Part shown: piece after piece, positions 1 through 64,000 of the stretch
Numbering within the stretch: the stretch's first letter is position 1
Layout of the letters: the number at the start of each line of letters is the position of its first letter
Assembly (NCBI GenBank): GCA_019306065.1
Contig: JAFDMF010000006.1
Coordinates: 23,519-87,518 of the forward strand
Length of the DNA stretch: 64,000 nt
Reading direction: 5' to 3'
From: Deltaproteobacteria bacterium
GTDB taxonomy: Bacteria > Desulfobacterota > Desulfobacteria > Desulfobacterales > JAFDMD01
The notes under the pieces: model-generated
Told to the model about the DNA's origin: nothing
The model's input: only the letters and a program-made list of their open reading frames with translations
Databases searched by the model: none
Translations under genes and position numbers: made by a program

Positions 1-47
1 TGATCAAGCCAAAAAGGCGTCTTTTTTTCCAATACTTCCGGTTCCAT
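1..47 (-). CDS. 5' end of probable amino-acid ABC permease (AapQ/BztB-like), runs off window
   Basis: ATG at 47-45 gives MEPEVLEKKTPFWLD...; lies downstream of and co-oriented with the aapJ-like gene. Confidence 0.55.
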   Translation of the reverse strand, partial: MEPEVLEKKTPFWLD

Positions 48-67
48 AAGCTTATATTTCGAGCAGG

Positions 68-250
68 AGATGTTCAAAGTTTATTTACGTAGCGGCTCTT
101 ATCGCTGAGGAAACAATTTTTAATAAGTTTTGCGTTAAAGCAACCCGAACTGTTTGAAAGAACGAAGCTTGAGTTTTCATATTCTAACCAAAACGCAGTC
201 AAAAATCCGAAGCGATAAGCAAAAAGCGGAGCAAACAAACTTGAACATCT
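68..250. repeat. Family E long imperfect palindrome (full copy)
   Basis: Arms agatgttcaa...cttatcgct / agcgataag...ttgaacatct; left arm recurs at 30298-30343 and 60301-60345. Confidence 0.75.
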
Positions 251-281
251 ACTTTTTTAATAATTTACTACAGGCAACTAT

Positions 282-386
282 TTTATTTTGCTTGAGTTTA
301 CGGCGGATAAAAATTTTAACCGCAGGAATAATAAAAGTATTTCGAGGAATAAAATTTCATCTGCCTCCGAAATCAAGTAAAAAGAA
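282..386 (+). repeat. Family D ERIC/RPE-like palindromic element (eroded ends)
   Basis: Core ggcggataaaaattttaaccgcaggaata-N-gtatttcgagga shared with the copies at 12962, 23697, 30118, 34056 and 53151. Confidence 0.85.
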
Positions 387-410
387 GACCTATTTCTACA
401 GGAATAAATT

Positions 411-1424
411 TTATCTGAAAGGAGGAGCATACATAAGCCCGCCTTCCGTCCATAAAGCGTTAAACCCGCGCTTTATGCCCAGCGAAGTATTTTCGCCTAC
501 ATTCCGCTCAAAAATCTCTCCGTAATTTCCAACCTGTTTTACTATATTGTATGCCCACTTATCACTTAATCCCAAAGCTTCTCCCATTCCGGGAATAACC
601 CCTAAAAAGCGCTTTATTTCCGGATTCTCGCTATTAAGCTTTTTATCTGCATTTGCAGAGGTTATCCCGAATTCTTCGGCGTTGATCAATGCCATTACCG
701 CAAAATTGACAATATCAAACCATTGATCATCTCCATGTCTTACTGCCGGAGCAAGAGGTTCTTTCGATATTATTTCGGGCAGAATTTCATAATCATTCGG
801 ATTAGGAGCTACGGCGCGTTGCCCCGCCAGCTGGGAAGCGTCTGATGTAAGGCAGTCGCATCTTCCGGAAAAAAAAGCTTTGTTTAACTCGGCGCTCTGC
901 TCAATTACAACAGGCTTCCAATCCATTTTGTTAGTACGGAAAAAGTCCGCCACATTCATTTCGGTAGTAGTGCCGGGCAAAACGCATATTGTTGCTCCGC
1001 TCAACTCTTTCGCGCTTTTTATTCCAAGCTTTTTAGGAACCAAAAAACCCTGTCCGTCATAATAATTAACATGAACAAAATTTATTCCGTTGGTTGTCTC
1101 TCTCGTTAGCGTCCGGGTAGTGTTTCGGCATAATACGTCTATCTCTTTGGACTGAAGAGCCGTAAGACGTTGGACAGCAGTTAAAGGAATAAATTCCACT
1201 TTCGAAGTGTCTCCGAATATTGCGGCTGCAATCGCTTTTGCCGTATCAACGTCAAGTCCCTTCCAAACCCCCTTGTCGTTCGGCATGCCAAATCCAAAAA
1301 CAGAACCGTTAACTCCCGCCTTAATATAACCTCTTTTTTTAACCTCGTCTAATGTTCCAGCCGCGCATACTACGGCAAACGCTACCAATACAACCGATAA
1401 CAAAATAGCTTTTAAATAACGCAT
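411..1424 (-). CDS. aapJ: General L-amino acid ABC transporter substrate-binding protein
   Basis: Signal peptide; YYDGQGFLV, ISKEPLAPAVRHGDDQW and C-terminal GGLMYAPPFR typical of AapJ/BztA. Confidence 0.92.
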   Translation of the reverse strand: MRYLKAILLSVVLVAFAVVCAAGTLDEVKKRGYIKAGVNGSVFGFGMPNDKGVWKGLDVDTAKAIAAAIFGDTSKVEFIPLTAVQRLTALQSKEIDVLCRNTTRTLTRETTNGINFVHVNYYDGQGFLVPKKLGIKSAKELSGATICVLPGTTTEMNVADFFRTNKMDWKPVVIEQSAELNKAFFSGRCDCLTSDASQLAGQRAVAPNPNDYEILPEIISKEPLAPAVRHGDDQWFDIVNFAVMALINAEEFGITSANADKKLNSENPEIKRFLGVIPGMGEALGLSDKWAYNIVKQVGNYGEIFERNVGENTSLGIKRGFNALWTEGGLMYAPPFR

Positions 1425-1692
1425 ACCCTCTCCTTTCTTTTCATTTTAAATTGTTAAATACTATTCGCTAAATTGCATTTATTTAATCAAATCAACCCCA
1501 TTAACCAAATACAACTTAAATTTTTCATAGTCAAATGGAAATTGGCAATATTTTATATGTACTACGGCATGTCAAATTATCAATTTTTACAAAAAAAAAC
1601 CTATATAACTATGTTATGGAAACAAAAAAGAATAATTACGAAACGAAGACAGTAGAACGCAGAGCAGAGACAGGTTAAAAGGAAATAATAAA

Positions 1693-1802
1693 GGGATTTC
1701 TCACTTCGCTCAAAATGACAAGCTTCTTGTTTCAACAGACGTTTAATGTCAATAAACGATTTTTTGCCATGTCATTTCTAATATCACAGCGAGGAAAAAT
1801 CT
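1693..1802. repeat. Family B paired repeat (GGATTTCTCGCTTCGCTCGAAATGACA type plus inverted partner)
   Basis: gggatttctcacttcgctcaaaatgaca at 1693-1720 and degenerate tgtcatttc...gaggaaaaatct at 1770-1802. Confidence 0.7.
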
Positions 1803-1868
1803 GATAATAAAATTATATTTCGGAAAATTAAAAAAATTGATGGGAAAAAAAGACAGAATTTATATAAA

Positions 1869-1909
1869 AATATAAAAGGGATTCGAATTTATCGTATCCC
1901 TTTTATATT
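1869..1909 (-). terminator. Intrinsic terminator-like hairpin after comEA
   Basis: aatataaaagggat / atcccttttatatt perfect 14-bp arms, 15 nt after the comEA stop. Confidence 0.65.
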
Positions 1910-1923
1910 AATTTTTTTATTGA

Positions 1924-2262
1924 TTATTCCGCTTTTTCATCTTCCGATTTATCTTTTTTGCCTTCTTTTGCAACAGCAGCGTCAACAGTAATCATATCTT
2001 TATTATCTTCAAAAATCTGATCGCCTATTCCGGATACTTTCTTAATATCTTCAGTAGTTGCAAAAGGTCCGTTTTGTTCGCGATATTCGATAACTTTTTC
2101 TGCAATAGCAGGTCCAATTCCTTTCAAAGTTGCCAGCTCTTCGGCGGTTGCGGTATTAACATTTACTTTTACCGCATCGGAAGAAAAAGCGGGCGCTGCA
2201 AAAATCATAAACGCAATTAAAACAGCACAAAATACTTTTCCTAATTTATACATTCGTTTCAC
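1924..2262 (-). CDS. comEA: ComEA-family helix-hairpin-helix DNA-binding protein
   Basis: Signal peptide then VNVNTATAEELATLKGIGPAIAEKVIEYREQNGPF...VSGIG. Confidence 0.9.
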   Translation of the reverse strand: MKRMYKLGKVFCAVLIAFMIFAAPAFSSDAVKVNVNTATAEELATLKGIGPAIAEKVIEYREQNGPFATTEDIKKVSGIGDQIFEDNKDMITVDAAVAKEGKKDKSEDEKAE

Positions 2263-2281
2263 CCCCTTTCAAACTTAGCCG

Positions 2282-2327
2282 ATTTTATATATAATTATAA
2301 TTTTGTCAACAAAATTGTAATTATATA
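2282..2327 (-). promoter_or_regulatory. sigma70-like promoter of comEA overlapped by a 19-bp-arm inverted repeat
   Basis: TTGACA(2309-2304)-N16-TAAAAT(2287-2282); arms 2288-2306 and 2309-2327 with one mismatch. Confidence 0.5.
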
Positions 2328-2350
2328 AAAATATACAACTCTCTATTTTT

Positions 2351-2473
2351 TTAATAAATCTCTTGCGCATCTGCATAAGCTTTCAACAAAGCGTTAATAC
2401 AAGTCTGATAACCTTTACCCTGCTTTTTAAACCAATTTAAAACATCCGTATCTATTCTTAAAGTTACTTGCGT
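2351..2473 (-). pseudogene. BrnA (DUF4415) antitoxin C-terminal fragment
   Basis: Translates as TQVTLRIDTDVLNWFKKQGKGYQTCINALLKAYADAQEIY*, the BrnA pattern; in-frame TAA directly upstream, no start codon, no brnT. Confidence 0.8.
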
Positions 2474-2624
2474 TTATTTTCCCGAAAAATCGGCTTAAAA
2501 TTTTTTATGTTTATCTTTATTAACTTCAGATCGCCAAACCCCAAAAAATTATTATTGACAACCTATTAATTTTACATAATAAAATTCTCTTAATAACCTC
2601 TATCCATTAAGGAGAAAAAATATA

Positions 2625-4724
2625 ATGGCTAAAGAAAAAAATCGATTTAACGTAGATACAAAACGGGTTACTTTAGATGATCTGTATCTTGATCCGAATA
2701 ACTACCGTTTAATCCACGAAACAGCTTATGAAAAGGTTTGCGAAAAAAATATAAATAATAACTTAGTCCAGAGTAGGACATTTAAATTAATAACAAAAGA
2801 AAAAAATCAAAATATTTCAGATCTGATTGATAGTTTTAAATCCAACGGTTATTTGCCGGTAGATCAAATACAAGTTCGTCTTTTAGACGGCGGAGGCTAT
2901 GTGGTGGTAGAGGGCAACCGCCGTATAGCCGCTTTAAAACATCTTAAAAACAACCATGAAGAAAATAAAATTGATCTGAATAAACTTGATTCTAATATTT
3001 TCAATAACGTTCCCGTAGTATTATATGAAGACGGCGACGAGATGCATTATTTAACATTAATGGGACTTAAGCATATCAGCGGAAATAAAAAATGGGGGGA
3101 ATGGAATCAGGCAAAACTTCTTGAAAAACTATCTGTTAATCATCAACTCTCCGAAGATGATATCTGTAAACAAGTTGCAATTTCAAAAACGGAACTAAGG
3201 CGTTCTTTACGAGCTCTTTCTTTTATTAAACAATATATTATTTCCGATTACGGCGATCAATTTGATGAAAGCAAGTTTTCGTTATTTCGAGAAATCGTAA
3301 GAAACTCCAAATTAAAAGCATGGTTAAAATGGAACGAAGAGAAAAAAAAAGCATTACATACCGAAAATACAGAACTCTTTTTTTCTTGGATATCCAAAGA
3401 GCCGAATGAAGAGGAGGATGAAGAAGAAGATATATCTTACGCAGATAAATATAAAGAACCGGCGTTAACAAAACGAGACGATATAAGAACTTTGAGTAAG
3501 ATTATAAATGATCCTAAAGCCATTGAACGTCTTAAAGAAACCAGAAATATAACCGAAACGTACAGTTTAAGCGACATAGTATTCAGAGAGCGTCAAAAAA
3601 AAACAATCGAACATCTAACAAGAGAAATTGACACTTTGGAACAGATGACAATTGAACAGAAAAGGCTGCCGGAAATTGAATCCGCTTTGGGACGTCTTAA
3701 AAGCATAATAGATAAATCAAAAGTATCCGATCCTTTTGGCGGGGTGGAAGCAAAAACCGTATTTTTTGACAGGCTTGACAATCATTTTTCGGAACTTGTT
3801 ATACCAGACTATAAACGGTTACAAAATATAAAAATTTCAAGGTTATCCCGTATAAATCTTTTTACCGGTATAAACAACTCCGGCAAAACCACTCTGCTTG
3901 AAGCCGTTTATCTGCTTTGCCGACAGAATGATTTTTCAGGTCTGTTTGAAACGATTCGACGCAGAGGGAAAATATCCAAAGAACGTCTTAATACTAAATG
4001 GTTTGTAGAACAACTACCGAAAAAGCTTGAAATACAAGGCAACTTTGATAATAAAATCTCAAAGCTAATTATACAACGCCGCGAAGAACAAAATGCAAAA
4101 ATTGACAGAGCGCGTTATCTTGAAAGCGTTGAGATAAACGCGGAGTATATGGGCAAAAAACAAAAATCTCTAACTCGAATATTTAAAGAAAGTAGGGAAA
4201 CCAAAGCAAAAAGTATAAAAATTTTATGCCCGTCCGTTTTTAGCAGCCCGTTTTTTTTAAACGAACCGCATCGGTATGCATCATTTTATCATAAAAGCGT
4301 CCAATCCAAAGCCCTGCCTAAAATATTAGAATTCATTAAAACAAATATATTAACAACCCTTGAAGATATTAGGCTGGTTGACGAATGGCAGCGCTTTTTG
4401 GTTTCGGATCAACAATATCCCGGCGCCATAGATATTACAAGATACGGCGAAGGAATACTTAGAATATTTTTTATATCCCTACTGTTTGCTTCCGCGCAAA
4501 ACGGCGTTATTCTTATTGACGAGTTTGAAAATGCAATACATACCGAACTGATAAGCTCTTTTACCAAATTTATTTGCGAACTCTCCGAAATCTTTAATAC
4601 TCAAGTATTTTTAACTACTCATAGTAAAGAGTGCATTGACGCTTTTGTAAAAAATGAATTCGGCGGAAAAGAATTTAAAAAACTTATCGAAGCCGGCAAT
4701 GTTGATCTGAGAAAGGCGAGATAA
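2625..4724 (+). CDS. ParB/Srx-domain + ABC (AAA_15/AAA_21-type) ATPase fusion, putative defence protein
   Basis: LDPNNYRL and VVEGNRRIAALK (ParB/Srx); Walker A GINNSGKT, Walker B ILIDEFEN, TTHS; AGGAG RBS. Confidence 0.8.
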   Translation: MAKEKNRFNVDTKRVTLDDLYLDPNNYRLIHETAYEKVCEKNINNNLVQSRTFKLITKEKNQNISDLIDSFKSNGYLPVDQIQVRLLDGGGYVVVEGNRRIAALKHLKNNHEENKIDLNKLDSNIFNNVPVVLYEDGDEMHYLTLMGLKHISGNKKWGEWNQAKLLEKLSVNHQLSEDDICKQVAISKTELRRSLRALSFIKQYIISDYGDQFDESKFSLFREIVRNSKLKAWLKWNEEKKKALHTENTELFFSWISKEPNEEEDEEEDISYADKYKEPALTKRDDIRTLSKIINDPKAIERLKETRNITETYSLSDIVFRERQKKTIEHLTREIDTLEQMTIEQKRLPEIESALGRLKSIIDKSKVSDPFGGVEAKTVFFDRLDNHFSELVIPDYKRLQNIKISRLSRINLFTGINNSGKTTLLEAVYLLCRQNDFSGLFETIRRRGKISKERLNTKWFVEQLPKKLEIQGNFDNKISKLIIQRREEQNAKIDRARYLESVEINAEYMGKKQKSLTRIFKESRETKAKSIKILCPSVFSSPFFLNEPHRYASFYHKSVQSKALPKILEFIKTNILTTLEDIRLVDEWQRFLVSDQQYPGAIDITRYGEGILRIFFISLLFASAQNGVILIDEFENAIHTELISSFTKFICELSEIFNTQVFLTTHSKECIDAFVKNEFGGKEFKKLIEAGNVDLRKAR

Positions 4725-5087
4725 TGGAAAAAATCAACGCTCTTATCATATTTTGCGAAGGCGCGCATGACGTTGCATTCTGCCGTTTGGCATTTAAATA
4801 CCATTTTAATATTAATAAAATAAACTGGAAATTTTCCGAATACCCGGCTCCTTTAAATCAATTGTTTAAAACAAACATTAAAAAACATGCCGCTAAAGAT
4901 ATGAGTTTGGATATGGCGCATAAATTCTTTCTGCCGGATAAAACCCTATATAGCAAAGAGAAAAAAACCGGGTTCTTCAATGAACGTTATTATTGATCAG
5001 GCAAAATTAATCCCAAAAACAACATTTATAAATAATGAGGATGTTAAAAAATTCGTATCATTTATAAAAAATTTTGCAAAAATTTAA
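4724..5087 (+). pseudogene. DUF3226/TOPRIM-like partner gene with internal deletion and frameshift
   Basis: TAATG coupling; N-terminal IIFCEGAHD TOPRIM-type motif; a second frame from 4959 reads RKKPGSSMNVIIDQAKL...FIKNFAKI* like a natural C-terminus. Confidence 0.6.
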
Positions 5088-5117
5088 TAATCAAACTTAT
5101 CATAAAAAGGAAAACCT

Positions 5118-5951
5118 ATGACCGCCCCGTCTCGACAGAAAACCTTATACGCAATTTTCGGTAATCCGATAAACCATAGCATAAGTCCCGTTATACATAA
5201 CGCCGCCCTAAAAAATGCAAAAATAAACGGAATATATGCGGCTTTTAAAACTGAAACCGCTCAAGATGCCGTAAAAATGATAAAAGAATTAGACATTGCC
5301 GGAGCAAGCATAACAATTCCGCATAAAACCGATATAATAAAATATATTGATAAAATAGGAGAGACCGCTAAAGAAATAGGCGCCGTCAATACCGTTATAA
5401 ACGAAAACGGGCTTCTTTTCGGCACAAATACGGACGCCGGAGGCGCCATAAAAGCGCTTTTACAACATACCGAAATAGAAAATAAAAATATAGCCATACT
5501 CGGAGCCGGAGGCGCGGCAAGAGCGGTTATTTACGGCGTAAACTTCAAAAAAGGAAAAGTTACTCTATTAAACAGAACCGTAGACAAAGGGGAAAAACTT
5601 GCAAAAGAGTTTAACGTAAATTTTATGCCTCTTTCCGAAATAAACTCCGAAATAAAAAAACATAAGTTTGAAATCATCATAAATACCACAAGTCTTGGAA
5701 TGAAAGGATGCGAAGATCAATCTCCGATTAAAAAAGAGAGCCTTAACAAAGATATAATAGTTATGGATATAATATATAATCCCTTAAAAACAAAACTATT
5801 AAAATATGCGGAAGAAAAAGGTTGTAAAACAATAAACGGGGTTAGCATGCTTGTATATCAGGCGGCGTTACAATTCGAGCTTTTTGTAGGAATTCAAGCG
5901 CCCATAGACATAATGAAAAAAGCGGCTGAAGCAGCCTTGCCTGCGTCATAG
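5118..5951 (+). CDS. aroE: Shikimate dehydrogenase
   Basis: GNPINHSISP, SITIPHK, GAVNT, NTD, GAGGAARA. Confidence 0.95.
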   Translation: MTAPSRQKTLYAIFGNPINHSISPVIHNAALKNAKINGIYAAFKTETAQDAVKMIKELDIAGASITIPHKTDIIKYIDKIGETAKEIGAVNTVINENGLLFGTNTDAGGAIKALLQHTEIENKNIAILGAGGAARAVIYGVNFKKGKVTLLNRTVDKGEKLAKEFNVNFMPLSEINSEIKKHKFEIIINTTSLGMKGCEDQSPIKKESLNKDIIVMDIIYNPLKTKLLKYAEEKGCKTINGVSMLVYQAALQFELFVGIQAPIDIMKKAAEAALPAS

Positions 5952-5998
5952 CCGTAACGCCTTAAAAACACGCTTAAAGATTTCAAAGATTATATGTA

Positions 5999-7255
5999 AT
6001 GCTAAAAATAACTCCGAAAAAAATAAAAACAAACCTTGTAACCATACCCGGCTCAAAAAGCTATACCCACAGATTCCTTATAATCTCCGCATTATCAAAC
6101 GGAGTATGCGTCATAGCAAATCCGCTTAAAAGCGAAGACACCTTTTTAACCCTATCCGCATTAAAAAACTTAGGGATAAACATTGCCGAAGATAATAACA
6201 AAATCATCATAAACGGAACATCCGGCAAAATATACGCCCCCTCTTCTCCCATCTATTTAAAAGGATCAGGAACCTCCATCAGACTTTTAACCGCAGTATG
6301 TTGTTTGGGAAAAGGAAAATTTACGCTTGCCGGAAACAAAGCCCTTAGCTCGCGTCCTATAAACGATTTAATCTCGGCTCTTACGCAAATAGAAGTTTTG
6401 ATAAACTGCCCCGATAAACAAGGATTTCCTCCGTTGGAAATCATAGGAAATAAAAATATAGCCGGCGGAAAAGTAAATATAAAAGCGGGCAAAAGCAGTC
6501 AATACCTTTCGGCTCTACTTATGATCGCCCCTTATACAAAAAAAGGACTTGATATTACAGTTACGGACGAACCAGTATCAAAACCATACATAGATATAAC
6601 CATAGAGGCTATGAAACAGGCGGGCGTTAAAATAGAACGAGACGGTTATAAAAAATTTGTTATAAAAGGGGAGCAAACCTATAAAAACGGAACATATAAT
6701 ATCGAGCCGGACGCCTCCGCCGCCGGATACTTCTGGGCTGCCGCAGCTATAACAAAATCCTCCGTAACCGTAAAAAACCTTAATAAAGAATCAAAACAAG
6801 GAGATATAAACTTTCCTAAAATATTGGAACAAATGGGCTGTAAAATAAAATATACAAACAACGGAATAACCGTTACAGGCGCAAACCTTACAGGCATTCA
6901 AGCGGATATGTCCGATATGCCGGATATGGTTCCCACCCTTGCCATTGTAGCCGCTTTTGCCAAAGGGGAAACAATAATAAAAAATGTGGGACATCTTAAA
7001 ATAAAAGAAAGCGACAGATTAACCGCTATGGAGACGGAACTTAATAAAATAGGAATAAAGGCAAAAGCCTTTGAGGATAAACTTATAATAAAAGGCGGAA
7101 AGCCAAAAGGCGCCGCAATAACAACCTACGACGATCATAGAATAGCTATGAGCTTTGCCATAGCCGGACTTAAAACAGACGGCATAATAATAACCGACGA
7201 AAAATGCGTTGATAAGTCCTTCCCCGATTTTTGGAAAACATTTGAACGCCTTTAA
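5999..7255 (+). CDS. aroA: EPSP synthase
   Basis: PGSKS, SGTSIR, SSQYLSALL, KESDR, DDHRIAM, KSFPDF. Confidence 0.96.
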   Translation: MLKITPKKIKTNLVTIPGSKSYTHRFLIISALSNGVCVIANPLKSEDTFLTLSALKNLGINIAEDNNKIIINGTSGKIYAPSSPIYLKGSGTSIRLLTAVCCLGKGKFTLAGNKALSSRPINDLISALTQIEVLINCPDKQGFPPLEIIGNKNIAGGKVNIKAGKSSQYLSALLMIAPYTKKGLDITVTDEPVSKPYIDITIEAMKQAGVKIERDGYKKFVIKGEQTYKNGTYNIEPDASAAGYFWAAAAITKSSVTVKNLNKESKQGDINFPKILEQMGCKIKYTNNGITVTGANLTGIQADMSDMPDMVPTLAIVAAFAKGETIIKNVGHLKIKESDRLTAMETELNKIGIKAKAFEDKLIIKGGKPKGAAITTYDDHRIAMSFAIAGLKTDGIIITDEKCVDKSFPDFWKTFERL

Positions 7256-7331
7256 TAAACTTTATCCAATTAAACGAATACCATTACTAATAAAAAACCT
7301 ATAAAAACAATTTGCAGATAAGGATTAAAAT

Positions 7332-7958
7332 TTGAGCAAAACTCAAAAAATAAACAAAATAAAAAGTTGCGCGCAAATATACCTAATAGGATATCGAACC
7401 TCTGGCAAAACTACCGTAGGAAAAACTTTGGCAAAAGCGCTATCCCGCAAATTTATAGACTCCGACAAACAAATCATAAAACAAAACAACATGGACATAG
7501 CGGACATAGTAAAAAAATACGGCTGGGATTTTTTCAGACAACAGGAGAAAACCTTTATCAACTCCATAAATCCTTCGGATAAACTTATAATAGCTTTGGG
7601 AGGCGGAGCTATTATAGATTCCGACAACATAAAAACCGTAAAAAAAAACGGAACCATTATATTCCTTAAAACCTCGCCTGATATTATAAAAAAAAGACTT
7701 AAAAACGATAAAAAAACTTCACAAAACCGCCCTCCCCTTTCAAACGCAAATTCAAGCTGTTTGCATAACGCAGAAAACGGACAAAAGGAGAAGCTATGCA
7801 AACGGGTTACTATTAATGAAGTTGATAAAATACTTACAGAAAGAACGCCCATATACAACAAAGCGTCCGATCTTATAATAAATACCGACAACAAAACAAT
7901 CAAACAAATATGCCAAGAAATAAACAAATGTTTATACCTACCACAAAACAAGAATTAA
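7332..7958 (+). CDS. aroK: Shikimate kinase carrying a 19-aa repeat-derived insertion
   Basis: GYRTSGKTTVG, FRQQE, LGGG, RPPL, ERTPIY; start codon uncertain. Confidence 0.9.
   Translation: MSKTQKINKIKSCAQIYLIGYRTSGKTTVGKTLAKALSRKFIDSDKQIIKQNNMDIADIVKKYGWDFFRQQEKTFINSINPSDKLIIALGGGAIIDSDNIKTVKKNGTIIFLKTSPDIIKKRLKNDKKTSQNRPPLSNANSSCLHNAENGQKEKLCKRVTINEVDKILTERTPIYNKASDLIINTDNKTIKQICQEINKCLYLPQNKN
7752..7808 (+). repeat. Mini family D element inserted in frame in aroK
   Basis: gcataacgcagaaaacggacaaaaggagaagctatgcaa matches the D right arm (cf. reverse complement of 30122-30165, and 49461-49515); ends 7754-7769 / 7793-7808 are 13/16 complementary. Confidence 0.8.
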
Positions 7959-9628
7959 AAACTCTCGGATGGAACAAACTTGATATAATAATAGTTACCG
8001 GAGATAGCTATATAGACAACCCATTTATAGGGGCTGCGGTTATAGGAAAACTACTTATAAGCAAAGGCTTTAAAACCGGCATTATAGGGCAGCCGGATAT
8101 CAATTCAAACAAAGATATAACAAGACTCGGCAAACCGACTCTATTTTGGGGAATTACCGGCGGATGCATAGATTCTATGGTTGCAAACTATACCGCTTCC
8201 GGCAAAAAAAGAAAAAAAGACGACTATACCGCCGGAGGCTTAAATAACAAAAGACCGGATCGCGCCGTTATAGTTTACGCAAACCTTATAAGACAACATT
8301 TTAAAAATACAAAACCGCTTGTTCTCGGCGGAATAGAGGCAAGTTTAAGAAGAATACCCCATTACGATTACGCCTCAAACAAACTCCGCAGATCAATACT
8401 ATTCGACGCAAAAGCGGACTACATAATATACGGCATGGGGGAAAAAGCCGTAATTGAACTTGCCGAAAAATTACAAAAAAAAGAAAATACAAACAATATT
8501 GCCGGAACCTGTTACATATCCGCAAAACATAAAAAAGATTATATACAACTTCCGCCTTACGAAGACATTCTAAAAGATAAAAAAACCTTTATACAAATGT
8601 TTAACGCCTTCTACGCAAACAACGATCATAAAACCGCAAAAGGACTTTGTCAAAAAATCGGAGACCGTTATCTTATACATAATCCGCCGGCAGACAATCT
8701 TACGAGCGAACAATTAGATAAAATCTACGATTTACATTATGAAAACGACCTTCATCCCTTCCATAAACAGAAAGGAGACGCGCCCGCCCTTAATACCATA
8801 AAATTTTCCGTAAAAACCCACAGAGGCTGTTACGGAGAGTGCGCCTTTTGCGCTATAGCTATTCATGAAGGAAAAACCGTAATATCAAGAAGCGAAGAAT
8901 CTATAATAAAACAGGTGAAAAAACTAACCCTACATCCCGATTTTAAAGGATACATATTAGACTCCGGAGGTCCTACCGCAAATATGTACGGCTTTGAGTG
9001 CAAAAAAAAAATTACAAACGGAGCATGTAAAGATAAAAAATGTTTATATCCTAAAATATGCTCCTCTTTAAATCCGAGTCATCAAAAACAGATAAACCTT
9101 CTTAAAAAACTTGAAAAAATCAAAGGAATAAAAAAAATATTTATAGCGTCCGGCATAAGACACGATCTTATACTCTCCGATAAAAAATACGGGGAAAAAT
9201 ATCTTAAACAGATCATAAAAAATCATATATCCGGTCAAATGAAAATAGCGCCCGAACATATCGAAGATAAAATCCTCGCTCTAATCGGCAAGCCGGATAA
9301 ACAATGCCTGATAGACTTTGTAAACCTATTTTATAAATATACAAAACAGGCGCAAAAAAAATTATATCTAACCTACTACTTTATGGCGGCTCTTCCCTCC
9401 TCTACGGAAAACGACATGAAAAAACTTAAAACCTTTATATCATCCAAACTTAAAACCAACCCGGAACAAATCCAAATATTTACCCCTACCCCCTCAACCT
9501 ATGCGACGCTATCCTATTATACCGAAGTCAATCCCTTTACAAAAAATAAAATTTATGTTGAAAAAAATATTAAAAAAAAGGAAAAACAGAAAAGCGTCAT
9601 AATATCAAAACGGAGAATAAAAAAATGA
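7928..9628 (+). CDS. ygiQ: YgiQ-family (UPF0313) radical SAM protein
   Basis: GDSYIDNP, DSMVANYT, RPDRA, GGIEASLRR, HRGCYGECAFC; start moved to MFIPTT. Confidence 0.92.
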   Translation: MFIPTTKQELKTLGWNKLDIIIVTGDSYIDNPFIGAAVIGKLLISKGFKTGIIGQPDINSNKDITRLGKPTLFWGITGGCIDSMVANYTASGKKRKKDDYTAGGLNNKRPDRAVIVYANLIRQHFKNTKPLVLGGIEASLRRIPHYDYASNKLRRSILFDAKADYIIYGMGEKAVIELAEKLQKKENTNNIAGTCYISAKHKKDYIQLPPYEDILKDKKTFIQMFNAFYANNDHKTAKGLCQKIGDRYLIHNPPADNLTSEQLDKIYDLHYENDLHPFHKQKGDAPALNTIKFSVKTHRGCYGECAFCAIAIHEGKTVISRSEESIIKQVKKLTLHPDFKGYILDSGGPTANMYGFECKKKITNGACKDKKCLYPKICSSLNPSHQKQINLLKKLEKIKGIKKIFIASGIRHDLILSDKKYGEKYLKQIIKNHISGQMKIAPEHIEDKILALIGKPDKQCLIDFVNLFYKYTKQAQKKLYLTYYFMAALPSSTENDMKKLKTFISSKLKTNPEQIQIFTPTPSTYATLSYYTEVNPFTKNKIYVEKNIKKKEKQKSVIISKRRIKK

Positions 9629-10458
9629 AAAAATATAAACGCCTATTTATTATAATTATACTATTTGCCCTATCCACATCATTTACGGCGTCTGCCGCAA
9701 ATAAAGCCGGAAACGCATCCCTTTTTAAACCCCTTATCGCGGATCCGCGCCAGCCTCATTTTTCGGCTTCTTATCAACGATATATAAATGACGACGAGTT
9801 AAAAAATATCGGTTCTACAAGTTTCGGAGAAACATTTACTTCCCGTCCGTGGAACGCTTTAAACGGTAAAATGAGCGCTGGCATACAAGCGGCTGTTTTT
9901 GCATTCTTTAATCTTGACGCCGAATCTATGGATCTAATAAATGCGGATTATTGGGTAGGCATTCCGCTTCAATACAAAAAAGATAACTTTTCGGCTATGT
10001 TCAGACTGTTTCATCAAAGTTCTCATCTCGGAGACGAATATCTTCTTAATAACCCAATAGGCAGAGTTAATTTAAGCTACGAAAGCATAGACTTAAAAAT
10101 ATCTTACGAGAATATATATGAAGTTTTAAGAGGCTACATAGGCGCCGGCTATATTTTTCATAAAGAGCCGGAAGATCTAAAGCCCGTTTCCGCCCAGTTC
10201 GGAGCCGAATATAAATGCAATAAAACATTTTTAAACGATCTTATAAGACCAATAGCAGGAATCGATACAAAAATGTGGGAAGAAAACGACTGGGGATTAG
10301 ATATATCTCTCAGATTCGGGGTTCAGATGGAAAGCATCGAAAGAAAAGGGAGAAAATTACAGCTTATGTTTGAATATTTTCATGGAAACTCGCCTCACGG
10401 GCAATTTTATAATAGAAAAATAAAATATACAGGCATAGGAACCCATTTTTACTTTTAA
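9625..10458 (+). CDS. DUF1207-like outer-membrane beta-barrel protein
   Basis: Signal peptide, PLIADPRQP, LINADY, HQSSHLGDE, C-terminal Phe. Confidence 0.75.
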   Translation: MKKYKRLFIIIILFALSTSFTASAANKAGNASLFKPLIADPRQPHFSASYQRYINDDELKNIGSTSFGETFTSRPWNALNGKMSAGIQAAVFAFFNLDAESMDLINADYWVGIPLQYKKDNFSAMFRLFHQSSHLGDEYLLNNPIGRVNLSYESIDLKISYENIYEVLRGYIGAGYIFHKEPEDLKPVSAQFGAEYKCNKTFLNDLIRPIAGIDTKMWEENDWGLDISLRFGVQMESIERKGRKLQLMFEYFHGNSPHGQFYNRKIKYTGIGTHFYF

Positions 10459-10722
10459 ACTCTATCTTTAAATAGGCTTCTTTCTCTTTTTGTTCCGTAT
10501 GGCTCGAAATAATCGGCGGCAGTTTTGTATAAAAATAAAAAAGTTGACTACTTATATAATATTAATCTCTAATCACGAAGGGGAAATTGTAGGCGTAGGT
10601 TCGCTCTACTGCTGGTGATCCCCATCTTTATTCTATATAAACTATGTTTTTCTGTGCCAGTTATATATAAAAATTTTATCAAATTTTCTTAAAAGGACTG
10701 AATAAGCGTTTTTGATTATAAT

Positions 10723-11400
10723 CTATTGATCTTTTAAAAAAGTTTCATCTTTAATGCCTGCGGCTATTTTATTCTGAATTTCATACATTAAATCTATAAC
10801 AAGCTTTTTATACTTTTTATAAACCTTATGAGTAACTTTTTCATAAGAAGAAATATCGCCCCCATGAGCGACTGAGTTTCTATACCTTAAAAAATCATAC
10901 ATACAATCTTTTAAGTTCGGGTTTGGATGGTTATAATCTTTCCAATGCGTTTTAAATGGTTTCAAACAAAATGCTTTTAATATTTTATTCAAAACTTCAA
11001 AATTTACATTATTTTTCAAATCGATTTTAGAAGATACGGGATGATATTTATTTGAAAAAAAATCTTTTAATTTTAAGTAAAAACTGATTTTTCCGTTGTC
11101 TTTTTGAGGATATAATTTTAACTGCTTAAAAGTATTTTCCATATGAAAAATTACAATGCTATCTCCAAATTTTTGAAATTCGATCTTTTTTTTGTTCAAT
11201 TCGTCAAGATATAATCTAAAAGCGTTTTGAATAAAACCCTCCCAAATAGAATATATCATTGCTATTGATTGAATTGAAAAAATCTCAAAATGCTTGCGAG
11301 ATAGATTGTATCGTTTTGTAAATACGACCCGTTCTATTTCGAAAAGAGCGCTTTGCCTCTCCTCAATTATTTTTAAAAGTTCATTTTCAAAATCAGACAT
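10723..11400 (-). CDS. HEPN-like nuclease (MAE_28990/RiboL-PSP type)
   Basis: YSIWEGF helix and RNSVAHG (RxxxxH); 6 nt downstream of the DUF262 gene. Confidence 0.8.
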   Translation of the reverse strand: MSDFENELLKIIEERQSALFEIERVVFTKRYNLSRKHFEIFSIQSIAMIYSIWEGFIQNAFRLYLDELNKKKIEFQKFGDSIVIFHMENTFKQLKLYPQKDNGKISFYLKLKDFFSNKYHPVSSKIDLKNNVNFEVLNKILKAFCLKPFKTHWKDYNHPNPNLKDCMYDFLRYRNSVAHGGDISSYEKVTHKVYKKYKKLVIDLMYEIQNKIAAGIKDETFLKDQ

Positions 11401-11406
11401 AACTAT

Positions 11407-12537
11407 CTATTGCTCGCCAAATATTTTGTTAGCCCTTCTTAACCTAGCCCGTATTCTGGTTTTACTATTAGAAGCCACGCCGGAAACCCTTTTAAATTCT
11501 TCGTCATTTTTTAATTTATTTATTTTTGTTTTTAATAATTCAATTTGATCATCATAGCGTTCTATATTTTGCGCTAACCCTATTATGATTCCTTCAAAGT
11601 AAGCAGGCACAAACTGATTTTTATGGTTTCTAAAAACCTTTGCGTCGTCTATGCGTTCAATCATCTTCAAAACTTTATTAAACATTTCTCTATAATATTT
11701 GGGGTCAAATTTACTCTTTTCTACGGCGTTTTTCTGCATAAAATCATTTAAAAATGCCTCCGTATTTTTATTAATTTTTTCTACATTACCTAAATAAGCA
11801 ATAAATCTTAATACTAATTCTTGGTCATAAAGTTCCTGTTTTTTTTGTTTACTCAAATTAGTAAGCTTTTGAAATGCGTCATTGTTACTTATTTCTATAA
11901 TCAACTCATTTATAGTAGAATTTATCCCCCTATAAACAGCGTTTCGTATCTCTTGAGCGGTCGCTTTTGAGCCGCCGGAATTTAATCTTTTAAAAAGCTC
12001 ATATTTCATTACATGACTACTTTCTCCCCGCAATATTTCCACCCTGCAAACAGCTCTTTTTAAATTCATTTTATATTTACTGGGAAGGGTCTCAATATCA
12101 AAGCCTTCTAAACCGGGAATTAAACCGCCTTCTTCCAAAGTCCATTTATTATTTATACTAATCTCTTCTCCATTATCCATCTCTTCTTCATTATCTCTTT
12201 GGAAAACCGACTGTGAAACATTAGTATCTAACTCCCCAAAAAAGCTTATAAAGGTTGAAACTCTTTGCAAGCCGTCAACCAATTCCCAAATTCCATCTTC
12301 ATCCTCTGCCACAAAAATCGGAGGAATGGGAATTGATAGCAATATTGATTCTATAAGCGCCGTTTTTTGTTGTTGATTCCATCTAAAAAAGCGTTGATAT
12401 TCCGGTCTAATAATTAATTCCTTATTTTTATACAGACTAATCAATTCGCCAAAGGAAAGATCCATTCTATCTGCGGAAAGCCTGCCTCTTCCGTTTGAAA
12501 TTTGCTCTTCTAATTCTTTTATTTTTTTTTCGTCCAT
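11407..12537 (-). CDS. DUF262 (ParB-like, GmrS-type) protein
   Basis: PEYQRFFRW, IPPIF, VDGLQR, FKRLNSGG. Confidence 0.88.
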   Translation of the reverse strand: MDEKKIKELEEQISNGRGRLSADRMDLSFGELISLYKNKELIIRPEYQRFFRWNQQQKTALIESILLSIPIPPIFVAEDEDGIWELVDGLQRVSTFISFFGELDTNVSQSVFQRDNEEEMDNGEEISINNKWTLEEGGLIPGLEGFDIETLPSKYKMNLKRAVCRVEILRGESSHVMKYELFKRLNSGGSKATAQEIRNAVYRGINSTINELIIEISNNDAFQKLTNLSKQKKQELYDQELVLRFIAYLGNVEKINKNTEAFLNDFMQKNAVEKSKFDPKYYREMFNKVLKMIERIDDAKVFRNHKNQFVPAYFEGIIIGLAQNIERYDDQIELLKTKINKLKNDEEFKRVSGVASNSKTRIRARLRRANKIFGEQ

Positions 12538-12676
12538 TTTAACCGCTCCTTTTAACCTGCTAATATTCTATAAAAAATTTTTGTTCTTTTTAGTCTGTAT
12601 TAGCAATATATTATTGTCTATTCTCTTACACATAACAAGTCATTTAATTTCTCGCAATAGTGATTTATTATAATCT

Positions 12677-12790
12677 ATGAAGCATATTTTATTTTTCAAA
12701 ATTTACTTGCCAATGAAATAAAAAAACTGCCGTCAAATATCTACCCGCATTATTAAACTTCATTCGCCTATTTCACGAAATAATACCTTT
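12677..12790 (+). pseudogene. Possible small antitoxin remnant (DUF2281-like)
   Basis: With one frameshift reads NLLANEIKKLP-S-KYLPALLNFIRLFHEI, resembling short helical antitoxins. Confidence 0.4.
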
Positions 12791-12961
12791 GTGTCTTTAT
12801 ACCTTTTATCCCTTAACTTTAATATTGAAAAAATAACCGCAACCGATTATTAAATTGATAACTACATTATAAAAAGGATTATAAGCAAAAAAAACCAACT
12901 AAAGTTTAGCGGATAACAATTTCTATTTGCTTTGCGGATAACATAACGATTAATTATAATT

Positions 12962-13105
12962 AATTTCGGCGGATAACAAAGTAATTTGTTTGTTGGCAAG
13001 GCGGATAATAATTTTTAACCGGAGGAATACTTATAGTATTTCGAGGATTAAAAATTGTTATCCAACGCAGTCAACGAGCAAATTACTTTGTTATCCGCCG
13101 AAATT
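12962..13105 (+). repeat. Family D element, complete (144 bp)
   Basis: Perfect 27-bp terminal inverted repeats (12962-12988 / 13079-13105); internal caaggcgg...ccaacgcag and central gaatac-ttata-gtattt hairpin. Confidence 0.92.
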
Positions 13106-13117
13106 TAAAGGAAAATA

Positions 13118-13612
13118 ATGAAACCTACCGATATACTACCAATAGAAAAATGGATTGAACTTGAAAAAGATATATATAATCGCTCAAAGCTTTCGGCTTC
13201 GGTTTTTAACACAGAAGGCATAAGAATTACCGATTATTTTAAATGGCCTAATAAGATATGCCCGGCTATAAAGGCTACGGATAAAGGAAAAAGTTTTATA
13301 TGCGCGACGGCTCATATGAATCTTGCAAATATAGCAAAAAATACAAAAAAATTTGTAATCGAAGAATGCGATGCTGGGCTTGTAAAACTTATAGTTCCGA
13401 TATTTGTTCAAAATAAGTTTATAGGTTCCGTAGGAGCATGCGGGCTTATTTTGGAAGACGGAGAGGTAGATACTTTTGCGATTAATATGATAACCGAAAT
13501 AGAGGAAAAAAAAGCCGAAGAGCTTTCTGCCGGAATAGCTTCGATTTCAAAAAAAAACTTGGAAGAGCTTGCTCAATATATAAAAGCAAGGCTTAAAGCT
13601 ATTATTAAATAG
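13118..13612 (+). CDS. Stand-alone PocR ligand-binding domain protein
   Basis: ICPAIKAT...ICATAH...EECDAGLVKLIVPIF conserved Cys pattern. Confidence 0.8.
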   Translation: MKPTDILPIEKWIELEKDIYNRSKLSASVFNTEGIRITDYFKWPNKICPAIKATDKGKSFICATAHMNLANIAKNTKKFVIEECDAGLVKLIVPIFVQNKFIGSVGACGLILEDGEVDTFAINMITEIEEKKAEELSAGIASISKKNLEELAQYIKARLKAIIK

Positions 13613-13627
13613 TTTCGTAAAAAAACC

Positions 13628-13826
13628 GAGACAGGTTCAAAAAAAATAATAAAGGAATTTATCGCTTCGCTCGAAATGACAGAAAGGAAGTTTTTTTGTT
13701 CCGTCATTTTGACGGATGTTATTTTTACTTGTTATTTCGACGAACGAAGTGATGAGAAATCCCTTAATTAAATTATAAACAGAGGAAATCCCCATCACTA
13801 AAATTAGATACAAAAAGGAATGATTA
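13628..13826. repeat. Mosaic of family B pair and family C
   Basis: B pair at 13654-13681 / 13730-13763 with internal tccgtca/tgacgga hairpin; then aattataaacagaggaaatccccat...caaaaaggaatgatta (family C). Confidence 0.75.
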
Positions 13827-13842
13827 ACAAAGGAGAACTATT

Positions 13843-14235
13843 ATGAAAAAAATTATTTCAACTATAATCTTTGCAGCTTCAATATTTATAAGCGCCTCCG
13901 TATATGCCGGCGAACCGAACGTATATCATGTTGTTTTGGTAGATTTAAAAGACGGAGTTACAGCACAACAGATTGAAGAGATGACAACCGTAGGCAAAGC
14001 GCTTCTTGCAAACATACCCGGAGTTTTGGATATATCAATCAATAAAAAAGCCCGCGAAGATAGAAAAGTTCATATAAAAGATTATGACCTCGGCGTATTG
14101 GTAAAGTGGGAAAACAACAAAACAGGCGATATATACGCGCCTCATGTTTTGCATCAAACATTTTTAAAACTTTACAAAGATATGTTTAAAAGCATAAGAG
14201 TCATAGATTTTTACGGAAACGAAAACCCCAAATAA
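13843..14235 (+). CDS. Exported Dabb (stress-responsive A/B barrel) protein
   Basis: Signal peptide; HVVLV...IPGV...YAPHVLH...IDF. Confidence 0.75.
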   Translation: MKKIISTIIFAASIFISASVYAGEPNVYHVVLVDLKDGVTAQQIEEMTTVGKALLANIPGVLDISINKKAREDRKVHIKDYDLGVLVKWENNKTGDIYAPHVLHQTFLKLYKDMFKSIRVIDFYGNENPK

Positions 14236-14238
14236 TAT

Positions 14239-14281
14239 AATTTTAACAAAGCCCGTTTTTTCAGCGGGCTTTGTTAAAATT
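14239..14281. terminator. Bidirectional terminator between convergent genes
   Basis: aattttaacaaagcccg / cgggctttgttaaaatt perfect 17-bp arms. Confidence 0.8.
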
Positions 14282-15020
14282 TTTCCGCGGCTTTTTCCAA
14301 CAACTTTCTAACTTGTTTATTAAACCAACAGTCAAGAAATATCTCGCTTTTTAGCTTATAATTTTTTTCATACTTATAACAAATCTCTTCAATACGATTC
14401 TCTTTTATCGCCAAAAATGCGGGCTTATACAATTTTGCAATCTTTGCAATCTTTTCTATGACCGCATCTTCCAATTCTTGAAGAGGATAAATTTCATCTA
14501 TAAGTCCTATCTTTTTCGCTTCGCCAAAAGATATAAATTCTCCCGTATAAATCATTTCTTTAGCCTCTCTATCTCCTACGACCTGCCTTAAAATCATATC
14601 CGGCAAATAAGGAACCGGCAGTCCGAGTTTCACCTCGTTTAATCCTATCTTTTTATCGTCAAAAGAGGCAAACCTATAATCGCATGCAAGAGCTAATATA
14701 TTTCCTCCTGCTACTGCATGGCCGGATAAAACACAGGCGGTAGGCATTAAAATTTTAAAAATATCAAAAGTAACATTATTAAATTTATACAAAAAATCTC
14801 TCATTTCAACTCTCGAAAGCTCTAACAGACTCGGCAGATCAAGACCTATGCAGAAAAACTTTTCTCCGCCTGCAAGCAAAAGCCCGTCGGCTTCATCTTT
14901 GACGGCATTCACGGCTTTTGCAAGATCATCTGCAAGCTCGCATGAAATTCCGTTAACAACCCCGTTATTTAATCTTAAAATTGCAATATTTCCGCTCCAT
15001 TCGGTTATAACTTTCGGCAT
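14274..15020 (-). CDS. Enoyl-CoA hydratase/isomerase family protein
   Basis: FCIGLDL, GHAVAGG, ALACDYR, IGLNEVKLG. Confidence 0.9.
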   Translation of the reverse strand: MPKVITEWSGNIAILRLNNGVVNGISCELADDLAKAVNAVKDEADGLLLAGGEKFFCIGLDLPSLLELSRVEMRDFLYKFNNVTFDIFKILMPTACVLSGHAVAGGNILALACDYRFASFDDKKIGLNEVKLGLPVPYLPDMILRQVVGDREAKEMIYTGEFISFGEAKKIGLIDEIYPLQELEDAVIEKIAKIAKLYKPAFLAIKENRIEEICYKYEKNYKLKSEIFLDCWFNKQVRKLLEKAAEKF

Positions 15021-15203
15021 ACGTCCCTCTTTTCAAAGTTAAATTAAAAAGATATTAAAAAAATTTATTTGCTCTTACTTATGCTTAAAATTTTCAAAAG
15101 CGGCGGCTTTTTGACTGCAACCGCACGGATAATAATATAACTGTCTTTTTCAAAAACCGTAGGCATTATTAGGCATTATAATGCTCCTCATAACATAAAA
15201 ACG

Positions 15204-15231
15204 GTAGAGCCATTGCATGCAACCTCTCCAC
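15204..15231. repeat. Family A GTAG-type REP, degenerate
   Basis: gtagagccattgcatgcaacctctccac vs consensus gtagagacgttgcatgcaacgtctctac. Confidence 0.7.
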
Positions 15232-15267
15232 TTTGCAACTTTGTATATTAATAATTTATTCTTCTTA

Positions 15268-16098
15268 TTAAGATAATTCTTCTATAATAATATTTGCCGT
15301 ATTAATCAAAGAATTTGCCGTTAAATTTAAAAAAGGATAAATATCCCCTTTATCCGCTTTATTTAAAGCCGTAAGATATTGTCTACGATTTTCGGTTTTA
15401 ATAATTGCCATAGGATATTTTTGTTTCATTAAAATCAGATTCGTCAAAATCCGCGCTCCTCTACCGTTGCCGTCGTCAAACGGATGTATTCTTACCATAT
15501 TATAATGAGCTGCGGAACTTAAAATTATGGGATGTATTTTGTCAATATTGTCGTTAATAAACCTGCATAAGATTTCCATTTCATCCGCCACATAAATAGG
15601 ATCCGTATAAAAATGAATTGTTCCGTCCATTTGTAAAACATGATTCGGCAAAGTTTTATATTTTCCCGGGGATGCCGGTTTTTGAATTCTTTTACCATGT
15701 TCGTCCATTGCGGACGTCCGTTTTACTCCGAATAAAAGCAAAGCGTTTATCTCTTTTATCAGGCTTTGAGTTACAAGGCGCTTATCTGTTATTACGTCGT
15801 AAAGCAGATTTATTGCTTCGGAATGATTTTTGGCGTCTATAAAATCTTTAAAAGGCTTGCCTTCTACGGTTAATCCTTCTTTTAAAAAAAATAAGGTTTC
15901 GCCCATTGTAAGAGAACTTCCCTCTATTGCATTGGAATTATATGTCCAATCAATGCGCAGCTTTTCTTGAAGCGCCGCCATGCGCTCTTTTTGCAAGGAC
16001 TTTTTATTATCGATTTGGATTTTCAAACTGTCCGCAGTCTCTAATAGTTTTTTTATACCCGCCGAAATTTTTTTTAAATCGTAATAGTTATATTGCAT
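15268..16098 (-). CDS. Fic-domain protein with internal inhibitory motif
   Basis: HPFDDGNGRGAR catalytic motif; SNAIEG (S/TxxxEG) inhibitory helix N-terminal to it. Confidence 0.92.
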   Translation of the reverse strand: MQYNYYDLKKISAGIKKLLETADSLKIQIDNKKSLQKERMAALQEKLRIDWTYNSNAIEGSSLTMGETLFFLKEGLTVEGKPFKDFIDAKNHSEAINLLYDVITDKRLVTQSLIKEINALLLFGVKRTSAMDEHGKRIQKPASPGKYKTLPNHVLQMDGTIHFYTDPIYVADEMEILCRFINDNIDKIHPIILSSAAHYNMVRIHPFDDGNGRGARILTNLILMKQKYPMAIIKTENRRQYLTALNKADKGDIYPFLNLTANSLINTANIIIEELS

Positions 16099-16101
16099 AA
16101 T

Positions 16102-17325
16102 TTACAAATCCGCTTTTGTTTTTTGGGTAGCGGGCATAACTTTAAACAAAATAATCATACCCGGAATTGCGGCAACGGCGCATAATATAAAAAAGGTTTC
16201 CCAGCCGAGAAGCTCGGCGAAAATTCCGGTAGGAGCGGATAAAACGACTCTTGGTATTCCCATAAGGCTCGTTAATAAAGCATATTGAGTAGCGGTAAAT
16301 TTTCTATTTGTAATGCTTGCCATAAAAGCCGCATAAGCCGCGGTTCCCATCCCGCCCGTAAGATTTTCAAAGGCTATTACCGCGGCAAGTAAAAAAGGTA
16401 AATTGCCTACCGCGGCAAGAAGCGCAAAACCGGCGGTTGATAAAGCCTGTAAAAATCCGAATATCCATAACGCCCTTCTTATGCTAACCTTAAGCATTAT
16501 AACGCCGCCTATTAACCCGCCCGCTATGGTAGCCCATGTTCCGAACATTTTAACTATTGTTCCTATCTGGCTTTTTGTAAAACCTATATCAAGATAAAAA
16601 TATGTGGTTATGCCGGAAGCCATAGTATCTCCGATCTTATAAAGAAGTATAAACGCCAGTATAGGCAGCGCCAAATCGCGGGAAAAATAATCTTTTAACG
16701 GCTCTATTACTGATTCTTTAAGGGTTTTGGGCATTCCTTGCGCGACTTTAGGTTCCGGACTTAACAGAGTGGTTATTATACCCGGAAGCATACATAATCC
16801 CATTATAAAATAAACCTTTTGAAACGTAAAATGATCCGACATTATCAAACCGCCTCCGGATGCAAGCAACATTCCAAGTCTGTATCCGTTTACATATAAA
16901 GAGGAGCCTAACCCAAGCTCCTTATCCGATAAATCTTCTCTTCTGTAAGCGTCTGTTACTATATCTTGAGAAGCGCTGAAAAATGCGGTTATAAAAGCGG
17001 CGCAAGCGGTAAGCAAAGGAGAAGTTCCCGGATTTGTAAATCCGAGAAATATAATAGACGCCGCAAGAAATATCTGAAACAAAAGAAGCCAGCCTCTTCT
17101 TCTGCCGAAAAATTTAATTGCGTATCTATCCGAAAAAGGAGCCCATAAAAATTTCAAAGTATATGGCAGCCCTATTAAACTTACCATACCTACCATCTTA
17201 ATATCCACATTTTCCTGCTGCATCCAAGCCTGAAGCAAAGAAAGGGTCAACAATAAAGGAAGCCCGCAAGAAAAGCCCATTACAAAGGCTCTTAACATCT
17301 TTTTGGAAAGTATCTGTTTTATCAT
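16102..17325 (-). CDS. ampG: Muropeptide MFS permease
   Basis: GFSCGLP, KFLWAPF, GRRRGW, SASQDIVTDAYR, TATQYALL. Confidence 0.93.
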   Translation of the reverse strand: MIKQILSKKMLRAFVMGFSCGLPLLLTLSLLQAWMQQENVDIKMVGMVSLIGLPYTLKFLWAPFSDRYAIKFFGRRRGWLLLFQIFLAASIIFLGFTNPGTSPLLTACAAFITAFFSASQDIVTDAYRREDLSDKELGLGSSLYVNGYRLGMLLASGGGLIMSDHFTFQKVYFIMGLCMLPGIITTLLSPEPKVAQGMPKTLKESVIEPLKDYFSRDLALPILAFILLYKIGDTMASGITTYFYLDIGFTKSQIGTIVKMFGTWATIAGGLIGGVIMLKVSIRRALWIFGFLQALSTAGFALLAAVGNLPFLLAAVIAFENLTGGMGTAAYAAFMASITNRKFTATQYALLTSLMGIPRVVLSAPTGIFAELLGWETFFILCAVAAIPGMIILFKVMPATQKTKADL

Positions 17326-17342
17326 TTAATTAACTGCCGATG

Positions 17343-18914
17343 TTACCTCGTCACTCTTTTATTTTGTTTAAGTTCAAGGCGAATAAAAATTCGGTATATT
17401 ATGCAAACAAAGGAGATAAACGCGCATAAAAGCGCAAATACATCGCCATATTTTGTATAAAAGGTTTTTTGGACCAATATAGGAATATTATACTCCTTTA
17501 AGGCTTCGGTAAATAGCGGAGTCGTTCCTGTTATACTGCCGTCCGGATATATTGCTCCGCTTATTCCGGTATTTGCACATCTAACTATTGCCCTTTTATT
17601 TTCTATAGCTCGAAATACCGCCATATTAAAATGCTGAAAAGGCGCCGGCGTATCTCCGAACCATGTATCGTTTGTAATATTTATTATAAAATCCGCATCC
17701 TGTTTTACAATCTTTCTTGCAAGATTCGGAAATATTATCTCAAAGCATATTTGAGCTCCTATTTTATGGTTATTCCAATCCAATGTTTTCCCTTTTTTAC
17801 CCCGGGCAAAATCCTCTCCTGTTCCGGCTATCTTTCTTATAAACGGAAACCATTTTCCAAAAGGAACATATTCTCCGAAAGGAACCAGCTTTGCTTTATC
17901 GTATCTGCCGGCGCTTCTACCGTTTTTTTCAATAAGATATGCGCTGTTATATAAGGCGCCGTCCTCGTCCGAGGAATAAGGCGCTCCTATTAAAAAATCG
18001 GTTTGCATATAAATTATAAATCTTTTAATTCTGTTTAAAAAATGCTCTTTACTGTTTAAAAAATACGGAAGAGCTGCCTCCGGCCAAACTATTAATTCAT
18101 TCTTTTTATCTTTTAGCTCGGCAGACATATCAATATATTTTTGGGTGGTAGCGTTAAAAAACTCTTTGTTCCATTTTATTCTCTGATCGATATTTCCCTG
18201 AACTATTGCAATTTTAACCTTTCCGGCGTCCGTAATCTTATTTTGAGTTTTATCAATAACCGATACCCCGTATAGCAGCGTAAATATTAAAAGAAAAGCG
18301 GTTAACGCGCAAGATGAGAACAGACTTTTTTTTAAAGTAGAATCTTTATCGGCAGTATAATAATATATAAGATAAATAAAATAGTTTGCAGATATTATTA
18401 TAAAAGATATTCCATATACCCCGAATATATCGGAAATCTGGATTAAAGGCAGAAATTTAGCCTGTGAATATCCTATAATTCCCCAAGAAAAACCAAAACC
18501 TCGAACATATTCAAGACTTGTCCATAAAGCCGGTATAAATAAAAACGAAAACCGATTTTTTAAAGAAAACAAAGATGCAAAACCTGCAAATAAAGCCGGA
18601 TATAACGCCAAATATGCGGAAAGTAAAAAGAGAATTCCTACGGATTGATACAAAGGAACGCCTCCGTAATAATCCATAGTATATATTAACCAGTATAAGC
18701 AGGATAAAAAATGTATTATGCCTGTTATAAAGCCGAGTTTAAAACTTTGAAAAAAATCGGAATCTTTTATTGCAAACAAAAGCGGCGCAACTGCAAACCA
18801 TGCAAATAAGGAGGCATTTTCGCCAAGCAAAGCAATGGTTAAAAAAATACCGGAAGTTAAAGCCGCAAATATGCTAATAGTAGGAAGCAAAATTATATTT
18901 CTCCGCCGCTCCAA
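17343..18914 (-). CDS. lnt: Apolipoprotein N-acyltransferase
   Basis: Multi-TM N-terminus; VQGN, VWPEAA, KLVPFGEY, ICFE, NDTWF, ANTGIS. Confidence 0.93.
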   Translation of the reverse strand: MERRRNIILLPTISIFAALTSGIFLTIALLGENASLFAWFAVAPLLFAIKDSDFFQSFKLGFITGIIHFLSCLYWLIYTMDYYGGVPLYQSVGILFLLSAYLALYPALFAGFASLFSLKNRFSFLFIPALWTSLEYVRGFGFSWGIIGYSQAKFLPLIQISDIFGVYGISFIIISANYFIYLIYYYTADKDSTLKKSLFSSCALTAFLLIFTLLYGVSVIDKTQNKITDAGKVKIAIVQGNIDQRIKWNKEFFNATTQKYIDMSAELKDKKNELIVWPEAALPYFLNSKEHFLNRIKRFIIYMQTDFLIGAPYSSDEDGALYNSAYLIEKNGRSAGRYDKAKLVPFGEYVPFGKWFPFIRKIAGTGEDFARGKKGKTLDWNNHKIGAQICFEIIFPNLARKIVKQDADFIINITNDTWFGDTPAPFQHFNMAVFRAIENKRAIVRCANTGISGAIYPDGSITGTTPLFTEALKEYNIPILVQKTFYTKYGDVFALLCAFISFVCIIYRIFIRLELKQNKRVTR

Positions 18915-19726
18915 TTCAGTTTTGTTTTTAAAACGTCATAATAATTTAGCCCCGGCAAAGTTATCATGTTTACAAAAGTTTTACTTTTGGATATCGAAAC
19001 AATATCTGCGTCCAAAAGCTTAAAACCCTCTTGCCCGTCAAATGTAAGCATAATATCGGAAACCCCTTTTTCAAGCCTAATTTTTATAGCCGATTTATCC
19101 GGTATTATTAAAGGTCTGTTTGTAAGAGTAAACGGGCATATAGGAGTTATTATTATTACCGGAGCCTCGGGATGTATAACCGGACCTCCCGCGGCAAGCG
19201 AATAAGCGGTGGAGCCTGTGGGAGTGGCTATTATAAGTCCGTCTCCTCTGTATATTGTAAGAAAACTATCGTCTATCCAAGTATGAATGTTAGATAATCT
19301 TGCAAGCGCCCCTTTATTTATAACAGCATCGTTTAAAACCATTCTCGAAGCTATTACTTCGGTATTTCTTATAATCTCTACCGATAAAGCGGCTCTTTGC
19401 TCAATCTTAAATCTGTTTTCAACTACCGCTTCAACTGCGGCAAATAAATCAGCCTCGTTAGTTTCCGCAAGAAAGCCCAGTCTGCCGAATTTTATTCCCA
19501 ATATAGGTATGCCAGAATATTTTGCCCATCTAACTGCTCGTAAAAAAGTGCCGTCTCCGCCAAGCGCAAATATTGCAAAAAGCTCCCCTGCCGCAAGAGG
19601 TTGTTCCTCGTTTTGCCTGGCATAACTAACTTCTATACCTTTCTTATTAAGCCAATTACAAAGTTCATCAGCTTTTGCAAGCGCTTTTGCGTCGGTTTTT
19701 ACCGCGAGTCCGACTTTTAATTTCAC
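18893..19726 (-). CDS. nadK: NAD kinase
   Basis: GGDGT, GRLGFL, LND, TPTGSTAYSLAAGGP. Confidence 0.95.
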   Translation of the reverse strand: MKLKVGLAVKTDAKALAKADELCNWLNKKGIEVSYARQNEEQPLAAGELFAIFALGGDGTFLRAVRWAKYSGIPILGIKFGRLGFLAETNEADLFAAVEAVVENRFKIEQRAALSVEIIRNTEVIASRMVLNDAVINKGALARLSNIHTWIDDSFLTIYRGDGLIIATPTGSTAYSLAAGGPVIHPEAPVIIITPICPFTLTNRPLIIPDKSAIKIRLEKGVSDIMLTFDGQEGFKLLDADIVSISKSKTFVNMITLPGLNYYDVLKTKLNWSGGEI

Positions 19727-19953
19727 TTGTAATTTATCCTTCTTTTAATGCCATACCCTTTTGTTTCCCCCCTGCGATGCTCTGCAAGGGCTTCGGAGAC
19801 GAGTTAAGATAATAGGTTGCCGGAGTTTGTAAATAGTTTATTCCAACATTTTTCGGATTCCATTTCCGCAAGCATCCACCCGCCAATCAAATCCTGATCA
19901 GTCATAGAAAGCCGCAAGGCTTTATCAAAAGCTTCTTGAAGCAGCGTAGCCAT
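19723..19953 (-). pseudogene. Orphan antitoxin-like gene with premature stop
   Basis: MATLLQEAFDKALRLSMTDQDLIGGWMLAEMESEKCWNKLF...LLS*LVSEALAEHRRGETK; TAA at 19806-19804; resembles antitoxins normally paired with RelE/ParE toxins. Confidence 0.65.
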
Positions 19954-20039
19954 AATAACCATTCCTTTTTATAATAAAATGTCGGCTATTATATGATACG
20001 CCCTTTAAAAATCAACCTTTAATTGAGGAGAAATACAAA

Positions 20040-20067
20040 GTAAAGACATTGCATATAACGTCTCTAT
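20040..20067. repeat. Family A REP, degenerate
   Basis: gtaaagacattgcatataacgtctctat. Confidence 0.7.
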
Positions 20068-20183
20068 CGCCTTTCATATCTTACGATTAAAAAATCCCTC
20101 CCCCTTTCCTCCTCTCTTCTTGCAAAAAAACCGTAAAAGAAGTATCTCCGAACAAAACTGCTATATAAAAAAAGGAGATTGTT

Positions 20184-21026
20184 TTGATCATAGACTTTCA
20201 TACTCACATCTTCCCTAATGCCATAAGAGAAAATAAAGAAAAATATTTTAAAAAGGAACCTGCTTTTAAACTTTTATATCAAAGCCCCAATGCAAAAATG
20301 GCTGGAGCCGACGAGCTTATAACCGATATGAACAAGGCAAAAGTCAATATATCAGTTATTTTCGGTTTTCCTTGGAAAGATATGGAACTAACAAAAATGC
20401 ACAACGACTATATTATAGAATCGGTTAAAAAATATAAAAACAGACTTTGCGGGTTTGCATGTTTTGATATGTATAATTCAAACGGCTGCAAAGAGGCTCA
20501 AAGATGCGTAGAAGCCGGTTTGTCCGGAGTAGGAGAGCTTGCCTGTTACGAATCCGAATTAGACAATAACGTCATAAATAAACTTAAACCTACCGCTCGG
20601 TTTTGCAAAGATAAAGATATTGCGATGATGATTCATACAAACGAACCGATAGGGCATCAATATCCGGGTAAAATAAAGATGACATTAAGCCAGATATACA
20701 ATTTGGCAAAAAATTTTTCCGAAAATAAAATTATTCTTGCCCATTGGGGAGGAGGAATCTTTTTTTATAATCTTTGCAAAAAAGAGACAAAAGATATATT
20801 AAAAAATATCTATTTCGATACCGCTGCCTCTCCTTTTCTTTACGACGACAAAATATATAAAAGCGCTGTTGATATAATAGGATCCGAAAAAATCTTATTT
20901 GGCACCGATTATCCGTTATTAAAGGCTCAAAGATACTTTAAAGAGATAAACAGCGCGGAATTATCCGAAAAAGATATTAAAAATATATTAGGAGATAATG
21001 CGGCGGCGCTAATAAAAGGGATATAA
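20184..21026 (+). CDS. Amidohydrolase-family metal-dependent hydrolase
   Basis: DFHTH, GVGEL, IHTNEP, LAHWGGG, FDTAA, FGTDYP. Confidence 0.88.
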   Translation: MIIDFHTHIFPNAIRENKEKYFKKEPAFKLLYQSPNAKMAGADELITDMNKAKVNISVIFGFPWKDMELTKMHNDYIIESVKKYKNRLCGFACFDMYNSNGCKEAQRCVEAGLSGVGELACYESELDNNVINKLKPTARFCKDKDIAMMIHTNEPIGHQYPGKIKMTLSQIYNLAKNFSENKIILAHWGGGIFFYNLCKKETKDILKNIYFDTAASPFLYDDKIYKSAVDIIGSEKILFGTDYPLLKAQRYFKEINSAELSEKDIKNILGDNAAALIKGI

Positions 21027-21043
21027 AAAGGTTATTTGTTTAA

Positions 21044-21209
21044 TGAATTTATCAATTTTCGCCTGAAATCCGGCATTGCAAATCAACAATTGATAATTGG
21101 AAGTCTGCTTTACTGATTTTGAGTCTGAAATTGATAATTACAAAGCTGCAACAGGTAATTGCCGCGTTGAAATATATAATTGCAATTTTGCAGTTAAAAA
21201 TTATCGGAA
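21044..21209. repeat. Degenerate 21-bp tandem array, about 8 units
   Basis: Units such as tgaaattgataattacaaagc / tgcaacaggtaattgccgcgt / tgaaatatataattgcaattt / tgcagttaaaaattatcggaa. Confidence 0.65.
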
Positions 21210-21473
21210 TTTATCAATCGTTTCAAACATTAACGACGGCTTTTTATAAAATAAAACGTTTCAACGCTTCTTACATGTCTTTTTTATTTAATACGAAAAA
21301 TTAAAAAATAACATTGGAAACAATAAAAATTTTCGGTATAAAATTATTACCGGTTATATCTAAATGTAGTTGAAAGATACAGAGTAACAAAGTTGGGAAG
21401 AACTTTATAGGAATTTTTATGATAGCCTATCGGTTAATCACAGTGCAGACAATTAAAACGGATTGGCATAAAC

Positions 21474-23690
21474 ATGATAAATAAGCATAGATTTAAAAAT
21501 GCGGTATCTTTTTTATCCGCACAAGAGATACAAAGACGAAAAAAAGAATTTATTATTATAGCTTCTATTATAGCGATAGTTGCGATTTCCACCTTTATTC
21601 AATTAAAGGTTATACGGCTTGGCACAGACATTCCCATATCAAACGCCATATTAATGTTTATATTAATAGATATAAACGTAATGTTATTAATTTTGCTTCT
21701 GTTTCTGGTATTTAGAAACTTAGTAAAACTTTTATATGATAGAAGCAGAAAAGTTATGGGATCAAAGCTTAGAACAAAGCTTGCGGTATCTTTTATAACA
21801 ATGACCCTTTTGCCTACTACGATTCTTTTTTTTCTTTCTATAAGTTTAATGACAACCAGCATAAAATTTTGGTTCGGCGCGGGCGTAGAGAAGGCTTTGA
21901 ACAACTCTTTATCCGCTGTGGAATCGATTTATGATTATATAGATATAAACAACCGTTTTTATCTTGAAAAAATATCTTATGAAGTTCAAAACAAAAATAT
22001 TTTGAAAAATAATAAAAAAGAGTCGTTAAAAAATTATCTTAAAGATACCTCAAAAAGATTCAATTTAAACGGAGTTGAAATATACGATAAAAACTTTAAG
22101 AGAATCTCTTTTTATGCAAAAGAAAATTTATATCCTATCGGCGCGAAAGATTTCATAAATAAAAAAAATAGTAAGGAGATAAAAACAGTATCTCAAAAAA
22201 CCGAAAAAGGCGAGATAATAAGAATCATATCAACCATACCTTTCGGAGTGGAAAATGATCAGGCAAAAGGTTTTGCCGTAGCTTCCACTGTTTTATCCAA
22301 AGAACTTTCTAATAAAATAAACTCAATATCAAAAGGTTATAAAGAATATCGTCAAATAAAAAAGTTTAAAAAACCTATTAGAAGCGCATATTATATAACC
22401 TTTTCAACCGCCGCGTTTTTGATATTGTTTTCATCTTTATGGCTGGGTTTTCGTCTTGCAAGAACAATAAGCGTTCCTATACATGAGCTTGCAGAAGGCT
22501 TAAAAAAGGTAGCGGGAGGCAATCTTGATATAAAAGTAGAAACGGTTGCAGACGAAGAAATAGGAAGTCTTGTAAATTCTTTTAATAAAATGACAAAAGA
22601 TTTAAAATACGGAAGACAACAGCTTGAAGCGGCAACAAAAAAATTAAAAGAAAGAAACGCGGAAATAGAAGAAAGGCGCCGTTATATGGAAGTAGTTCTT
22701 AAAAATATTTCCGCAGGCATAATATCAATCAACGCGGAAGGAAACGTAGCCACAATAAACAAATCTGCCGAAAAAATGCTTAATCTTTCTGCAAAACAGA
22801 TAATATCTAAAAATTATAAAAAACTGTTAAAGTCCGAACATATCAATCTTGTTAAAGATATCAAAAAAAAAATAAAAACCGAAAATTCTTATATTCTTCC
22901 TATACGCCTTACCATAGAAGGCAAAACAAAAAGCTTTATGACCCATATAACCGCATTAAAAGACGAAGCAAAAAATTTAATAGGCACAGTTATAGTATTT
23001 GACGACCTAACCGAATTGGAAAAAGCCGAAAGAATGGCGGCATGGAGAGAGGTTGCCAGAAGAATAGCTCATGAAGTAAAAAACCCTCTGACCCCCATAA
23101 CCCTTGCGGCTCAGAGATTACAAAGAAAATATTACGAAAAAGTAAAAGAGGTAATATTTTCTGAATGCACTACAACCATAATAGAGCATGTCGAGTTAAT
23201 AAGAAACCTTGTAAACGAATTTTCGGAGTTTGCCCGATTTCCTACGGCAAATCCGAAACCCGAAGATGTTTTACATATAATAGAAGACACCTTAATACCT
23301 TATAAAAATAATCATTTAAACATACGGTTTACTTCTAAAGCAATAAATGAAATCCCCAAAATAAATATAGATAAAAACCAGATAAAACAAGCGTTGATGA
23401 ACCTCTTGACAAATGCAGTTGCCTCAATAGATAAAGCAGGCGAAATAACTGTTTTTATATCTTACGATCCGATATTAAAAAAGATAAAAATAGAGATGGC
23501 AGATAACGGAAAAGGAATACTGGATAACGAAAAAATAAGATTATTCGAGCCGTATTTTTCTACCAAAAAAAAGGGAATGGGACTTGGGCTTGCCATAGTT
23601 AATACAATAATATCGGATCATAACGGAACCATAGGAGTTTATGACAACATTCCGAAAGGAGCGAAGTTTGTTATAGAACTTCCGGTATAA
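21474..23690 (+). CDS. NtrY-like HAMP/PAS sensor histidine kinase
   Basis: TM helices, HAMP, PAS, AAWREVARRIAHEVKNPLTPI, DNGKG, GMGLGL. Confidence 0.9.
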   Translation: MINKHRFKNAVSFLSAQEIQRRKKEFIIIASIIAIVAISTFIQLKVIRLGTDIPISNAILMFILIDINVMLLILLLFLVFRNLVKLLYDRSRKVMGSKLRTKLAVSFITMTLLPTTILFFLSISLMTTSIKFWFGAGVEKALNNSLSAVESIYDYIDINNRFYLEKISYEVQNKNILKNNKKESLKNYLKDTSKRFNLNGVEIYDKNFKRISFYAKENLYPIGAKDFINKKNSKEIKTVSQKTEKGEIIRIISTIPFGVENDQAKGFAVASTVLSKELSNKINSISKGYKEYRQIKKFKKPIRSAYYITFSTAAFLILFSSLWLGFRLARTISVPIHELAEGLKKVAGGNLDIKVETVADEEIGSLVNSFNKMTKDLKYGRQQLEAATKKLKERNAEIEERRRYMEVVLKNISAGIISINAEGNVATINKSAEKMLNLSAKQIISKNYKKLLKSEHINLVKDIKKKIKTENSYILPIRLTIEGKTKSFMTHITALKDEAKNLIGTVIVFDDLTELEKAERMAAWREVARRIAHEVKNPLTPITLAAQRLQRKYYEKVKEVIFSECTTTIIEHVELIRNLVNEFSEFARFPTANPKPEDVLHIIEDTLIPYKNNHLNIRFTSKAINEIPKINIDKNQIKQALMNLLTNAVASIDKAGEITVFISYDPILKKIKIEMADNGKGILDNEKIRLFEPYFSTKKKGMGLGLAIVNTIISDHNGTIGVYDNIPKGAKFVIELPV

Positions 23691-23696
23691 AAGTTT

Positions 23697-23817
23697 TACA
23701 TAACTTCCTATTTTACCCGTTTTTTGCGTTATGCTCAAATTTTAATCCTCGAAATACTTTAAGTATTCCTGCGGTTAAAATTTGAGCAAGCCTTGAAAAT
23801 GAAACAAAACTTTGTTA
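23697..23817 (-). repeat. Family D element followed by octamer tandem repeats
   Basis: aaattttaatcctcgaaatactttaagtattcctgcggttaaaattt; then ctttgtta/ctctgttg/ctttgcca/ctttgtta to about 23843. Confidence 0.85.
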
Positions 23818-23956
23818 CTCTGTTGCTTTGCCACTTTGTTACTCTTTTTAATATTTAATGTTGTTATTTTTAATCTTTTTGATATTTGTATTAACGGCAA
23901 AAAAGTTGTATGCAGCGTCCATCTGTAACTCTATATCTTAATAAAAAATAAAAATT

Positions 23957-25048
23957 ATGATTTCCGTTATTATTCCTATCTATAAAGAAGCTGAAAACAT
24001 ATCCGCAATATCTACTGAGGTAAACAGCGTTTTATCTAATGCCGGTTTTAAGCATGAAATCATACCGGTTGACGATAACTCTCAAGACGGAACCAAAAAA
24101 ATATGCGCGTCTCTTATAAAATCTCTGCCTTTAAGATTGATTGTTCGTAAAAAAAAAAAGGGGCTTTCTTATTCGGTAATAGAAGGAATAGAAAATGCTG
24201 TTTATGATATAATAATTGTAATGGACGCCGATTTTTCTCATCCTCCTTCCGCTCTTCCGAAAATGATTGACGCTATTTTAAAAAACAAAGCAGATTTTAT
24301 AATAGGTTCAAGATATGTAAAAGGCGGAGTTATAGATGAAAACTGGGGGGTTTTTCGGCGTATCAATTCGAAAATAGCAACCCTTATCACAAAACCTTTA
24401 ACAAAAGTAAAAGATCCTATGTCTGGGTTTTTCTGTTTTTACAAAAAAAATATGCCTGATAAAAAAATCTTATCTCCCATAGGATATAAGATTTGTCTTG
24501 AAATTATGGTAAAAGGCAATTTTTTGCGTATAAAAGAAATTCCTATCCGTTTTACAAACCGAACAAAAGGAACAAGCAAACTCGGATTAAAAGAACAGAT
24601 TAACTTTATTTTGCATTTAATAAAACTATATCTTTTTTCATATCCAAAATATGCTCAATTCATACTATTTGCCGCAGTAGGCGCTACAGGGTTTGTATTA
24701 GACTTTTTAATTTATATGGGATTGCAAAAACTGTTTGGTATAAATCATATTGTTGCAAGAGGATTATCCTTTTGGGCGGCAGCCTCTTCAAACTGGGCGC
24801 TTAACCGAAACATTACTTTTAGCGCAAGACAAAAATCTTTAAAACTAAAACAATGGATTTTTTTTTTAATAACATCTTCGTTCGGTTTTTCCGTGAATTT
24901 CGGAACATATTACTTTTTAACCAAATATATTTATTTTTTTAAAAAATATCTTCTTACCGCTTTTATAATCGGAATCTTTGCGGGACTGTTTATAAACTTT
25001 ATATTATCCGCCTCTTTTGTATTTAAAAAAATTGACGCAAATAAATAA
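23957..25048 (+). CDS. GT2 polyprenol-phosphate glycosyltransferase fused to GtrA flippase domain
   Basis: VDDNSQDGT, MDADFSHPP, GSRY, DPMSGFF; C-terminal 4-TM GtrA (FAAVG...NRNITF). Confidence 0.88.
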   Translation: MISVIIPIYKEAENISAISTEVNSVLSNAGFKHEIIPVDDNSQDGTKKICASLIKSLPLRLIVRKKKKGLSYSVIEGIENAVYDIIIVMDADFSHPPSALPKMIDAILKNKADFIIGSRYVKGGVIDENWGVFRRINSKIATLITKPLTKVKDPMSGFFCFYKKNMPDKKILSPIGYKICLEIMVKGNFLRIKEIPIRFTNRTKGTSKLGLKEQINFILHLIKLYLFSYPKYAQFILFAAVGATGFVLDFLIYMGLQKLFGINHIVARGLSFWAAASSNWALNRNITFSARQKSLKLKQWIFFLITSSFGFSVNFGTYYFLTKYIYFFKKYLLTAFIIGIFAGLFINFILSASFVFKKIDANK

Positions 25049-25089
25049 TTCCTATAAAAACTATTTTATTTTGCTCAAAATTACGGCTT

Positions 25090-25200
25090 TGTCATTTCGA
25101 CGAGCAAAGCAAGAAAAAATACCTTAATTGACTGTGATAAAAAATATATAATCGCAAAAGACGTTGCATGCAACGTCTCTAATTTGCTACTTTGCGTCTT
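25090..25200. repeat. Mosaic of family B half, family A REP (25157-25181) and octamers
   Basis: tgtcatttcgacgagcaaagcaag...aaagacgttgcatgcaacgtctcta...tttgctactttgcgt. Confidence 0.75.
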
Positions 25201-25222
25201 TTTAACTTAATAATATAAAACT

Positions 25223-25951
25223 ATGAAACACATACTAATAACGGCAGCCGTAATCCAAGAAGCCGAATACATTATAAACAAGCTTGAAAACCGCTTTAAA
25301 ACAAAAACGGGAAACAAAACCGTAATATCCAGCGCCATTAATAACAAACTCGTAAAAATTGCAATAACCGGACCCGGCATAATAAATACAGCCCATACCG
25401 TTACCGCAGTTATCGAACAAAAACGCCCCGAATTAATAATACAAACAGGATGCGCGGGAGGCTTTAAACAAATCGGTTTAAAAATAGGAGATATATGTAT
25501 AGCCGACGAAGAGATAGACATCCAGCTGGGAATAGAATCTAAAAACAAAACATATCCGCTGCAAGAACTTCCCTTTCCTTTATATAAAGATAATAAAAAA
25601 GAGATAAAATCCGTATATCCGGCAGATGCCCAATTATCAAAAAAAGCTGAAGCTATTTTAAAAAAAAAGTTTTGCGATAACACATTAATAATGCGCGGAA
25701 AATTTGTTACCGTTTCAACCGTAACCGCAACCGATACAACAACGCAAAAATACTTTGAAGCTTTTAATTGCTGCGCCGAAAACATGGAAGGAGCAGCTAC
25801 CGCTTATATTGCCTTTATCTACGGCATACCCTTTATAGAAATAAGAGCCGTAAGCAATATATGCGGCAACAGAGAGATTGATAAATGGGATCTGAAAACC
25901 GCTTTTAAAAAAAGCGGGAAAGCGGTTTATGAAATAGTAAAAGAATTGTAA
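25223..25951 (+). CDS. mqnB: Futalosine hydrolase (PNP/MTAN fold)
   Basis: TGPGIIN, GCAGG, TVSTVT, ENMEGAA, IRAVSNICGNRE..WDL. Confidence 0.75.
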   Translation: MKHILITAAVIQEAEYIINKLENRFKTKTGNKTVISSAINNKLVKIAITGPGIINTAHTVTAVIEQKRPELIIQTGCAGGFKQIGLKIGDICIADEEIDIQLGIESKNKTYPLQELPFPLYKDNKKEIKSVYPADAQLSKKAEAILKKKFCDNTLIMRGKFVTVSTVTATDTTTQKYFEAFNCCAENMEGAATAYIAFIYGIPFIEIRAVSNICGNREIDKWDLKTAFKKSGKAVYEIVKEL

Positions 25952-25978
25952 AAAACAGGCTGTTTTATATTCCAAAAA

Positions 25979-26041
25979 CTTTTTATCAATATTTTTAAGG
26001 TCGTTTTTAACCGATTTCTTGAACGTAACTTTATAATTCAA
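25979..26041 (-). pseudogene. Truncated RelE/ParE toxin (first ~21 codons)
   Basis: MNYKVTFKKSVKNDLKNIDKK then loses toxin character and runs antisense into mqnB; overlaps the antitoxin stop. Confidence 0.75.
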
Positions 26042-26249
26042 GTTCTGTCCTCATATCGCTTAAAGAAATTATCGGATCATTAGAATCGTTCAATCTGTTT
26101 GCCGCAATCTGCATATCCGCCATCTCTTCCAAATATATCTCCAATGCTTTTTTTATATGAAAAGATTTCGGCATTTCCGTTTTTCGGGCTATTAAAGCAA
26201 TTGAAGAGGCTAATGAATCCGGAATTCTTATAGAAACTATTTTGCTCAT
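26031..26249 (-). CDS. RHH (CopG/RelB-type) antitoxin
   Basis: VSIRIP...KSFHIKKALEIYLEE..D.QIA..RL..ISL pattern; directly upstream of the RelE fragment. Confidence 0.82.
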   Translation of the reverse strand: MSKIVSIRIPDSLASSIALIARKTEMPKSFHIKKALEIYLEEMADMQIAANRLNDSNDPIISLSDMRTELEL

Positions 26250-26526
26250 TTTACGCCTTTATTATAATATTTGTAAGCGGTTATTTTTCTTCCGCCTCCT
26301 ATTACAATTTTCTCCCTTTCAAAAAGCGAGGCGGAAGATTTTATAATTCTTTTTAAAAATTTTATGAAAAAGTTACGTTGTTGTCAACACGGGATATTGA
26401 TTATATTGATCTTTCGATTCCGCTTAAAAAACTTTTGAAAAAAGCTAAAAAGCGATTTATGAAATAATAAAAAAAATGTAGAGTCGGAGAGGCGCAAAAA
26501 TAGAAAAGAAAAAAAGGGAAAAAATT

Positions 26527-26916
26527 ATGAAAGAAACAATTATAAGGCAAAACATTGACGCCGAGTTTTATATTTCCGAAAATTGTTATATTATCGAATT
26601 ATATAATACGCCGGAAGATCCGAATATATCCATTGCCAGAGCAAGGGTAAAACCCGGAAATACAACCCGCCTGCATAGACTTATAGGAACATCCGAGCGT
26701 TATTATATTATAAGCGGCAAAGGACGTTTGGAGATCGGAACCCTGCAGCCTCGGGAAGTAAATCCGGGAGATATTGCCGTTATCCCGGCTATGTGCAGCC
26801 AGCGTATAAGCAATATAGGTTCCGAGGATCTTATATTTCTTTGTATCTGCGCCCCTCGTTTTACAAAAGATATTTATGAAGATATTGAAAACACAGACCC
26901 CAAAAAGAATAAATAA
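26527..26916 (+). CDS. Cupin-domain protein
   Basis: ARARVKPG.TTRLH...ERYYIISGKG...PGD..VIP...QRISN. Confidence 0.85.
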   Translation: MKETIIRQNIDAEFYISENCYIIELYNTPEDPNISIARARVKPGNTTRLHRLIGTSERYYIISGKGRLEIGTLQPREVNPGDIAVIPAMCSQRISNIGSEDLIFLCICAPRFTKDIYEDIENTDPKKNK

Positions 26917-27025
26917 ATTCGGCTTGTTAAAATTTTACCATGCCAACGGTTAATGAAGTAAAAATTAATGCCAACACGCTTTAAAAAGTTAATTTTTAAA
27001 ATAGACGCTTTTATTATCAATATGA
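26911..27025. repeat. Collapsed second copy of the NYN unit (both flanks joined)
   Basis: 26911-26957 matches 28174-28220 at 41/47; 26955-27025 matches about 29060-29122. Confidence 0.8.
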
Positions 27026-27072
27026 CAATGGATAGAACAAATTCTAAAAATAGTAAGGCGATAGATAAAAAA

Positions 27073-28149
27073 ATGAAAAAAAGAATAGCGGGAATTAACG
27101 TGGCAAGAGCGCTTGCGGTTATCGGAATGATAATAGTTAATTTTAAAATCGTATTAGGAAAAACAGGAAACAACTGCTTAAAAGCTTTTATTCAAATATT
27201 TGACGGAAAAGCCGCGGCTACCTTTGTAGTTTTGGCAGGCGTAGGACTGGCGTTAATGACAAACTCGGTTATAAAAAGTCAAAACCGTCAAAAATTAAAA
27301 ACAGCCCAAAAACGAATAATAAAACGAGCGCTCTTTCTATTTATAGTCGGGCTTTCATACATAAAAATATGGCCTGCGGACATACTTCATTTTTACGGAA
27401 TATACATGATGGCAACCCTTCCGTTTATTAACAAAAAACCAAAACAAGCCTTAATAGGAGCCCTTGCATTAATCTTTATCTACCCCTTGTTACTTCTGTT
27501 TTGGAATTATGAAACAGGCTGGAACTTCATTATTTTGGAATACAAAGACTTTTGGACATTAGAAGGATTTTTAAGAAACCTGTTTTACAACGGATTTCAT
27601 CCAGTTATCCCTTGGACTGCATTTATGCTTGTAGGCTTATGGTTTGGAAAACAGAATATGACCAATAAAAAATTTATAAAAAAAACCCTTATAATAAGCG
27701 CTTCCGCCTTAATCATAGTTCAATTTATTTCATACCTCTCAATTCGTATAATCTCGAAAATAAGCGGCGAAACAATAGAAAGCTTAACCGAAATTTTAGG
27801 AACAAGCCCAATGCCTCCAATGCCAATATATATGCTAAACGGCATATTTGCCGCATTAACAATAATATCCGCTTCTATTCTTATTTCCGAACAATTTCAA
27901 AACAGTAAAATCATAAACGCCTTAAATAAAACCGGACAACTCGCTTTAACATTTTATGTCGCCCACGTAATAATAGGAATCGGAATTGTCGAAGCGATTA
28001 ATCCCGCCAAACTAGGCAAATACTCGATAGAATTTTCTGCATCTTACGCTATAATATTTAGCCTGCTTTGCGTTCTGTTTGCCATTGTTTGGCTCCGCTA
28101 CAAAAAAACCGGACCATTGGAACTTATAATGCGAAAAATAACCGATTAA
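27073..28149 (+). CDS. DUF418/HGSNAT-like membrane protein
   Basis: RIAGINVARALAVIG, DILHFYG, GQLALTFYVAH, GPLE; start moved to MKKRIAG. Confidence 0.8.
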   Translation: MKKRIAGINVARALAVIGMIIVNFKIVLGKTGNNCLKAFIQIFDGKAAATFVVLAGVGLALMTNSVIKSQNRQKLKTAQKRIIKRALFLFIVGLSYIKIWPADILHFYGIYMMATLPFINKKPKQALIGALALIFIYPLLLLFWNYETGWNFIILEYKDFWTLEGFLRNLFYNGFHPVIPWTAFMLVGLWFGKQNMTNKKFIKKTLIISASALIIVQFISYLSIRIISKISGETIESLTEILGTSPMPPMPIYMLNGIFAALTIISASILISEQFQNSKIINALNKTGQLALTFYVAHVIIGIGIVEAINPAKLGKYSIEFSASYAIIFSLLCVLFAIVWLRYKKTGPLELIMRKITD

Positions 28150-28197
28150 TCTGGCGAGATATATACGTTATGCAAATACATCCGGCTTTTTAAAATT

Positions 28198-28836
28198 TTA
28201 CCATATCAACGGTTTATGAATTGTAGTATTAGGAATAGTATCGGGCAACTGAGACGCTGCAAGCGCGCCCTTTCTTATTCGCTTATTAAAATCGGAGTAT
28301 TTCATAAGTTCTCTCGAAGGATGAGTTTTGCCGGGAGTAATAAGACCTATAACTTTTTTACGCTGGTTTTTTACCAAATTAAGAGATTCGGCTAAATCGC
28401 TGTCGTTTGATACTACTACTGCGCAATCATATAAATCAAGCCAAGCGTCATTTAATAAATGCAACGCAAGATTTACATCGGACCCTTTTTCTTCCGTTTT
28501 TATTACGTTTGCCCGCCCGATAGTATTGCCGAAACAATTTTTATCAATAGGGTATGCTAAAGGCTTACAAACATTATGACTGAGAAACTTGCCGTAATAA
28601 ATAAAAATTTCGGGAATATATTTTTTTAATGCTCTAATAAAAGTTTTTTGACGCGCCGACTTATTACGATCATTGTTTGTGTCCGATACATTTGCGGTAA
28701 AATATTTTATTGATATTATTTGATGATTGGGAAGAAGAAATTGAAATAATTTTTTAAAATCAAGCCATTTATACGGAGTGTTTTTAACTGCGCTATAATA
28801 AAAATTAAAGCCGTCAATATATATATAAGTTTTCAT
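28198..28836 (-). CDS. NYN (LabA/DUF88, PIN-like) ribonuclease
   Basis: YIDGFNFYY, EEKGSDVNLA, SNDSDL acidic motifs. Confidence 0.9.
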   Translation of the reverse strand: MKTYIYIDGFNFYYSAVKNTPYKWLDFKKLFQFLLPNHQIISIKYFTANVSDTNNDRNKSARQKTFIRALKKYIPEIFIYYGKFLSHNVCKPLAYPIDKNCFGNTIGRANVIKTEEKGSDVNLALHLLNDAWLDLYDCAVVVSNDSDLAESLNLVKNQRKKVIGLITPGKTHPSRELMKYSDFNKRIRKGALAASQLPDTIPNTTIHKPLIW

Positions 28837-28843
28837 AACCTCT

Positions 28844-28900
28844 AAAAAAGCAGAGGCTGCCGAAGCAGCCTCGCGCCCATCGGTCGAAACCGATGGGGTA
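28844..28900 (-). ncRNA. Candidate two-hairpin leader/small RNA upstream of the NYN gene
   Basis: CCCAUCGGU-UUCG-ACCGAUGGG, cgc, GAGGCUGC-UUCG-GCAGCCUC, then UGC-U6; TTGACA at 28951-28946. Confidence 0.6.
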
Positions 28901-29280
28901 ATTAGTAATTTAATGTTTAAGTTGGATATTCGATAAAATAATATTTGTCAAGCGTTTTTTTATAATTAGTCAATGCTAAAAAACCTACATTTTAAGCGTC
29001 AGCGATTTTGTCAATATTTTTTTTAATTTTAAGTTTTAAATTCTTGTAAATAGCTTACGGAAGTAAAAACCAATACCTTTTAAAAATTAATTTTTAAAAT
29101 AGACGCTTCTATTATAATATGATATGATAAACATATTTTTAAAAAACAAATTCGATTGTAAAACCGAATTGACGCATAACAAACTATTTTATTCTAGTTC
29201 AAAGCGAAAAAAATTTCTCGACAAAAAAATCAAACAAAATAGAAAGTTAGGCGGCAACTTTTACAAAGGAGTTTATTATT

Positions 29281-30120
29281 ATGAATATAAACGAACCGAA
29301 AATTACCCCCAATCAAATCTTAAAACTTAACGACCAAAATTTTAACCCGCAAAATATATGTATAGTAAGCGGCGCTGGAACCGGCATCGGCAGAGCCGTT
29401 GCAATAGCCGCCGCTTTTAACGGCATTCTTACCGTAGGGCTTGATATTAACGAAGCGGAAGGCGAAAAAACAAAAAAGCTTGCGGAAGATATAGGCGGTA
29501 AATTGGTTTTTATAAAAACCGATCTTGCCAACGACAAAGGTATTGAAACTGCGGTTGAAGAAGCCTCAAAACTCGGAAAAATAAAATTTTTGGCAAACAT
29601 TGCAGGAATACAGCATATTGATCCTATAGAAAACTTTCCTATGGAAAAATATGATCTAATGCAAAAAATAATGCTTCGCGCTCCTTTTTTTTTATCGAAA
29701 CTTGTAATCCCGTATATGAAAAATCAAAACGAACCTTTTGGAGTTATTGCAAACATGGCGTCCGTTCATGCCCATGTATGCACTATTAATAAATCTGTTT
29801 ATAATATTACAAAATTCGGCTTACGCGCGCTTAGCCAATCAATATCTGCGGAAGGAAACGGAAAAATCCGCTCCTTTACCATAAGCTCAGGATTTGTAAA
29901 AACTCCCCTTGCCCTAAACCAAATACCTTCCCAAGCAAAACAGCGCGGAATAACCGCAGAACAGGTTGTAACAGACGTTATGATGGGAAAATCCAGAGTT
30001 AAAGAGATGATGTCTCCCATAGAAGTTGCGAATCTTTTTATCTTCGGATTTTCAAAACATTCAAAATATCTTATAGGAGGAGACCTCTTATTTGACGGAG
30101 GCATGACATTAACATATTAA
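29281..30120 (+). CDS. SDR oxidoreductase, 3-hydroxybutyrate dehydrogenase-like
   Basis: SGAGTGIG, AGIQHIDPIENFP, ASVH, YNITK, FVKTPL. Confidence 0.85.
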   Translation: MNINEPKITPNQILKLNDQNFNPQNICIVSGAGTGIGRAVAIAAAFNGILTVGLDINEAEGEKTKKLAEDIGGKLVFIKTDLANDKGIETAVEEASKLGKIKFLANIAGIQHIDPIENFPMEKYDLMQKIMLRAPFFLSKLVIPYMKNQNEPFGVIANMASVHAHVCTINKSVYNITKFGLRALSQSISAEGNGKIRSFTISSGFVKTPLALNQIPSQAKQRGITAEQVVTDVMMGKSRVKEMMSPIEVANLFIFGFSKHSKYLIGGDLLFDGGMTLTY

Positions 30121-30261
30121 AACCCTTGCATAACTTCTTATTTTGCTCGTTTTCTATGTTATGCTCAAATTTTAATACTCGAAATACTGTGAGTATTACT
30201 GCGTTTAAAATTTAAGCATGCCTTGAAAACAAACAAAATCCTTTGTTATGCAAGGGTCTTA
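30118..30261 (-). repeat. Family D element, complete (144 bp), beginning at the SDR stop codon
   Basis: taaaacccttgcataac / gttatgcaagggtctta, 16/17 complementary, TA at both ends. Confidence 0.88.
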
Positions 30262-30297
30262 TATTAAAACTCTTTGACTGAATTTTAGACGCAAAAA

Positions 30298-30560
30298 AGA
30301 CGTCCAAAGTTTTTTTGCGTAGAGGCTCTTATCGCTGAGGAAATATCCATCATTAAAAAAATTTAATTACAAAAAAGGATGATTATAAAAATAATTAAAA
30401 GATTTCTCCCTTCGGTCTAAATGACAAGCTTCTTCTTTTTGCAGCGTTATTTCGACCGAAGTAATTTTTTTTTGTCATTTCGACAAACGCGGCGAGAAAA
30501 AATCTCTTAATTAACTACGATAAAAAAATATAATCGCAAGAAGCGTTACTTTGTATCTAT
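30298..30560. repeat. Mosaic of E left arm, C, B pair and octamers
   Basis: E 30298-30343; C about 30337-30400; B 30400-30505. Confidence 0.75.
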
Positions 30561-30596
30561 TAACCCATTAACAATTAACTAAAGGAGAAAACTGTA

Positions 30597-31679
30597 ATGA
30601 ACAAAAAAAGACTAATCAACGCCATAACCTTTGCAATAACCCTTCTTTTTCTTTTAACAACCGCTTATGCGGCGGAAAAAGAGAAAAAAATAAAGCTAAA
30701 CGTTCCTATATGCTTTTCTACCGAACTTCCCGGGTTAGGGACAACAATTTCTTGGATTGCAAAAAGAATCGAAACCGCAAGCGCAGGCTCTCTTAAAATG
30801 AAAATATATGAGCCTAATAAACTTGTAGCCCCTTTTGAAATATTAGATTCCGTTTCAACCGGCAAAGTTAATGCAGGGTATTCCGTTTCAGGATACTGGG
30901 CGGGGAAAATATCCGCAGCGCCCATCTTTTCCGCAATTCCGTTCGGACCGGAAGCAGGAGAAATGCTGGCATGGTTATATTATGGAAACGGCTTAAAACT
31001 TTATCAGGAAATGTATAACGCCAATAAATACAATGTGAAAGTTTTGGTATGCGGAATAATTGCGCCGGAAAGTTCCGGATGGTTTTCCAAACCTATTAAT
31101 ACCCCCGAAGATATTAAAGGACTTAGAATAAGATTTTACGGACTTGGCGGACAGGTTATGGAAAAACTCGGAGCTTCCGTAAGCCTTTTGCCCGGCGGCG
31201 AAATATTTCCGGCTCTTGAGAAAAAAGCGCTTGACGCAACCGAATTTTCAACGCCCGCAATAGACGAAAGACTTGGTTTTTATAAAGTTGCAAAATACAA
31301 TTACTTTCCGGGCTGGCATCAGCAAGCAACAGTATTTGAACTACTTATAAATAAAGACGTATGGAACCAAATGAGCAAACATCAGCAGACAGTTATAGAG
31401 ATTCTTTGCAAAGCCGCAACTATGGACTCGTTTGCATATACCGAAGCAATACAATCCAAAGCAATGAAAGAAAACGTTGAAAAACGGGGCGTCCGAAACA
31501 TGTATTGGTCAAAAGAAATGCTTAACGCTTACAAAAAAGCATGGGACGAAGTTGTTGCCGAGCAATCCGCCAAAGACCCATTCTTTAAAAAAGTTTGGGA
31601 CGACGTTAGCGCATTTAGGGCAGATTATAAAATGTGGCAGACTTACGGATTTTTGCCTCGTCCCGAACCGCCGAAATAA
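30597..31679 (+). CDS. dctP: TRAP transporter substrate-binding protein (TakP-like)
   Basis: Signal peptide, GYWAGK, PFGP, GWFSKPI, LRIR, PGGEIFPALE, PGWHQ. Confidence 0.9.
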   Translation: MNKKRLINAITFAITLLFLLTTAYAAEKEKKIKLNVPICFSTELPGLGTTISWIAKRIETASAGSLKMKIYEPNKLVAPFEILDSVSTGKVNAGYSVSGYWAGKISAAPIFSAIPFGPEAGEMLAWLYYGNGLKLYQEMYNANKYNVKVLVCGIIAPESSGWFSKPINTPEDIKGLRIRFYGLGGQVMEKLGASVSLLPGGEIFPALEKKALDATEFSTPAIDERLGFYKVAKYNYFPGWHQQATVFELLINKDVWNQMSKHQQTVIEILCKAATMDSFAYTEAIQSKAMKENVEKRGVRNMYWSKEMLNAYKKAWDEVVAEQSAKDPFFKKVWDDVSAFRADYKMWQTYGFLPRPEPPK

Positions 31680-31689
31680 CTATTAATAA

Positions 31690-31930
31690 TGAGAAAAAAC
31701 GCCCATTATTAAAAAGTATTTAATCACAAAAAAGAATGATTATCCAAAATAATTAAGGGATTTCTCGCTTCGCTCGACAGGACAGGCTTCTATTTTTGCT
31801 ATATTATTGCGATGAATGTTATTTTTGCTTGTAATATCAACGAACGAAGTGAAGAGAAATCTCATAATTATCTGAACTATATAGAGACGTTGCATGCAAC
31901 GTCTCTACTCTCAAACTTTGTATCTTTCTA
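31690..31930. repeat. Mosaic of C, B pair (31757-31863), A REP (31881-31908) and octamers, inside the TRAP operon
   Basis: gggatttctcgcttcgctcgacaggaca; atagagacgttgcatgcaacgtctctac. Confidence 0.8.
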
Positions 31931-31945
31931 ACTTAATTAAAAAAT

Positions 31946-32491
31946 ATGAATAACAACAATAAACCCCAGGTTAATAACAGCGTTAAAATAAGCGACGCCA
32001 TAGATAAAATCATCTTATCTATCGGGCATATTATAATGTGGGCAAACGGCGTCCTGATACTTGTAATAATATGTCAGGTTATTCTCAGATACGGCTTCGG
32101 AAAAGGGCTTGTGGTATTGGAAGAATTACAATGGCATCTGTATGCGCTCGGAATAATGTTCGGAGCCTCTTATGCCCTTACTTTAAATTCTCATATACGG
32201 GTAGATATTATACATAGCAGACTTTCTGCAACTATAAAAAGTATCTTGGAGCTTTTCGGCATATTTTTTCTTTTATTCCCGTTTGTTATAATAATATTTC
32301 ATCAAAGCTTAGACTTTGTTTATGAATCTTGGCGCGTAAATGAAAGTTCAATAGCGCCAATGGGGCTGCCTTTTCGATGGCTTATTAAAGCGGTAATTCC
32401 GATAACATTTGCAATGATAGGGCTTGCCGGCATATCTCGCGTAATAAGAATAATCAATAGTTTAAAAAAAGGGACTATAAATGGAATTTAA
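31946..32491 (+). CDS. dctQ: TRAP small permease
   Basis: QVILRY, ELQWHL, HIRVDI, 4 TM. Confidence 0.9.
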   Translation: MNNNNKPQVNNSVKISDAIDKIILSIGHIIMWANGVLILVIICQVILRYGFGKGLVVLEELQWHLYALGIMFGASYALTLNSHIRVDIIHSRLSATIKSILELFGIFFLLFPFVIIIFHQSLDFVYESWRVNESSIAPMGLPFRWLIKAVIPITFAMIGLAGISRVIRIINSLKKGTINGI

Positions 32492-33866
32492 CGACTATCT
32501 TGTTATAGCAATGTTTTTAACATTTATATTCCTGCTTTTTACAGGTTTTCCCGTTGTATGGGTTCTTGGCGGAGTATCCGTTTTATTTACGCTTGTAGGA
32601 TATTTATCCGATATTTATTTCAATACCTTTACGGGACTAAATTATTTAACATTCGGGATGTCTGTAAACAGAATATATAAATTTATGGACAACTGGGTTC
32701 TTGTCGCTCTTCCTATGTTTATATTTATGGGACTTATGCTGGATCGCTCCGGCATTGCCGAAAAACTTATGAAATCCATGCAAAACCTTTTTGGCAAAGT
32801 TCGGGGAGGTTTGGCGGTTACGACTGCGGCTATAGGCATAATTCTTGCGGCTTCAACCGGAATTATAGGCGCTTCCGTAGTTTTACTAGGGCTTTTATCC
32901 CTTCCCGTAATGCTAAAACAAGGATATTCCAAATCTCTTGCTCTCGGCGTAATAGCCGGGTCCGGAACGCTTGGCATTCTTATCCCGCCCAGCATTATGC
33001 TTGTAATTATGGCGGATCAACTCGGCTTATCCGTAGGCGATCTGTTTATGGGAGCCGTTTTTCCCGGCATTATTCTCGGCATTCTTTATATTACATACAT
33101 ACTTTTATTTTCTTATTTCAAACCCAATGTGGCGCCCCTTGATTCGGAAAGAAAACCGTTAAATATAAAAATTCTAACAGACATTTTAAAAAGCGTTCTG
33201 CCTCCCGTTCTATTAATTGTCGCTGTTCTCGGCTCAATATTCGCCGGCATAGCAACCCCTACCGAAGCAAGCGGAGTAGGCGCGTTAGGAGCTGCGCTTC
33301 TTGCTTTTTTTAATAAAAAATTAAATCTCAAAGTAATAATAGAAGTTATGAAATCATGCTTTAATACAACCGCTTACATATTTGCAATATTTCTCGGGGC
33401 AACATGCTTTGCGCTGGTTTTAAGAAGCTTAGGCGGAGACGAGCTGGTCGAAAGAGCTTTAACAGGCTTGCCTTTCGGACCTTACGGAATAATGGCGGTT
33501 ATTCTGGGGGCAGTATTTTTAATGGGCTTTTTTTTGGATTGGATAGAAATAACCTTAATAGTTTTGCCGCTAATTGCGCCGGTTGTATCCTCTTTGGGCT
33601 TTAATATAGACGGACGCGGCGTTGTTGATAATCCCGAATTAATATGGTTTGTAATACTTGTTGCCGTAACCCTTCAAACATCCTTTTTAACTCCGCCCGT
33701 AGGGTTTGCATTATTCTATTTAAAAGGAGTATGTCCGCCAAATATCAACCTGTTAGACATTTACAAAAGCGTAATACCATTTATTATACTTCAGTTAATA
33801 GGGCTTATAATAATCATACTTTTACCGCAGATTGTTATCTGGCTGCCGGCGGCTGCGTATAAATAG
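32481..33866 (+). CDS. dctM: TRAP large permease
   Basis: ALPMFIFMG, GTLGILIPPS, ATPTEA, SFLTPPVG. Confidence 0.93.
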   Translation: MEFNDYLVIAMFLTFIFLLFTGFPVVWVLGGVSVLFTLVGYLSDIYFNTFTGLNYLTFGMSVNRIYKFMDNWVLVALPMFIFMGLMLDRSGIAEKLMKSMQNLFGKVRGGLAVTTAAIGIILAASTGIIGASVVLLGLLSLPVMLKQGYSKSLALGVIAGSGTLGILIPPSIMLVIMADQLGLSVGDLFMGAVFPGIILGILYITYILLFSYFKPNVAPLDSERKPLNIKILTDILKSVLPPVLLIVAVLGSIFAGIATPTEASGVGALGAALLAFFNKKLNLKVIIEVMKSCFNTTAYIFAIFLGATCFALVLRSLGGDELVERALTGLPFGPYGIMAVILGAVFLMGFFLDWIEITLIVLPLIAPVVSSLGFNIDGRGVVDNPELIWFVILVAVTLQTSFLTPPVGFALFYLKGVCPPNINLLDIYKSVIPFIILQLIGLIIIILLPQIVIWLPAAAYK

Positions 33867-33909
33867 AAACCTAACGGTATAACGTAAAGCAGTTTTATAT
33901 CTTTTAATG

Positions 33910-33937
33910 GTAAAGACGTTGCATGCAACATCTCTAC
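33910..33937. repeat. Family A REP, followed by family C at about 33985-34056
   Basis: gtaaagacgttgcatgcaacatctctac. Confidence 0.85.
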
Positions 33938-34055
33938 ATAATAGCAATTCGTTAATACGATAAAAATCAGATCAACAAATGAACATCAACTTTGTCACTT
34001 AATTATAAACAGAGAAAACGCCCATTATTTAAAAAATTTAATTGCAAAAAAATAA

Positions 34056-34209
34056 TGTTTAAATTTCGATTTATAACAAAGTAGTTTGTTCAAGTGCAAG
34101 GCGGATAAAAATTTTAACCGCAGGAATACTTAAAGTATTTCGAGGATTAAAATTTTTATCCAACGCCGAAATTGGGCAAACTACGAAGCTATAAATCGAA
34201 ATTTAAACA
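34056..34209 (+). repeat. Family D element, complete
   Basis: Perfect 20-bp ends tgtttaaatttcgatttata / tataaatcgaaatttaaaca; full core. Confidence 0.92.
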
Positions 34210-34222
34210 AAGGAGAAAAAAA

Positions 34223-35002
34223 ATGGAATACAACCAAATACTATTTTCCATACAAGATTCAATCGGAACATTAACCTTAAACAGCCCCAAAACAATAAAC
34301 GCTTTGTCTAAAACAATGATAAGCGAAATGATAGACGCTTTAACAAAAGTATCGGCAGACGAAACCGTTAAAGTTGTAATAATAAAAGCCGCGGGAAAAC
34401 ATTTTTGCGCGGGGCATAATCTATCCGAAATGATAGACAACAACGCAAAAGAATATAAATTTATATTCGATCAATGCGTTTTATTAATGCGGTTAATCCA
34501 CGAAATACCCCAGCCTGTTATTGCCCGAGTTCAAGGAATTGCAACTGCGGCGGGATGTCAGCTTGCGGCGCAGTGCGATTTGGTTATTGCGAGCCAAGAC
34601 GCCAGATTTTCTACGCCCGGAGTTAAAATAGGATTATTTTGTTCTACTCCTATGGTTGCAATATCACGCGCAATAGGCAGAAAAGCGGCTATGGAGATGC
34701 TTCTTACAGGGCGCGATTTTTACGCGCAGGAGGCTAAAGAGCTCGGTTTGGTAAATAAAGTTGTTTCTTTGGAAAAACTTAACCGAGAAACCGAAGAACT
34801 TGCAAAAAATATTGCAAAAGCAAGCCGCTTTGCTTTAAGCATAGGAAAGCAAGGATTTTATGCTCAAATCGATCAAACCGACGACAAAGCTTTTCATTAT
34901 GCAAAACATACAATAGTTATGAATAACCTGTCTGAAGACGCGCAGGACGGAATCAAAAGTTTTTTGGAAAAAAAGCCGGTAACCCAATGGAAAGACAGAT
35001 AA
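34223..35002 (+). CDS. Enoyl-CoA hydratase (ECHDC3-like)
   Basis: FCAGHNL, ATAAGCQL, TPGVKIGLFCSTP; start moved to MEYNQ after AAGGAG. Confidence 0.9.
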   Translation: MEYNQILFSIQDSIGTLTLNSPKTINALSKTMISEMIDALTKVSADETVKVVIIKAAGKHFCAGHNLSEMIDNNAKEYKFIFDQCVLLMRLIHEIPQPVIARVQGIATAAGCQLAAQCDLVIASQDARFSTPGVKIGLFCSTPMVAISRAIGRKAAMEMLLTGRDFYAQEAKELGLVNKVVSLEKLNRETEELAKNIAKASRFALSIGKQGFYAQIDQTDDKAFHYAKHTIVMNNLSEDAQDGIKSFLEKKPVTQWKDR

Positions 35003-35065
35003 AAAAAGATATATAAAATAAAAAAGAATAAGAGGCAAAGGATACATATTTTTATAACTCTTATA

Positions 35066-35141
35066 TTGACAACAGCAAATAATACAATTATAAAAAGGAT
35101 GTTTTTATTGGTATTGACGATATAATTATTAACAATAAAAT
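35066..35141 (+). promoter_or_regulatory. Tandem sigma70-like promoters
   Basis: TTGACA-N17-TATAAA at 35066 and TTGACG-N16-TAAAAT at 35114. Confidence 0.45.
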
Positions 35142-35160
35142 TATAGGAGAAACATTAATT

Positions 35161-35562
35161 ATGAAAAAAATCGCTTTTATTTTTATGTTGGCGTCTTTAT
35201 TTGCTTGCGCTTTTATAACAACTTCAGGCAGCGTATTTGCATCGGACGAATCTGCAAAATCGGATAAAACTACAATCCGCTCCACGGAAGGCGATGTCGA
35301 AGCCTTTTGGAACAGCTTTGAGAAATGGGCTGATCTTAATTCCGCAGAACAAGCCGCTTGGCAAACTTTGGGATGGAATGAAAAAAGCTGGAACGAAAAT
35401 GTTGACATTTCCGCATCCGAAAATAAAAAATGGGCTGAATTAACACCCGAAGAACAAACCGCAGGAACAAGCTTAGGTTATGACGAAGTATCTTGGAATA
35501 CTCCTGCTCCTGCCGCCGCTACAGAAGAAGCCCCTGCAAAAGAAGAAGCAAAAAAAGAATAA
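35161..35562 (+). CDS. Small exported acidic Trp-repeat protein
   Basis: Signal peptide; two repeats KWA(D/E)L...EQ.A...LG(W/Y).E.SWN. Confidence 0.75.
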   Translation: MKKIAFIFMLASLFACAFITTSGSVFASDESAKSDKTTIRSTEGDVEAFWNSFEKWADLNSAEQAAWQTLGWNEKSWNENVDISASENKKWAELTPEEQTAGTSLGYDEVSWNTPAPAAATEEAPAKEEAKKE

Positions 35563-35573
35563 TTTATTCTTAT

Positions 35574-35615
35574 AAAAAAAAGCTTAATACTTTTAACAGC
35601 GTTAAGCTTTTTTTT
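35574..35615. terminator. Bidirectional terminator-like hairpin
   Basis: aaaaaaaagcttaa / ttaagctttttttt between convergent genes. Confidence 0.55.
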
Positions 35616-36768
35616 TAATTCTCGGTATTTTTATAATAAACTGTTCCCCTTCCGTATCATTTATAAACTCTATATCTGGCTGGTTAGATAGAGCCCTTAT
35701 TATGCCTGTCCCAAACCCGCTAAAAGATAAAATCTGCAAACTATAAGCAAGTATTCTATTATTTCTAACAACCGGATTGCCATATTTAATAGCTTCAACG
35801 GTAAGACTGTTAGGCAGTTTTCCAGGGCTTATAATCTCTATTCTGTTATCGAAAATCATTAATCTTATAGGCGCATTTTTAAAATAATCTCTATGAACAA
35901 GAGCGTTTATTAATAATTCTTTCAAAGCTATTTCAGATATTTCAAGAACGCCGCGGGTATTAAAATCTTCCGATTTTTGAATATGTTTTAGGTTTGACAT
36001 AAAAAAAGTCATTCCTTTTTCAAATATGTCCGGAATAACCCCGCCAATATCTCTCGGCTTATTTCTATATTCTTTGCTTCCGATTTCATTTCCGAAAAAT
36101 GAAACCGCTTTAACGCAAAAAGCCGGTTTGAATTTTTGAGGCTCTTTTCCGAAAAATAACAAACCCGCCAAAGTTAATCTGTTATTGTGCAATGCTTTTT
36201 TAAGTATAAGCGCCTTTTCAAAGGTCAAACCTGCCTCTTCTATTGTTTTATCAACCTCTTTTTTAAAATAGCTTTCAAATCTATCCTTATCAATATCGTC
36301 AATCGACGTATCATAAACATCCATTTCGTCTGCAGAAAAATTTGTTCCGCTTTGAAAAAGTCTCAACAGTTCGTTATTATCGGTTACTCTTCTTTTATCC
36401 GCTCCCTGTTTAATCCATATGGCATTGTTTTTATCTTTATAAGGTTTATGAATGTCTTCTTTAATATGTATAACCAAAATATTTTTTTCTTCTATCTTAA
36501 CCGATTCCGTCTTAATATATATAGGAGGTATAATATTATTATGAGCTACGTTTGCGGCAAGGTTTTGGGTTTTATCAAATTGGTCGGCGGATAATCCGAT
36601 AATTTCGCCTATTTTATCCTTTACCCCGATTATTATAATACCTCCGTCCGAATTGGAAAATGCGGTCATCTCAGCGGCAAAAGCATCGGGAGAATCTATT
36701 TTTTCTTTAAACTGCACGGCGCTTGTTTCGTTTCCGCTTATAATATCTAATAATTCTATCGAATTCAT
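35602..36768 (-). CDS. Schlafen/AlbA_2 domain + HATPase_c_4 protein
   Basis: ETSAVQFK, AFSNSDGG.IIIGVKD, ELLINALVHRDY, SPGKLP, GTGI; ATGA overlap with upstream gene. Confidence 0.85.
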   Translation of the reverse strand: MNSIELLDIISGNETSAVQFKEKIDSPDAFAAEMTAFSNSDGGIIIIGVKDKIGEIIGLSADQFDKTQNLAANVAHNNIIPPIYIKTESVKIEEKNILVIHIKEDIHKPYKDKNNAIWIKQGADKRRVTDNNELLRLFQSGTNFSADEMDVYDTSIDDIDKDRFESYFKKEVDKTIEEAGLTFEKALILKKALHNNRLTLAGLLFFGKEPQKFKPAFCVKAVSFFGNEIGSKEYRNKPRDIGGVIPDIFEKGMTFFMSNLKHIQKSEDFNTRGVLEISEIALKELLINALVHRDYFKNAPIRLMIFDNRIEIISPGKLPNSLTVEAIKYGNPVVRNNRILAYSLQILSFSGFGTGIIRALSNQPDIEFINDTEGEQFIIKIPRIKKKA

Positions 36769-39413
36769 CTTTTAACGCTCCATTTTTCATAAATATCTTT
36801 TCTTCTGTTAAAGGCTTCTTCTCCGCCTTCCATTATTTTTATAATCTTTTTCTGCATTTCAAAGTTGTCTATGCTTCCTTCCTGTAAATTGATTTTTGAT
36901 TCCGAATAACCGCAGGAAATTATCTTTTCGCTGTCTCCGAGAACCGGAATGTTAGGATTATGAGTGGCAAATATAAACTGCATTTTGCCTTTTAATTCTC
37001 TGATTTTTTTTATAACATCCTTATAAATGGTTTGATTGTCCAAATCATCTTCCGGCTGATCGATTATTAAAATATCCGTCTCTTTTTGAGCAAGCAGAAA
37101 AAGTATTAACGCGGTTGCCCGTTGTCCTAACGAATGATCTTTTAACGGTTTGTTATTATAATTAATTGTAAATAAGGTTTCTACGTTAAAAGTTATTAAC
37201 TCAAAAAGTTTATTTTCAAATATTTCATCAAACTTAACAAACTGATTATTACTCAATATAGTTTGCAATCTGCTTTTATCTCTATATATTTCTATAAAAT
37301 CTTTATATTCTTCCTTAATTTTTTCATAAGAGTAGCCTGTTATGCCGCTTCCTTTAAAAGTTTGCTTTAATTTATCTAAAAACAGATCTCTTCTGCCTTT
37401 ATATTCCAAAGAGATTGAAATGGGATTTTCATAAGAGTTGATACACTTAACCTCGTTTTCTATATTTCTATATCGTTGAAGCCAAAGTTCATTTAATTCG
37501 GATATTTTATCACTTAACGATGTTATATATCCCTCTCTTTTTGCCTCCGATTTTTCAATCTCTTTAAGTTTTAATTTAAAATTCTCTATTCGCGTATTAA
37601 GTTTAAGAAAATTATCGGGATTAATATTAGGTATATTTATCTCTCTTTTTGTTGCGGAAAATTCCTCCGTAAGAGTATCTTTTTTATTTTTTAAACTTTC
37701 TTCCACCGTTTTAAATTCGGTTATAAATTGCTCTATATTTTTATTTGCTTCTATTATATTATTAAACTCCGCTTTAATATTATTAAATATTTTTTCGGCG
37801 GTTTCAAAAACTTCTTTATTATATTCGGAGTTAAAAAAAGCGTCTTGAAAAAACGGTTCATAATTGCCGCATAATTCTTTCAAACTCTTGTCAAAGTCGG
37901 AAAGCCTGTCTAATATTTCATTAATCTTTGTAATATCAGAATTAATGCCGCTTTCTTTTTTAAGCTTATCTTCAATGCCGCTTTCTTTGAATATTTTAAG
38001 TTTTTCTTCCGCATCCTTTATATTCTGTTCTGTTTCTCTTTTTGCTTCGTCAAGCTCCTCAAGTCTTTTTAATTCAATTGTAATATCGTATATTTCTACG
38101 CGTTTTTCTTTGATTCCAACTTCTATACTTTCCAAACGATTTCCTATAAGTTTTTTTACCAAATCCGCTTCAAAATCAATATTTTTATTGGAAAGATCCT
38201 TTTGTCCGAAATATACGGGTTTTTTTAAAACAGTTTCAAGCCCGGCTTCAATTCTACTATTATCCTTATCGTAAATATTCTCTTTTTCACCGTATATTTT
38301 TTCAATTCTATACTCTTTGTTATGCCGGTTTCGGATATAAACAACAATCTTGCCGCCGCTTTTTAATGTATGCTCTATAAGATTATTTTTATAATCTTTA
38401 TCTGCGGCAATATCTTCCAACGAAATTCCAAGAATATAACGCAATACCTCAATAACCGAAGATTTACCGCTTCCTCTTATTCCTATAAAATTATTCAATT
38501 CGGAAGAAAAATCAATCTCTTTATCGTCAAGCAGTCCGCCTTCAAAAGAGATTGATTTAATATAAGAATTGGAAACTTCGGGAGGATTATCTTCTCGGAC
38601 TCGATTTTTTTTATCTTTTAAAGCATATTTAAGGGCTTCAAAATTAAAATCTCCGATTTTAATATAAGTCTTTTTATCATTATCTTTCTGTTTGCCAAAT
38701 GTTCCTATTTCATCTAAATTTTTACAATCCGAGCCTTCCAAATATGCAGGTATTGTTTCTTTATTTGGAAACCATTTTTCTAAATTTATTTTTAGATCAT
38801 AGCTTCTAACTTTTTGAAACCCAAACACATTTTGTTTAAAAAGGTTATCTTTTGCAAAATCTGAAATTCTTCCGCCGTCCAATCCTTTTAAAAAACCGTT
38901 ATTCTTTTCCACATGCGCCATTATAACAAAAGAATCCCGACCCTCTTTTCTATGCTTGTTAAGCTTTTCAAATAAATCCGAAAGATTATATTTACAGAGC
39001 GCATTTGCATTTAAACGATTCGATACCCCTTCAAAAGCGGAAGTTAAAAACTGTCCTATAAAATTTTCATCATTTTTTATCCATGTTTCATAATCAAATG
39101 CTATTAATGTGTGGATTCCATTGCTTCCGTCCTGTACCGAAAGCTCTACTCCGGGTACAAGCCATATATTTTCTTTACCGCCTCTTTTTATTAAAGCTTT
39201 ATATTCCTCTAAATTAAATTTATTATGATTTGCAATCAAACCTATCTTAATATCTTCTTCAACCAATCTGTTTATATATGCTCCGATAAAATCGTTATCA
39301 TTTTCTTCATATATAAACTCTTGATCCGCTTTTGTATGAAGATGAAAATCCGCTTTAAACCATTTGGAACCGTTTTTAAAAAAGTTTTTATCCGAATTCA
39401 TTTTAATATCCAT
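36765..39413 (-). CDS. PHP phosphoesterase + SMC-like ABC ATPase (TrlF/Ppl-like)
   Basis: DFHLHT, NHN, PGVE, AHVE; GIRGSGKS, long coiled coil, SLGQ, IIDQPED, ATHN; start probably 39413 or 39401. Confidence 0.85.
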   Translation of the reverse strand: MDIKMNSDKNFFKNGSKWFKADFHLHTKADQEFIYEENDNDFIGAYINRLVEEDIKIGLIANHNKFNLEEYKALIKRGGKENIWLVPGVELSVQDGSNGIHTLIAFDYETWIKNDENFIGQFLTSAFEGVSNRLNANALCKYNLSDLFEKLNKHRKEGRDSFVIMAHVEKNNGFLKGLDGGRISDFAKDNLFKQNVFGFQKVRSYDLKINLEKWFPNKETIPAYLEGSDCKNLDEIGTFGKQKDNDKKTYIKIGDFNFEALKYALKDKKNRVREDNPPEVSNSYIKSISFEGGLLDDKEIDFSSELNNFIGIRGSGKSSVIEVLRYILGISLEDIAADKDYKNNLIEHTLKSGGKIVVYIRNRHNKEYRIEKIYGEKENIYDKDNSRIEAGLETVLKKPVYFGQKDLSNKNIDFEADLVKKLIGNRLESIEVGIKEKRVEIYDITIELKRLEELDEAKRETEQNIKDAEEKLKIFKESGIEDKLKKESGINSDITKINEILDRLSDFDKSLKELCGNYEPFFQDAFFNSEYNKEVFETAEKIFNNIKAEFNNIIEANKNIEQFITEFKTVEESLKNKKDTLTEEFSATKREINIPNINPDNFLKLNTRIENFKLKLKEIEKSEAKREGYITSLSDKISELNELWLQRYRNIENEVKCINSYENPISISLEYKGRRDLFLDKLKQTFKGSGITGYSYEKIKEEYKDFIEIYRDKSRLQTILSNNQFVKFDEIFENKLFELITFNVETLFTINYNNKPLKDHSLGQRATALILFLLAQKETDILIIDQPEDDLDNQTIYKDVIKKIRELKGKMQFIFATHNPNIPVLGDSEKIISCGYSESKINLQEGSIDNFEMQKKIIKIMEGGEEAFNRRKDIYEKWSVKR

Positions 39414-39544
39414 ACTTTTTAATTTTGAAATTATTACCTTTATAATACATAACCGCAAAAATTAATCCGCTATATTTTATTAGATAAAATTAAATTTATA
39501 TAAACTTCAAGTCAACTCTTAATTAAAAAAGAAAAGAACAGCAA

Positions 39545-39576
39545 GTAAGTTTGATTAAGCGAAGTGAAACCCAACA
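39545..39576 (+). repeat. Family G GTAG-type REP, degenerate
   Basis: gtaagtttgattaagcgaagtgaaacccaaca; related inverted copy at 44038-44067. Confidence 0.5.
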
Positions 39577-39646
39577 TGATTAAAAAGACGCCAAAACTGA
39601 ACAAATTACCATGTATTTCCGCTTTTAAAAAGTTGTGCGGCAAATA

Positions 39647-40906
39647 CTATTCATATCTTAAAGCCTCTATGGGATTAAGCCTCGAAGCTTTTATTGCAGG
39701 AAATAATCCGGCGGATATCCCTACCGCAACAGATACCGCTATGGATAAAAAAACCGAAGAAAAACTTATCATCATGTCTATATTAAAAAACCTGCCGAGC
39801 AATAATGCTATTGTTACTCCGAGAATCAAGCCTATAAAACTTCCGAACAAAGATATTAAAACGGCTTCAAAAAGAAACTGCTGCATAATTGTTTTATCCT
39901 GCGCGCCAAGCGCTTTGCGCAGCCCGATCTCTTTTGTGCGCTCGGTAACCGAAACAAGCATCATATTCATAATTCCTATACTTCCCACCAAAAGCGAAAT
40001 TGCGGCTATTGCGGCTAAAAGTATTGTAAAAAGCCGCGTAGTCTCTTTTACGGTATTTACAAGCTCAGCCATATTTATTAATCTGAAATCGTTCTCCTCC
40101 TGTTTTCTAATGTTATGACGCTCTCGTAAAAGTTGAGTTATTTTATCCGATACATAATCAAGATACTCTTCTTTAGCTACATTTAGTACAATTCGATGAA
40201 CGCTTTTCGGAAGCGTTGCGCCGGAAAATCTTCTTGAAAAGGTTTTAAACGGTATAAAAATATTATCGTCCGGGTTAATAAAAGCTACCGAGCCGCTTTC
40301 CCGAATTACTCCTATTATCGTAAGAGGTATATTTTTAATTCTTATTACTTTGCCTACCGCATTTTCTTCTCCGAACAGTTCGTTACAGACATTTTTTCCT
40401 ATCAACGCGTAAGAAGAGCCGAGTTTTGAATCTTTTTCGGTAAAAAAAGCCCCCTTTTCAATTTTAAAATTCATTACCTCAAAATAAGAAGGCGGAACTC
40501 CGTATATGCCTGCTCCGATATTTTTTTTATTATATACCGCTTGCCCTGCGGTATTATTTGCATAAGAGACTTTTGCAGCTTGAGAAATTACGCTTATAGC
40601 CGCAGCGTCGTCATAAGTAAGAGTTTGAATGTTTCCGGTATTAACTCCTCTGGTATTTGCAAAACCGGGTCTTATCACTAAAAGATTAGAGCCGAGCCCC
40701 GCAAAACGTTCGTTTACTTTTCTTTGAACCCCTTCTCCGAGCGCAACCATATCGACTACCGCCATAACTCCTATAACAATTCCCAATATTGTAAGAAACG
40801 ATCTTAATTTATAAGATTTTAAAGAAATCCATGCTTCCGAAAACATATCTAATATTACGGATATATATATTTTTTTTATTTTATTTTTCTGATAATGTTC
40901 TGTCAT
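39647..40906 (-). CDS. MacB/FtsX-family ABC permease
   Basis: RSFLTILGIVIG, GIMNMMLVSVTERTKEIGLRKALGA, PIEALRYE. Confidence 0.93.
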   Translation of the reverse strand: MTEHYQKNKIKKIYISVILDMFSEAWISLKSYKLRSFLTILGIVIGVMAVVDMVALGEGVQRKVNERFAGLGSNLLVIRPGFANTRGVNTGNIQTLTYDDAAAISVISQAAKVSYANNTAGQAVYNKKNIGAGIYGVPPSYFEVMNFKIEKGAFFTEKDSKLGSSYALIGKNVCNELFGEENAVGKVIRIKNIPLTIIGVIRESGSVAFINPDDNIFIPFKTFSRRFSGATLPKSVHRIVLNVAKEEYLDYVSDKITQLLRERHNIRKQEENDFRLINMAELVNTVKETTRLFTILLAAIAAISLLVGSIGIMNMMLVSVTERTKEIGLRKALGAQDKTIMQQFLFEAVLISLFGSFIGLILGVTIALLLGRFFNIDMMISFSSVFLSIAVSVAVGISAGLFPAIKASRLNPIEALRYE

Positions 40907-40920
40907 ATTAAATGGTTTTT

Positions 40921-41163
40921 TTATCTTGTAGAAGCGTCAAGTATGGTTATTCCCACAAGTTTTTCTCCTCTGTATCTGTGTAAAATACCATCTTGAGACA
41001 TATCGGAATCGGTTGCCTTCTGAGGACGGTCAAAACTTATATAAAGAATATCCGCCTCCTTATCATAGTCAATCCACATTTTGGTAACTGGAAATCTTAA
41101 AAGATGAGGCGTAGCTTTAAAAACTTCCGATAGCATCTCTTTTTTTAATAATTTTTTTTCCAT
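40921..41163 (-). CDS. DUF2283 protein (putative antitoxin)
   Basis: YDKEADILYISF...LVGITILDAS. Confidence 0.85.
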   Translation of the reverse strand: MEKKLLKKEMLSEVFKATPHLLRFPVTKMWIDYDKEADILYISFDRPQKATDSDMSQDGILHRYRGEKLVGITILDASTR

Positions 41164-41453
41164 ATTATTTCCTCATTTTTAAGTTTTATTTTCTTTGTAA
41201 AGTATGCAGTAATAATAAACCCGTCATTTTGAGATTCTTTATAAACTACGGCTAAAAATTTTTCTTTTTTAACTCTTTGCAAAGCAATATAAGCGCCTCC
41301 ATAGCCTTTAATAATATAATCGGCATCCTCTATCGTTTCCAATACGTTATCATAATAGCCTGCCATGTCGTCATGGTTTTCTACGATATGACGCCATCGT
41401 TCGTCTGTAAGCCTAATAGGCGTTTTTTTAACTGAAAAAGCAATATTTTCCAT
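41145..41453 (-). CDS. Putative BECR-fold RNase toxin (DUF4258/PBECR-like)
   Basis: IRLTDERWRHI..H ... VVYK...GFIITAY; overlaps the DUF2283 gene. Confidence 0.7.
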   Translation of the reverse strand: MENIAFSVKKTPIRLTDERWRHIVENHDDMAGYYDNVLETIEDADYIIKGYGGAYIALQRVKKEKFLAVVYKESQNDGFIITAYFTKKIKLKNEEIIWKKNY

Positions 41454-41535
41454 AAGTGATTATCCGTATTCTTAATCCGTTAAACTGCTTATTGACTCTC
41501 TTAAAACGGTAATATAGAAAAATAAACATAATTTA

Positions 41536-41594
41536 CTCATCTGCCAATGGAGGCAGAATGAGCTTGGAAGCCGCTATAATTACTTATGGCGGCT
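41536..41594. other. Two adjacent hairpins (candidate small RNA or attenuator)
   Basis: ctcat-ctgcc/ggcag-a-atgag (41536-41562) and agccgctataa/ttatggcggct (41569-41594). Confidence 0.45.
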
Positions 41595-41629
41595 GCTGTT
41601 ATTTTTAAGGCTGCCTGTTTTTATATTTT

Positions 41630-42322
41630 TTACGACAATTTCTTATCATATTCAATTTTTCCGTCTTTTATATATATGGTTCTATTTGTCATTTCGGCAA
41701 TTTCCGCTTCGTGAGTAATCATAATCACCGTAATATTGGTAGTAGAATTAAGCTCTTGAAAAAGCTTAAGTATTTCAAAACTTGTTTTGCTGTCTAAGTT
41801 TCCGGTAGGCTCGTCCGCAAGAATTATTTCCGGCGATGCGGCAAGCGCTCTTGCTATTGCCACTCTTTGTTTCATTCCGCCGGAAAGCTGGGTAGGAAGA
41901 TATTTTTCATATCCTTTAAGATTTACTTTAGATAAAAATTCAACTGCAATCTCTTCCCGCTCTTTTTTTTTAATTCCTCTATAAACCAGAGGCATGGAAA
42001 CATTATCGATTAAGTTTCGTTTTGCAAGGAGATTAAAACTTTGAAAAACAAATCCTATGGTTTTGTTGCGGATGTATGCAAGCTGATCGGACGTCATTTT
42101 AAATACATCTTTGCCGCTTAAATAATAGCTGCCGCTTGTAGCCGAATCAAGACATCCTATAATATTCATACAGGTAGATTTTCCGGAGCCGGAAGGTCCC
42201 ATTATAGAAAGAAACTCTCCGTATTCTACGAAAAATGAAATATCCTTTAAAACCCTTTCGATTATATCTTCGCCGATTACGTAATTTTTATTAATATTTT
42301 TAAATTCTATTACATTAGCCAT
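41630..42322 (-). CDS. MacB/LolD-type ABC ATP-binding protein
   Basis: [36 protein letters not shown]. Confidence 0.95.
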
Positions 42323-42329
42323 ATTTTTT

Positions 42330-42412
42330 CGTCATTTCGAGCAAAGCAAAAAATCCCTTTATTATTTTTATAATCATACTTTTACTATATTTAATAATGG
42401 AGATTCCCTATC
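42330..42412 (-). repeat. Family B half plus family C, inverted, between adaptor and ATPase genes
   Basis: cgtcatttcgagcaaagcaaaaaatccctttattatttttataatcat...taataatggagattccc. Confidence 0.7.
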
Positions 42413-42419
42413 TTTTATT

Positions 42420-43580
42420 TTAAAAAGGTTTTCTCATTCTCGTATCGTTTCTATTCGATTTATTATCGCCTATTTTAATTATATCTTCTATTAAAATATC
42501 CTCTTCTTTTATAGCGTCGCTTATTATTTCGGTTTCGGTTTCATTATAAAGCCCTTTTTCAACCGTTACAGGCTCTATCTCTTTTTTATCCGTTAAACGA
42601 AATATAACGGTTTCGTTCGAAGCGGGCAAAACAGATGCGCCGGAAATATCTTCTATATCCAATTTAACGTTAAAAACAGAATTTCGGACTTTTAAGATAT
42701 TCTTTTTTTCGGCTATTATAATCTTTACAAAAGCGGTCATTCCCGGAAGTATCTTCATATCCGAGTTATCAATCTCTATAATTACGGTATAAATCACCAC
42801 ATTTTGTTCCGTTGCCGGATTTAAGCGTATAAGATTTACTATGCCTGTAAATTCATCCTTTTCAAAAGCGTCAACTGTAAATATAACCTTCTGTCTTTTT
42901 TTTATATATCCTATATCCGCTTCGGATATAGATGCTTCTATCTGCATTTTTGTTAAATCTTCGGCAATCTTAAAAAGTTCCGGCGTTTGAAGCCCTGCCG
43001 CTACGGTTTGTCCTTCGTCAACCTCTCTTGAAATTATAACTCCTGCAACCGGAGACCTTATAATTGTATATCCGATATTAATTTCCGCCTGTTTGTAATT
43101 TGCATAAGCCGATTTATAATCCGCCTCCGCGCTTTTTACCGCGGCTTTGGCTTTATCCAATTCCGCTTCTGCCACATATTCTTTATCAAACAGTTCTCGT
43201 ATTCTTTTTTCTTCTAATGCCGCAAGCTCTTTTTGAACTTTTGCTTTTTTTAAAGCAGCCTCTGCGGATTCTATGCGGGTTTTTAAAAGAGATTTGTCAA
43301 GATCGGCAAGCAGGTCTCCTTTTTTAACCTTATCGTTAAAATCCGCATATATCTTTTCTATGGTTCCGGATACTTGGGTTCCTACTTTTACTACATTTAC
43401 AGGATTAACGGTTCCTGTTGCAATTATCTCTTTTTTAATATCCCCTTTTACCGCCTGCGAGGTAATATATTGGTTTTCGGAGTTGTCTTTTTTTAAAAAA
43501 AAGGTATAAGAGCCGTATCCGAAAGCCAATAATACTATAATTATAATAATTTTTTTAAATAGTTTCATATTTATTTCCAT
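42420..43580 (-). CDS. MacA-like periplasmic adaptor subunit
   Basis: ATGTVNP, VGTQVSG, RSPVAGVII, GQTVAA, EADIG, LPGMTA. Confidence 0.92.
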   Translation of the reverse strand: MEINMKLFKKIIIIIVLLAFGYGSYTFFLKKDNSENQYITSQAVKGDIKKEIIATGTVNPVNVVKVGTQVSGTIEKIYADFNDKVKKGDLLADLDKSLLKTRIESAEAALKKAKVQKELAALEEKRIRELFDKEYVAEAELDKAKAAVKSAEADYKSAYANYKQAEINIGYTIIRSPVAGVIISREVDEGQTVAAGLQTPELFKIAEDLTKMQIEASISEADIGYIKKRQKVIFTVDAFEKDEFTGIVNLIRLNPATEQNVVIYTVIIEIDNSDMKILPGMTAFVKIIIAEKKNILKVRNSVFNVKLDIEDISGASVLPASNETVIFRLTDKKEIEPVTVEKGLYNETETEIISDAIKEEDILIEDIIKIGDNKSNRNDTRMRKPF

Positions 43581-43726
43581 TTTATAAAAAACAATATCCT
43601 ATTTTTATAATATCAATCCTGTTTTTGTATTTTATACCAACTCTTTGCATATTGACAAGCATTTTAAATATCAAAGCTTATTAGGGGAAAGGAAGATAGG
43701 AAACGGTTTTTGATTTTTTTATCTTT

Positions 43727-44030
43727 CTATCTGTTATTTTTAAGGGCTAATAGTTTTTGGATATTTTTTTCAATTATTTCGCCCGAACCTTTTCCGCCTT
43801 TTGTTTTTCTGTTAAGGTCGTTAATTTCTATTGTTCCGTCTGCTGAAATCCATAATATATCAATATTATCAGATAGCCAATTTAATGCTTTATCGTTGAA
43901 ATATCCGTTTGTTTGTAATTCTACTTTTAATTCGCCTATATGTTTTTTTGCATAATTTAATATTTCGGTCATTATAGATAATTCTAAAGTAGGCTCGCCG
44001 GATGCAAAAAAACCGAGATAGTTTGAACCT
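43727..44030 (-). pseudogene. Internal fragment of radical SAM (SPASM/anSME-like) enzyme
   Basis: FFASGEPTL, LQTNGYF, WISADG...NR; no CxxxCxxC; the ORF's apparent N-terminus derives from the REP at 44038-44067. Confidence 0.7.
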
Positions 44031-44037
44031 GTTTGAA

Positions 44038-44067
44038 TGGTGGGTTTCGTTCCTCTACCCGCCATAT
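44038..44067 (-). repeat. Family G REP, degenerate
   Basis: Minus strand atatggcgggtagaggaacgaaacccacca. Confidence 0.5.
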
Positions 44068-44188
44068 GCTCGCTCAACTGTTGAATATGCTTTTTGCTTT
44101 TTATGGAAATACCAATTTTCTACGAATAAGCATTTCTTTTGGTTTGCTTTATGTCCTTAATTTGTTTTCTTATAAATCTTAAGGGCTA

Positions 44189-44725
44189 TTACCACATATC
44201 TGGTTTATTAAATGCTTCTACACAATACGAATTACCAATAATCGGTTCAATTTCATCACTAATCAAGGATTGAGCTAGCCACCCTTCCGGGTATGTTAAT
44301 TTAAAAGGGGCTTTTGCTAAATTTTCAGGAATAAAACTAAATCCAACTTTAGAATAAAAATTAGGATCGCCATAAGTAAACGCCAACTCTACTCCATTTT
44401 CTTTTAAGGCGTTAAGTCCAAAATTAATCAACTTCTGACCTATTCCTTTTCCTTGATAACTTGTGCTTATTGCTACCGGAGATAAAAGAAAAGCATTAAT
44501 CTCTCTTTCAAACGATAACTTAGAAAAAATAATACTACCAATGATTTGCTCATTTTCAGTGGCCACAAAACAATAAAAATCATGGTCATCGGCGCTATTC
44601 ATTAACTCATAGGCTAAGTTTCCTACTGACAAGCCTTCTGATTGCCCTTCTGAATCTGAAAATGTATTAGTGAATAGCTGTTTAATTTCTTCAGTATTGC
44701 TTGGATTATATATTGAAAGTTTCAT
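44189..44725 (-). CDS. GNAT acetyltransferase (YhbS-like)
   Basis: LSPVAI...QGKGIGQKLI, YGDPNFYSKVGF. Confidence 0.9.
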   Translation of the reverse strand: MKLSIYNPSNTEEIKQLFTNTFSDSEGQSEGLSVGNLAYELMNSADDHDFYCFVATENEQIIGSIIFSKLSFEREINAFLLSPVAISTSYQGKGIGQKLINFGLNALKENGVELAFTYGDPNFYSKVGFSFIPENLAKAPFKLTYPEGWLAQSLISDEIEPIIGNSYCVEAFNKPDMW

Positions 44726-45677
44726 TTGTTTTCCTTTTATATTTTTTTATTATTTTAATTGCTTTTAAAATACCTTCCGAATTTATATTTTTTTTCATTT
44801 TGCCGAGCGATTCGGTATTATCCGTTTCAATGCCCAACCCAATTTGTATGTTTCCCGCTTCTTTCATAAGAGATATAATCTCTTCGGTAACGTTAGGCGG
44901 AAAAACCTGACGCCGCCATTTAAGGTTAAGTTTCCTTTTTATTATTTCTTTACATATAGCAGAATAGCCTCTTGGAACTATTGCATTGCAAAATTTTGTT
45001 TCATACAAAGATAAATCTGAAAAAGGAAGAATATCTATATTATTAATTAATTCGGCGGCGGGGTTTACGCGTATGTTATCGAATTTTTTAAACGTAATGC
45101 CTTTTATTTAATATAGTTCCAATTCTTTTTTAGAAAAAAAGTTGCCCAAAATATTTTTTATTATAAATTCCCCTTCGTTTCTTACAATAAAATCAATGTT
45201 ACTGTTTTTTTTAAGAATAAACGAGTCGTTTTTTGCAGGAAAATAGCCTCCCCCAAATATATACGCTTTATTATAAAGTTTTCGGATAATATCCGTAACT
45301 GTATTAGACCATTTTTCGGATATAGTAAGGACGGTCAAACCGTAAAATTTGGATTTATATTTTGATAAGATTTTAACAATATCGGTTTCATTAATCCCTT
45401 TGGCTTGATTTTTTCGTAAAAAATAGTCGGTTAGATGAATATCTATAATTTTTACTTTATATCCGAAACTTTTTAAGTATGAGCTGATTGATAATATTCC
45501 ATAGCTTGCTTCAAAAGGCAGATCGCCTAAAAGTCTGCCGGAGTTTTTTTCCATTTTATACCAATATTCTTTTTCAATGTGCAGGCTTTCGCAATAATCA
45601 ATAAAAGAACTGAATAAAGGCGGTTGGATTAAAACAATATCATATTCGCCGTTAATTTTTTCACCGGAAAGTTTCAT
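44726..45677 (-). pseudogene. B12-binding radical SAM methyltransferase pseudogene
   Basis: ORFs 45108-45698 and 44706-45008 share one frame, split by a single TAA (45110-45108; the readthrough reads IKGITFK...ILPFSDLSLYE); the RGCxxxCxxC segment is missing after PRGYSA; C-terminus lost; TAATG-coupled to azlD. Confidence 0.8.
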
Positions 45678-46000
45678 TATGTTCCGCCTATCAGCCAAAA
45701 CAAAAACATTCCGAAAATAACGGTTAAGCCTAATGATTTTGACTTTAAGGCAAATATAAATACGGGAATTGAAACAAGAAGTTTTTTATTAAAAAAATCT
45801 AATTTTGCAGGACTGCCCGTAGTAAATAACTCTGGAAAAACCAAAGCGCAAAATATCGCTATAGGAACAAAACTTAACCAATCGGTTACCCAATCGGGCA
45901 TTTTTCGTTTTGCAAGCAAAAGAAGAGGCAAACATCGGGGTATGTAAGTAACCAACCCCATACCAAGTATCATGATCAGGATATTTTTATCTATGTTCAT
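45677..46000 (-). CDS. azlD: AzlD-family membrane protein
   Basis: GMGLVTYIPR.LP...L.FVP.AIF.ALV.P. Confidence 0.85.
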   Translation of the reverse strand: MNIDKNILIMILGMGLVTYIPRCLPLLLLAKRKMPDWVTDWLSFVPIAIFCALVFPELFTTGSPAKLDFFNKKLLVSIPVFIFALKSKSLGLTVIFGMFLFWLIGGT

Positions 46001-46714
46001 TTATGCAGCGGTCTTTTTGTTGATTTTTTGTTTAAGAAAATATCCTAAAGCAGCAGCGGTTACCGATGCAATTATTATATAAAAACTGCCTTTAAAATGA
46101 AGGGAAAGAACAACCGCAATTAATCCCGAAGTAATGCCGGTTATAATCTGAATTTTATTTTTAAGGTTAAATACAATTAAACCTATAAACATTGCGGTAA
46201 GAGAATAGCTTATGCCGAAAAAATCGGTAGAAACTTTTAACCCGATAATGCCTCCCGCAACATTGCTGAAAACCCATACGAAATTTGCAATATGATTGAC
46301 GGAAAGGGCTTGATATTTATCCCATTGAGCATTTTCAAATTGATTGAGATTTATGGCAAATGTTTCGTCCGTAATTCCATAGCCGAAAAGTAAAAGAAAT
46401 TTTTTATTTGCATCGCTTAAAAAAACGGATAATGAAGAGCTCATTAAGATATGTCTTAAATTAACAATTAAAGTCGTTGCAATTATCGATAATAAACCGG
46501 CTCCGTTTAAAAGCATAGAAACCGCAATAAATTGCGCGCTTCCCGCAAATACTATAATAGATAAAAGCCCGATTTCCATAGGAGTTAATCCTGCTTTTTG
46601 CGCTAATACTCCGCAGGCAAAACCAAGAGGAAAATATCCTACGCATATTGGCCAGCTTACTTTTAAGCTTTGCCGTAAGCTGATAAAAGATGTTTTTGAA
46701 TTTATCATAAACAA
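46001..46714 (-). CDS. azlC: AzlC-family amino-acid exporter
   Basis: VFAGSAQF, VNLRH, TDETFA. Confidence 0.9.
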   Translation of the reverse strand: MFMINSKTSFISLRQSLKVSWPICVGYFPLGFACGVLAQKAGLTPMEIGLLSIIVFAGSAQFIAVSMLLNGAGLLSIIATTLIVNLRHILMSSSLSVFLSDANKKFLLLFGYGITDETFAINLNQFENAQWDKYQALSVNHIANFVWVFSNVAGGIIGLKVSTDFFGISYSLTAMFIGLIVFNLKNKIQIITGITSGLIAVVLSLHFKGSFYIIIASVTAAALGYFLKQKINKKTAA

Positions 46715-46865
46715 GCCTCTTTTAATAAAGAGATTTCTCCCTTTGCTTGACGGAACGCAAAATAATAAATGGCATGGAATTATAATTGATTGGTTGTGTC
46801 AATAGGAAAATAGATACAAAGGAAGAAAGGGAAGAAGGATGCGGTTTTGCAAGCTATTAATTGCG

Positions 46866-46893
46866 GTAGAGACGTTGCATGCAACGTCTCTAC
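46866..46893. repeat. Family A REP, perfect 28-bp palindrome
   Basis: gtagagacgttgcatgcaacgtctctac. Confidence 0.95.
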
Positions 46894-46921
46894 GATGTTG
46901 TTGTTGCAAAAACTTATTTAA

Positions 46922-46964
46922 AACAAAAAAGGCGGGGGATTTATTACCCCCCGCCCTTTTTGTT
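46922..46964 (-). terminator. Intrinsic terminator after the tolC-like gene
   Basis: aacaaaaaaggcggggg...ccccccgccctttttgtt GC stem flanked by A and T tracts. Confidence 0.8.
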
Positions 46965-46992
46965 GCGTTATCTTTCTATCTCTCTTACTTTG

Positions 46993-48393
46993 TTACTTTT
47001 TTAAAACATCCGAATCAATATCCCCTATAGATTTTAACAGCAAAGCCTGCGCAATAATACGGTTATATTCCGATATTAAAACCTCTTTTTCCGCATCTGC
47101 ATAAGATGATATTGCTTTTAATAAATCCAATATATTATTTTGCCCCGCTTTATACATTCCCAAAGTTAAATTTTTGTTTTCAAAAGCGCTTGTAAGCATT
47201 ATTTGGGATACTTCAAGATTCTTTTTCGCTGTTTTTAAATTATTATAAGCCGTCCATACTTCGTAAGCGGCATTGTTTGCGATTTTTTCCTTTTCCATTT
47301 CAATCGATTTTTCGGCATATTCCGCCTTTTTATGACTATAAGTATTATAAAATCCGGTAAAAAGCGGAAAAGAGGCTTTTATTCCTATGTTATTATTTCT
47401 TATATTTTCGCCTTGGCCATTGCTATTTTTTATATCAGCGCCTCCGTAAAGAGATATTGAAGGTAATCGGTTATATTTTGCGCTTCTTTCCGCCGCTTCG
47501 TAAGATTTTTTTAAAGCTTTTACAGATTTAATATCCGCTCGGTTTTTAAACGCTTTTTCAATAAGCGCATCTATTTTTTCGTCTGCAATTAACAAACCGT
47601 TTATTATTTCCGGTTTTTCAATATTTATCTTGCTTCCTTGTTTTATATTTAGAAGCTTTAACAATTGCCCGAGATAATTTGCGCTTTCATTTTCGGCTTT
47701 TTGGCGTATTAAAGAACTTTTTGCATAATCGGTTTTTGCCTGTAATAAATCGGCTTTGCGGGCAATTCCGAGTTTGTATTTTTCCTCGGCAATTTCATAA
47801 GCGGTTTTATACGCCTCCTCGGAACGAAGCGCGGCTTCAATCTCTTTTTTTGAAGAAAACAGATTACAATAAGCCTCTATTGTCGAATAAATAAGATTTT
47901 GTATTACTTCATTATGTTGGTAAACGGAATATAATAATAAAAAGTATGCCTTATCATTATTTGCTTTCCGTTTTCCAAAATCAAAAAGAAGCCATTCAAA
48001 AGAGATTTCCGCGCCGGTATTTTTATTTTCAATACCGGACGGCTCCGTTTTGCTTTGATTATGATACCCGCTTATGCTTGCCGAAGGCAGATAATCGGAT
48101 TTTGCAATTCCGTAATCCGCAGCCTGCTTTTTTATTTCAAAAAAGAATGCCTTTGTTTCCGGATTTCGGCAAAGCGCAAGATTAACTGCGGAAAATATAT
48201 TAAGGCTTTTAACCGCGCCGAAAAAATCCAAAGATTCGCATTCCTTATCATAAAAGTTTTTATTATATAAAGGAATATTCTTTTCGGAATTAAGCGGGTC
48301 TTCAAAACCCCAAGCGGATTTAAGACAAGTAAAAAATATTAAAATTGATATGTTAAAAATATATATTATACGGCTGTTTTTTGTTTTTTTCAT
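46993..48393 (-). CDS. TolC-family outer membrane efflux protein
   Basis: Two OEP repeats: ALCRNP, YLPS, LLFDFG, PLFTGF, YKAG..LDLL. Confidence 0.9.
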   Translation of the reverse strand: MKKTKNSRIIYIFNISILIFFTCLKSAWGFEDPLNSEKNIPLYNKNFYDKECESLDFFGAVKSLNIFSAVNLALCRNPETKAFFFEIKKQAADYGIAKSDYLPSASISGYHNQSKTEPSGIENKNTGAEISFEWLLFDFGKRKANNDKAYFLLLYSVYQHNEVIQNLIYSTIEAYCNLFSSKKEIEAALRSEEAYKTAYEIAEEKYKLGIARKADLLQAKTDYAKSSLIRQKAENESANYLGQLLKLLNIKQGSKINIEKPEIINGLLIADEKIDALIEKAFKNRADIKSVKALKKSYEAAERSAKYNRLPSISLYGGADIKNSNGQGENIRNNNIGIKASFPLFTGFYNTYSHKKAEYAEKSIEMEKEKIANNAAYEVWTAYNNLKTAKKNLEVSQIMLTSAFENKNLTLGMYKAGQNNILDLLKAISSYADAEKEVLISEYNRIIAQALLLKSIGDIDSDVLKK

Positions 48394-48619
48394 AAGTTTT
48401 TATAAAATTTCCCTCTACTGCGCTTCTCGAAATTATGCGTAAAAAATGCTACTTTTATACCCGCCGCGTAAAATCTTTGCAAGCTAATTTCAGCTCCAAA
48501 ACGAATTACAATCTGTCCGATTAACCGGATAGAATCTTTTTTTATTGCAATACCTTCGTTTCTTGTTATTTACTTTTATAAGGCAACATTAGCATTTAAC
48601 GGTCAATAGGAAGGATGCT

Positions 48620-49357
48620 ATGATAAAAAATGAAGTTATTGAATTTGCAAAGGCAATCGTCCAACCAAAATGGCAAAATCTGCCGAACATATTGGCATTC
48701 ACAACCCTTGCTCAGTTAAACGGAAAAAAATTATCCTTTTCCGGCAATTCAAAAGATTCGATTGAAGCGCGTAAAAATATCCAAAAACTTCTTCAACCCT
48801 GCGCGCCTATAAAATGGCTTAAACAGGTTCACGGCAATCGTATTTTAAGACTGCCGGAAGAAAACAATATTGAAGAAGCAGACGGAGCGGTTACAAATAA
48901 AAAATATATTCCCTGCGTTATACTTACCGCAGACTGCCTGCCGGTAATATTTGCAACGGCAGACGGCAAAGCCGTAGGAGCGGCTCATGCAGGCTGGCGC
49001 GGATTGGTTTCCGGCGTAATTCCAAATACTGTTCGCGCCTTCAATGACAATCCGTCCGCAATATATGTTTGGTTAGGTCCCGCAATAGGATATTTGAGCT
49101 TTGAAGTGGGTTATGAAGTTTATGATCGATTTATCAAATCGGATACGAATAACAAAAAAGCTTTTAAATCCGGCAGACAAGACAAATATTACGCAAACCT
49201 ATACGAATTAGCGCATATGCAGCTTATTAAAGCCGGAGTTAATAAAAACAACATCACTTCTAACGAATACGACACATTTACAAATCCCCTCTTTCATTCC
49301 GCAAGAAGAAACGGAGCGGCAAGCGGCAGAATGGCTACTATTGTAATGATAACATAA
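48620..49357 (+). CDS. pgeF: Peptidoglycan editing factor / purine nucleoside phosphorylase
   Basis: QVHG, TADCLPV, AHAGWRGL, LGPAIG, SARR...GRM. Confidence 0.92.
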   Translation: MIKNEVIEFAKAIVQPKWQNLPNILAFTTLAQLNGKKLSFSGNSKDSIEARKNIQKLLQPCAPIKWLKQVHGNRILRLPEENNIEEADGAVTNKKYIPCVILTADCLPVIFATADGKAVGAAHAGWRGLVSGVIPNTVRAFNDNPSAIYVWLGPAIGYLSFEVGYEVYDRFIKSDTNNKKAFKSGRQDKYYANLYELAHMQLIKAGVNKNNITSNEYDTFTNPLFHSARRNGAASGRMATIVMIT

Positions 49358-49377
49358 CTATCCGCCCATAATTGTAA

Positions 49378-49515
49378 TTAATACATAAAAAGAATGATTA
49401 TAAAGATAATAAACAGAGGAAACGCCCTTAACTAAAATTAAACGCAAAAAATAATAACAAAATTTTGTTGGATAACGCCGCAAACGGGCAAAATAGGAAG
49501 TTAGCCAACAAAATT
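49378..49515. repeat. Family C duplication plus mini family D (49461-49515)
   Basis: aattttgttggataac / gttagccaacaaaatt (15/16) enclosing only the D right arm; ends in the maf stop codon. Confidence 0.8.
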
Positions 49516-50104
49516 ATCCGGGAACGGCAATTTTTTCTTTTATTAAAATCTCCATTATTTCGCATACGGGTAATCCCAAAACATTAGTATAAGATCCGTT
49601 TATACTTTTTATAAATAACGAACTGGGACCTAAAAGCGAGTAACCGCCGGATTTATCATAAGGTTTGCCGTTATCAAGATAATGGATAATCTCCTTTTCC
49701 GAAATATCTTTGGAGCAAACATAAGTTTTTTCGCATCCTTTAAAACTTTTCTTTTCCGCATAAGAGTTTATGTAATAGCCGGTATAAACGGTATGCATAT
49801 TGCCGCTTAATTTTTTTATCATATCAAAAGCGTCTTGTCTTGATTTCGGCTTGCCAAGTATCTCTTTATCCGCAATTACTATAGTATCTGCCGCTATTAT
49901 CCAAGAATTTGGGTATTTGCTCGCCACTGTTTCGGCTTTTGCGGCGGCAAGCGCTATAGTATAATCTTCCGGTTCGGATACGGGAATTTTTTTTTCGTCA
50001 AACTCGCTCGGTATTACGATAAAATTAAGCCCTACATCTTTTAATAAAACTTTTCTTCTTTTTGATTCTGACGCCAATATTATCTGTTTTTCATTTATAT
50101 ACAT
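49514..50104 (-). CDS. maf: Maf-family NTP pyrophosphatase
   Basis: ILASES.RR, AADTIV, LGKP, DKSGGY, NVLGLP. Confidence 0.93.
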   Translation of the reverse strand: MYINEKQIILASESKRRKVLLKDVGLNFIVIPSEFDEKKIPVSEPEDYTIALAAAKAETVASKYPNSWIIAADTIVIADKEILGKPKSRQDAFDMIKKLSGNMHTVYTGYYINSYAEKKSFKGCEKTYVCSKDISEKEIIHYLDNGKPYDKSGGYSLLGPSSLFIKSINGSYTNVLGLPVCEIMEILIKEKIAVPG

Positions 50105-50138
50105 ACTCGTTTTATATTTCTCTCTTTAATCGAAATGA

Positions 50139-50264
50139 TAGAGAAAACCTCCGTTATTAAGAATACTTAATCACAAAAAATAATAATTATAACCCTATTG
50201 AAAAAGTGGAAAAATCTGTAAAGACGTTGCATGCAACGTCTTTACTTTGTTATAAATCGAAATT
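50139..50264. repeat. Mosaic of C, A REP variant (50218-50245) and lone D terminus (50243-50264)
   Basis: gtaaagacgttgcatgcaacgtctttac; tactttgttataaatcgaaatt is the exact reverse complement of 34062-34083. Confidence 0.85.
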
Positions 50265-51990
50265 AAATAGATACCCGTTTAACCTGCTTAATATCGCAGT
50301 ACCCTTTAAAAATCTTAATTATTCCGTCCTGCCTTAAACTTGTCATTCTATCTTCTTTAGCCGCTTTTCTTATATCTTCAGCGCCAGCCTCTTTTTTTAT
50401 CAATCTTTTAATCTTATCTGTTCCTACAAGTAATTCATGAATAGCTATTCGTCCTTTATAACCGGTTTGCGCGCAATCGCCGCATCCTACGGGCTTATAC
50501 AAAAAAAAATTTTCCGAATAAGGTATATCTACAAAATTATCAAAATCCTCTTCTCCGAATTCTTTTACTATATTTATATATTCCTTTTCTTTCGGATGAT
50601 ATTTTTCTTTGCAGGCTGCACACAATGTAGGCGCAAGTCTTTGGGCAAGAATAATTAATATGGAATCTGCAAAATTAAACGACTCTATACCCATCTCCAA
50701 AAGTCTTGCGATACTTTCGGAAGCGTTATTGGTATGAAGGGTCGATAATATCAGATGCCCGGTTAAAGCGGCTTCGATTCCTATTTTTGCGGTCTCTTTA
50801 TCCCGCATCTCTCCTACCATAATAACATCCGGATCTGCCCTTAAAAAAGAGCGCATTGCAGCCGCAAATGTAAAGCCTATTTTTGGATTCACTTGCACCT
50901 GTCTTAACCCTTTTTTGGTTATTTCAACAGGATCTTCAGCAGTCCATATTTTTTTGTCCGGCTTATTTATTTTGCAAAGAGCCGAATGCAAAGTTGTTGT
51001 TTTGCCGGATCCTGTAGGCCCGCATACAAGAATAATTCCGTTCGGCTTATTAATCGCTTGGGTAAACTTTTTATAATTTCTTTCCGAAAACATCATATCT
51101 TCAAGGGGTATAATATCTCCCGAAGGCAGAATACGAAGCACAACATCTTCCAAACCGCCCTGAGTAGGAATTGTTACGACTCTTAACTCAATATTTTTTC
51201 CTTGATTAGTTTTAAATTTTATCTTTCCGTCCTGAGGTTTTCTTCTTTCGGCTATATCAAGCCCTGCCATTATTTTTATTCTTGATATAAGAGGATTTCT
51301 GTAATTACTGTTTATAGTTTTGTGTAATCGGCAGCTTCCGTCGGTTCTTATTCTTATTTCGGTTTTCTCTTTTTCAGGATAAGGTTCTATATGAATATCG
51401 GAAGCTTGCAAGTTGTAAGCTTCGGTTATAATCTCGTCCGCAAGCTTTACCGCCTCGCTTTCCTCTTTATCAGATACAACCGATATATTCTTTATATCTT
51501 TACCTGTATCTTTTTCCAATATATCTATTAAGGTTAATATATCTTTTTTTAAAGCCGTATAAAATTCTATATCATACTCGTAACATATTGCCTCTATAGA
51601 GTTAATCAGCTGATAATTTTTAGGATTATTAATGGCTATCTTTATATTTTTTTCTGCCTGTTCAAAAGGAACCCATAAATTATTTTTCATAAATTCGGTT
51701 TTTGTTTTCAAAAATAGTTTTGCGGGGGGTTTTATATTTTTTTCGTAACTAAAAAACGGAGTTTTAAAATAATCGCTTAAAGAGCAAAGAATCTGCTTTG
51801 CCGGAATTTTAAAGTCGTTTATAAGTATGGTTTCAATATCCTTATTATATTTTTTAGAATCGGCAAAAGCTTCTTTAAGCTGATTTTGAGTTAATAAGAG
51901 GTTGTTAATAAGATATTTAAATCTATTTATGCAGTCTATATCAAAAAAAATATCCTGTTCGGAAATATTGCTATTATCTTCTATGTTCAT
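50263..51990 (-). CDS. GspE/PilB-family secretion/pilus assembly ATPase
   Basis: ASDIHIEP, PQDG, GPTGSGKTT, AEDPVE, LRADPD..MVGEMRD, TGHL, CxxC...CxxC. Confidence 0.93.
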   Translation of the reverse strand: MNIEDNSNISEQDIFFDIDCINRFKYLINNLLLTQNQLKEAFADSKKYNKDIETILINDFKIPAKQILCSLSDYFKTPFFSYEKNIKPPAKLFLKTKTEFMKNNLWVPFEQAEKNIKIAINNPKNYQLINSIEAICYEYDIEFYTALKKDILTLIDILEKDTGKDIKNISVVSDKEESEAVKLADEIITEAYNLQASDIHIEPYPEKEKTEIRIRTDGSCRLHKTINSNYRNPLISRIKIMAGLDIAERRKPQDGKIKFKTNQGKNIELRVVTIPTQGGLEDVVLRILPSGDIIPLEDMMFSERNYKKFTQAINKPNGIILVCGPTGSGKTTTLHSALCKINKPDKKIWTAEDPVEITKKGLRQVQVNPKIGFTFAAAMRSFLRADPDVIMVGEMRDKETAKIGIEAALTGHLILSTLHTNNASESIARLLEMGIESFNFADSILIILAQRLAPTLCAACKEKYHPKEKEYINIVKEFGEEDFDNFVDIPYSENFFLYKPVGCGDCAQTGYKGRIAIHELLVGTDKIKRLIKKEAGAEDIRKAAKEDRMTSLRQDGIIKIFKGYCDIKQVKRVSI

Positions 51991-52063
51991 TATCTTAAAT
52001 TTTTACGGCAAAGTAAAAAAGAATATAACAACTTATCTTTTCACTTTGCCATTTTATAAGTTA

Positions 52064-52717
52064 TTAACGAATAATATCATAATTGACAGATTTACACCCT
52101 TGAAGCTTTTGGATATGAAGCCCTAATATTCTACTTTGATAATTGGATATGAGCATTTTCAGCCCTCTTATTGATTCTCTGAATTTTTTATCCTGCAGAT
52201 TACCGATTAGCGCTCCGACATCATTAGCTCGCCCTTCGCATACGATATGAGGAGCGTCTCCTATAAGAACTTCCCATTCTGCGGCCACAGTAATTCCCGA
52301 TTCTTCTAAGCAGGGATAGAATTTTTCTTCTACATAATGATTATAAGCGGCTTTTTCGGAGTTAATATTCCATGTCTGATTAAATTTGATAGAATTTTCT
52401 TGAAAAGTGGTAGTATAAGAATCTCTTTTTCCGGAAAGGACCAAAATTTTTGTGTTATAATCGGTTACATAATTAAGAAGATTTTCTTTTAGCTTCATAA
52501 ATTCTTTACTCAGTAAAGAATGCTCCAAAAGTTCCAAATCATTTGCCACAGTTTCTAATATTATATCGCTGTAAGAACCTATCAGCACAGACCATCCGCA
52601 TACTACATGAACATCAAGCTTATTGATGCCGGGTATAAAAGAATTTAACATAAATTTACAATACTCTTCAAACTTATAAGGTCTAATTCTCCAATAATGG
52701 TTTAATTTGGTAGGCAT
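52064..52717 (-). CDS. Hypothetical protein with two tandem NIPSNAP-like alpha/beta repeats
   Basis: Internal duplication: KLNHYWRI...FIPGI...WSVLIG vs KFNQTWNI...FYPCL...WEVLIG; AAGGAG RBS. Confidence 0.6.
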   Translation of the reverse strand: MPTKLNHYWRIRPYKFEEYCKFMLNSFIPGINKLDVHVVCGWSVLIGSYSDIILETVANDLELLEHSLLSKEFMKLKENLLNYVTDYNTKILVLSGKRDSYTTTFQENSIKFNQTWNINSEKAAYNHYVEEKFYPCLEESGITVAAEWEVLIGDAPHIVCEGRANDVGALIGNLQDKKFRESIRGLKMLISNYQSRILGLHIQKLQGCKSVNYDIIR

Positions 52718-52821
52718 AGCTATTCTCCTTTACAAATATATTGTTAAAATTATTTTTTTATATTGCCAATAAGTTGAGATTTGAGAATATTTTATATTAT
52801 AATATTTTTTTATAAACCGGT

Positions 52822-52944
52822 TTAAAGCCGGTTTTCTTCTTTTAAACATTGAACCGCTATTTTTAAGCCTTTACGCTTTATACAAACCTCAAGATTATCT
52901 ATATGGATCAGTCGAAATATTAGAGTCGGTTTGGGTATAGTCAT
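52822..52944 (-). pseudogene. DarT (DUF4433) toxin N-terminal fragment
   Basis: MTIPKPTLIFRLIHIDNLEVCIKRKGL fits the DarT N-terminal pattern, then unrelated sequence and stop; no darG. Confidence 0.65.
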
Positions 52945-53150
52945 AATAATAAAAAGCATTTGTGAAATATATATTTTATCCTATATTGTTTTAAAACAAT
53001 TTTATATCTTTATTACAAAATATTTTACGATTTTACAACTTTTACTTTATATCTTATTTTCCTCTGTTTATAATTAAAAAAAATTCCTTGATTATTTCCT
53101 TTACCTTTTTATAATCACCTTTTTGCGTCTAAAAATTTTATTATATTGAT

Positions 53151-53289
53151 ATTTGTTATCCAACAAATCATTTTGTTATTTTTACGGCGCTCGAAAATTC
53201 TAACCGCAGACTTATTAAAAATAAGTCGAAAATTAAAATTTGAGCATAACGCCAAAAATATGCAAAATACTTTGTTAAGAAACCAAATT
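53151..53289 (+). repeat. Family D element, divergent
   Basis: ggcgctcgaaaattctaaccgcagacttat-taaaa-ataagtcgaaaattaaaatttgagcataacgcc. Confidence 0.75.
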
Positions 53290-53306
53290 TTAAAAAGGCA
53301 TTTATA

Positions 53307-54479
53307 ATGAATAGAGTCAAAACAGGTTTGGATAACCTGATTTCAAGCCCTCTGGAAATCTTAAAAAATAAAAAAATAGGCTATCTTTGTAATCAGGCAT
53401 CCGTAAATTCAAAACTTATACACGGAGCGGTATGTTTGAATAATCTTTTTCAAGGGCAGGTAAAGGCGCTTTTTTCTCCTCAGCACGGACTTTTCGGCGA
53501 AAAACAGGATAACATGAAAGAATCCGAAGACATAATCGATCCGTTCTTAAAAATTCCGGTATTCAGCCTTTACAAAAACAGAAGAGAACCTTCCGAAAAA
53601 GAGATGAATCTTATAGATACCCTTATTGTAGATCTGCAAGATGTCGGAACCCGCGTATATACCTTTATTTATACCCTATCATATTGTATGGAAGCGGCAA
53701 AAAAATATAATAAACAAATAATCGTTTTAGACAGGCCAAACCCGTTAGGAGGGATTAGAATAGAAGGCGGACTGCTTGAAGATAACTATCGCTCCTTTGT
53801 AGGCAGATTTCCAATACCAATGCAGCACGGACTTACAATAGGAGAAACCGCCCTTTTATTTAATAAACATTTCGGAATAGGCGCAAATCCGATAGTTATT
53901 CCGCTAACAAACTGGAAAAGAGATATGTTTTTTAAAGACACAGAATTGGTATGGATACCTCCGTCTCCGAATCTTCCTACTCCTGATTCGGCTCTTGTGT
54001 ATCCGGGGCAGGTTATATGGGAAGGAACAAACATATCCGAAGGAAGAGGAACAACTCAGCCGTTTGAAATATTCGGAGCGCCCTTTATAGATATAAAAAA
54101 AATTTTAAGCGCTTATGATGCAAGTAATATTGCGGGCTCTGCTATAAGACCGGTTTTTTTTCAGCCCGTATATAACAAATGGAAAGACTGCGTATGCAGG
54201 GGATTTCAGATACATATCACAGATCCGAAACTTTATAATCCTTATATTGCCTCTTTAAAATTCTTACGGCTTTTTTTAATCCGGTTCGGCGAATATTTTT
54301 GCTGGAAAAATCCGCCTTACGAATATGAATTAAAAAAAAAGCCTATAGATTTAATATTAGGCTCAAAACAGATGCGCAAGCGCATAGAAAATCTTGAGCC
54401 TATATCCGAAATAGCAAGGTCTTGGGAACAAGAGATAAAAACATATAAAAAACTTATCTCCGATTTTCTTCTTTATTAA
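53307..54479 (+). CDS. namZ: Exo-beta-N-acetylmuramidase (DUF1343)
   Basis: FSPQHG, DLQDVGTRVYTF, DRPNPLGG, HGLTIGE, PSPNLP, SEGRGT. Confidence 0.9.
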   Translation: MNRVKTGLDNLISSPLEILKNKKIGYLCNQASVNSKLIHGAVCLNNLFQGQVKALFSPQHGLFGEKQDNMKESEDIIDPFLKIPVFSLYKNRREPSEKEMNLIDTLIVDLQDVGTRVYTFIYTLSYCMEAAKKYNKQIIVLDRPNPLGGIRIEGGLLEDNYRSFVGRFPIPMQHGLTIGETALLFNKHFGIGANPIVIPLTNWKRDMFFKDTELVWIPPSPNLPTPDSALVYPGQVIWEGTNISEGRGTTQPFEIFGAPFIDIKKILSAYDASNIAGSAIRPVFFQPVYNKWKDCVCRGFQIHITDPKLYNPYIASLKFLRLFLIRFGEYFCWKNPPYEYELKKKPIDLILGSKQMRKRIENLEPISEIARSWEQEIKTYKKLISDFLLY

Positions 54480-54503
54480 GCGCAGATATTATTTAAAACC
54501 GTT

Positions 54504-54785
54504 TTAACCTTTATTCTCTTTTAAAACGGCAACCTCTTCTTTAAGTTTTGTTATCTCATCTTCGCAGTCTTTAATCTTGTCTCCCGAATCCTCATCCAAA
54601 GCGCATCCTTTTTGTTCGGGCGCGCTTTTAAACTCGTCATAACCGATATACAAGGCAAAAACGCCTCCTAATATAAGCATAATCGGAATAATTCCGGCTA
54701 TTATATTTAAAAACGGTTTAAACCATATAATAAGCCCTATTATACCCAAAAACGCAGCTATGCCGCCGTAAATCAAAGTTTTCAT
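54504..54785 (-). CDS. Small two-TM hypothetical protein with coiled-coil tail
   Basis: AAGGAG RBS, two hydrophobic helices. Confidence 0.7.
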   Translation of the reverse strand: MKTLIYGGIAAFLGIIGLIIWFKPFLNIIAGIIPIMLILGGVFALYIGYDEFKSAPEQKGCALDEDSGDKIKDCEDEITKLKEEVAVLKENKG

Positions 54786-54812
54786 AAAGTCTCCTTTTAC
54801 ATATTTTTAATT

Positions 54813-55247
54813 TTACCCGTTATCGGTATTTGCATCCGGCAGACGTGGAATCTTCATAAATTTAATACCCTCTTCGGCAAGAACCTTCTCCTCTTCTTTA
54901 GTGCTTACCCCTCTTATATTTTTAGGCTCCTTTAAACCGTAATGTATATTAAGAGCCTCTTTTGTAAAGTCAGTTCCTACATCTTCGAAATTCTTATCCA
55001 AATATTCATTTAAAACCTTTGTAGTATTTTGAATCTTTGCATTAAGTTTCGATAAAGAAACCGAATTTTTACCTGACAACCCGGATTTTTTTATTCCGAA
55101 AGTAGAAAGCAGTTTATAAACAACAGAATTATTACATACGGGGCAGGATAATAATCCATCCTTCTGCTGTTTATCAAAGGCTTCGCCGTCTTCAAACCAG
55201 CCCTCAAAAGAGTGCCCGTTTTCACATTCCAAATCAAAAGATATCAT
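54813..55247 (-). CDS. DUF1178 family protein
   Basis: FDLECENGHSFEGWF, CPVC, EDVG..F.KEA..IHYG, NIRG. Confidence 0.88.
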   Translation of the reverse strand: MISFDLECENGHSFEGWFEDGEAFDKQQKDGLLSCPVCNNSVVYKLLSTFGIKKSGLSGKNSVSLSKLNAKIQNTTKVLNEYLDKNFEDVGTDFTKEALNIHYGLKEPKNIRGVSTKEEEKVLAEEGIKFMKIPRLPDANTDNG

Positions 55248-55394
55248 TTTTAAATTAAAACCTTAAAGAAAATATTGACATATTATAATTTTTAAAACAA
55301 AAACCATCAATCGTTAATTTCGGATCAAATTATTATGCAAAACGGCAATAAGTCAAGAGAAGATTAATTTTTATATAATATAAGAGTAAAAAAA

Positions 55395-55625
55395 AATACA
55401 GAGATACAAAGTAACAAAGTGGCAAGAGGACAAAGAAATCGGTTTTTAATCTTTTAATTGCAAGATATAAAGAACAGTAGAGACGTTGCATGCAACGTCT
55501 CTACATAATTAATCGGAGTATTCGGAAGTTATAACAATTACAAAAATAATAAAAAAACAAACATCAACTTTGTATCTTAATTATAAACAAAAAAAAGTCC
55601 CTTTATTAAAATTTAAACAGAGAAG
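55395..55625. repeat. Mosaic of octamers, perfect A REP (55477-55504) and C
   Basis: tacagaga/tacaaagt/aacaaagt/ggcaagag; gtagagacgttgcatgcaacgtctctac; aactttgtatcttaattataaac. Confidence 0.85.
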
Positions 55626-55633
55626 GAAAACTA

Positions 55634-57274
55634 ATGGAATACAAAGCCGATTTTTTGGTTATAGGCACAGGGATAGCAGGACTTTCATTTGCTTTAAAAA
55701 CCGCAAAATACGGTAAAGTCGCTATAGTTACCAAAAAAAATATTATGGAAAGCAATACCAGCTTGGCTCAGGGCGGAATAGCTACCGTATGCAAAAGCAG
55801 CGGCGATTCCTTTGAGCTTCACATACAAGACACCCTTGCTTCCGGAGACGGCTTATGCAACCCTAAAACCGTTGAAATAGTGGTAAACGGAGGTCCCAAA
55901 CATATACGCGAGTTAATTGAACTCGGAGTAAAATTCAGCCGTAAAGATGACATAAATCCTTTAGACAACAATGAAGTCTTCGATCTGGGACGAGAAGGCG
56001 GACATTCCAGAAAAAGAATCTTTCACAGCCATGACATGACAGGGATGGAAATAGAAAAAGTTCTTACAGACCATGTGAAAAATCATAAAAACATCCGCAT
56101 ATACGAAAACCATATAGCCGTAGATCTTATAACATATTCCACACGTCTTAAAAGAGGAAGCATCATAACCACCCATGAAGATTATTGCTGCGGAGCCTAT
56201 GTTTTGGATATTAACCAAAAAAAAGTAAAAACATTTTCCGCGGGAATTACCCTTCTTGCCACAGGCGGCGCGGGAAAAGCATATCTATATACAAGCAACC
56301 CGGATATTGCCACAGGAGATGGAATTGCTATGGGCTACAGAGCGGGAGCAGCGGTTGCAAATTTGGAATTTGTTCAGTTTCATCCTACATGCCTTTATCA
56401 TCCGCAGGCAAAAAACTTTTTAATATCCGAAGCAGTCCGCGGAGAAGGAGGAGTACTTATTGACGACTCAGGCAAAAGATTTATGCCAAAATACGATAAG
56501 AACGCAGATCTTGCATGCAGAGACGTTGTTGCAAGAGCAATAGATAACGAATTAAAAACCAGCGGAAGCGATTCTGTTTATTTAGATATATCTCATAAAA
56601 AATCTTCATTCATAAAAAAACGCTTCCCGAATCTTGACAAAAAATGCCTTACCTTCGGCATAGACATGGCAAAAGAGCCGATACCCGTAGTGCCTGCCGC
56701 CCATTATATGTGCGGCGGAGTTTTAACAGACATACATGGAAGAACAAACATAAATCGGCTTTATGCAATAGGAGAAACCGCCTGCACAGGACTTCACGGA
56801 GCAAACAGACTTGCCAGCAACTCTTTGCTTGAAGCAGCCGTCTTTGCAGACAAAGCGGCAAAGCAGGCGACTTTGGAAATAAAGAACATAAACGCTTCAA
56901 TTCCAACCACTCCGAACTGGGATGAAACAGGAACTACGGACAGCGACGAAGTCATAATGGTTACGCACAACTGGGACGAAATAAGACGGTTTATGTGGAA
57001 CTATGTCGGCATAGTTCGCTCCGATAAAAGACTTGAGAGGGCTCAAAGAAGAATCGAAATAATACAAAAAGAGATAAAAGAGTATTATTGGGGTTTTAAA
57101 GTAACTTCAGACCTTATAGAATTAAGAAATATAGCGGTAACCGCAGAGTTAATCATAAAATGTGCGGCTTTTAGAAAAGAGAGCCGAGGGCTTCATTATA
57201 ATATAAAATATAAGCAAAGAGACGATAAATTTTGGCGCAAAGATACTGTATTGAGAAAACCTTATATAGGATAA
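55634..57274 (+). CDS. nadB: L-aspartate oxidase
   Basis: GTGIAGL, AQGGIA, REGGHS, QFHPT, SEAVRGEG, PAAHY, HGANRLASNSLLE. Confidence 0.96.
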   Translation: MEYKADFLVIGTGIAGLSFALKTAKYGKVAIVTKKNIMESNTSLAQGGIATVCKSSGDSFELHIQDTLASGDGLCNPKTVEIVVNGGPKHIRELIELGVKFSRKDDINPLDNNEVFDLGREGGHSRKRIFHSHDMTGMEIEKVLTDHVKNHKNIRIYENHIAVDLITYSTRLKRGSIITTHEDYCCGAYVLDINQKKVKTFSAGITLLATGGAGKAYLYTSNPDIATGDGIAMGYRAGAAVANLEFVQFHPTCLYHPQAKNFLISEAVRGEGGVLIDDSGKRFMPKYDKNADLACRDVVARAIDNELKTSGSDSVYLDISHKKSSFIKKRFPNLDKKCLTFGIDMAKEPIPVVPAAHYMCGGVLTDIHGRTNINRLYAIGETACTGLHGANRLASNSLLEAAVFADKAAKQATLEIKNINASIPTTPNWDETGTTDSDEVIMVTHNWDEIRRFMWNYVGIVRSDKRLERAQRRIEIIQKEIKEYYWGFKVTSDLIELRNIAVTAELIIKCAAFRKESRGLHYNIKYKQRDDKFWRKDTVLRKPYIG

Positions 57275-57402
57275 CAGCCGAGAATCCCCAAAACCGAAAC
57301 GGAAAAACTTATCATCTAAAAAGCATTGTTTACAAATAACCTCTTAACGCTTCAATTATGAGATTATAGAAAAGTAAATTGCAAAACTCTTCTATAATCC
57401 CC

Positions 57403-58773
57403 TTAATATTTATGCTTTTCTTGTGAAATATGTTTAATATTAAAATCTATATCATAACCTTTATCTATAAACCAAGTATCCTTATGAATCTCAATCTGTT
57501 TTGTTCCAAAAGTATATATATAGTTTTTACCTGATGTGATATTTTTTTTCAGATTATTCTTCAACTTATGATTTATATCAGTTCCTAAAGCCAACAAACT
57601 TAATTTATTCACCAATTCAAAAAATCTACTACAACTCTCCTTTTCATTATTAAGATCATTAACAGTCATTACTATCTGTAACGTTTTAGCTACATTAGAA
57701 TCACCTGCCACATAATATACAATATCATTTTGGTTAATACCGTCGCCAATTCTTATATAATTTGAGCAAGCAAACCACTCATCATTATATTATTTTTTAT
57801 AATATCCGGTTGTTATACCTTCTTCACGTAAAAAATTTTTAGCTTTAAAAGGGCGCCATCATTCTGATGGGTCAATTTTAGGCGGATTCTTCTCAATCTT
57901 TAAACGTTGTTTTAACTCTTTTATTGATTTATCAATATCAGCCTTACATTTAATATCTTCCATTGATAAATCCGAAGCCCATCTTTTTAAAGCTTTAGCG
58001 TCAAATCTAAAAGAGACAATCATTTTATATTTAGCGTAATTCTTAAAATTCTTTGTCTTTCTTAATATGTTGGACATAAAAAAAATATTTTCATACTTCA
58101 GAAAGGTTGATAAAAAATAAAAATATGGAAGTATTAATATTGATAATAATGTAGGAACTACAAAATCATAATATGTTTTATCTTTAATAAAGTCTCCGAA
58201 ATTCATAAAAAGTTTATAAAAAGTAAAACAAATTATAGCTAATCCCAAAATTCCGAAAATTTTATCAAGTAAATTTTTTAATATATCATATTCACTTTTT
58301 GAGCATCCTACTGCAACATGCCCACTTTTTAATCCGGCAACTGCCAATAAACCGCCAAGAAGCGCCATAAAAGGAACAAATATCATCTCGGCAATTAAGC
58401 TAAATGTATATACTGAAGTAATAAACTGAATTAAAACAATTAGTTTAAAATTATCTTTTAATGCGGTTTTAAAAAAATATGATTCGTCTTGAATTGTATT
58501 AACCCTAATCAATAAAGTGAAGGCATAGGAGAAAAACCAAAATATAACATTCTTAATTTGGTTGTTTTCCCACAAAGATATATAAATAAGGAAAAAAATA
58601 CATAATCAAATATAAAGCCATAGCGAGATAAATATAATGAGCATTTTGTTGTATAAACATGCTTTTATTAATCCCTTGCCTGCTTTTCGCACATCTTGTT
58701 TTGAAAATACCCAAATAAAAAATATTGCACCCCAAATCCCAATAGCAATTTCCCTATTGTTGAAAATATCCAA
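57403..58773 (-). pseudogene. Membrane protein pseudogene (frameshift(s) plus two nonsense codons)
   Basis: TTG start at 58773 (MDIFNNREIAIGIW) after GAGG; frame break(s) near 58620-58575; in-frame TGA 57861-57859 and TAA 57792-57790 link ORFs 57859-58575 and 57403-57711. Confidence 0.75.
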
Positions 58774-58868
58774 ATCGCCTCTTAATTTAACATTTTGTTA
58801 CTTATTCTATGGAATAGATTAAACGAATAACCAGTATTATTTTTTATCAAAAACCTTTTTCGTTCCGT

Positions 58869-59216
58869 TTATTCATTTTCAATAGACAAAACTTTTGATA
58901 ATCCGATTTTAATTTCCTCCGAAATTATATCCGAAACTACTCCTAACTTTTTTATAAATCTTTCTTGCGATACGGAACGAATTTGAAAACAGTCTGCCGA
59001 AGAGGTTTTATTCAAGCTGTTTTCTAAATTCGGCTCGATTTTTATCATCCAAGGGGCAATTTTATATTTATCTTTCCAATCCGTTATCGGAACAATAATT
59101 TTTAAAGGTAGTCTGCCTAATGAATTATCATTTACTATTACGGCAGGTCTGATTTTTTTAATCTCGGATCCGATTGTAGGATCAAGATTTATTAACCAAA
59201 TCTCGCCTTGTTTCAT
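58869..59216 (-). CDS. PemK/MazF-family toxin
   Basis: GEIWLINLDPTIGSEIKKIRPAVIV, VPIT, QIRSVSQERF; start moved to MKQGE. Confidence 0.93.
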   Translation of the reverse strand: MKQGEIWLINLDPTIGSEIKKIRPAVIVNDNSLGRLPLKIIVPITDWKDKYKIAPWMIKIEPNLENSLNKTSSADCFQIRSVSQERFIKKLGVVSDIISEEIKIGLSKVLSIENE

Positions 59217-59415
59217 AAAAATCCTCACAATCAAGCGCTGTAAAAGCAGTTAATCGGTTATCGTTTTTATAATCCGAATATAAAGCTTCAGCGGCTTTTT
59301 CCATCGGATTTGTATCTTTTTGTTTGCGTATCCAATAAATAGACTTTTTAATTACATACATTCTTTTTTGAAGCGGAAGGCCGCAAATCTCTTTTATTAT
59401 TTCGTTTGGTCTCAT
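59182..59415 (-). CDS. Putative antitoxin of the MazF toxin
   Basis: MEKAAEALYSDY..D..LTAFTALD.EDF pattern; AAGGA RBS; overlaps toxin start. Confidence 0.75.
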   Translation of the reverse strand: MRPNEIIKEICGLPLQKRMYVIKKSIYWIRKQKDTNPMEKAAEALYSDYKNDNRLTAFTALDCEDFYETRRDLVNKS

Positions 59416-59613
59416 TTTTATATCCTTAATATAATAATCCCATAAAAGCGGATAATTAAAACAAAATATGCTCAAAAATTTTTTATACGTCAATACTTTT
59501 TTATACGTTAGCCGCAAACTTTGTTTTATATTTTAAAAATACAGTGTTATCTATTCTTCTTTTATGATAAACGGTTAATTAAATGGATTACAATTTTTTT
59601 GGGATTATAAAAT

Positions 59614-60219
59614 ATGAATAACCAATTTAAAGTGCCGGCTTCGTCTGCGCGGACATACGAAACCATAAAAAAAAGCCGTTTTATAGCCACGGTTCAAAGA
59701 GCGTCATCCGTTGAAGAAGCAAAAAACTTTATAGAAAAAATAAAAAAAGAATTTCCGAATGCTACTCATAACTGCTGGGCTTATCAAGCCGGCGCGCCCG
59801 GAACATCTACTTTGGCAGGAAAAAGCGACGACGGCGAACCACATTCCACCGCAGGCAAACCAATGTTAAATATTTTAATAAATTCGCAAATAGGAGAAAT
59901 CGCAGCTGTTGTTACAAGATATTTCGGCGGAGTAAAACTCGGGACAGGCGGACTTATAAGGGCTTATTCCGGAGTTTTAAAAAAGGCGCTTGCGGATCTT
60001 AAAGTTAAAAAAAAAATTATAACCGTAGATATTATCTTTACTGTAAAATATAATGACATAACTTCCGTTAAACATATATTAGGGCTTTTTGAAGCCAAGA
60101 TTATCCAAGAGGTTTATAAAGAGAATGTTTTATTTAAAGTTGCGGCGCCTAAAGAGAAAGCCGAAGAATTTAAGACGAGCATAACCAATATGTTGAATTA
60201 TCAACCTGTTTTTAAATAA
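59614..60219 (+). CDS. yigZ: YigZ/IMPACT family protein
   Basis: KKSRFIA, ATHNCWAY, DDGEP..TAGKPML, RYFGGVKLGTGGLIRAY. Confidence 0.94.
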   Translation: MNNQFKVPASSARTYETIKKSRFIATVQRASSVEEAKNFIEKIKKEFPNATHNCWAYQAGAPGTSTLAGKSDDGEPHSTAGKPMLNILINSQIGEIAAVVTRYFGGVKLGTGGLIRAYSGVLKKALADLKVKKKIITVDIIFTVKYNDITSVKHILGLFEAKIIQEVYKENVLFKVAAPKEKAEEFKTSITNMLNYQPVFK

Positions 60220-60250
60220 CAATCCATAAGTTGATAAATTAAGAAACAGA

Positions 60251-60345
60251 GTTGCAACGTCTCTACAGATTTTTTCCCTCTGTTTATATTCGCTCCTAAT
60301 ATGTTCAAAGTTTTTTTGCGCGGCGGCTCTTATCGATGAGAACAA
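60251..60345. repeat. Mosaic of half A REP, inverted C fragment and E left arm
   Basis: gttgcaacgtctctac; ttccctctgtttata; atgttcaaagtttttttgcgcggcggctcttatcgatgag. Confidence 0.75.
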
Positions 60346-61677
60346 TCAGACTTCATCCTCGTCATTAGGCAAATTTTTAGAAGCTTTTGCCCCAAGCTGT
60401 TTTATCTTTTCAACATGAGTCATCAAATTCCCCTTCCCTGTTTTAAGCTTTGCCAAAGAATCCGCCCATGCCAAATTTGCTTTATCCATATAATCTCCCA
60501 CCTTTAAAAGCTGATCGTAAAAAAGAGCAAATTTATCATATAAAAGTCCGCCTCTTTTTGCTATTTCCATAGCGTTTTTATTCTGTTTTTCTCTTTTCCA
60601 TAAAGCCGCAATTGTTCTTAGCGCAAAAAGAGTTATTGCGGGAGACGTCAAAAATATATTTTTATCAAAAGCTTCGTCAAAAAGATTCGGCTCCTTTTGA
60701 AGCGCCGCTATCAAGGCGGAATCTATCGGTATAAAAAGCATAACAAAATCGGGAGAAGATATTTTATAAAGATCATCGTATCTTTTTTTGCTCAATTCGT
60801 TTATATGTCTTTTTATCGAATTTATATGCTCTTTTATATCCCGCTCTTTTACCTCTTCGTCCGAATTAGCGCAGTATCTTTCATAAGAAACAAGAGACAC
60901 TTTAGAATCTATAATAAGATGTTTTTTGTCCGGCAAATTTATTATTACGTCCGGATAAAACCTTTTTTTCTCCTCTCCGAAAAACATTTCCTTTATTATA
61001 TATTCACGCCCCTTTTCAAGCCCGGATCGTTCCAAAACCTTTTCCAATACAAGTTCGCCCCAGCTTCCCATCGCTTTGTTATCTCCTTTTAGGGCGTTTG
61101 TAAGATTCTTTGCTTCTTTAGACATTGTTAAATTAAGAGCCGTTAAATTTTTTATCTGCTCCCGCAGCTGAGCCCCTTCCATTATTTGGGCATCGTAATT
61201 CTTTTCTATTTTTTCTTTAAACTCTTTTATCTTAAGATTTAAAGGCTCAAGTATATCGCCTATATTACTTCGGTTTTGGCGTACAAATTTTTCCGATTTT
61301 ATTTCAAATATTTCATTTGCAAGATTTTCAAAGTCTGTTTTAAGTTTTTCTTTTATATTGGCAAATTCTTTTTTTTGCTCCTCCTCTTTTTTTCGGCTTA
61401 TATTATATCCCGTTTCGACTTTTGCCAGCTTTTCTTTCAGTCCCATTATATTGTTCAGATATTCGGCAACCTGTTTTTTCGCATCATTCAATTCCAGTTT
61501 AAGCCGAATATTTTCTTCTTCCGTCTTATTGGTTATAACCTTTGCGGTTTCGGCTTTTATTTTAAACTGTTCATTTTCCCTCATAAGCGCTTTTTTGTTT
61601 AAGCCGTTATAATATTCGCGCGCAATCCATAAGCCGAAAATTATAAATAACAAAACTATTATTAAAATCTGTTCCAT
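60346..61677 (-). CDS. rmuC: DNA recombination protein RmuC
   Basis: N-terminal TM, coiled coil, GSWGE, PDVII.LP, IDSK, DFVMLFIP. Confidence 0.93.
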   Translation of the reverse strand: MEQILIIVLLFIIFGLWIAREYYNGLNKKALMRENEQFKIKAETAKVITNKTEEENIRLKLELNDAKKQVAEYLNNIMGLKEKLAKVETGYNISRKKEEEQKKEFANIKEKLKTDFENLANEIFEIKSEKFVRQNRSNIGDILEPLNLKIKEFKEKIEKNYDAQIMEGAQLREQIKNLTALNLTMSKEAKNLTNALKGDNKAMGSWGELVLEKVLERSGLEKGREYIIKEMFFGEEKKRFYPDVIINLPDKKHLIIDSKVSLVSYERYCANSDEEVKERDIKEHINSIKRHINELSKKRYDDLYKISSPDFVMLFIPIDSALIAALQKEPNLFDEAFDKNIFLTSPAITLFALRTIAALWKREKQNKNAMEIAKRGGLLYDKFALFYDQLLKVGDYMDKANLAWADSLAKLKTGKGNLMTHVEKIKQLGAKASKNLPNDEDEV

Positions 61678-61953
61678 ATATTATCTCTCTTTTTTATCTC
61701 CCATTTATTTACAAAAAAATTATATGTTAAAATTTCTTTGCCTTGCTTTTTGCCTGCATTTTTGCTTTACGATTATTTTTTTAAAAATTCAATCGTTGTT
61801 ATTTTTTAAAAAAATACGGAGACAAAAAAAAAGCTTTTTTCCACTAGAAATCAATAAAGCGTTGACATAAACAGGCAATTATGGAAATTGTTTAAAATCG
61901 TTTTTTATGAATTAAAATCACTTTTTATCAGTTTTTTACAAACGGAGAAGCGT

Positions 61954-62952
61954 ATGAAATATAAAAAAACCCTTTTTATTCTGTTTTTATATGCCGCAAC
62001 AACCGCTATTTGCGCGTATTGGAACATTATATGCTTTTCCAAAACGCCAAAAGATATTTCGGATAAAACCGACAAAACTTTGCTTATTAAAAAAGGATTA
62101 TCTTTTAGCGACGCCGCAAAGCTGCTTTATAAAAACGGTTTCATTACAAATAGTTTTAAAATGAAGCTTTTTGCCAAATTAAAAGGCAAAGTTAATATTA
62201 AAGCCGGAGAATATGTTTTATCCGCGTCTATGCCCCCTATTCATATTTTGGAAATTTTGGAAAAAGGCAAGGTTAAGCTTTACAAATTTACAATACCGGA
62301 AGGGCTTAATATCAAAGAAATTGCAACAATTTTTGCAGATGAAAATTTTTGTTCGGAAGAAAAATTTATTGCAAAAGCTATGGATAAAAATTTTACAAAA
62401 AGCTTTAATATCAATGCCGATACTCTGGAGGGTTATATTTTCCCGGATACATATCTTTTTCCAAAAGGGCTTGCTTGCGAAGATCTGATTTCTGTTATAA
62501 TAAAACATTTTTTTAAGGTTTTTAAAAAAGATTGGAAAAAAAGAGCGGAACAACTCGGTTTTACAACACATCAGGTTGTAACATTAGCCTCTATGATCGA
62601 AAAAGAAACAATGGAACCAAAAGAAAGGGCTTTGGTATCTTCGACGTTTCATAACAGGCTTAAAATAAACATGAAACTTCAATCCGATCCTACGGCTATT
62701 TACGGCGTTGAAAATTTTAAAGGATATATTAAAAAAAAGGATCTTAAAAAAGATACCCCTTATAATACATACAAAATAAAAGGACTACCTCCGGGACCTA
62801 TAGCAAATCCAGGCAAAGCGGCAATTTATGCGGCGCTTTTTCCTGCGGATACAAAATTTTATTTTTTTGTTTCAAAAAACAACGGAACACATAAATTTTC
62901 AAAAACCTTTGAAGAACACGCTTTTGCGGTAAGAAAATTTAAATTAAGATAA
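61954..62952 (+). CDS. mltG: Endolytic transglycosylase
   Basis: TIPEG, LEGYIFPDTY, ASMIEKET, LQSDPT, YNTY..GLPPGPIANPG; start moved to MKYKK. Confidence 0.94.
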   Translation: MKYKKTLFILFLYAATTAICAYWNIICFSKTPKDISDKTDKTLLIKKGLSFSDAAKLLYKNGFITNSFKMKLFAKLKGKVNIKAGEYVLSASMPPIHILEILEKGKVKLYKFTIPEGLNIKEIATIFADENFCSEEKFIAKAMDKNFTKSFNINADTLEGYIFPDTYLFPKGLACEDLISVIIKHFFKVFKKDWKKRAEQLGFTTHQVVTLASMIEKETMEPKERALVSSTFHNRLKINMKLQSDPTAIYGVENFKGYIKKKDLKKDTPYNTYKIKGLPPGPIANPGKAAIYAALFPADTKFYFFVSKNNGTHKFSKTFEEHAFAVRKFKLR

Positions 62953-62961
62953 GGAACTATA

Positions 62962-63966
62962 ATGAACTATTGCGATTTTACAAACGAACAGATTGCAGGA
63001 CAAATGATAATCGCCGGCTTTTACGGAACAAAGCCGGACGACGAACTAAAATTTTTAATTAATACAATTAAAGCCGGAGGAGTTATTCTTTTTTCCCGAA
63101 ATATAGAATCGCGCCACCAGCTTGAAGATTTGTGTTCTTCCATACAAAGATATGCAAAACAAGCGGGGCAGCCTCCTTTATTTATAGCAATCGACCAAGA
63201 AGGCGGAAAAGTTGCAAGATTAAAAGAACCTTTTACCATTTTTTCCGGCGCGCCTTATATAAAAACTCCGGAACAGGCAGAAAAATTTGCCGAAATAACG
63301 GGAGAAGAATTAAAACGAACGGGAATTAATATGAACATGGCGCCAGTTTTAGATATAGCGCCGGAAAATTTTGAAAACAGCGCGATGGCCGGCAGAATGT
63401 TTTGCGGTAATCCGGAACAAGCCGGAGAATTGGGAGCGGAAGTTATAAGAGGACTGCAAAAAAAAAATGTTATATCCGTAGCAAAACATTTTCCGGGAAT
63501 AGGACGCGCAACCGTAGATTCTCATTTTAAACTTCCCAACCTAATTCAAAACAGATTTGCTCTTGATTCTTTTGAACTAATACCCTTTAAAGCCGCCATA
63601 AACGTAAAAGCCGCCGGAATTATGACATCCCATGTTATCTATCCCAAAATAGACGCTCTTTGGCCTGCAGGCCTTTCCAGAAAAATTATAACAAATATTT
63701 TGAGAACGGAGCTGGGCTACGACGGGCTTGTAATAACAGACGATTTGGATATGGGCGCGATTGACAAATATTACGATCTTGATCTGGTAATAGACAGAAT
63801 TCTTACAGTGGAAACAGATATTGCTCTTATCTGTAAAAATACTGCAAATATAAAAAAAGCATTCGATCTTATATTAGATTTTATTAAATCTTCGCCCTTT
63901 AACAAAGCAAGATGCAAAAGATCGCTTCAGCGCATAATAAAAACAAAAACCAAGTATCTTGCGTAA
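62962..63966 (+). CDS. nagZ: Beta-N-acetylhexosaminidase (GH3)
   Basis: GGVILFSRN, DQEGG.V.R, KHFPGIG...DSH, TDDLDMGA. Confidence 0.94.
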   Translation: MNYCDFTNEQIAGQMIIAGFYGTKPDDELKFLINTIKAGGVILFSRNIESRHQLEDLCSSIQRYAKQAGQPPLFIAIDQEGGKVARLKEPFTIFSGAPYIKTPEQAEKFAEITGEELKRTGINMNMAPVLDIAPENFENSAMAGRMFCGNPEQAGELGAEVIRGLQKKNVISVAKHFPGIGRATVDSHFKLPNLIQNRFALDSFELIPFKAAINVKAAGIMTSHVIYPKIDALWPAGLSRKIITNILRTELGYDGLVITDDLDMGAIDKYYDLDLVIDRILTVETDIALICKNTANIKKAFDLILDFIKSSPFNKARCKRSLQRIIKTKTKYLA

Positions 63967-64000
63967 TTATTTTATATAGTTGCCAAATCAAACCCGTTTT

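What the first reader, a model, noticed from the sequence alone, without database searches (positions are those of the whole stretch)
7752..7808. Palindromic element inserted in frame inside shikimate kinase
Seen: removing 57 nt (SSCLHNAENGQKEKLCKRV) restores a normally spaced RPPLSNAN-TINEVDKILTERTPIY. The removed DNA is a mini family D element with self-complementary ends and the same right-arm-only structure as 49461-49515. Known: Rickettsia palindromic elements create in-frame peptide inserts in housekeeping proteins. Inference: an analogous 'coding palindrome' family is active in this lineage and is tolerated next to the kinase LID region.
Basis: partly seen in the sequence, partly recalled or inferred. 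Interest (0 to 1): 0.8.

Follow-up and report, generated by a model that had tools for sequence, protein, structure and literature searches.

The report
Palindromic repeat inserted in-frame in aroK
A 57-base hairpin from a very abundant palindromic repeat family has landed inside the shikimate kinase gene without breaking its reading frame, and the same family has done this to at least three other ordinary genes in closely related bacteria, much as the known Rickettsia palindromic elements do.

Summary
Confirmed and extended. The ORF at 7332-7958 is a shikimate kinase (Pfam SKI, E 8.4e-41). It carries 57 extra bases (19 aa, residues 141-159). One congener (G001) and 14 other genomes of the order lack exactly these bases; a second congener (G002) has them unchanged.

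The insert is an imperfect hairpin. Its loop matches the right arm of a ~150-160-nt nested-palindrome repeat, "family D": 30 bits, E 4e-7 genome-wide, against at most 4.7 bits in 2000 shuffles.

Family D has about 140 loci in this 1.97-Mb, 35% GC genome. It is not lineage-specific: it was found in 31 of 41 genomes of the order (titles name Desulfobacterales MAGs) and in 17 further genomes of the phylum. It has strong covariation and conserved G.U pairs, and no Rfam match. No partner transposase or integron integrase tracks it.

Most copies are intergenic, often abutting ribosome-binding sites. In this genus D also sits in frame, always in the same reading frame, in three other genes:
- proC (G000 only)
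- a CCA-adding enzyme (G002)
- a DUF2400 protein (G002)

Each has an ortholog without the full insert.

Verdict: a new Rickettsia-palindromic-element-like "coding palindrome" family. How it moves is unknown.

The parts
7332..7958 (+). aroK (shikimate kinase) CDS, 208 aa, TTG start. Host gene of the insert and probably the only shikimate kinase of the genome.
   Evidence: Pfam SKI E 8.4e-41. All 29 columns invariant across the 17-sequence alignment are kept, among them G25 K26 in the GK[TS] P-loop, D43 and D45, G90-G92, R133-P134 and R171. AF2 model pLDDT 86.5, with TM-score (target-normalised) up to 0.90 to solved shikimate kinases. The only other SK-like gene (G000 C34:31377-31913) scores best as the SK-like homoserine kinase NF040667 (182.7 bits, cut-off 197).
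7748..7804 (+). The 57-nt insertion, a mini family D element. The codon-aligned reading is 7752-7808, giving SSCLHNAENGQKEKLCKRV. Its borders are ambiguous by a few nt because CAAACG flanks both sides.
   Evidence: A 57-column gap in G001 against G000/G002. Identical in G002. Profile hit E 4.2e-7 and shuffle test. One contig of a metagenome run replaces 103 nt here by 46, a net loss of 57 nt, while contigs of 4 runs bridge the insert.
7754..7767 (+). Left arm of the hairpin. It corresponds to the left outer terminus of class-1 D copies and ends in ...GCATAAC.
7768..7794 (+). Loop of the hairpin. This is the conserved right-arm core of family D, unpaired here because its partner (left arm plus central hairpin) is missing.
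7795..7808 (+). Right arm of the hairpin, corresponding to the right outer terminus of D.
7321..7373 (+). Second, degenerate partial D copy (profile positions 91-143). It supplies the AAGGA Shine-Dalgarno-like motif (7320-7324), the TTG start (7332) and about the first 14 codons of aroK.
   Evidence: G001 has the homologous stretch but starts at an ATG that reads ATA in G000. That translation starts at the TTG is inferred.
49461..49521 (+). Intergenic mini D copy of the same build (outer stem plus right-arm loop).
   Evidence: -17.2 kcal/mol, z -3.0.
12960..13113 (+). Full-length family D copy.
   Evidence: -82.7 kcal/mol. G002 has 1.6 copies at this site.
23678..23826 (-). Full-length family D copy. 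The orthologous site in G002 holds only a right-arm piece (profile 91-148) and G001 has no D there.
30114..30264 (-). Full-length family D copy (class 1 outer stem), used as exemplar.
   Evidence: -61.4 kcal/mol on this strand, -45.7 on the other.
34056..34214 (+). Full-length family D copy.
53153..53295 (+). Full-length family D copy, more diverged.
283..357 (+). Partial family D copy (profile positions 29-103).
5999..7255 (+). 418-aa ORF read by eye as aroA (EPSP synthase), immediately upstream. If so, aroK lies in a shikimate-pathway gene pair.
   Evidence: ORF and translation. The name comes from reading the translation; no family scan was run.

Best explanation
The 57 nt are a miniature copy of a non-autonomous, nested-palindrome repeat, family D.

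**Build of the element.** The full element is about 150-160 nt. It consists of an outer stem, a long middle stem, a central hairpin and conserved internal loops. The mini form keeps only the outer stem and the right arm. It can be derived from the full form by loss of everything between two short direct repeats (...CATAAC at the left terminus and again before the right arm). An orthologous site that is full-length in G000 and right-arm-only in G002 shows that such shortening happens in place.

**The insertion.** The copy entered aroK after the split from the G001 lineage. Its length is a multiple of three, and the right arm has no stop codon in that frame, so it is read through as a 19-residue insertion. 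It sits just after the RPxL motif of the LID and before the helix that carries the shikimate-binding Arg. The kinase core is unaffected and the gene stays functional.

**The pattern.** The same family has repeatedly produced in-frame, stop-free insertions in other housekeeping genes of this genus, always in the same reading frame, so it behaves like Rickettsia palindromic elements.

**Shown:** the insertion, its origin in D, the empty sites, the recurrence, the structural constraint on D, and its wide distribution.

**Inferred:** translation and tolerance of the peptide, the deletion route to the mini form, and that spread is by some form of transposition whose enzyme is unknown.
For: **Empty and filled sites.** G001 lacks exactly 57 nt, and G002 has them identical. 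Of 17 aligned AroK sequences, 15 lack the 19 aa. A metagenome contig of a relative lacks a net 57 nt, and contigs in 4 runs from 3 studies bridge the insert.

**Origin in D.** Profile hit E 4.2e-7; 29.3 bits against at most 4.7 in 2000 shuffles. At least 4 further copies in G000 share the same 'outer stem plus right-arm loop' build: window 49469, C19:32884, C19:93590 and C43:19323.

**In-place shortening.** Window 23678-23826 is full-length in G000 but only profile positions 91-148 in G002.

**Family D.**
- 174 profile hits collapse to 143 non-overlapping loci in G000, 73 of them spanning 120 or more profile positions.
- It was found in 31 of 41 genomes and 29 of 39 genera of the order, with many at the cap of about 80-86 scored matches, and in 17 further genomes labelled 'same phylum' in a 121-genome sample.
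- An exact 23-mer of the core occurs in 21 stretches of public MAGs with 34-56% GC.

**Structure of D.**
- 40 pairs are 92.1% paired, against 81.4% in shuffles.
- 23 pairs carry compensatory changes, against 13.8 in shuffles.
- The covariation score is 0.311, against 0.130 in shuffles (0 of 500 reach it) and 0.04-0.10 when partners are slid.
- Two U.G pairs are kept in 17-18 of 25 copies.
- The shown strand folds better than its complement in 23 of 26 copies.

**Recurrent coding copies.**
- proC of G000: a net +48 codons after about codon 6, behind a start region (AAAGGA motif and ATG) recognisably homologous to that of G001 and G002, which lack the insert.
- CCA-adding enzyme of G002: 546 aa against 469 aa in G000; the alignment shows an 81-column gap at the insert.
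- DUF2400 protein of G002: a net +43 aa against G000.

**Gene integrity.** The invariant residues are kept. The model has pLDDT 86.5 and pTM 0.84, with mean pLDDT 60 and 82 over residues 141-150 and 151-160 and a helical prediction there. TM-score (target-normalised) to solved shikimate kinases reaches 0.90. The only paralog looks like an SK-type homoserine kinase.
Against: - No clean target-site duplication was found at any of the four coding junctions. There is only an imperfect 6-nt repeat, offset by one base, at aroK.
- No partner enzyme was found. The single Y1-transposase match in G000 has an internal stop and no D locus within about 7 kb. G002 has none. D-free genomes have many.
- Integron integrase does not track D.
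- No transposase was seen next to four single-copy Ds.
- The outer 'inverted repeats' differ between copies, which is unlike transposase-bound TIRs.
- There is no RNA or protein evidence that the insert is expressed.
- The insert is the least confident internal part of the model, and it lies beside the mobile LID, so reduced activity cannot be excluded.
- The 7.1-kb block holding aroK is 98% identical between G000 and G002, while neighbouring blocks are 77-90% identical. The two carriers may therefore reflect one event spread by recombination rather than two independent observations.
Confidence: 0.85

Rival explanations
1. Family D is primarily a functional structured RNA, or a strand-specific ssDNA signal, rather than selfish DNA. 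Possible roles include an mRNA-stabilising or RNase III-processed hairpin, or a translation-control module placed before ribosome-binding sites. On this view the aroK copy is kept for an effect on the mRNA and the peptide is incidental.
For: - Strong covariation and conserved G.U pairs.
- The shown strand folds better than its complement in 23 of 26 copies.
- The core is nearly invariant in genomes from 34 to 56% GC.
- 41 of 73 full-length copies point into a same-strand gene, 27 of them ending within 38 nt of the start codon, and 47 follow a same-strand gene end.
- The aroK ribosome-binding motif and TTG start lie in a D fragment.
Against: - No Rfam family matches.
- Copies differ in presence, number and completeness between congeners at orthologous sites, including tandem arrays and decayed remnants. 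This is unlike a required regulatory element.
- Orientation relative to neighbouring genes is mixed: 41 copies point into a gene start and 32 face a gene end.
- No sigma-70-like promoter was found in two copies scanned.
- The mini copy in aroK lacks the whole left arm and central hairpin, so it cannot form the conserved structure.
- Long palindromes can keep their pairing by intrastrand repair without any selection.
Confidence: 0.25
2. The insertion has inactivated or crippled aroK. The gene is a decaying pseudogene, and shikimate phosphorylation is done by another kinase or is dispensable.
For: - The insert is adjacent to the LID, which must close over the substrates.
- The canonical ATG seen in G001 reads ATA in G000, so a TTG must be used.
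- A second SK-fold kinase exists on C34.
Against: - The frame is open over 208 codons in an AT-rich genome.
- All 29 columns that are invariant across the 17 aligned sequences are intact.
- The insert-bearing allele is nearly unchanged in G002, with one residue different out of 208. It is also present in contigs of 4 metagenome runs from 3 studies.
- The ORF read as aroA next door is intact.
- The paralog scores far better as a homoserine kinase (182.7 bits) than as any shikimate kinase model (at most 107 bits).
Confidence: 0.1
3. The 57 nt did not arrive by transposition of a mini element. They came either by recombination or template switching with another D copy, or as a full-length D insertion that was later trimmed in place to an in-frame remnant.
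For: - There is no target-site duplication and no transposase.
- Short CAAACG repeats lie at both junctions.
- In-place shortening and tandem duplication of D are seen at other loci.
- The G000 CCA-enzyme gene keeps only about 30 nt of the D left end where G002 has 1.7 copies.
Against: - A full-length copy open in this frame is the minority case (10 of 54 copies). A trimmed-in-place history therefore needs a viable intermediate in what is probably the only shikimate kinase.
- At least 4 other mini copies of the same build exist at unrelated sites. This fits either recurrent deletion or movement of the mini form.
- The data cannot separate these routes.
Confidence: 0.3
4. The insert is an assembly or binning artefact.
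For: D is a high-copy repeat, and contigs of G002 often end inside D copies.
Against: - The same 57 nt occur in two separately assembled genomes.
- They are bridged by contigs of four sequencing runs, one of which spans the whole 701-nt stretch with 2 differences.
Confidence: 0.01

Closest known systems
Rickettsia palindromic elements (RPE; Ogata et al. 2000 Science 290:347, known to me through passages of the review PMC10969869)
   Same: - Palindromic repeats of about 100-150 bp in many copies.
- A subset sits inside unrelated housekeeping genes in frame and free of stops, adding a family-specific peptide.
- The insert is placed where the fold can tolerate it.
- No transposase of their own.
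   Different: - A different phylum (titles name Desulfobacterales and Thermodesulfobacteriota MAGs) and free-living vent or sediment bacteria rather than obligate intracellular ones.
- No sequence relationship was tested or is expected.
- Coding copies are rare: 2 internal ones among about 140 loci in G000. The review says nearly half the RPEs of three of the ten families lie in ORFs.
- D has a three-tier nested hairpin with strong covariation and is spread over an order and beyond.
MITEs with intragenic in-frame copies (ERIC in enterobacteria, QMITEs of Coxiella; review PMC10969869 passages; PMC5896051 seen in a search listing only)
   Same: - Short and non-coding by origin.
- Hairpin-forming and mostly intergenic.
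- Occasional in-frame fusions with host ORFs.
- Copies overlap gene starts and ends.
   Different: - No conserved terminal inverted repeat at the very ends; the outer stems vary between copies.
- No target-site duplication at four junctions.
- No parent insertion sequence was found.
REP/REPIN elements mobilised by RAYT (Y1) transposases (recalled; PMC3733652 seen as an abstract in a search listing)
   Same: - High-copy extragenic hairpins whose pairing is kept by compensatory change.
- Strand-specific structure.
- Long persistence in a lineage.
   Different: - REPs are 20-40 bp with a GTAG or CGTC tag, and a RAYT gene is flanked by them.
- D is 150 nt.
- The only Y1 match in G000 is interrupted by a stop and has no D locus within about 7 kb; G002 has none. 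D-free genomes have up to 22-24 Y1 matches.
Correia/NEMIS elements of Neisseria (recalled from general knowledge; no paper read)
   Same: - Palindromic repeats of about 150 bp, inserted close to genes and transcribed with them.
- Long hairpins that would suit RNase III.
- Short internally deleted forms exist.
   Different: - Correia elements have defined 26-bp TIRs and a TA duplication, and carry promoter parts. None of these was found here.

Membership tests
Shikimate kinase (host gene) | Match to the SKI family model over its full length | tested here: met
   PF01202 E 8.4e-41, profile positions 2-157 of 159. Foldseek top hits are all shikimate kinases, with target-normalised TM-score up to 0.90.
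Shikimate kinase (host gene) | P-loop GxxGxGK[TS], substrate-binding Asp, GGG motif, LID Arg and C-terminal Arg (functional roles recalled from solved structures) | tested here: met
   All are invariant columns in the 17-sequence alignment and are present in G000: G25 K26, D43/D45, G90-92, R133, R171.
Rickettsia palindromic elements | Palindromic repeat of about 100-150 bp present in many copies | tested here: met
   143 loci, 73 of them near full length. Long hairpins of -40 to -83 kcal/mol.
Rickettsia palindromic elements | In-frame, stop-free insertion in unrelated protein-coding genes, adding a conserved peptide | tested here: met
   aroK, proC, the CCA-adding enzyme and DUF2400 all carry D in one frame, with orthologs lacking the full insert. 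The peptides align at 46-57% identity to the first sequence.
Rickettsia palindromic elements | Sequence homology to one of the described RPE families; host genus Rickettsia | not tested
   No RPE sequence was on hand. The host is a Desulfobacterales MAG by record titles. I therefore file it as working like an RPE, not as a member.
MITE | Conserved terminal inverted repeats matching a parent insertion sequence | tested here: not met
   The outer stems are complementary within a copy but differ between copies. No parent element was seen beside four single-copy Ds.
MITE | Target-site duplication flanking the insertion | tested here: inconclusive
   aroK has an imperfect 6-nt repeat offset by one base. 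proC lies in an A-run. The CCA and DUF2400 junctions cannot be aligned cleanly.
REP/REPIN-RAYT | A Y1 (RAYT) transposase gene in the genome, flanked by the repeats and co-occurring with them | tested here: not met
   PF01797 matches 38 of 41 genomes regardless of D. The G000 match has 1 TAA and no D locus within about 7 kb. G002 (at least 86 D matches) has none.
Integron attC sites | An integron integrase, same-orientation cassette arrays, and RYYYAAC/GTTRRRY cores | tested here: not met
   TIGR02249 scores above its cut-off in 19 of 41 genomes, but not in G000-G002, and it does so in the D-free G011, G029, G034 and G039. D copies are scattered among housekeeping genes in both orientations. 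Most terminal heptamers do not fit the cores (read).
Any Rfam 15 RNA family | Score at or above the family's gathering threshold | tested here: not met
   0 matches in the 64-kb window, which holds 5 full copies. In the permissive mode only generic long-hairpin miRNA models appear, far below threshold: best 27.3 bits against 100.

The most novel reading that the evidence does not exclude
Family D is an undescribed, phylum-wide mobile hairpin. Its sequence and three-tier structure are held by strand-specific selection (G.U pairs, covariation). It spreads without a dedicated transposase, through a single-stranded DNA or RNA hairpin intermediate handled by host enzymes.

In one small-genome vent and sediment genus it has begun to colonise coding sequence in a single permissive reading frame. 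That would make it the first RPE-like source of new protein segments outside obligate intracellular bacteria. It may also serve as a movable 5'-UTR and start-codon module, as at the aroK start.
Probability: 0.3. Interest if true: 0.8.

Novelty: new member of a known kind. Interest (0 to 1): 0.66.

Why it matters
In-frame colonisation of housekeeping genes by palindromic repeats is textbook only for Rickettsia, where it is usually tied to relaxed selection in intracellular parasites. Here the same thing happens in free-living Desulfobacterales-type bacteria with a 2-Mb genome, with clean empty and filled sites between congeners. That gives a second, independent system for three questions:
- How do such elements enter genes?
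- Which positions in a fold accept 19-80 extra residues?
- Can the inserted peptides become functional?

Separately, family D is one of the most abundant conserved structured repeats in its order: at least 80 scored copies in many genomes, with covariation and no Rfam entry. It breaks assemblies and creates spurious small ORFs. The D-peptide profile matched 291 representative proteins, and most of the 150 listed are 44-150 aa long. It also supplies gene starts and ends, so recognising it would improve the annotation of these MAGs.

Tried and rejected
- **Integron attC idea.** Rejected: integrase does not track D, and the copies are scattered in mixed orientation.
- **REPIN/RAYT idea.** Not supported.
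- **Promoter donation.** No sigma-70-like site in two copies scanned.
- **Known RNA family.** None.
- **Phage carriage.** 0 exact matches of the 23-mer core in viral contigs. Exact matching only, so this is weak evidence.
- **Partner gene next to single-copy Ds.** In four genomes of other families the neighbours are unrelated: a histidine kinase, a family-698 membrane protein, a DegT aminotransferase, an Fe-ADH and PsiE.
- **Word-based protein search with the D peptide, longer proteins.** It returned only the G000 ProC itself.
- **Profile search of 1.84 billion representatives.**
  - It gave 291 hits at E<=0.001.
  - Of the best 150, 146 are 152 aa or shorter and look like ORFs called across intergenic copies.
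  - Two long ones match the CCA-enzyme and SurA-like cases already seen in G002 (P0003, P0084).
  - Two others (P0086, P0141) have many weak stretches and were not resolved.
- **Four other G000 ORFs that fully contain a D piece.** They look spurious by composition and were dropped without a family scan.
- **Possible N-terminal D fusions** in a G002 SurA-like lipoprotein and an ABC ATPase, and a C-terminal one in G001. All left open because the start codons or contig ends are unclear.
- **RNA evidence.** No RNA holder listed.
- **The search of earlier findings.** Closed.
- **Literature.** Four full-text searches found no description of such a repeat in Desulfobacterales or Deltaproteobacteria. 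Subscription journals and supplements were not searched.
- **MAFFT on the proC 5' region.** The alignment went wrong. The junction was read by eye.
Full report
**1. The observation**

The window carries an ORF at 7332-7958 (+, 208 aa, TTG start). Its product is a shikimate kinase:
- Pfam SKI E 8.4e-41 over residues 23-200.
- The best NCBIfam hits are shikimate kinase equivalogs.

It follows a 418-aa ORF that reads as EPSP synthase (named by eye, no scan).

The stretch has complementary ends: 7754-7767 and 7795-7808, 14 nt, 86% complementary, 27 nt apart. It folds as a hairpin of -14.8 kcal/mol, z -3.1.

**2. It is an insertion**

I searched 41 genomes (G000 and 40 relatives) with the protein.
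- G002, a congener, matches over 1-208 at 99% identity.
- G001, another congener, matches in two abutting pieces, residues 2-140 and 160-208, inside one open frame of 190 aa instead of 209.
- The DNA alignment shows a single gap of 57 columns in G001. The 57 nt are identical in G000 and G002.

In a 17-sequence AroK alignment only G000 and G002 carry the 19 residues. The other 15 go straight from the RPxL motif region to the next helix. They include G007, G022 and G029, in which the family D model found nothing.

The junction cannot be placed to the base. CAAACG lies at 7741-7746 and again at 7799-7804, one base out of register with a 57-nt duplication, so this is not a clean target-site duplication.

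Public metagenome contigs agree:
- Four runs from three studies hold contigs that bridge the insert with 0-2 differences.
- One run also holds a contig of a roughly 87%-similar relative in which 103 nt are replaced by 46, a net loss of 57.

**3. Where the 57 nt come from**

The loop of the hairpin matches a conserved motif that occurs four times in the window, against 0.03 expected. Two of those matches lie in much longer repeats.

With the genome laid out (1,969,973 bp, 47 contigs, 35.3% GC) I built a profile from 29 long copies.
- It finds 174 hits, which collapse to 143 non-overlapping loci at E<=1e-3. A few of these are two halves of one shortened copy.
- 73 loci span at least 120 profile positions.
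- The aroK insert is hit at profile positions 104-161 (30.0 bits, E 4.2e-7 for the whole genome).
- 2000 dinucleotide shuffles of the segment reach at most 4.7 bits, against 29.3 for the real one.

The full element is a nested palindrome of about 150-160 nt. It has an outer stem, a conserved internal loop, a long middle stem, a second stem with a tandem G-A/A-G mismatch, and an apical hairpin. Minimum free energies are -31 to -83 kcal/mol.

The aroK copy keeps only the left outer terminus, ending in ...GCATAAC, joined directly to the right arm and the right outer terminus. Because ...CATAAC occurs twice in class-1 copies (at the left end and just before the right arm), the mini form is what a deletion between these direct repeats would leave.

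At window 23678-23826 G000 has a full copy, whereas the orthologous site of G002 has only profile positions 91-148 and G001 has no D. Shortening in place therefore does happen.

A second, degenerate D fragment (7321-7373, profile 91-143, E 1e-5) covers the AAGGA motif, the TTG start and the first ~14 codons of aroK. In G001 the homologous stretch holds an ATG that reads ATA in G000. That D supplies the start is my inference.

**4. What family D is**

D is not confined to this lineage.
- An exact 23-mer of its core occurs in 21 stretches of the species-representative genome collection. All come from MAGs titled Desulfobacterales, Desulfobacteraceae, Desulfosudaceae, Deltaproteobacteria or Thermodesulfobacteriota, with local GC from 34 to 56%.
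- A covariance model built on 25 copies (5 from the window, 20 from those MAGs) matches 31 of 41 genomes and 29 of 39 genera of the order.
- Several genomes sit at the ceiling of about 86 scored candidates: G000 78, G001 86, G002 86, G003 81, G013 85, G023 80, G033 78, G035 82. Ten genomes have none.
- In an even sample of 121 genomes of the phylum, 17 genomes outside the order match. Three of them sit at or near that run's ceiling of 29, and several have a single strong copy.

The structure is well supported.
- RNAalifold predicts 33 pairs on the 26-copy alignment, 18 with compensatory changes.
- For a 40-pair structure that includes the outer stem:

| Measure | Observed | Shuffled or slid control |
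|---|---|---|
| Cells paired | 92.1% | 81.4% |
| Pairs changed on both sides | 23 | 13.8 |
| Covariation score | 0.311 | 0.130 (0 of 500 shuffles reach it); 0.04-0.10 when partners are slid |

- Two U.G pairs are kept in 17-18 of 25 copies.
- The strand shown folds better than its complement in 23 of 26 copies.

So one strand, as RNA or as single-stranded DNA, is what is constrained. A caveat applies: long palindromes can keep pairing through repair, and related copies inflate shuffle tests.

No known class fits D.
- It matches no Rfam family.
- It is not an attC site. Integron integrase scores above its cut-off in 19 of 41 genomes, but not in G000-G002, and it does in four D-free genomes. D copies are also scattered in both orientations.
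- It is not tied to a RAYT-type transposase. Y1 matches occur in 38 of 41 genomes irrespective of D. The one in G000 has an internal stop and no D locus within about 7 kb. G002 has none.
- Four single-copy Ds in other families lie between unrelated genes.
- No exact core match was found in viral contigs.

**5. Where D sits**

I used a crude longest-ORF gene set (1738 ORFs, 85% of the genome) for the 73 long copies.
- 41 point into a same-strand gene, and 27 of these end within 38 nt of the start codon.
- 47 follow a same-strand gene end.
- 32 face a gene end.

Some ORFs run into D at their ends. An autotransporter-like protein and a 173-aa protein take their last 22-28 residues and their stop from D.

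Between the three congeners D loci are unstable: tandem arrays in G002 where G000 and G001 have remnants, and a copy directly before a ribosome-binding site in G001 and G002 where G000 has none.

**6. Other coding copies**

My first screen asked for at least 30 codons of ORF on both sides. It found only aroK as a credible case in G000. Relaxing that condition revealed proC.
- The G000 ORF (333 aa; F420_oxidored and P5CR_dimer domains) starts behind an AAAGGA-plus-ATG start region recognisably homologous to that of G001 and G002.
- It then runs through a complete D copy, a net +48 codons, before the GxGxxG motif.
- No ATG or GTG lies between D and that motif.
- G001 and G002 lack the copy.

The search with that protein also flagged D-like peptides inside long open frames of G002. 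Two are clear.
- **CCA-adding enzyme** (PolyA_pol, RNA-binding, HD and tRNA_NucTran2_2 domains), 546 aa. It holds 1.7 tandem D copies between the RNA-binding and HD domains. The 469-aa G000 ortholog (79% identical) shows an 81-column gap there and keeps only about 30 nt of the D left end.
- **DUF2400 protein**, 317 aa. It holds a full copy, a net +43 residues against the 265-aa G000 ortholog.

All these inserts, and the aroK one, are read in the same frame (peptides ...HNKK.CSF...GLKFEHNAE..Q..KLCK...). That frame is open in only 10 of 54 anchored full-length copies of G000. The 45-nt right arm alone is open in it in 68 of 87 copies, and in the other two frames in 60 and 29 of 87. The coding copies therefore look like a selected subset, not the product of an element designed for coding.

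A profile of the peptides found 291 representative proteins worldwide at E<=0.001.
- Of the best 150, 146 are 152 aa or shorter.
- Two of the four long ones are the CCA-enzyme and SurA-like cases of this genus.

As far as that list shows, coding copies are rare outside this genus.

**7. The protein**

All 29 columns that are invariant across the 17 kinases are intact in G000.
- The AlphaFold2 model (17-row alignment) has mean pLDDT 86.5 and pTM 0.84.
- Residues 141-150 average pLDDT 60 and residues 151-160 average 82. They are drawn as helical, continuing into the helix that carries the C-terminal Arg.
- The model superposes on solved shikimate kinases with target-normalised TM-scores up to 0.90.
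- Sequence alignments to solved chains break right after the RP motif, where the insert starts.

The only other SK-fold gene of G000 scores 182.7 bits on the SK-type homoserine kinase model, against at most 107 bits on any shikimate kinase model. aroK is therefore probably the sole shikimate kinase and under selection. Tolerance of the insert is inferred, not measured.

**8. Verdict**

Still unknown:
- how D moves (no duplication, no enzyme found);
- whether D has a function of its own as RNA;
- whether the inserted peptides matter.

The 7.1-kb block around aroK is 98% identical between G000 and G002, while neighbouring blocks are 77-90% identical. The two carriers may therefore share the insert through one event plus recombination.

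I found no description of this family in four full-text searches. The comparison with RPEs rests on passages of one review.

Noticed in passing
window 13637-13816: A second, unrelated dispersed repeat of about 170 nt. It matched many places in G001 and G002 when the window was used as a query.
   Followed up: partly
window 5937-5999: G001 and G002 both have about 1.1 kb between the start of the aroA-like ORF and the upstream block, where G000 has about 60 nt. This is a deletion in G000 or an insertion in the others.
   Followed up: no
G000 C22:2692-3693 (locus L088:193-1191): proC carries a complete family D copy in frame after about codon 6 (net +48 codons). G001 and G002 lack it. No ordinary start codon lies between the copy and the GxGxxG motif.
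   Followed up: yes
G002 C193 (locus L100:1110-2747) and G000 C13 (locus L106:224-1630): The CCA-adding enzyme of G002 has 1.7 tandem D copies in frame between its RNA-binding and HD domains. The G000 ortholog keeps only about 30 nt of the D left end, still in frame.
   Followed up: yes
G002 C35 (locus L101:818-1768): A DUF2400 protein holds a full D copy in frame. The G000 ortholog (L107:335-1129) lacks it.
   Followed up: yes
G000 C5:828-2672 and C31:1493-2014: Two ORFs take their last 22-28 residues and their stop codon from a D copy. One is a 614-aa protein that looks autotransporter-like by eye.
   Followed up: partly
G000 C34:31377-31913 (locus L087): A shikimate-kinase-fold paralog scores best as the SK-type homoserine kinase described for Desulfovibrio-like bacteria (NF040667, 182.7 bits, cut-off 197).
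   Followed up: partly
G000 C14:96579-96902: The only IS200-type (Y1) transposase match of the genome. It is interrupted by one TAA and has no D locus within about 7 kb.
   Followed up: partly
G002 contigs C120, C136, C139: Contigs begin or end inside D copies, and D forms head-to-tail arrays there. The repeat evidently breaks short-read assemblies of these genomes.
   Followed up: partly
window 5999-13108: This 7.1-kb block is 98% identical between G000 and G002, while flanking syntenic blocks are 77-90% identical. This hints at recent recombination between the two species.
   Followed up: no
window 7343-7951 (- strand): A 202-aa ORF lies open antisense to aroK, through the insert as well. 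Its composition looks non-coding and it is probably a chance frame.
   Followed up: no

Follow-up and report, generated by a model that had tools for sequence, protein, structure and literature searches.

A family of hairpin repeats with hypervariable, self-pairing ends in a Desulfobacterota genome

Within the 64-kb window (the whole stretch of DNA that was analyzed, 64,000 nucleotides), a full-length copy of a hairpin repeat, 144 nt long and with the sequence described in the initial annotation, is localized at positions 12962..13105 of the + strand, on which all its parts are given below. Its left outer arm (12962..12972) is a hypervariable stretch of 11 nt, AATTTCGGCGG in this copy, and the right outer arm (13095..13105) is its exact complement. 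Adjacent to the left outer arm there is a conserved part of the same arm (ATAACAAAG..GTTTGTTGGC, 12973..12997), which, according to the alignment and the pair table, is paired with positions 13070-13094 and includes two fixed T-G wobble columns. The outer internal loop carries an unpaired motif on each side, i.e., CAAGGCG on the 5' side (12997..13003), nearly invariant in the order-wide alignment A1 and present also in Betaproteobacterial matches, and CCAACGCAG on the 3' side (13062..13070), seen in the alignments as well as in the Betaproteobacterial matches. The core (13017..13049) consists of AACCG(C/G)AGG, a 7-bp apical hairpin with a 5-nt loop, and CGAGGATT. It is the most conserved stretch in blastn searches across the order (query positions 49-96), the stem of its apical hairpin covaries within the genome, and the same core was found in matches from Variovorax, Ottowia, and Comamonas; its conservation extends across phyla.

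As RNA, the + strand of the focal copy folds into a single long hairpin with 36 consecutive outer pairs and a free energy of -82.7 kcal/mol (z = -15.6), which was equalled by 0 of 200 shuffled sequences, while the - strand reaches -63.6 kcal/mol. The covariance model R1 recognized this copy on the + strand with 139.5 bits (C15:36472-36629).

The initial annotation had listed nine pieces of the repeat in the window, and all nine exist, five of them (at 12962, 23697, 30118, 34056, and the degenerate one at 53151) being near full length. The second full copy (34054..34209, + strand, R1 144.9 bits) has an interior close to that of a copy situated outside the window (C19:34580), and the outer arms of the two (AAATTTCGATTT in the former) differ by three compensated pairs. 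A further full copy, with the arms TAAGACCCTTGC and GCAAGGGTTTTA, occupies 30113..30268 on the - strand (R1 131.1 bits), and its right end adjoins the stop codon of a convergent gene. Two other copies retain the full length: one at 23683..23838 (- strand, R1 99.4 bits) is decayed, with 3/11 outer pairs intact, and one at 53141..53295 (+ strand, R1 55.8 bits) is degenerate. The remaining pieces, all on the + strand, comprise a partial copy without outer arms at 255..412 (nhmmer model positions 15-118, R1 70.7 bits), a right-half fragment at 7752..7812, an internal-deletion derivative at 49461..49517, in which the left outer arm is joined to the right half (nhmmer positions 86-132), and a solitary right-arm end of 20 nt at 50243..50262, lying beside an unrelated GC-rich palindrome. 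The numbers of terminal pairs reported initially were correct on recount for 27/27, 16/17 (at 30118), and 15/16 (at 49461); the 20/20 given for the piece at 34056 became 19/19 contiguous pairs, including bases just outside the arms.

Genome-wide, nhmmer searches of the 1.97-Mb genome containing the window (G000) indicated 131 loci over 47 contigs, 55 of them near full length, and the covariance model gave 103 matches. The family is present in 21 of 41 order-level relatives (blastn) and, by the covariance model, in 17 genomes of a phylum-wide sample of 121; in viral contigs the core pattern had 0 matches. The repeats break assemblies of metagenome-assembled genomes (MAGs), many matches lying 50-90 nt from contig ends, and Logan contigs from four DNA runs stop at the element, none of them spanning a copy. 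Among the nine runs listed for the element there was none of RNA.

The left outer 11-mers of the 55 near-full copies exist in 49 distinct versions and differ between two copies at 4.9 of 11 positions on average. The observation made in the window, that left ends differ yet pair with their own right ends, holds for the whole genome, as the outer arms form on average 8.4 Watson-Crick pairs out of 11 with their own partner and 6.1 with partners taken from other copies, and 0 of 5000 partner shuffles of these copies reached the observed value. An excess of own-partner pairing was also found genome-wide in the middle stems, the inner stem, and the central hairpin. Amongst the 37 best-paired copies, two copies differ on average by 3.0 fully compensated pairs, and at least 24 compensated, paired end types could be distinguished, the largest group having four members; the ends therefore do not fall into a few fixed subfamilies, the pattern named initially as one that would speak against the proposal. 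Seven copies with an identical 27-nt core pattern have seven different ends. The variable ends are nevertheless alignable, with fixed positions AA....G..G.ATAAC. It should be stressed that in a sister lineage of the same family the ends are fixed over their outer 11 nt, with 16 of 21 copies identical and a mean difference of 0.57, so that the statement that the family is unlike a classical MITE applies to this genus but not to the sister lineage.

Covariation, proposed initially as a check, proved significant both within the genome (0/5000) and in an order-wide sample of 36 sequences (0/500). In the alignment of this sample (A1), 91.9% of the cells were paired, compared with 74.6% after shuffling and 30-52% in slid controls, and the covariation score was 0.471 versus 0.170 for shuffled alignments (not reached in any of 500 shuffles) and 0.08-0.17 for slid controls; in alignment A2, which was fitted to the model, it was 0.585 versus 0.147. 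Changes on both sides were found at 34 of 47 consensus pairs. Operationally, with covariation beyond both the shuffled and the slid controls, the repeat is a conserved structured element. The covariation noticed earlier in the central hairpin was also recovered (AT:41 vs CG:8; AT:39 vs TA:11; and CG:27, TA:16, GC:5; these and other column-wise counts are based on MAFFT alignments). A search with Rfam 15 at gathering scores gave 0 matches in the window and 0 in six Betaproteobacterial and Neisseria loci, and the only Rfam matches at the element were generic hairpin (miRNA) ones, all below threshold.

The two strands are not equivalent at the level of the family. The + strand was the more stable one in 34 of 36 representatives, R1 scored about 150 bits on the + strand and about 65 bits on the - strand of the same loci, and G-U pairs outnumbered A-C mismatches 148 to 23 (75 to 21 without three fixed wobble columns). 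Within G000, the 27 least-diverged copies showed no such strand bias (G-U 44 vs A-C 52), and therefore the family-level asymmetry may rest on few lineage-fixed wobbles. Similarly, the earlier remark that inner mismatches are often G-T is true of just the three fixed wobble columns, to which 126 of 246 G-T cells belong; elsewhere, G-T (120) is about as frequent as A-C (134). With regard to replication-strand bias, in 49 of 76 copies the + strand coincides with the locally C-rich one (p 0.015), a weak tendency in a noisy local skew, on which nothing is built here.

Comparison with congeneric genomes revealed presence/absence of the element at orthologous sites. In G002, a copy (L194) is a clean 144-nt insert, and the corresponding site of G000 (C3:7771/7773) is empty and continuous, with neither arm sequence nor hairpin; at several other sites there is a copy in a congener and none was detected at the G000 junction. 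Such differences could reflect precise loss instead of gain. At the sites compared with congeners, no clear target duplication was found: the clean site shows one 3-nt overlap (GAA/TTC), at L197/C11 there is an A-run ambiguity, and other sites are rearranged. At L150/C29, L175/C11, L163/C19, L147/C13, L143/C24, and L171/C47, intergenic regions were replaced as a whole, or a remnant or a different copy is present. For window positions 29300-31100, comparison with G001 and G002 gave other repeat copies only and no orthologous flanks.

Copies already in place appear to decay and recombine, and not to be kept paired. The outer arms have on average 2.6 mismatches per 11 positions, compared with 1.8 expected from decay at the interior rate; arm mismatches show a weak age trend with interior divergence (Spearman 0.25, p 0.064), and the sporadic mismatches have no bias of G-U over A-C. 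Orthologous sites carry mosaic or replaced copies. The inner module occurs in the variants GGATAA, TTGCGA, and GAAAAA, the central hairpin in the variants GAATAC, GCTTAT, and GAATAG, and inner modules combine reticulately among copies. Deletion derivatives in the form of mini-hairpins occur as well, and hairpins consisting of arms only are explained by deletion between TTTGTT direct repeats. Nine positions distinguish the focal copy from its G002 orthologue, and each difference improves the pairing of the G000 hairpin; the left flank of this copy has 2 differences from G002 in 1500 nt and its right flank is 89% identical, which places a recombination breakpoint at the element. In another orthologous pair (C26), both partners had changed in three pairs and a loop of 3 nt was closed, and the C26 arm variant was found at other loci too. 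The initial view that structure rather than end sequence is maintained thus stands for G000 in so far as end pairing is kept and end sequence is not, but does not appear to extend to an active maintenance of pairing in resident copies.

As judged from crude ORF calls, the right end of the 55 near-full copies is always beside a gene end. Twenty-two of them are situated from -19 to 35 nt before the start of a gene on the same strand, and 21 abut the stop codon of a convergent gene, at a distance of -3 to +4 nt in 17 of these. Where the neighbouring genes are in tandem, they are transcribed in the direction of the + strand at 20 of 28 full copies (p 0.036) and at 42 of 67 copies of all kinds (p 0.05); 18 of 131 loci overlap ORF calls. 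At the end of some copies a T run follows a GC-rich stem, and some copies with an A run in addition resemble bidirectional terminators. Promoter and terminator scans gave 2 matches versus 1.7-1.9 in shuffled sequences, i.e., not above chance.

The linkage of the family to a transposase gene, recommended initially as a check, was not observed: for the five families tested, no intact gene was identified in G000. No transposase was found inside the split copies of this genome, where the sole candidate encloses a glycosyltransferase. Y1_Tnp occurs in 38 of 41 relatives, whether or not they carry the element, and its phyletic pattern is therefore not discriminating; the only Y1_Tnp match in G000 is interrupted by a stop, and G002 yielded no such match, although blastn gave 60 matches to the element in that genome. 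DDE_3, DDE_Tnp_1, rve, and IS110 were not found in G000, a 93%-complete MAG, and insertion sequences often remain unassembled in MAGs.

We consider, with a probability of about one half, that the family is a non-coding, non-autonomous, MITE-like mobile hairpin, in its build closest to Correia elements, in which the core is constrained in sequence and the arms need only to pair. The constrained centre would comprise the asymmetric internal loops CAAGGCG / CCAACGC and AACCGCAGG / CGAGGATT around the short apical hairpin, and the core may be the part that is read by a mobilising or processing factor. Propagation would require the hairpin, presumably at a stage when the + strand is single-stranded, either as ssDNA or as RNA, as the family-level excess of G-U over A-C suggests. 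In this genus, the terminal ~11 bp would have drifted freely under a pairing constraint in the lineages that seeded new copies, and each insertion would in consequence have frozen a different self-complementary end. After insertion, copies would decay, lose segments between short direct repeats, and swap halves with other copies.

A different function, which seems to us rather unlikely, would be that of a host-level structured RNA (acting in transcripts as a leader at the 5' end, as a stabiliser or terminator at the 3' end, or as an RNase III-type processing site), with selection keeping each resident stem paired. The position of the right ends beside gene ends, before starts in 22 and at convergent stops in 21 of the 55 copies, the co-orientation of the + strand with transcription (20/28 full copies, 42/67 overall), the G-U excess on the + strand of the family, and the GC-rich stem with a T run in some copies are all consistent with it, and bcr1, which according to PMC3184786 is transcribed and shows compensatory changes, is a precedent. 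Yet the pairing of resident copies is not beyond the neutral expectation and lacks a preference of G-U over A-C, orthologous copies are decayed or chimeric with broken pairing, the 21 copies at convergent genes would put the weaker - strand into the mRNA of that gene, and there is neither an Rfam family nor an excess of promoter-like matches. Covariation within a repeat family alone does not show a host RNA function. We regard as unlikely, too, that the pairing is selection-free DNA bookkeeping, in which template switching or hairpin mismatch correction copies one arm to the other and gene conversion acts in addition, all without function. Template switching at quasi-palindromes is established and, as stated in PMC8794818, makes and restores perfect stems within a single event. 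Compensated differences between copies are 1439 of the transversion and 1613 of the transition type, which is not as a path through G-U stepping stones predicts, and the nine pairing-improving differences of the focal copy, the both-side changes and closed loop in the C26 pair, the reticulate combinations of modules, and the replacement of copies at the same site all agree with such copying. However, the focal case is confounded by the recombination breakpoint at the element, and the C26 arm variant occurs at other loci, so inter-copy transfer explains that case. The asymmetric loops and the three wobble columns are retained by almost every copy and throughout the order, and hence any homogenisation of arms is local and does not erase them; in addition, the arms do not have fewer mismatches on average than expected under neutrality, and the sister lineage keeps fixed ends on the same long hairpin.

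The variable ends would have another origin if a shorter core inserted into the loops of existing hairpins, the halves of which became its arms. The copies with an A run, a GC-rich stem, and a T run resemble bidirectional terminators, short arm-only hairpins exist, and in G001 one copy is located inside the loop of another hairpin (GGCTGCCT..AGGCAGCC), at a site where G000 has a different terminator-like hairpin. This nested copy, however, has its own arms inside the host stem, the arm-only hairpins are accounted for by the TTTGTT deletions, the ends can be aligned at their fixed positions, and the clean empty site C3:7771/7773, with no hairpin or arm sequence, contradicts such an origin for one insertion; we find it very improbable. 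A classical MITE with a few end subfamilies, each with its own transposase, is hardly credible. The two or three variants of the inner modules and the fixed ends of the sister lineage recall such a family, but 49 distinct left ends in 55 copies, no fewer than 24 paired types in the 37 best-paired ones (largest group 4), and seven ends on one core pattern contradict it, and the modules are reticulate and none of the five tested transposase families is intact in G000. The mobile hairpin with a constrained core is the reading that we prefer. As in MITEs, the copies are small, non-coding, and dispersed, and show presence/absence at orthologous sites; terminal inverted repeats are present, but their sequence is not conserved among copies, and no cognate transposase was found.

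Decades have passed since hairpin repeats of the Correia, ERIC, and bcr1 kinds became known, and in the literature we found no paper on the present family. The resemblance to ERIC suggested initially was not borne out, as neither blastn against 5,426 Escherichia coli genomes nor R1 on E. coli K-12 MG1655 gave a match at E <= 1; ERIC itself is an imperfect palindrome of ~127 bp from transcribed intergenic regions, listed as a MITE in a review table. Single-stranded hairpins are the substrates of HUH/Y1 enzymes, and this would agree with a one-strand constraint. REP units, however, are ~20-40 nt long and conserved in sequence, whereas here there is a single 144-nt hairpin with variable ends. REPINs are structure-forming intergenic repeats with long vertical persistence, according to bioRxiv 10.1101/2021.07.10.451892. 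An assignment to REP/REPIN-RAYT was rejected, given the single long hairpin and a Y1_Tnp that is broken in G000 and was not found in G002. Integron attC sites are recognised by structure, as folded single strands with extra-helical bases; they conserve the outer boxes and vary in the centre, whereas this family does the reverse, and they form arrays of one orientation, whereas its copies are dispersed in both orientations. According to PMC3184786, bcr1 of the Bacillus cereus group is a ~155-bp MITE-like repeat of variable genomic distribution, which is transcribed and in which compensatory changes keep the double-stranded structure, with stability lost repeatedly in some strains. Compared by description, bcr1 belongs to another host phylum and has 5-bp flanking direct repeats, which were not seen here.

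The closest likeness is that to Correia elements (CREE / NEMIS), which are also non-coding long hairpins of about 105-155 bp located beside genes, and for which we know of no transposase. Locus L226 of Neisseria sicca presents CAAGGCG, CCGCAG, a short hairpin with a 5-nt loop, CGAG, and CAACGCCG in the same order as this family; no publication matching a 16-nt string of this locus was found. The locus starts with tatagtggattaaatttaaatcaggacaa, which, as given in PMC5039591, is one variant of the 26-bp Correia repeat. The 26-bp terminal repeat itself (tatagtggatta..., also from PMC5039591) is absent here, the arms being of the unrelated AAATTTCGNNGGATAAC type; CREE lack the AT-rich inner stem of this family (AAAATTTTAA / TTAAAATTT), and their ends are reported as conserved, whereas those of this family are hypervariable. 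R1 scored CREE loci at 30-43 bits, values that are biased because the loci had been preselected for three motifs. Homology with Correia elements is no more than plausible. Unbiased whole-genome searches with R1 revealed 3 matches in Variovorax (E about 3e-8), 14 in Ottowia, 1 in Bergeriella (E 1.5e-5), in a Correia-like element, and 6 in a Neisseria sp. MAG (E <= 1.5e-4), to a non-classical element; N. sicca had no match at E <= 0.01, and Neisseria sp. GT4A_CT1 had none at E <= 1. Long covarying hairpins and the arrangement GCAAGGCG..AACCGCAGG-hairpin-CGAGGATT..CAACGCCG are common to the Betaproteobacterial matches.

The strength of the present system lies in a single genome in which end sequence varies freely and end pairing is kept, a sister lineage with fixed ends as an internal control, and a core traceable across the order, the phylum, and into Betaproteobacteria. 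These three assets make a phyletic search for a partner protein feasible and selection on structure separable in practice from template-switch bookkeeping. Very tentatively, and with more doubt than belief, the Desulfobacterota repeats, the multi-copy hairpins of Comamonadaceae, and the elements of Neisseriaceae, possibly including Correia, may be seen as one cross-phylum superfamily, the shared core of which would be read by a factor. Such a superfamily would be defined by an asymmetric core of ~50 nt (GCAAGGCG - stem - AACCGCAGG - hairpin - CGAGGATT - stem - CAACGCCG). The putative factor would read structure and cut or join at the base of any duplex, or else process the RNA, and the terminal sequence would for that reason be free to evolve. 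If true, this would allow the old question of how Correia-type elements are moved, and by what, to be approached by comparison, and would provide a natural transposon-like element with ends set by geometry, not by sequence.

The focal copy, a 144-nt hairpin repeat on the + strand (window 12962-13105), matches the sequence read in the initial annotation, and RNA folding of its + strand gives a single long hairpin with 36 uninterrupted outer pairs (-82.7 kcal/mol, z = -15.6; none of 200 shuffles folds equally well). Since a number of the + strand pairs are G-U, folding of the - strand is weaker (-63.6 kcal/mol). The copy is located between a gene with a GmrSD restriction endonuclease N-terminal domain (11407-12537, - strand; E 5e-25) and a PocR sensory domain gene (13118-13612), the start of which is 12 nt past the right arm and which is followed by a Dabb stress-responsive barrel gene (13843-14235). 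Runs with DNA near-identical to window 11400-16100 carry the labels hydrothermal vent metagenome or marine sediment metagenome, and none of the runs listed is an RNA run. Five runs from 2 studies contain at least about half of the words sampled from this segment, and the source sample may be among them.

All nine family pieces listed initially are present in the window. Near full-length copies are found at 12962 (+, the focal one), 23697 (-), 30118 (-), and 34056 (+), and a degenerate near full-length one at 53151 (+); the others are a piece without outer arms (282), a right-half fragment (7752), an internal-deletion derivative (49461), and a right-arm remnant of only the last 20 nt (50243). 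The end-pair counts of 27/27, 16/17, and 15/16 reported for these pieces were reproduced, and that of 20/20 was corrected to 19/19, flanking bases included.

Within the whole assembly (1.97 Mb, 47 contigs; the window is C15:23519-87518), iterated nhmmer searches (E <= 1e-3) indicated 131 loci of the hairpin family, 55 of them near full length, and a covariance model gave 103 matches at E <= 1e-3, which include some loci counted on both strands (about 150 bits on + and 65 bits on -). The copies share a conserved ATAAC...GTTAT frame with 11 more terminal base pairs outside it, two asymmetric internal loops (CAAGGCG / CCAACGC(A/C)G and AACCGCAGG / CGAGGATT), an AT-rich inner stem, and a 7-bp apical hairpin with a 5-nt loop. 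Two or three variants of the inner modules are combined reticulately with the ends. Deletion products also occur, i.e., arm-only perfect mini-hairpins and one version lacking only the core (C7:15641-15686, C19:139399-139443, C19:126081-126108, and C7:11978-12056), which appear to have lost the sequence between short direct repeats of the element (TTTGTT; CAA), and there are left-half tandem arrays.

The claim that the ends diverge between copies and stay complementary within each copy was strongly confirmed. The left outer 11-mer exists in 49 versions among the 55 near full-length copies, and two copies differ there at 4.9/11 positions on average; a left end forms 8.4/11 Watson-Crick pairs with its own right end against 6.1 with the right ends of other copies, and none of 5000 partner shuffles reached 8.4. 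Own-partner pairing likewise exceeds cross-copy pairing in the middle stems, the inner stem, and the apical hairpin of these copies. With unpaired positions masked and the 37 copies having at least 8/11 pairs retained, the paired ends made up at least 24 types incompatible with one another, the biggest group comprising 4 copies, and fully compensated pair differences between two copies averaged 3.0. Moreover, seven copies share an identical 27-nt core pattern, yet carry seven different ends. The ends therefore do not fall into a few fixed subfamilies. The compensated changes comprise 1439 of transversion type and 1613 of transition type.

A sister lineage belonging to the same family, with copies from other MAGs found by the core pattern, has practically invariant outer 11 nt (GAGCCACTTTC in 16 of 21 copies; mean difference 0.57). 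These copies behave like a classical MITE, and end hypervariability is a peculiarity of the lineage studied here. Across lineages the arms are wholly different, yet always paired. For 36 sequences (3 window copies and 33 representatives, <85% identity), RNAalifold predicted 47 pairs, 34 of which change on both sides, and on that structure 91.9% of cells are paired, compared with 74.6% after shuffling and 30-52% with slid partners. The covariation score (0.471 vs 0.170; reached by 0/500 shuffles) is significant beyond the shuffled and slid controls; the apical hairpin is invariant in this set only because the set was selected on it. In twelve MAG loci (L025, L030, L032, L034, L050, L074, L083, L089, L093, L097, L113, and L123), a short extra element, AGCGCTAAAGCTTCACT..GTGC, is placed within the repeat directly after CGAGGAT, at times on both sides of the core; it is a nested mini-insertion with a fixed target.

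At the family level, G-U cells outnumber A-C cells by 148 to 23 (75 to 21 without three fixed wobble columns), and the + strand is the more stable one in 34/36 representatives (means -62.5 vs -48.4 kcal/mol). In the genome holding the window, the + strand folds better in 42/55 copies because of the three inherited wobble columns; outside these columns no bias was found there (G-T 120 vs A-C 134), nor in the 27 least-diverged copies (44 vs 52). Since the excess is seen at the family level and not within this genome, a one-strand constraint (on RNA or single-stranded DNA) would shape the lineages founding new copies and leave resident copies unaffected. Across the whole genome, 49/76 copies have their + strand on whichever strand is locally richer in C (p 0.015), a weak tendency, and no association of the + strand with the strand carrying most of the local genes was seen.

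Among 64 loci around copies in two congeners, examined for flanks mapping to this genome, one clean site was found, where a 144-nt insert of congener G002 (locus L194) corresponds to continuous sequence at C3:7771/7773 with a 3-nt overlap. This empty site contains neither a hairpin nor any arm sequence, and an origin of the variable ends from the two halves of a hairpin already present at the target is thereby rejected; the ribosome-binding site downstream of the insert is already in place. At a second site, the AAAYTTAAAC-GGAGG box often found 3' of the right arm is already there in the empty state, and at a third one the entire leader, Shine-Dalgarno sequence included, is replaced. One copy in the other congener (G001) is nested in the loop of another hairpin. 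No consistent target duplication was found across the sites compared with the two congeners, and presence and absence could reflect gain and precise loss equally well.

According to our own, crude ORF calls, the gene-proximal end is always the right end. Of the 55 copies, 22 have this end -19 to 35 nt ahead of a same-strand start, 21 run up to a convergent gene's stop codon, which is positioned within -3 to +4 nt in 17 of them and 16-24 nt into the arm in the other 4, and 12 are farther from genes. Where the neighbouring genes are in tandem, they share the direction of the + strand for 20/28 full copies and 42/67 of all copies. Many left arms are preceded by an upstream box, AAACAGAGGAAA-CGCCC-ATTATTAAAAAATTTAATCACAAAAAAGAATGAT (window 34000-34060, 49356-49455, 31681-31759, and 50128-50206), to which the left half of the element is joined in the tandem arrays between GGAG and GAAA, and a related box, TTTAAACAGAGGAAA, lies 3' of many right arms, just before start codons. 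A second repeat family, the GC-rich perfect palindrome GAGACGTTGCATGCAACGTCTC, has 8 copies in the window (15196-15238, 20032-20074, 25147-25189, 31873-31915, 33902-33944, 46858-46900, 50210-50252, and 55469-55511), the one at 50210-50252 being immediately adjacent to an isolated right-arm end of the hairpin family. A third one, GGGATTTCTC..CTTCGCTCGAAATGACA and TGTCATTTCGACGA(A/G)CGAAG..GAGAAATCCC (13628-13784, 25088-25144, 30373-30527, 31731-31884, and 1667-1720), the two halves of which look like inverted partners, often shares its intergenic regions with the hairpin family.

Resident copies do not appear to keep their pairing. Outer-arm mismatches average 2.6/11, whereas 1.8 would be expected for arms perfect at birth and decaying at the rate of the conserved interior columns, and their correlation with interior divergence is weakly positive (Spearman 0.25, p 0.064). 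At a site on contig C28 the right half is identical or near-identical in three species, the left halves differ, and the copy in this genome is poorly paired; at a C27 site this genome and G001 have copies of different inner types with the same boundaries; at a C2 site arm pairing is lost in G002 and retained here; and the unusual arms of a C26 copy recur at other loci. The focal copy differs from its G002 orthologue (L155) at 9 positions, each leaving the hairpin of this genome better paired. However, a recombination breakpoint between the two genomes coincides with the element (window 12954-13111), the left flank showing 2 differences in 1500 nt and the right one 89% identity, and the orthologue may be no more than a chimera. 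In L155, an extra partial copy (positions 53-144) abuts the full one.

No enzyme linked to the family was found in this 93%-complete assembly. The sole pair of split halves encloses a glycosyltransferase, and DDE_3, DDE_Tnp_1, rve, and IS110 gave no match. The only Y1 (IS200/IS605-type) transposase match, at C14:96579-96902, contains an internal TAA stop; Y1_Tnp is present in 38/41 relatives irrespective of the repeat, and the search for it in G002, where blastn matches the element 60 times, was negative. Insertion sequences are often left unassembled.

The core is present in 21/41 order-level relatives (blastn), and its exact pattern matched at least 127 stretches, all titles among the matches listed being of Desulfobacterales or Thermodesulfobacteriota type or generic proteobacterial MAGs. 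In an even sample of 121 genomes across the phylum, the covariance model detected the family in 17, of which 15 are from outside the order, with copy numbers from 1 to at least 24. A wider scan with three window motifs at shorter spacing, which returned about 140 expected chance matches, also gave 13 loci from Neisseria, 2 from Bergeriella, and a series of equally long Comamonadaceae loci. Because preselection inflates scores on motif-selected loci, whole genomes were searched without it, yielding 3 matches in Variovorax (E about 3e-8; two not preselected), 14 in Ottowia, 1 in Comamonas, 1 in Bergeriella (a new locus, E 1.5e-5), and 8 in a Neisseria sp. MAG (6 at E <= 1.5e-4), with none in N. 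sicca at E <= 0.01 or in Neisseria sp. GT4A_CT1 at E <= 1. The betaproteobacterial matches have the same core, GCAAGGCG..AACCGCAGG(G/A)ATAC-loop-GTAT..CGAGGATT..CAACGCCG, including CGAGGATT, which was outside the search pattern; their arms are GC-rich and unrelated, with 92.4% of cells paired in an alignment fitted to the model.

We propose, with a probability of about 0.5 for the whole reading, that this repeat is a mobile hairpin of the non-autonomous kind. Some factor would recognise its centre, which is constrained in sequence, and duplex formation would be the sole requirement on the arms, so that in this genus the terminal 11 bp could evolve freely under a pairing constraint in propagating lineages; new insertions would be near-perfect at birth and would afterwards undergo decay, deletion, and recombination. 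Template switching at the DNA level, which according to PMC8794818 is an established route to create or repair stems in one event, probably contributes, and compensated changes are almost as often of transversion as of transition type. It does not explain everything, given that asymmetric loops and wobble columns persist. A role of the repeat as host RNA, which placement at gene ends and the orientation bias would favour, finds no support in the behaviour of resident copies, and we consider it unlikely.

Hairpin MITE-like repeats are well known, and no description of this family was found in the literature. The suggested resemblance to ERIC was not borne out, no relation being found by blastn against E. 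coli or with the covariance model in K-12 (no match at E <= 1). The N. sicca locus L226 starts with a Correia repeat variant published in PMC5039591 and has the motifs in the same order as the hairpin family, but lacks the AT-rich inner stem; the matches in the Neisseria sp. MAG represent a different, non-classical element. What appears new is how strongly the ends vary within one genome while still pairing, in contrast to the fixed ends of the sister lineage, and a core linking repeats of Desulfobacterota, Comamonadaceae, and some Neisseriaceae. For compensatory change in such a repeat there is a precedent, reported in PMC3184786, in bcr1, which shares this feature with the hairpin family.

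Follow-up and report, generated by a model that had tools for sequence, protein, structure and literature searches.

A conserved two-hairpin RNA accompanies a family of NYN-domain ribonuclease genes and points to a putative type III-like RNA-antitoxin module

In the 64,000-nucleotide stretch of DNA analysed here (the window, from a Deltaproteobacteria bacterium), an intact gene for a predicted NYN-domain ribonuclease is preceded by a short RNA gene that consists of two hairpins. The same pairing of RNA and NYN gene recurs across phyla, on plasmids and in prophages, which points to an RNA-plus-nuclease module that has not been described before. The best explanation that we can offer is a putative type III-like module, in which the RNA would be the antitoxin and the NYN protein the toxin, and we give this reading about an even chance of being right.

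Results

The locus lies on the minus strand. Its promoter has the −35 box TTGACA (28946..28951), and a weak candidate −10 box, TATCCA (28923..28928), stands 17 nt past it, proposed on the basis of this spacing and of the clearer −10 boxes seen in homologues. A promoter scan of the window made no call at this TTGACA/TATCCA pair, whose −10 box is poor, and we assigned the promoter because the −35 box keeps an equal position in homologous loci. An AT-rich leader separates TTGACA from hairpin 1 (28876..28897), a perfect 9-bp stem closed by a UUCG loop, with a conserved base that is C-rich on its 5′ side and G-rich on its 3′ side. The linker CGC (28873..28875) joins it to hairpin 2 (28853..28872), whose perfect 8-bp stem is topped by C-UUCG-G. 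Two conserved G-C/C-G pairs flanking a bulged U lengthen hairpin 2 to 28850..28874, and it serves as the stem of an intrinsic terminator. UGC (28850..28852) and a U6 tract (28844..28849) follow, and a terminator scan called hairpin 2 together with the T-run (28872-28853). The predicted small RNA, of about 70-75 nt (28844..28915), would comprise a short A-rich leader, both hairpins and the U-tail, its 3′ end being set by the terminator and its 5′ end estimated.

A Shine-Dalgarno-like AGAGG (28839..28843) lies 2 nt (UU) 5′ of the ATG at 28836, and the distance from the end of the U-tract to this ATG is 7 nt in the window. Since there is no space for a promoter of its own, the NYN gene is probably expressed by read-through of the terminator. 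GC content is 0.48-0.52 across the hairpins versus 0.18-0.30 in the flanks. An earlier note on this DNA had described GC-rich hairpins standing out against AT-rich flanks, and had listed the TTGACA box, the two UUCG hairpins, UGC-U6 and AGAGG-UU-ATG, all of which we found in their places.

The NYN gene itself (28198..28836) is, as had also been proposed, intact: it is an open frame of 212 aa (28836-28198), and its product matches the Pfam family NYN (PF01936) at E 1e-12 (49.2 bits, the cut-off being 24.2). NYN was the only family found in the Pfam search of this protein, which gave no match to Abi_2. The protein also belongs to the PADLOC family HEC-09 (PDLC04163; E 2.9e-36), with residues 4-204 aligned to profile positions 5-191 of 203. 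D8, N11, E115-D120, D145 and D147 are the same in all 17 sequences compared and, to judge by the alignment, the catalytic residues of this predicted ribonuclease are intact. When modelled with AlphaFold2 (pLDDT 89.5), the protein found its best structural matches in 2qip and in the MARF1 NYN domains 5yaa and 6fdl, with a Foldseek probability of 1.00 to the MARF1 NYN domain at a sequence identity of 11-17% to these structures, and a sequence search against solved structures gave no meaningful match. The family is large, 7946 of the 8000 candidate proteins scored reaching E<=0.001, and annotation of its members goes no further than 'NYN domain-containing protein' or a listing as one-gene defence candidate without phenotype.

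We found the NYN family on 456 sequenced plasmids, including small ones of E. coli, Klebsiella and Salmonella; the carriers include ColE1-type plasmids of 3.5-6 kb, and the module is also present in prophages. These plasmid and prophage contexts, and the match to PADLOC HEC-09, are typical of addiction or defence genes. The window copy has a short-chain dehydrogenase, a TRAP transporter and a membrane acyltransferase as neighbours, and no defence island was found beside it. The absence of a protein partner, noted earlier for this gene, holds across relatives: no neighbouring ORF of at least 80 aa was common to 33 loci, among ORFs of 30-150 aa lying within 500 nt none was common to more than 3 of 41 loci, and a protein antitoxin was rejected for want of a conserved partner ORF in either set.

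The 136-nt stretch that holds the hairpins folds at −36.4 kcal/mol, against −22.4 ± 3.1 kcal/mol in 200 dinucleotide shuffles (z −4.5), none of which was as stable. Both the minimum-energy and the consensus folds are two nested hairpins, as given by folding tools that cannot predict pseudoknots. Within the window each hairpin is found once when up to 3 mismatches are allowed (none of 100 shuffles produced a match), and Tandem Repeats Finder detected no array between 28700 and 29300, the window copy being a single RNA unit. The earlier note had named a genome-wide repeat, unrelated to NYN genes, as an outcome that would speak against its proposal, and this was rejected because the element is single-copy in the host genome: BLAST gave one match, and the covariance model R1 gave one strong match, at 28819-28910 with 76.4 bits, the next scoring 14.9 bits (E 0.55).

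Searching Rfam release 15 with the window region at E<=10 returned no relevant family: on the correct strand the top hit was to an unrelated snoRNA model and fell within the coding region, with 23 bits where the gathering score is 50. The same search of 14 related loci, at E<=0.5, found nothing except the ColE1 RNAI in plasmid loci. Other identities for the hairpins were also rejected. The terminator of an upstream gene was discarded because the neighbouring gene (29281-30120) lies on the opposite strand and a promoter box precedes the hairpins. A likeness of the hairpin 1 loop to a tRNA T-arm was dropped since the loops differ in other subfamilies, and an integron attC site was dropped since the hairpins lie 5′ of the gene, behind a promoter, and have no conserved core across loci.

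The two hairpins adjoin NYN homologues in three sets of loci: 31 of 34 from genomes, which cover more than 10 phyla or classes, 68 of 78 from metagenomes by model search (66 of them at E<1e-6) and 25 of 35 from viral contigs. These counts include some near-identical or duplicated records common to the genome and metagenome sets. Among the 33 training copies, which match the model by construction, 94.0% of the pair cells are paired versus 78.3% in shuffles, and among the 68 metagenome copies the values are 96.6% and 82.1%. None of 500 shuffles equalled the observed values in either set, and slid controls reached only 38-55%. Compensatory changes occur at 16 of the 18 pairs in both the training and the metagenome sets; they affect all 8 modelled pairs of hairpin 1 (59 distinct sequences) and 8 of the 10 pairs of hairpin 2, where 99.3% of the cells are paired. 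The earlier note had suggested looking upstream of homologous stand-alone NYN genes for a conserved structure, and a covarying two-hairpin structure is what was found there.

Conservation and covariation span phyla and hold for NYN identities between 79% and about 40%. The junction nucleotides between the helices are also conserved across phyla, while the variable parts of the RNA are its base-paired stems, with no variable guide-like segment seen. Among 150 other genomes of the phylum, the RNA lies directly upstream of NYN in all 6 that have a close NYN homologue, evidence that its linkage is specific to NYN genes. R1 misses more distant plasmid variants, to which it gives marginal scores of 8-16 bits at the expected place, and the likeness of these variants rests on reading their folds. 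Hairpin 1, with compensatory changes at all its modelled pairs, is likely to be the specific recognition unit.

On sequence grounds, the RNA is a gene in its own right, with its own promoter and terminator. In 44 of the 54 distinct homologous RNA loci, TTGAC[ATC] precedes the model start by no more than 60 nt, mostly by 28-41 nt. The RNA lies on the same strand as NYN and directly before it in 65 of the 68 metagenome matches and in 22 of the 26 matches in the viral-contig set. Other orders also occur: in four loci (L087, L089, L093 and L169) it is divergent from NYN, with its own −35 and −10 boxes and a terminator, and in others (L141, of a Mycobacterium prophage, and L165-L167) it converges on the NYN 3′ end, where it overlaps the final 25 nt or so of the NYN frame. 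Since the RNA is divergent or convergent in these loci, it would act in trans.

These gene orders bear directly on the idea that the hairpins are a cis-acting leader only, that is, a constitutive or protein-controlled attenuator, perhaps cleaved by NYN for autoregulation, which would lower nuclease expression and produce no functional free RNA. The prevailing same-strand order agrees with such a role, as does the short distance from U-tract to ATG, with NYN read through the terminator, and attenuation certainly belongs to the design. A cis-only role is nevertheless ruled out at the divergent and convergent loci, as well as for the orphan RNA of genome G081 (see below), which has its own promoter and terminator. 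Moreover, no competing fold of the riboswitch or antiterminator kind was found in the window, where hairpin 1 stays as it is, and 13.2 kcal/mol are lost, when the 5′ arm of hairpin 2 is kept from pairing, and the conservation of the junction sequence across phyla goes beyond what a terminator needs. We consider it unlikely that the hairpins are a leader and nothing else.

In some relatives the RNA is multiplied. A 4.6-kb E. coli plasmid (L140) carries four tandem hairpin repeats of 29-33 nt, with a repeat unit of the hairpin 1 type, followed by a terminator and then by NYN; Tandem Repeats Finder reports period 33 with 2.6 copies and period 29 with 3.1 copies, and most of the array stretch is present in 16 of 17 plasmids that match the DNA of this plasmid. 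In L018 and L151 two full units stand in tandem, with a U-run only in the last unit. There are also RNAs that have no NYN beside them: G081, a 99% complete genome, has 3 copies and no NYN, the promoter and the RNA having been duplicated together as a unit of 110-300 nt, and orphan copies also occur in G050. For such copies an RNA function independent of NYN could equally be the case.

The two parts also decay differently. NYN is broken in 30 of 98 scorable loci, 28 of which keep a high-scoring RNA, with the caveat that MAG assembly errors can mimic NYN frameshifts in these counts. The other 68 loci have an intact NYN; 62 of them give strong and 2 weak RNA matches, and of the 4 that lack a model match 3 show the same architecture by eye. 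This asymmetry is partly expected, because the target for mutation is ten times as large in the 640-nt frame as in the RNA.

An RNA kept near nearly every intact NYN is equally predicted if the RNA is a positive cofactor, forming with NYN a stable ribonucleoprotein in which it would act as a scaffold, sensor or specificity element for finding targets or for activation on them. Strict co-inheritance, the trans layouts and the conserved junction show that there is a partnership, not what its sign is. However, the orphan RNAs and the loci with a broken NYN and an intact RNA fit an antidote better, tandem arrays followed by a terminator are a hallmark of antitoxin excess, and the RNA varies in its paired stems rather than in a guide-like segment. 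We regard a cofactor role as improbable.

The overlap between the RNA and the end of the NYN frame in the convergent loci would suit an antisense regulator of the type I style, pairing with the NYN mRNA and either blocking its translation or triggering its decay. In the divergent loci, however, the duplex of the RNA with the NYN 5′ region is no better than that formed by shuffled RNAs, since 26 of 200 shuffles in L089 and 50 of 200 in L169 reach its energy in what is a crude mononucleotide-shuffle test. In addition, conservation in the RNA falls on internal helices and not on single-stranded seeds. We consider antisense control very unlikely. Finally, a generic promoter-plus-terminator cassette or small repeat element of no specific function, for which hairpin 2 as a textbook terminator and the duplicated unit of G081 might be cited, is highly improbable, being largely refuted by the single copy in the host genome and by covariation across phyla and across the range of NYN identities in the training and metagenome sets, and hairpin 1, which has no terminator role, is yet the most conserved part and the repeated unit.

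Discussion

The explanation that we prefer is a type III-like pair of RNA antitoxin and NYN toxin. According to this model a strong sigma-70-type promoter would drive a two-hairpin small RNA of about 70 nt, and hairpin 2, as an intrinsic terminator, would end most transcripts as free small RNA, leaving a few read-through transcripts to carry the NYN ribonuclease frame. The RNA would be a dedicated trans-acting partner of the nuclease, most likely holding it inactive by binding it with hairpin 1 and the conserved junction of the helices, as we picture it by analogy with type III RNA antitoxins and the AbiF RNA. Once the supply of RNA stops, whether by plasmid loss, by phage shut-off of host transcription or by RNA decay, the freed NYN would halt growth by cutting RNA of the cell or of the phage.

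The tandem arrays, the trans orientations and the carriage by plasmids and prophages strengthen this type III-like reading. The earlier note had proposed a NYN equivalent of the type III systems, and its proposal agrees with the architecture of the locus, the arrays in relatives and the trans layouts; it does not extend to membership of the known type III families, because the window has a single RNA unit and the putative toxin has a different fold. The note had also known of no characterisation of such a module. This stands for the RNA, as no report of a NYN-partner RNA was found in the openly searchable literature, the main HEC-09 text or Rfam, and it has to be amended for the protein, whose family is already catalogued as PADLOC HEC-09.

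We tentatively propose, at a little below an even chance, that NYN nucleases of the HEC-09 type and their dedicated hairpin RNAs form a fourth and very widespread class of RNA-antitoxin/protein-toxin systems, type III-like in kind, and that HEC-09 is a silenced toxin awaiting its trigger. Both parts of such a class would be new, namely a NYN/PIN-like toxin and a hairpin RNA that is not a pseudoknot; the RNA would be single or arrayed and encoded on either strand, and the orphan copies would be stand-alone antidotes. If true, this would explain the lack of phenotype for the 'single-gene' HEC-09.

Importantly, with a conserved partner RNA the NYN gene becomes part of a two-component system whose mechanism is concrete and can be tested. 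Should the RNA prove to be an antitoxin, then RNA-antitoxin systems would reach a second nuclease superfamily and a different RNA architecture, and a new RNA family would lie outside Rfam 15, missing from the annotation pipelines that rely on such libraries. The carriage of NYN genes by plasmids and prophages would then also have a simple explanation.

Several known systems can be compared with the module. MARF1, from the eukaryotic NYN RNases, and the bacterial LabA-like VPA0982 resemble the window NYN in fold and in their acidic active site, but share only 11-17% sequence identity with it, and we know of no partner RNA gene for either. HEC-09 is the same protein family, with a MARF1-like NYN fold and conserved aspartates, and is described as an Hma-embedded candidate defence gene in PADLOC-DB (Payne et al., bioRxiv 10.1101/2024.01.29.577857), whereas no defence system surrounds the window copy. 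The text of that preprint presents HEC-09 as a single protein gene, and the terms 'non-coding' and 'ncRNA' are absent from it; it reports that a representative, cloned together with its putative native promoter region, conferred protection against none of the coliphages that were tested (10.1101/2024.01.29.577857).

AbiF (Abi_2) systems, as described, also have a structured RNA with few conserved hairpin motifs upstream of a single nuclease-like toxin gene, and occur in prophages. The two proteins nevertheless belong to unrelated families, Abi_2/HEPN-like in one case and NYN in the other, and the RNA motifs are unrelated as well: the abiF RNA motif is included in Rfam, whereas no Rfam family matches the NYN loci. 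[quoted passage not shown]

The closest parallel is with type III loci, which are described as having one promoter, a non-coding RNA, a Rho-independent terminator and a ribonuclease expressed by read-through (PMC12283969). In the window, a terminator lies directly before the putative toxin gene, with a single promoter, TTGACA, upstream. ToxIN, CptIN, TenpIN and AbiQ/antiQ have the same order of promoter, RNA, terminator and ribonuclease and likewise lack a protein antitoxin, and their tandem RNA repeats and their plasmid and phage-defence contexts recur among the NYN relatives. The NYN loci differ in that the window and most relatives have one RNA unit, with arrays in L140, L018 and L151, and in that the putative toxin has a NYN/PIN-like fold and not that of ToxN/CptN/TenpN (AbiQ-like). 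The NYN RNA is predicted, by tools limited to nested pairs, as a plain pair of hairpins instead of the usual pseudoknot, and it may be encoded divergently from the nuclease gene or convergently with it.

A two-hairpin RNA and a stand-alone NYN gene

Reading the minus strand, we found every element that the earlier note had listed at its place, the sole soft point being the -10 box. A -35 box, TTGACA (28951-28946), is followed by an AT-rich leader with a weak -10 element, TATCCA (28928-28923), which goes uncalled in the promoter scan. Next come hairpin 1, a perfect 9-bp stem with a UUCG loop (28897-28876), a CGC linker, hairpin 2, a perfect 8-bp stem topped by C-UUCG-G (28872-28853), and UGC plus six U residues (28852-28844); the terminator scan calls hairpin 2 together with the T-run. 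AGAGG and UU then lead to the ATG at 28836 of a 212-codon open frame (28836-28198; Pfam NYN domain, E 1e-12). The 136-nt stretch carrying the hairpins folds 4.5 SD better than its dinucleotide shuffles, none of 200 equalling it, and GC content is about 0.5 across the hairpins against 0.2-0.3 in the flanks, as the earlier note had also remarked. Allowing three mismatches, the window still contains just one copy of each hairpin.

The hairpins are not the end of another gene, since the next gene upstream, encoding a short-chain dehydrogenase (29281-30120), lies on the opposite strand. Downstream, a DUF418/HGSNAT membrane protein gene (26968-28149) converges on the NYN gene, and the wider surroundings hold housekeeping genes. 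Elsewhere in the window, a 49-nt direct repeat (25902-25950 and 26432-26480, 84% identical), which copies the 3' end of a phosphorylase-family gene (25223-25951), flanks two ORFs; a ribbon-helix-helix/DUF6290 antitoxin-like ORF (26031-26249) and a 108-aa ORF with a RelE-like N-terminus and no Pfam match (25715-26041), both on the minus strand, make 25715-26480 look like a toxin-antitoxin (TA) cassette inserted with target duplication. About 7 kb from the NYN module, minus-strand genes for a Schlafen/AlbA_2-domain protein (35602-36768) and an 897-aa AAA_21 ATPase (36765-39458) may form a defence pair.

The NYN protein belongs to the HEC-09 family

The PADLOC model for HEC-09, a candidate defence gene, matches the window's protein over almost its whole length (E 2.9e-36), and the protein is a member of the HEC-09/NYN family. 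In the preprint that describes it (10.1101/2024.01.29.577857), HEC-09 is a lone NYN gene located inside Hma defence systems, with a MARF1 NYN-like fold and three conserved aspartates; the words 'non-coding' and 'ncRNA' are absent from its main text. A HEC-09 representative, cloned there with its putative native promoter region, gave no protection against any phage tried. D8, N11, all of E115-D120, D145 and D147 show no variation across 17 sequences down to 39% identity, and the AlphaFold2 model (pLDDT 89.5) finds its best structural matches in the LabA-like protein 2qip and the MARF1 NYN domains 5yaa and 6fdl. Because of these invariant residues and the NYN fold, the protein looks like an active nuclease.

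Four homologues on Pseudomonas and Klebsiella plasmids (H34, H50, H52 and H56) are annotated '6-hydroxy-3-succinoylpyridine 3-monooxygenase HspA/nicB'. This name comes from nicotine-degradation work; it is at odds with the fold of an NYN nuclease and seems to have been carried over in annotation. The window's genome also encodes a second, 40% identical NYN paralogue (L139, G000:C12:44516-44983) of a CxxC-insert subfamily, preceded by a T7 run and GGAG, where the two-hairpin RNA is not clear; its subfamily relatives L127, L136 and L137 do carry a pair of hairpins upstream, which in L127 follows a TTGACA-17-TATATT promoter.

The RNA structure is conserved and covaries beside NYN homologues

Among 8000 candidates scored, 7946 were NYN relatives with E<=0.001, many of them 76-78% identical and from Desulfobacterales-type metagenome bins. 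At 34 reference-genome loci, from Desulfobacterota, Chloroflexota, Acidobacteriota, Bacillota, Verrucomicrobiota, Nitrospirota, Spirochaetota, Actinomycetota, Beta- and Alphaproteobacteria and others, the 160 nt 5' of NYN nearly always follow one plan: a C-run, a first hairpin closed by G's, the junction YGCGRGG, a second hairpin ending in CCYCUGC, and a U-run. The consensus fold of 33 aligned regions had compensatory changes in 12 of 13 predicted pairs, and from this alignment we built a covariance model, R1 (87 positions, 18 pairs). In the realigned training set 94.0% of cells were paired vs 78.3% after shuffling, and 16 of 18 pairs changed on both sides, values that none of 500 shuffles equalled; sliding the partners by 1-3 columns lowered pairing to 38-53%.

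Since training sequences match R1 by construction, further sets of loci were tested. R1 matched 68 of 78 metagenome loci with an NYN homologue (66 at E<1e-6), and these matches (59 distinct) had 96.6% of cells paired vs 82.1% shuffled, with 16 of 18 pairs covarying, no equal in 500 shuffles and slid controls at 44-55%. The covarying two-hairpin structure that the earlier note had suggested looking for upstream of NYN homologues is thus present in both sets. Contig ends remove the upstream DNA in six of the ten unmatched loci (L061, L102, L104, L109, L110 and L113); the two-hairpin architecture is visible by eye in L105 and L106, and nothing clear was seen upstream in L078 and L098. Among viral-contig loci, 25 of 35 matched at E<=0.1, and matches overall reach down to about 40% NYN protein identity. 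Locus counts overstate independence, because some metagenome records repeat genome records (L067 and L011, for example) and many loci are close kin.

When 150 other genomes of the same phylum were searched, R1 matched in nine, and in all six with a close NYN homologue (E<1e-29) the RNA lay directly 5' of NYN. Neighbouring ORFs were not conserved, in agreement with the earlier statement that NYN has no protein partner: for ORFs of at least 80 aa at 33 loci, the sole cluster covering more than two loci was NYN itself, and for ORFs of 30-150 aa within 500 nt of NYN at 41 loci, no cluster covered more than three. Three small-ORF clusters reached three loci, and the two placed against R1 matches both overlie the RNA region.

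The earlier note had also raised a genome-wide repeat; the hairpin stretch has one BLAST occurrence in the 1.97-Mb genome, and R1 finds the window copy at 76.4 bits with a runner-up at 14.9 bits (E 0.55), so we rejected this explanation. In Rfam release 15 nothing relevant matched the region at E up to 10, and for 14 related loci, at E up to 0.5, ColE1 RNAI was the sole match. Searches of open full-text papers for an NYN-linked RNA (RNA antitoxin, RNA motif or covariation, DUF88 structured noncoding RNA, type III TA) returned no report, and within this literature and Rfam we found no previous description of it.

The RNA is arranged as a gene of its own

In 44 of 54 distinct copies a TTGAC[ATC] hexamer stands no more than 60 nt 5' of the R1 start, usually at a distance of 28-41 nt and often with a good -10 box 17 nt on. 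In L087, L089 and L093 the RNA lies upstream of a 44% identical NYN (intact in the first two, unscored in the third) on the opposite strand, with a terminator and a TTGACC-17-TATAAT promoter of its own, and the order is likewise divergent in L169, an unrelated viral-contig locus. The order is convergent in L141, from the Mycobacterium prophage prophiGD43A-1, and in L165-L167: here the RNA begins downstream of NYN and stops at the NYN stop codon. Finally, a 99%-complete genome (G081) carries three orphan copies with a promoter (L120, L125 and L126) and no NYN gene by protein search or Pfam model; these copies have only 110-300 nt in common, two of them sharing about 300 nt, in unrelated contexts, and a further copy without adjacent NYN occurs in G050 (L121, G050:C381). 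One G081 copy adjoins a DDE transposase; in L121, a 180-aa GNAT acetyltransferase ORF begins about 320 nt downstream, and the DNA just 5' of the RNA is N.

Since a purely cis-acting leader cannot explain the divergent, convergent and orphan arrangements, this comparison argues that the RNA is a gene in its own right and must act in trans. These copies contradict a cis-only attenuator, an explanation that we regard as unlikely. The window also offers no alternative antiterminator fold: with the 5' arm of hairpin 2 blocked, 13.2 kcal/mol is lost and hairpin 1 folds as before.

NYN decays more often than the RNA

Of 112 loci, NYN was intact in 68, broken in 30, cut by a contig end in 13 and uncertain in one. 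The RNA match was strong in 62 of the intact loci, weak in two and absent in four, and a strong RNA was kept in 28 of the 30 in which NYN was frameshifted, stopped, truncated or IS-interrupted. Frequent loss of NYN with the RNA kept, RNA alone, and intact NYN almost never without RNA is the pattern to be expected of a toxin and its antidote. As support for that relation it is weak, given that the coding frame offers a target ten-fold larger and that errors occur in metagenome assemblies. In L091 (100-1500) an insertion, whose end resembles the C-terminus of an IS200/IS605 TnpB-type protein, breaks the NYN frame after about codon 7, and the upstream RNA is intact (58.8 bits).

Tandem arrays in relatives

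NYN homologues were found in prophages, in viral contigs and on 456 plasmids, of which Klebsiella accounts for 207, Xanthomonas for 61 and Escherichia for 49; many of the plasmids measure 3.5-6 kb. The E. coli plasmid CP057030.1 (4.6 kb, ColE1-type) has, besides a 40% identical NYN, only mobilisation genes, rop and one hypothetical protein annotated. Upstream of its NYN stand four tandem units, each one GC-rich hairpin and an A-rich spacer (Tandem Repeats Finder: period 33, 2.6 copies; period 29, 3.1 copies), and then a terminator hairpin and its eight U, 9 nt 5' of the ATG; 17 plasmids match this DNA, 16 with most of the searched stretch. Two complete two-hairpin units stand in tandem in L018 (Sapientia aquatica) and L151, with the U-run on the last only, and L103 has one additional hairpin-1-type hairpin. 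Klebsiella, Thiothrix, Pseudomonas and Rhizobium plasmid relatives have a structured RNA and then a terminator directly 5' of the NYN start, and a second hairpin type, opening with a conserved CAACAACUAACCC-like stretch, is common to NYN forms of about 320-340 aa, including Xanthomonas; R1 gives these other relatives only marginal scores.

Upstream of the module, L103 (1-75), L146 (~570-640) and L147 (~350-400) have long near-perfect palindromes with stems of about 20-34 bp, and small Klebsiella plasmids carry a divergent helix-turn-helix gene there; a role in replication or as operators is possible for such elements.

Proposed mechanism and comparison with known RNA-antitoxin systems

These data show a small RNA gene next to the promoter, with a terminator as its second hairpin, an NYN frame that in the window has no room for a promoter of its own, trans-capable arrangements in other loci, arrays in relatives and an intact active site. 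Most transcripts would halt at the terminator, giving an excess of free RNA of about 70 nt, and read-through would supply a small amount of NYN. The RNA would bind NYN and hold it inactive; hairpin 1 and the conserved junction are the probable contacts, since the stems covary and the junction letters are fixed, and loss of the RNA supply would free the nuclease. We put this type III-like reading, an RNA antitoxin neutralising an NYN toxin, at about an even chance.

That the RNA is instead a cofactor or sensor required for NYN activity is improbable in our judgement. An antisense regulator is far less plausible still, as the predicted duplexes are no better than shuffles (26 of 200 and 50 of 200 equal the observed energy), and hairpins that are a functionless cassette are scarcely credible.

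The RNA-antitoxin reading has its two closest working precedents in ToxIN-type systems (PMC12283969) and in AbiF, a toxin described as neutralised in cis and trans through direct binding by its RNA, RCd22 (PMC12373285). A type III TA locus, which pairs an RNA antitoxin with a ribonuclease toxin, is operationally defined by a promoter, RNA repeats, a terminator and a nuclease gene (Blower et al. 2012, as cited in PMC12283969), and the array-bearing relatives show this order. The window's module differs in lacking a repeat array, which relatives have, and in a toxin fold other than those of ToxIN, CptIN and TenpIN; no type III-like pseudoknot is predicted for its RNA, by tools that are blind to pseudoknots. 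By analogy, then, the module would work like a type III system, yet it falls outside the ToxIN, CptIN and TenpIN families.
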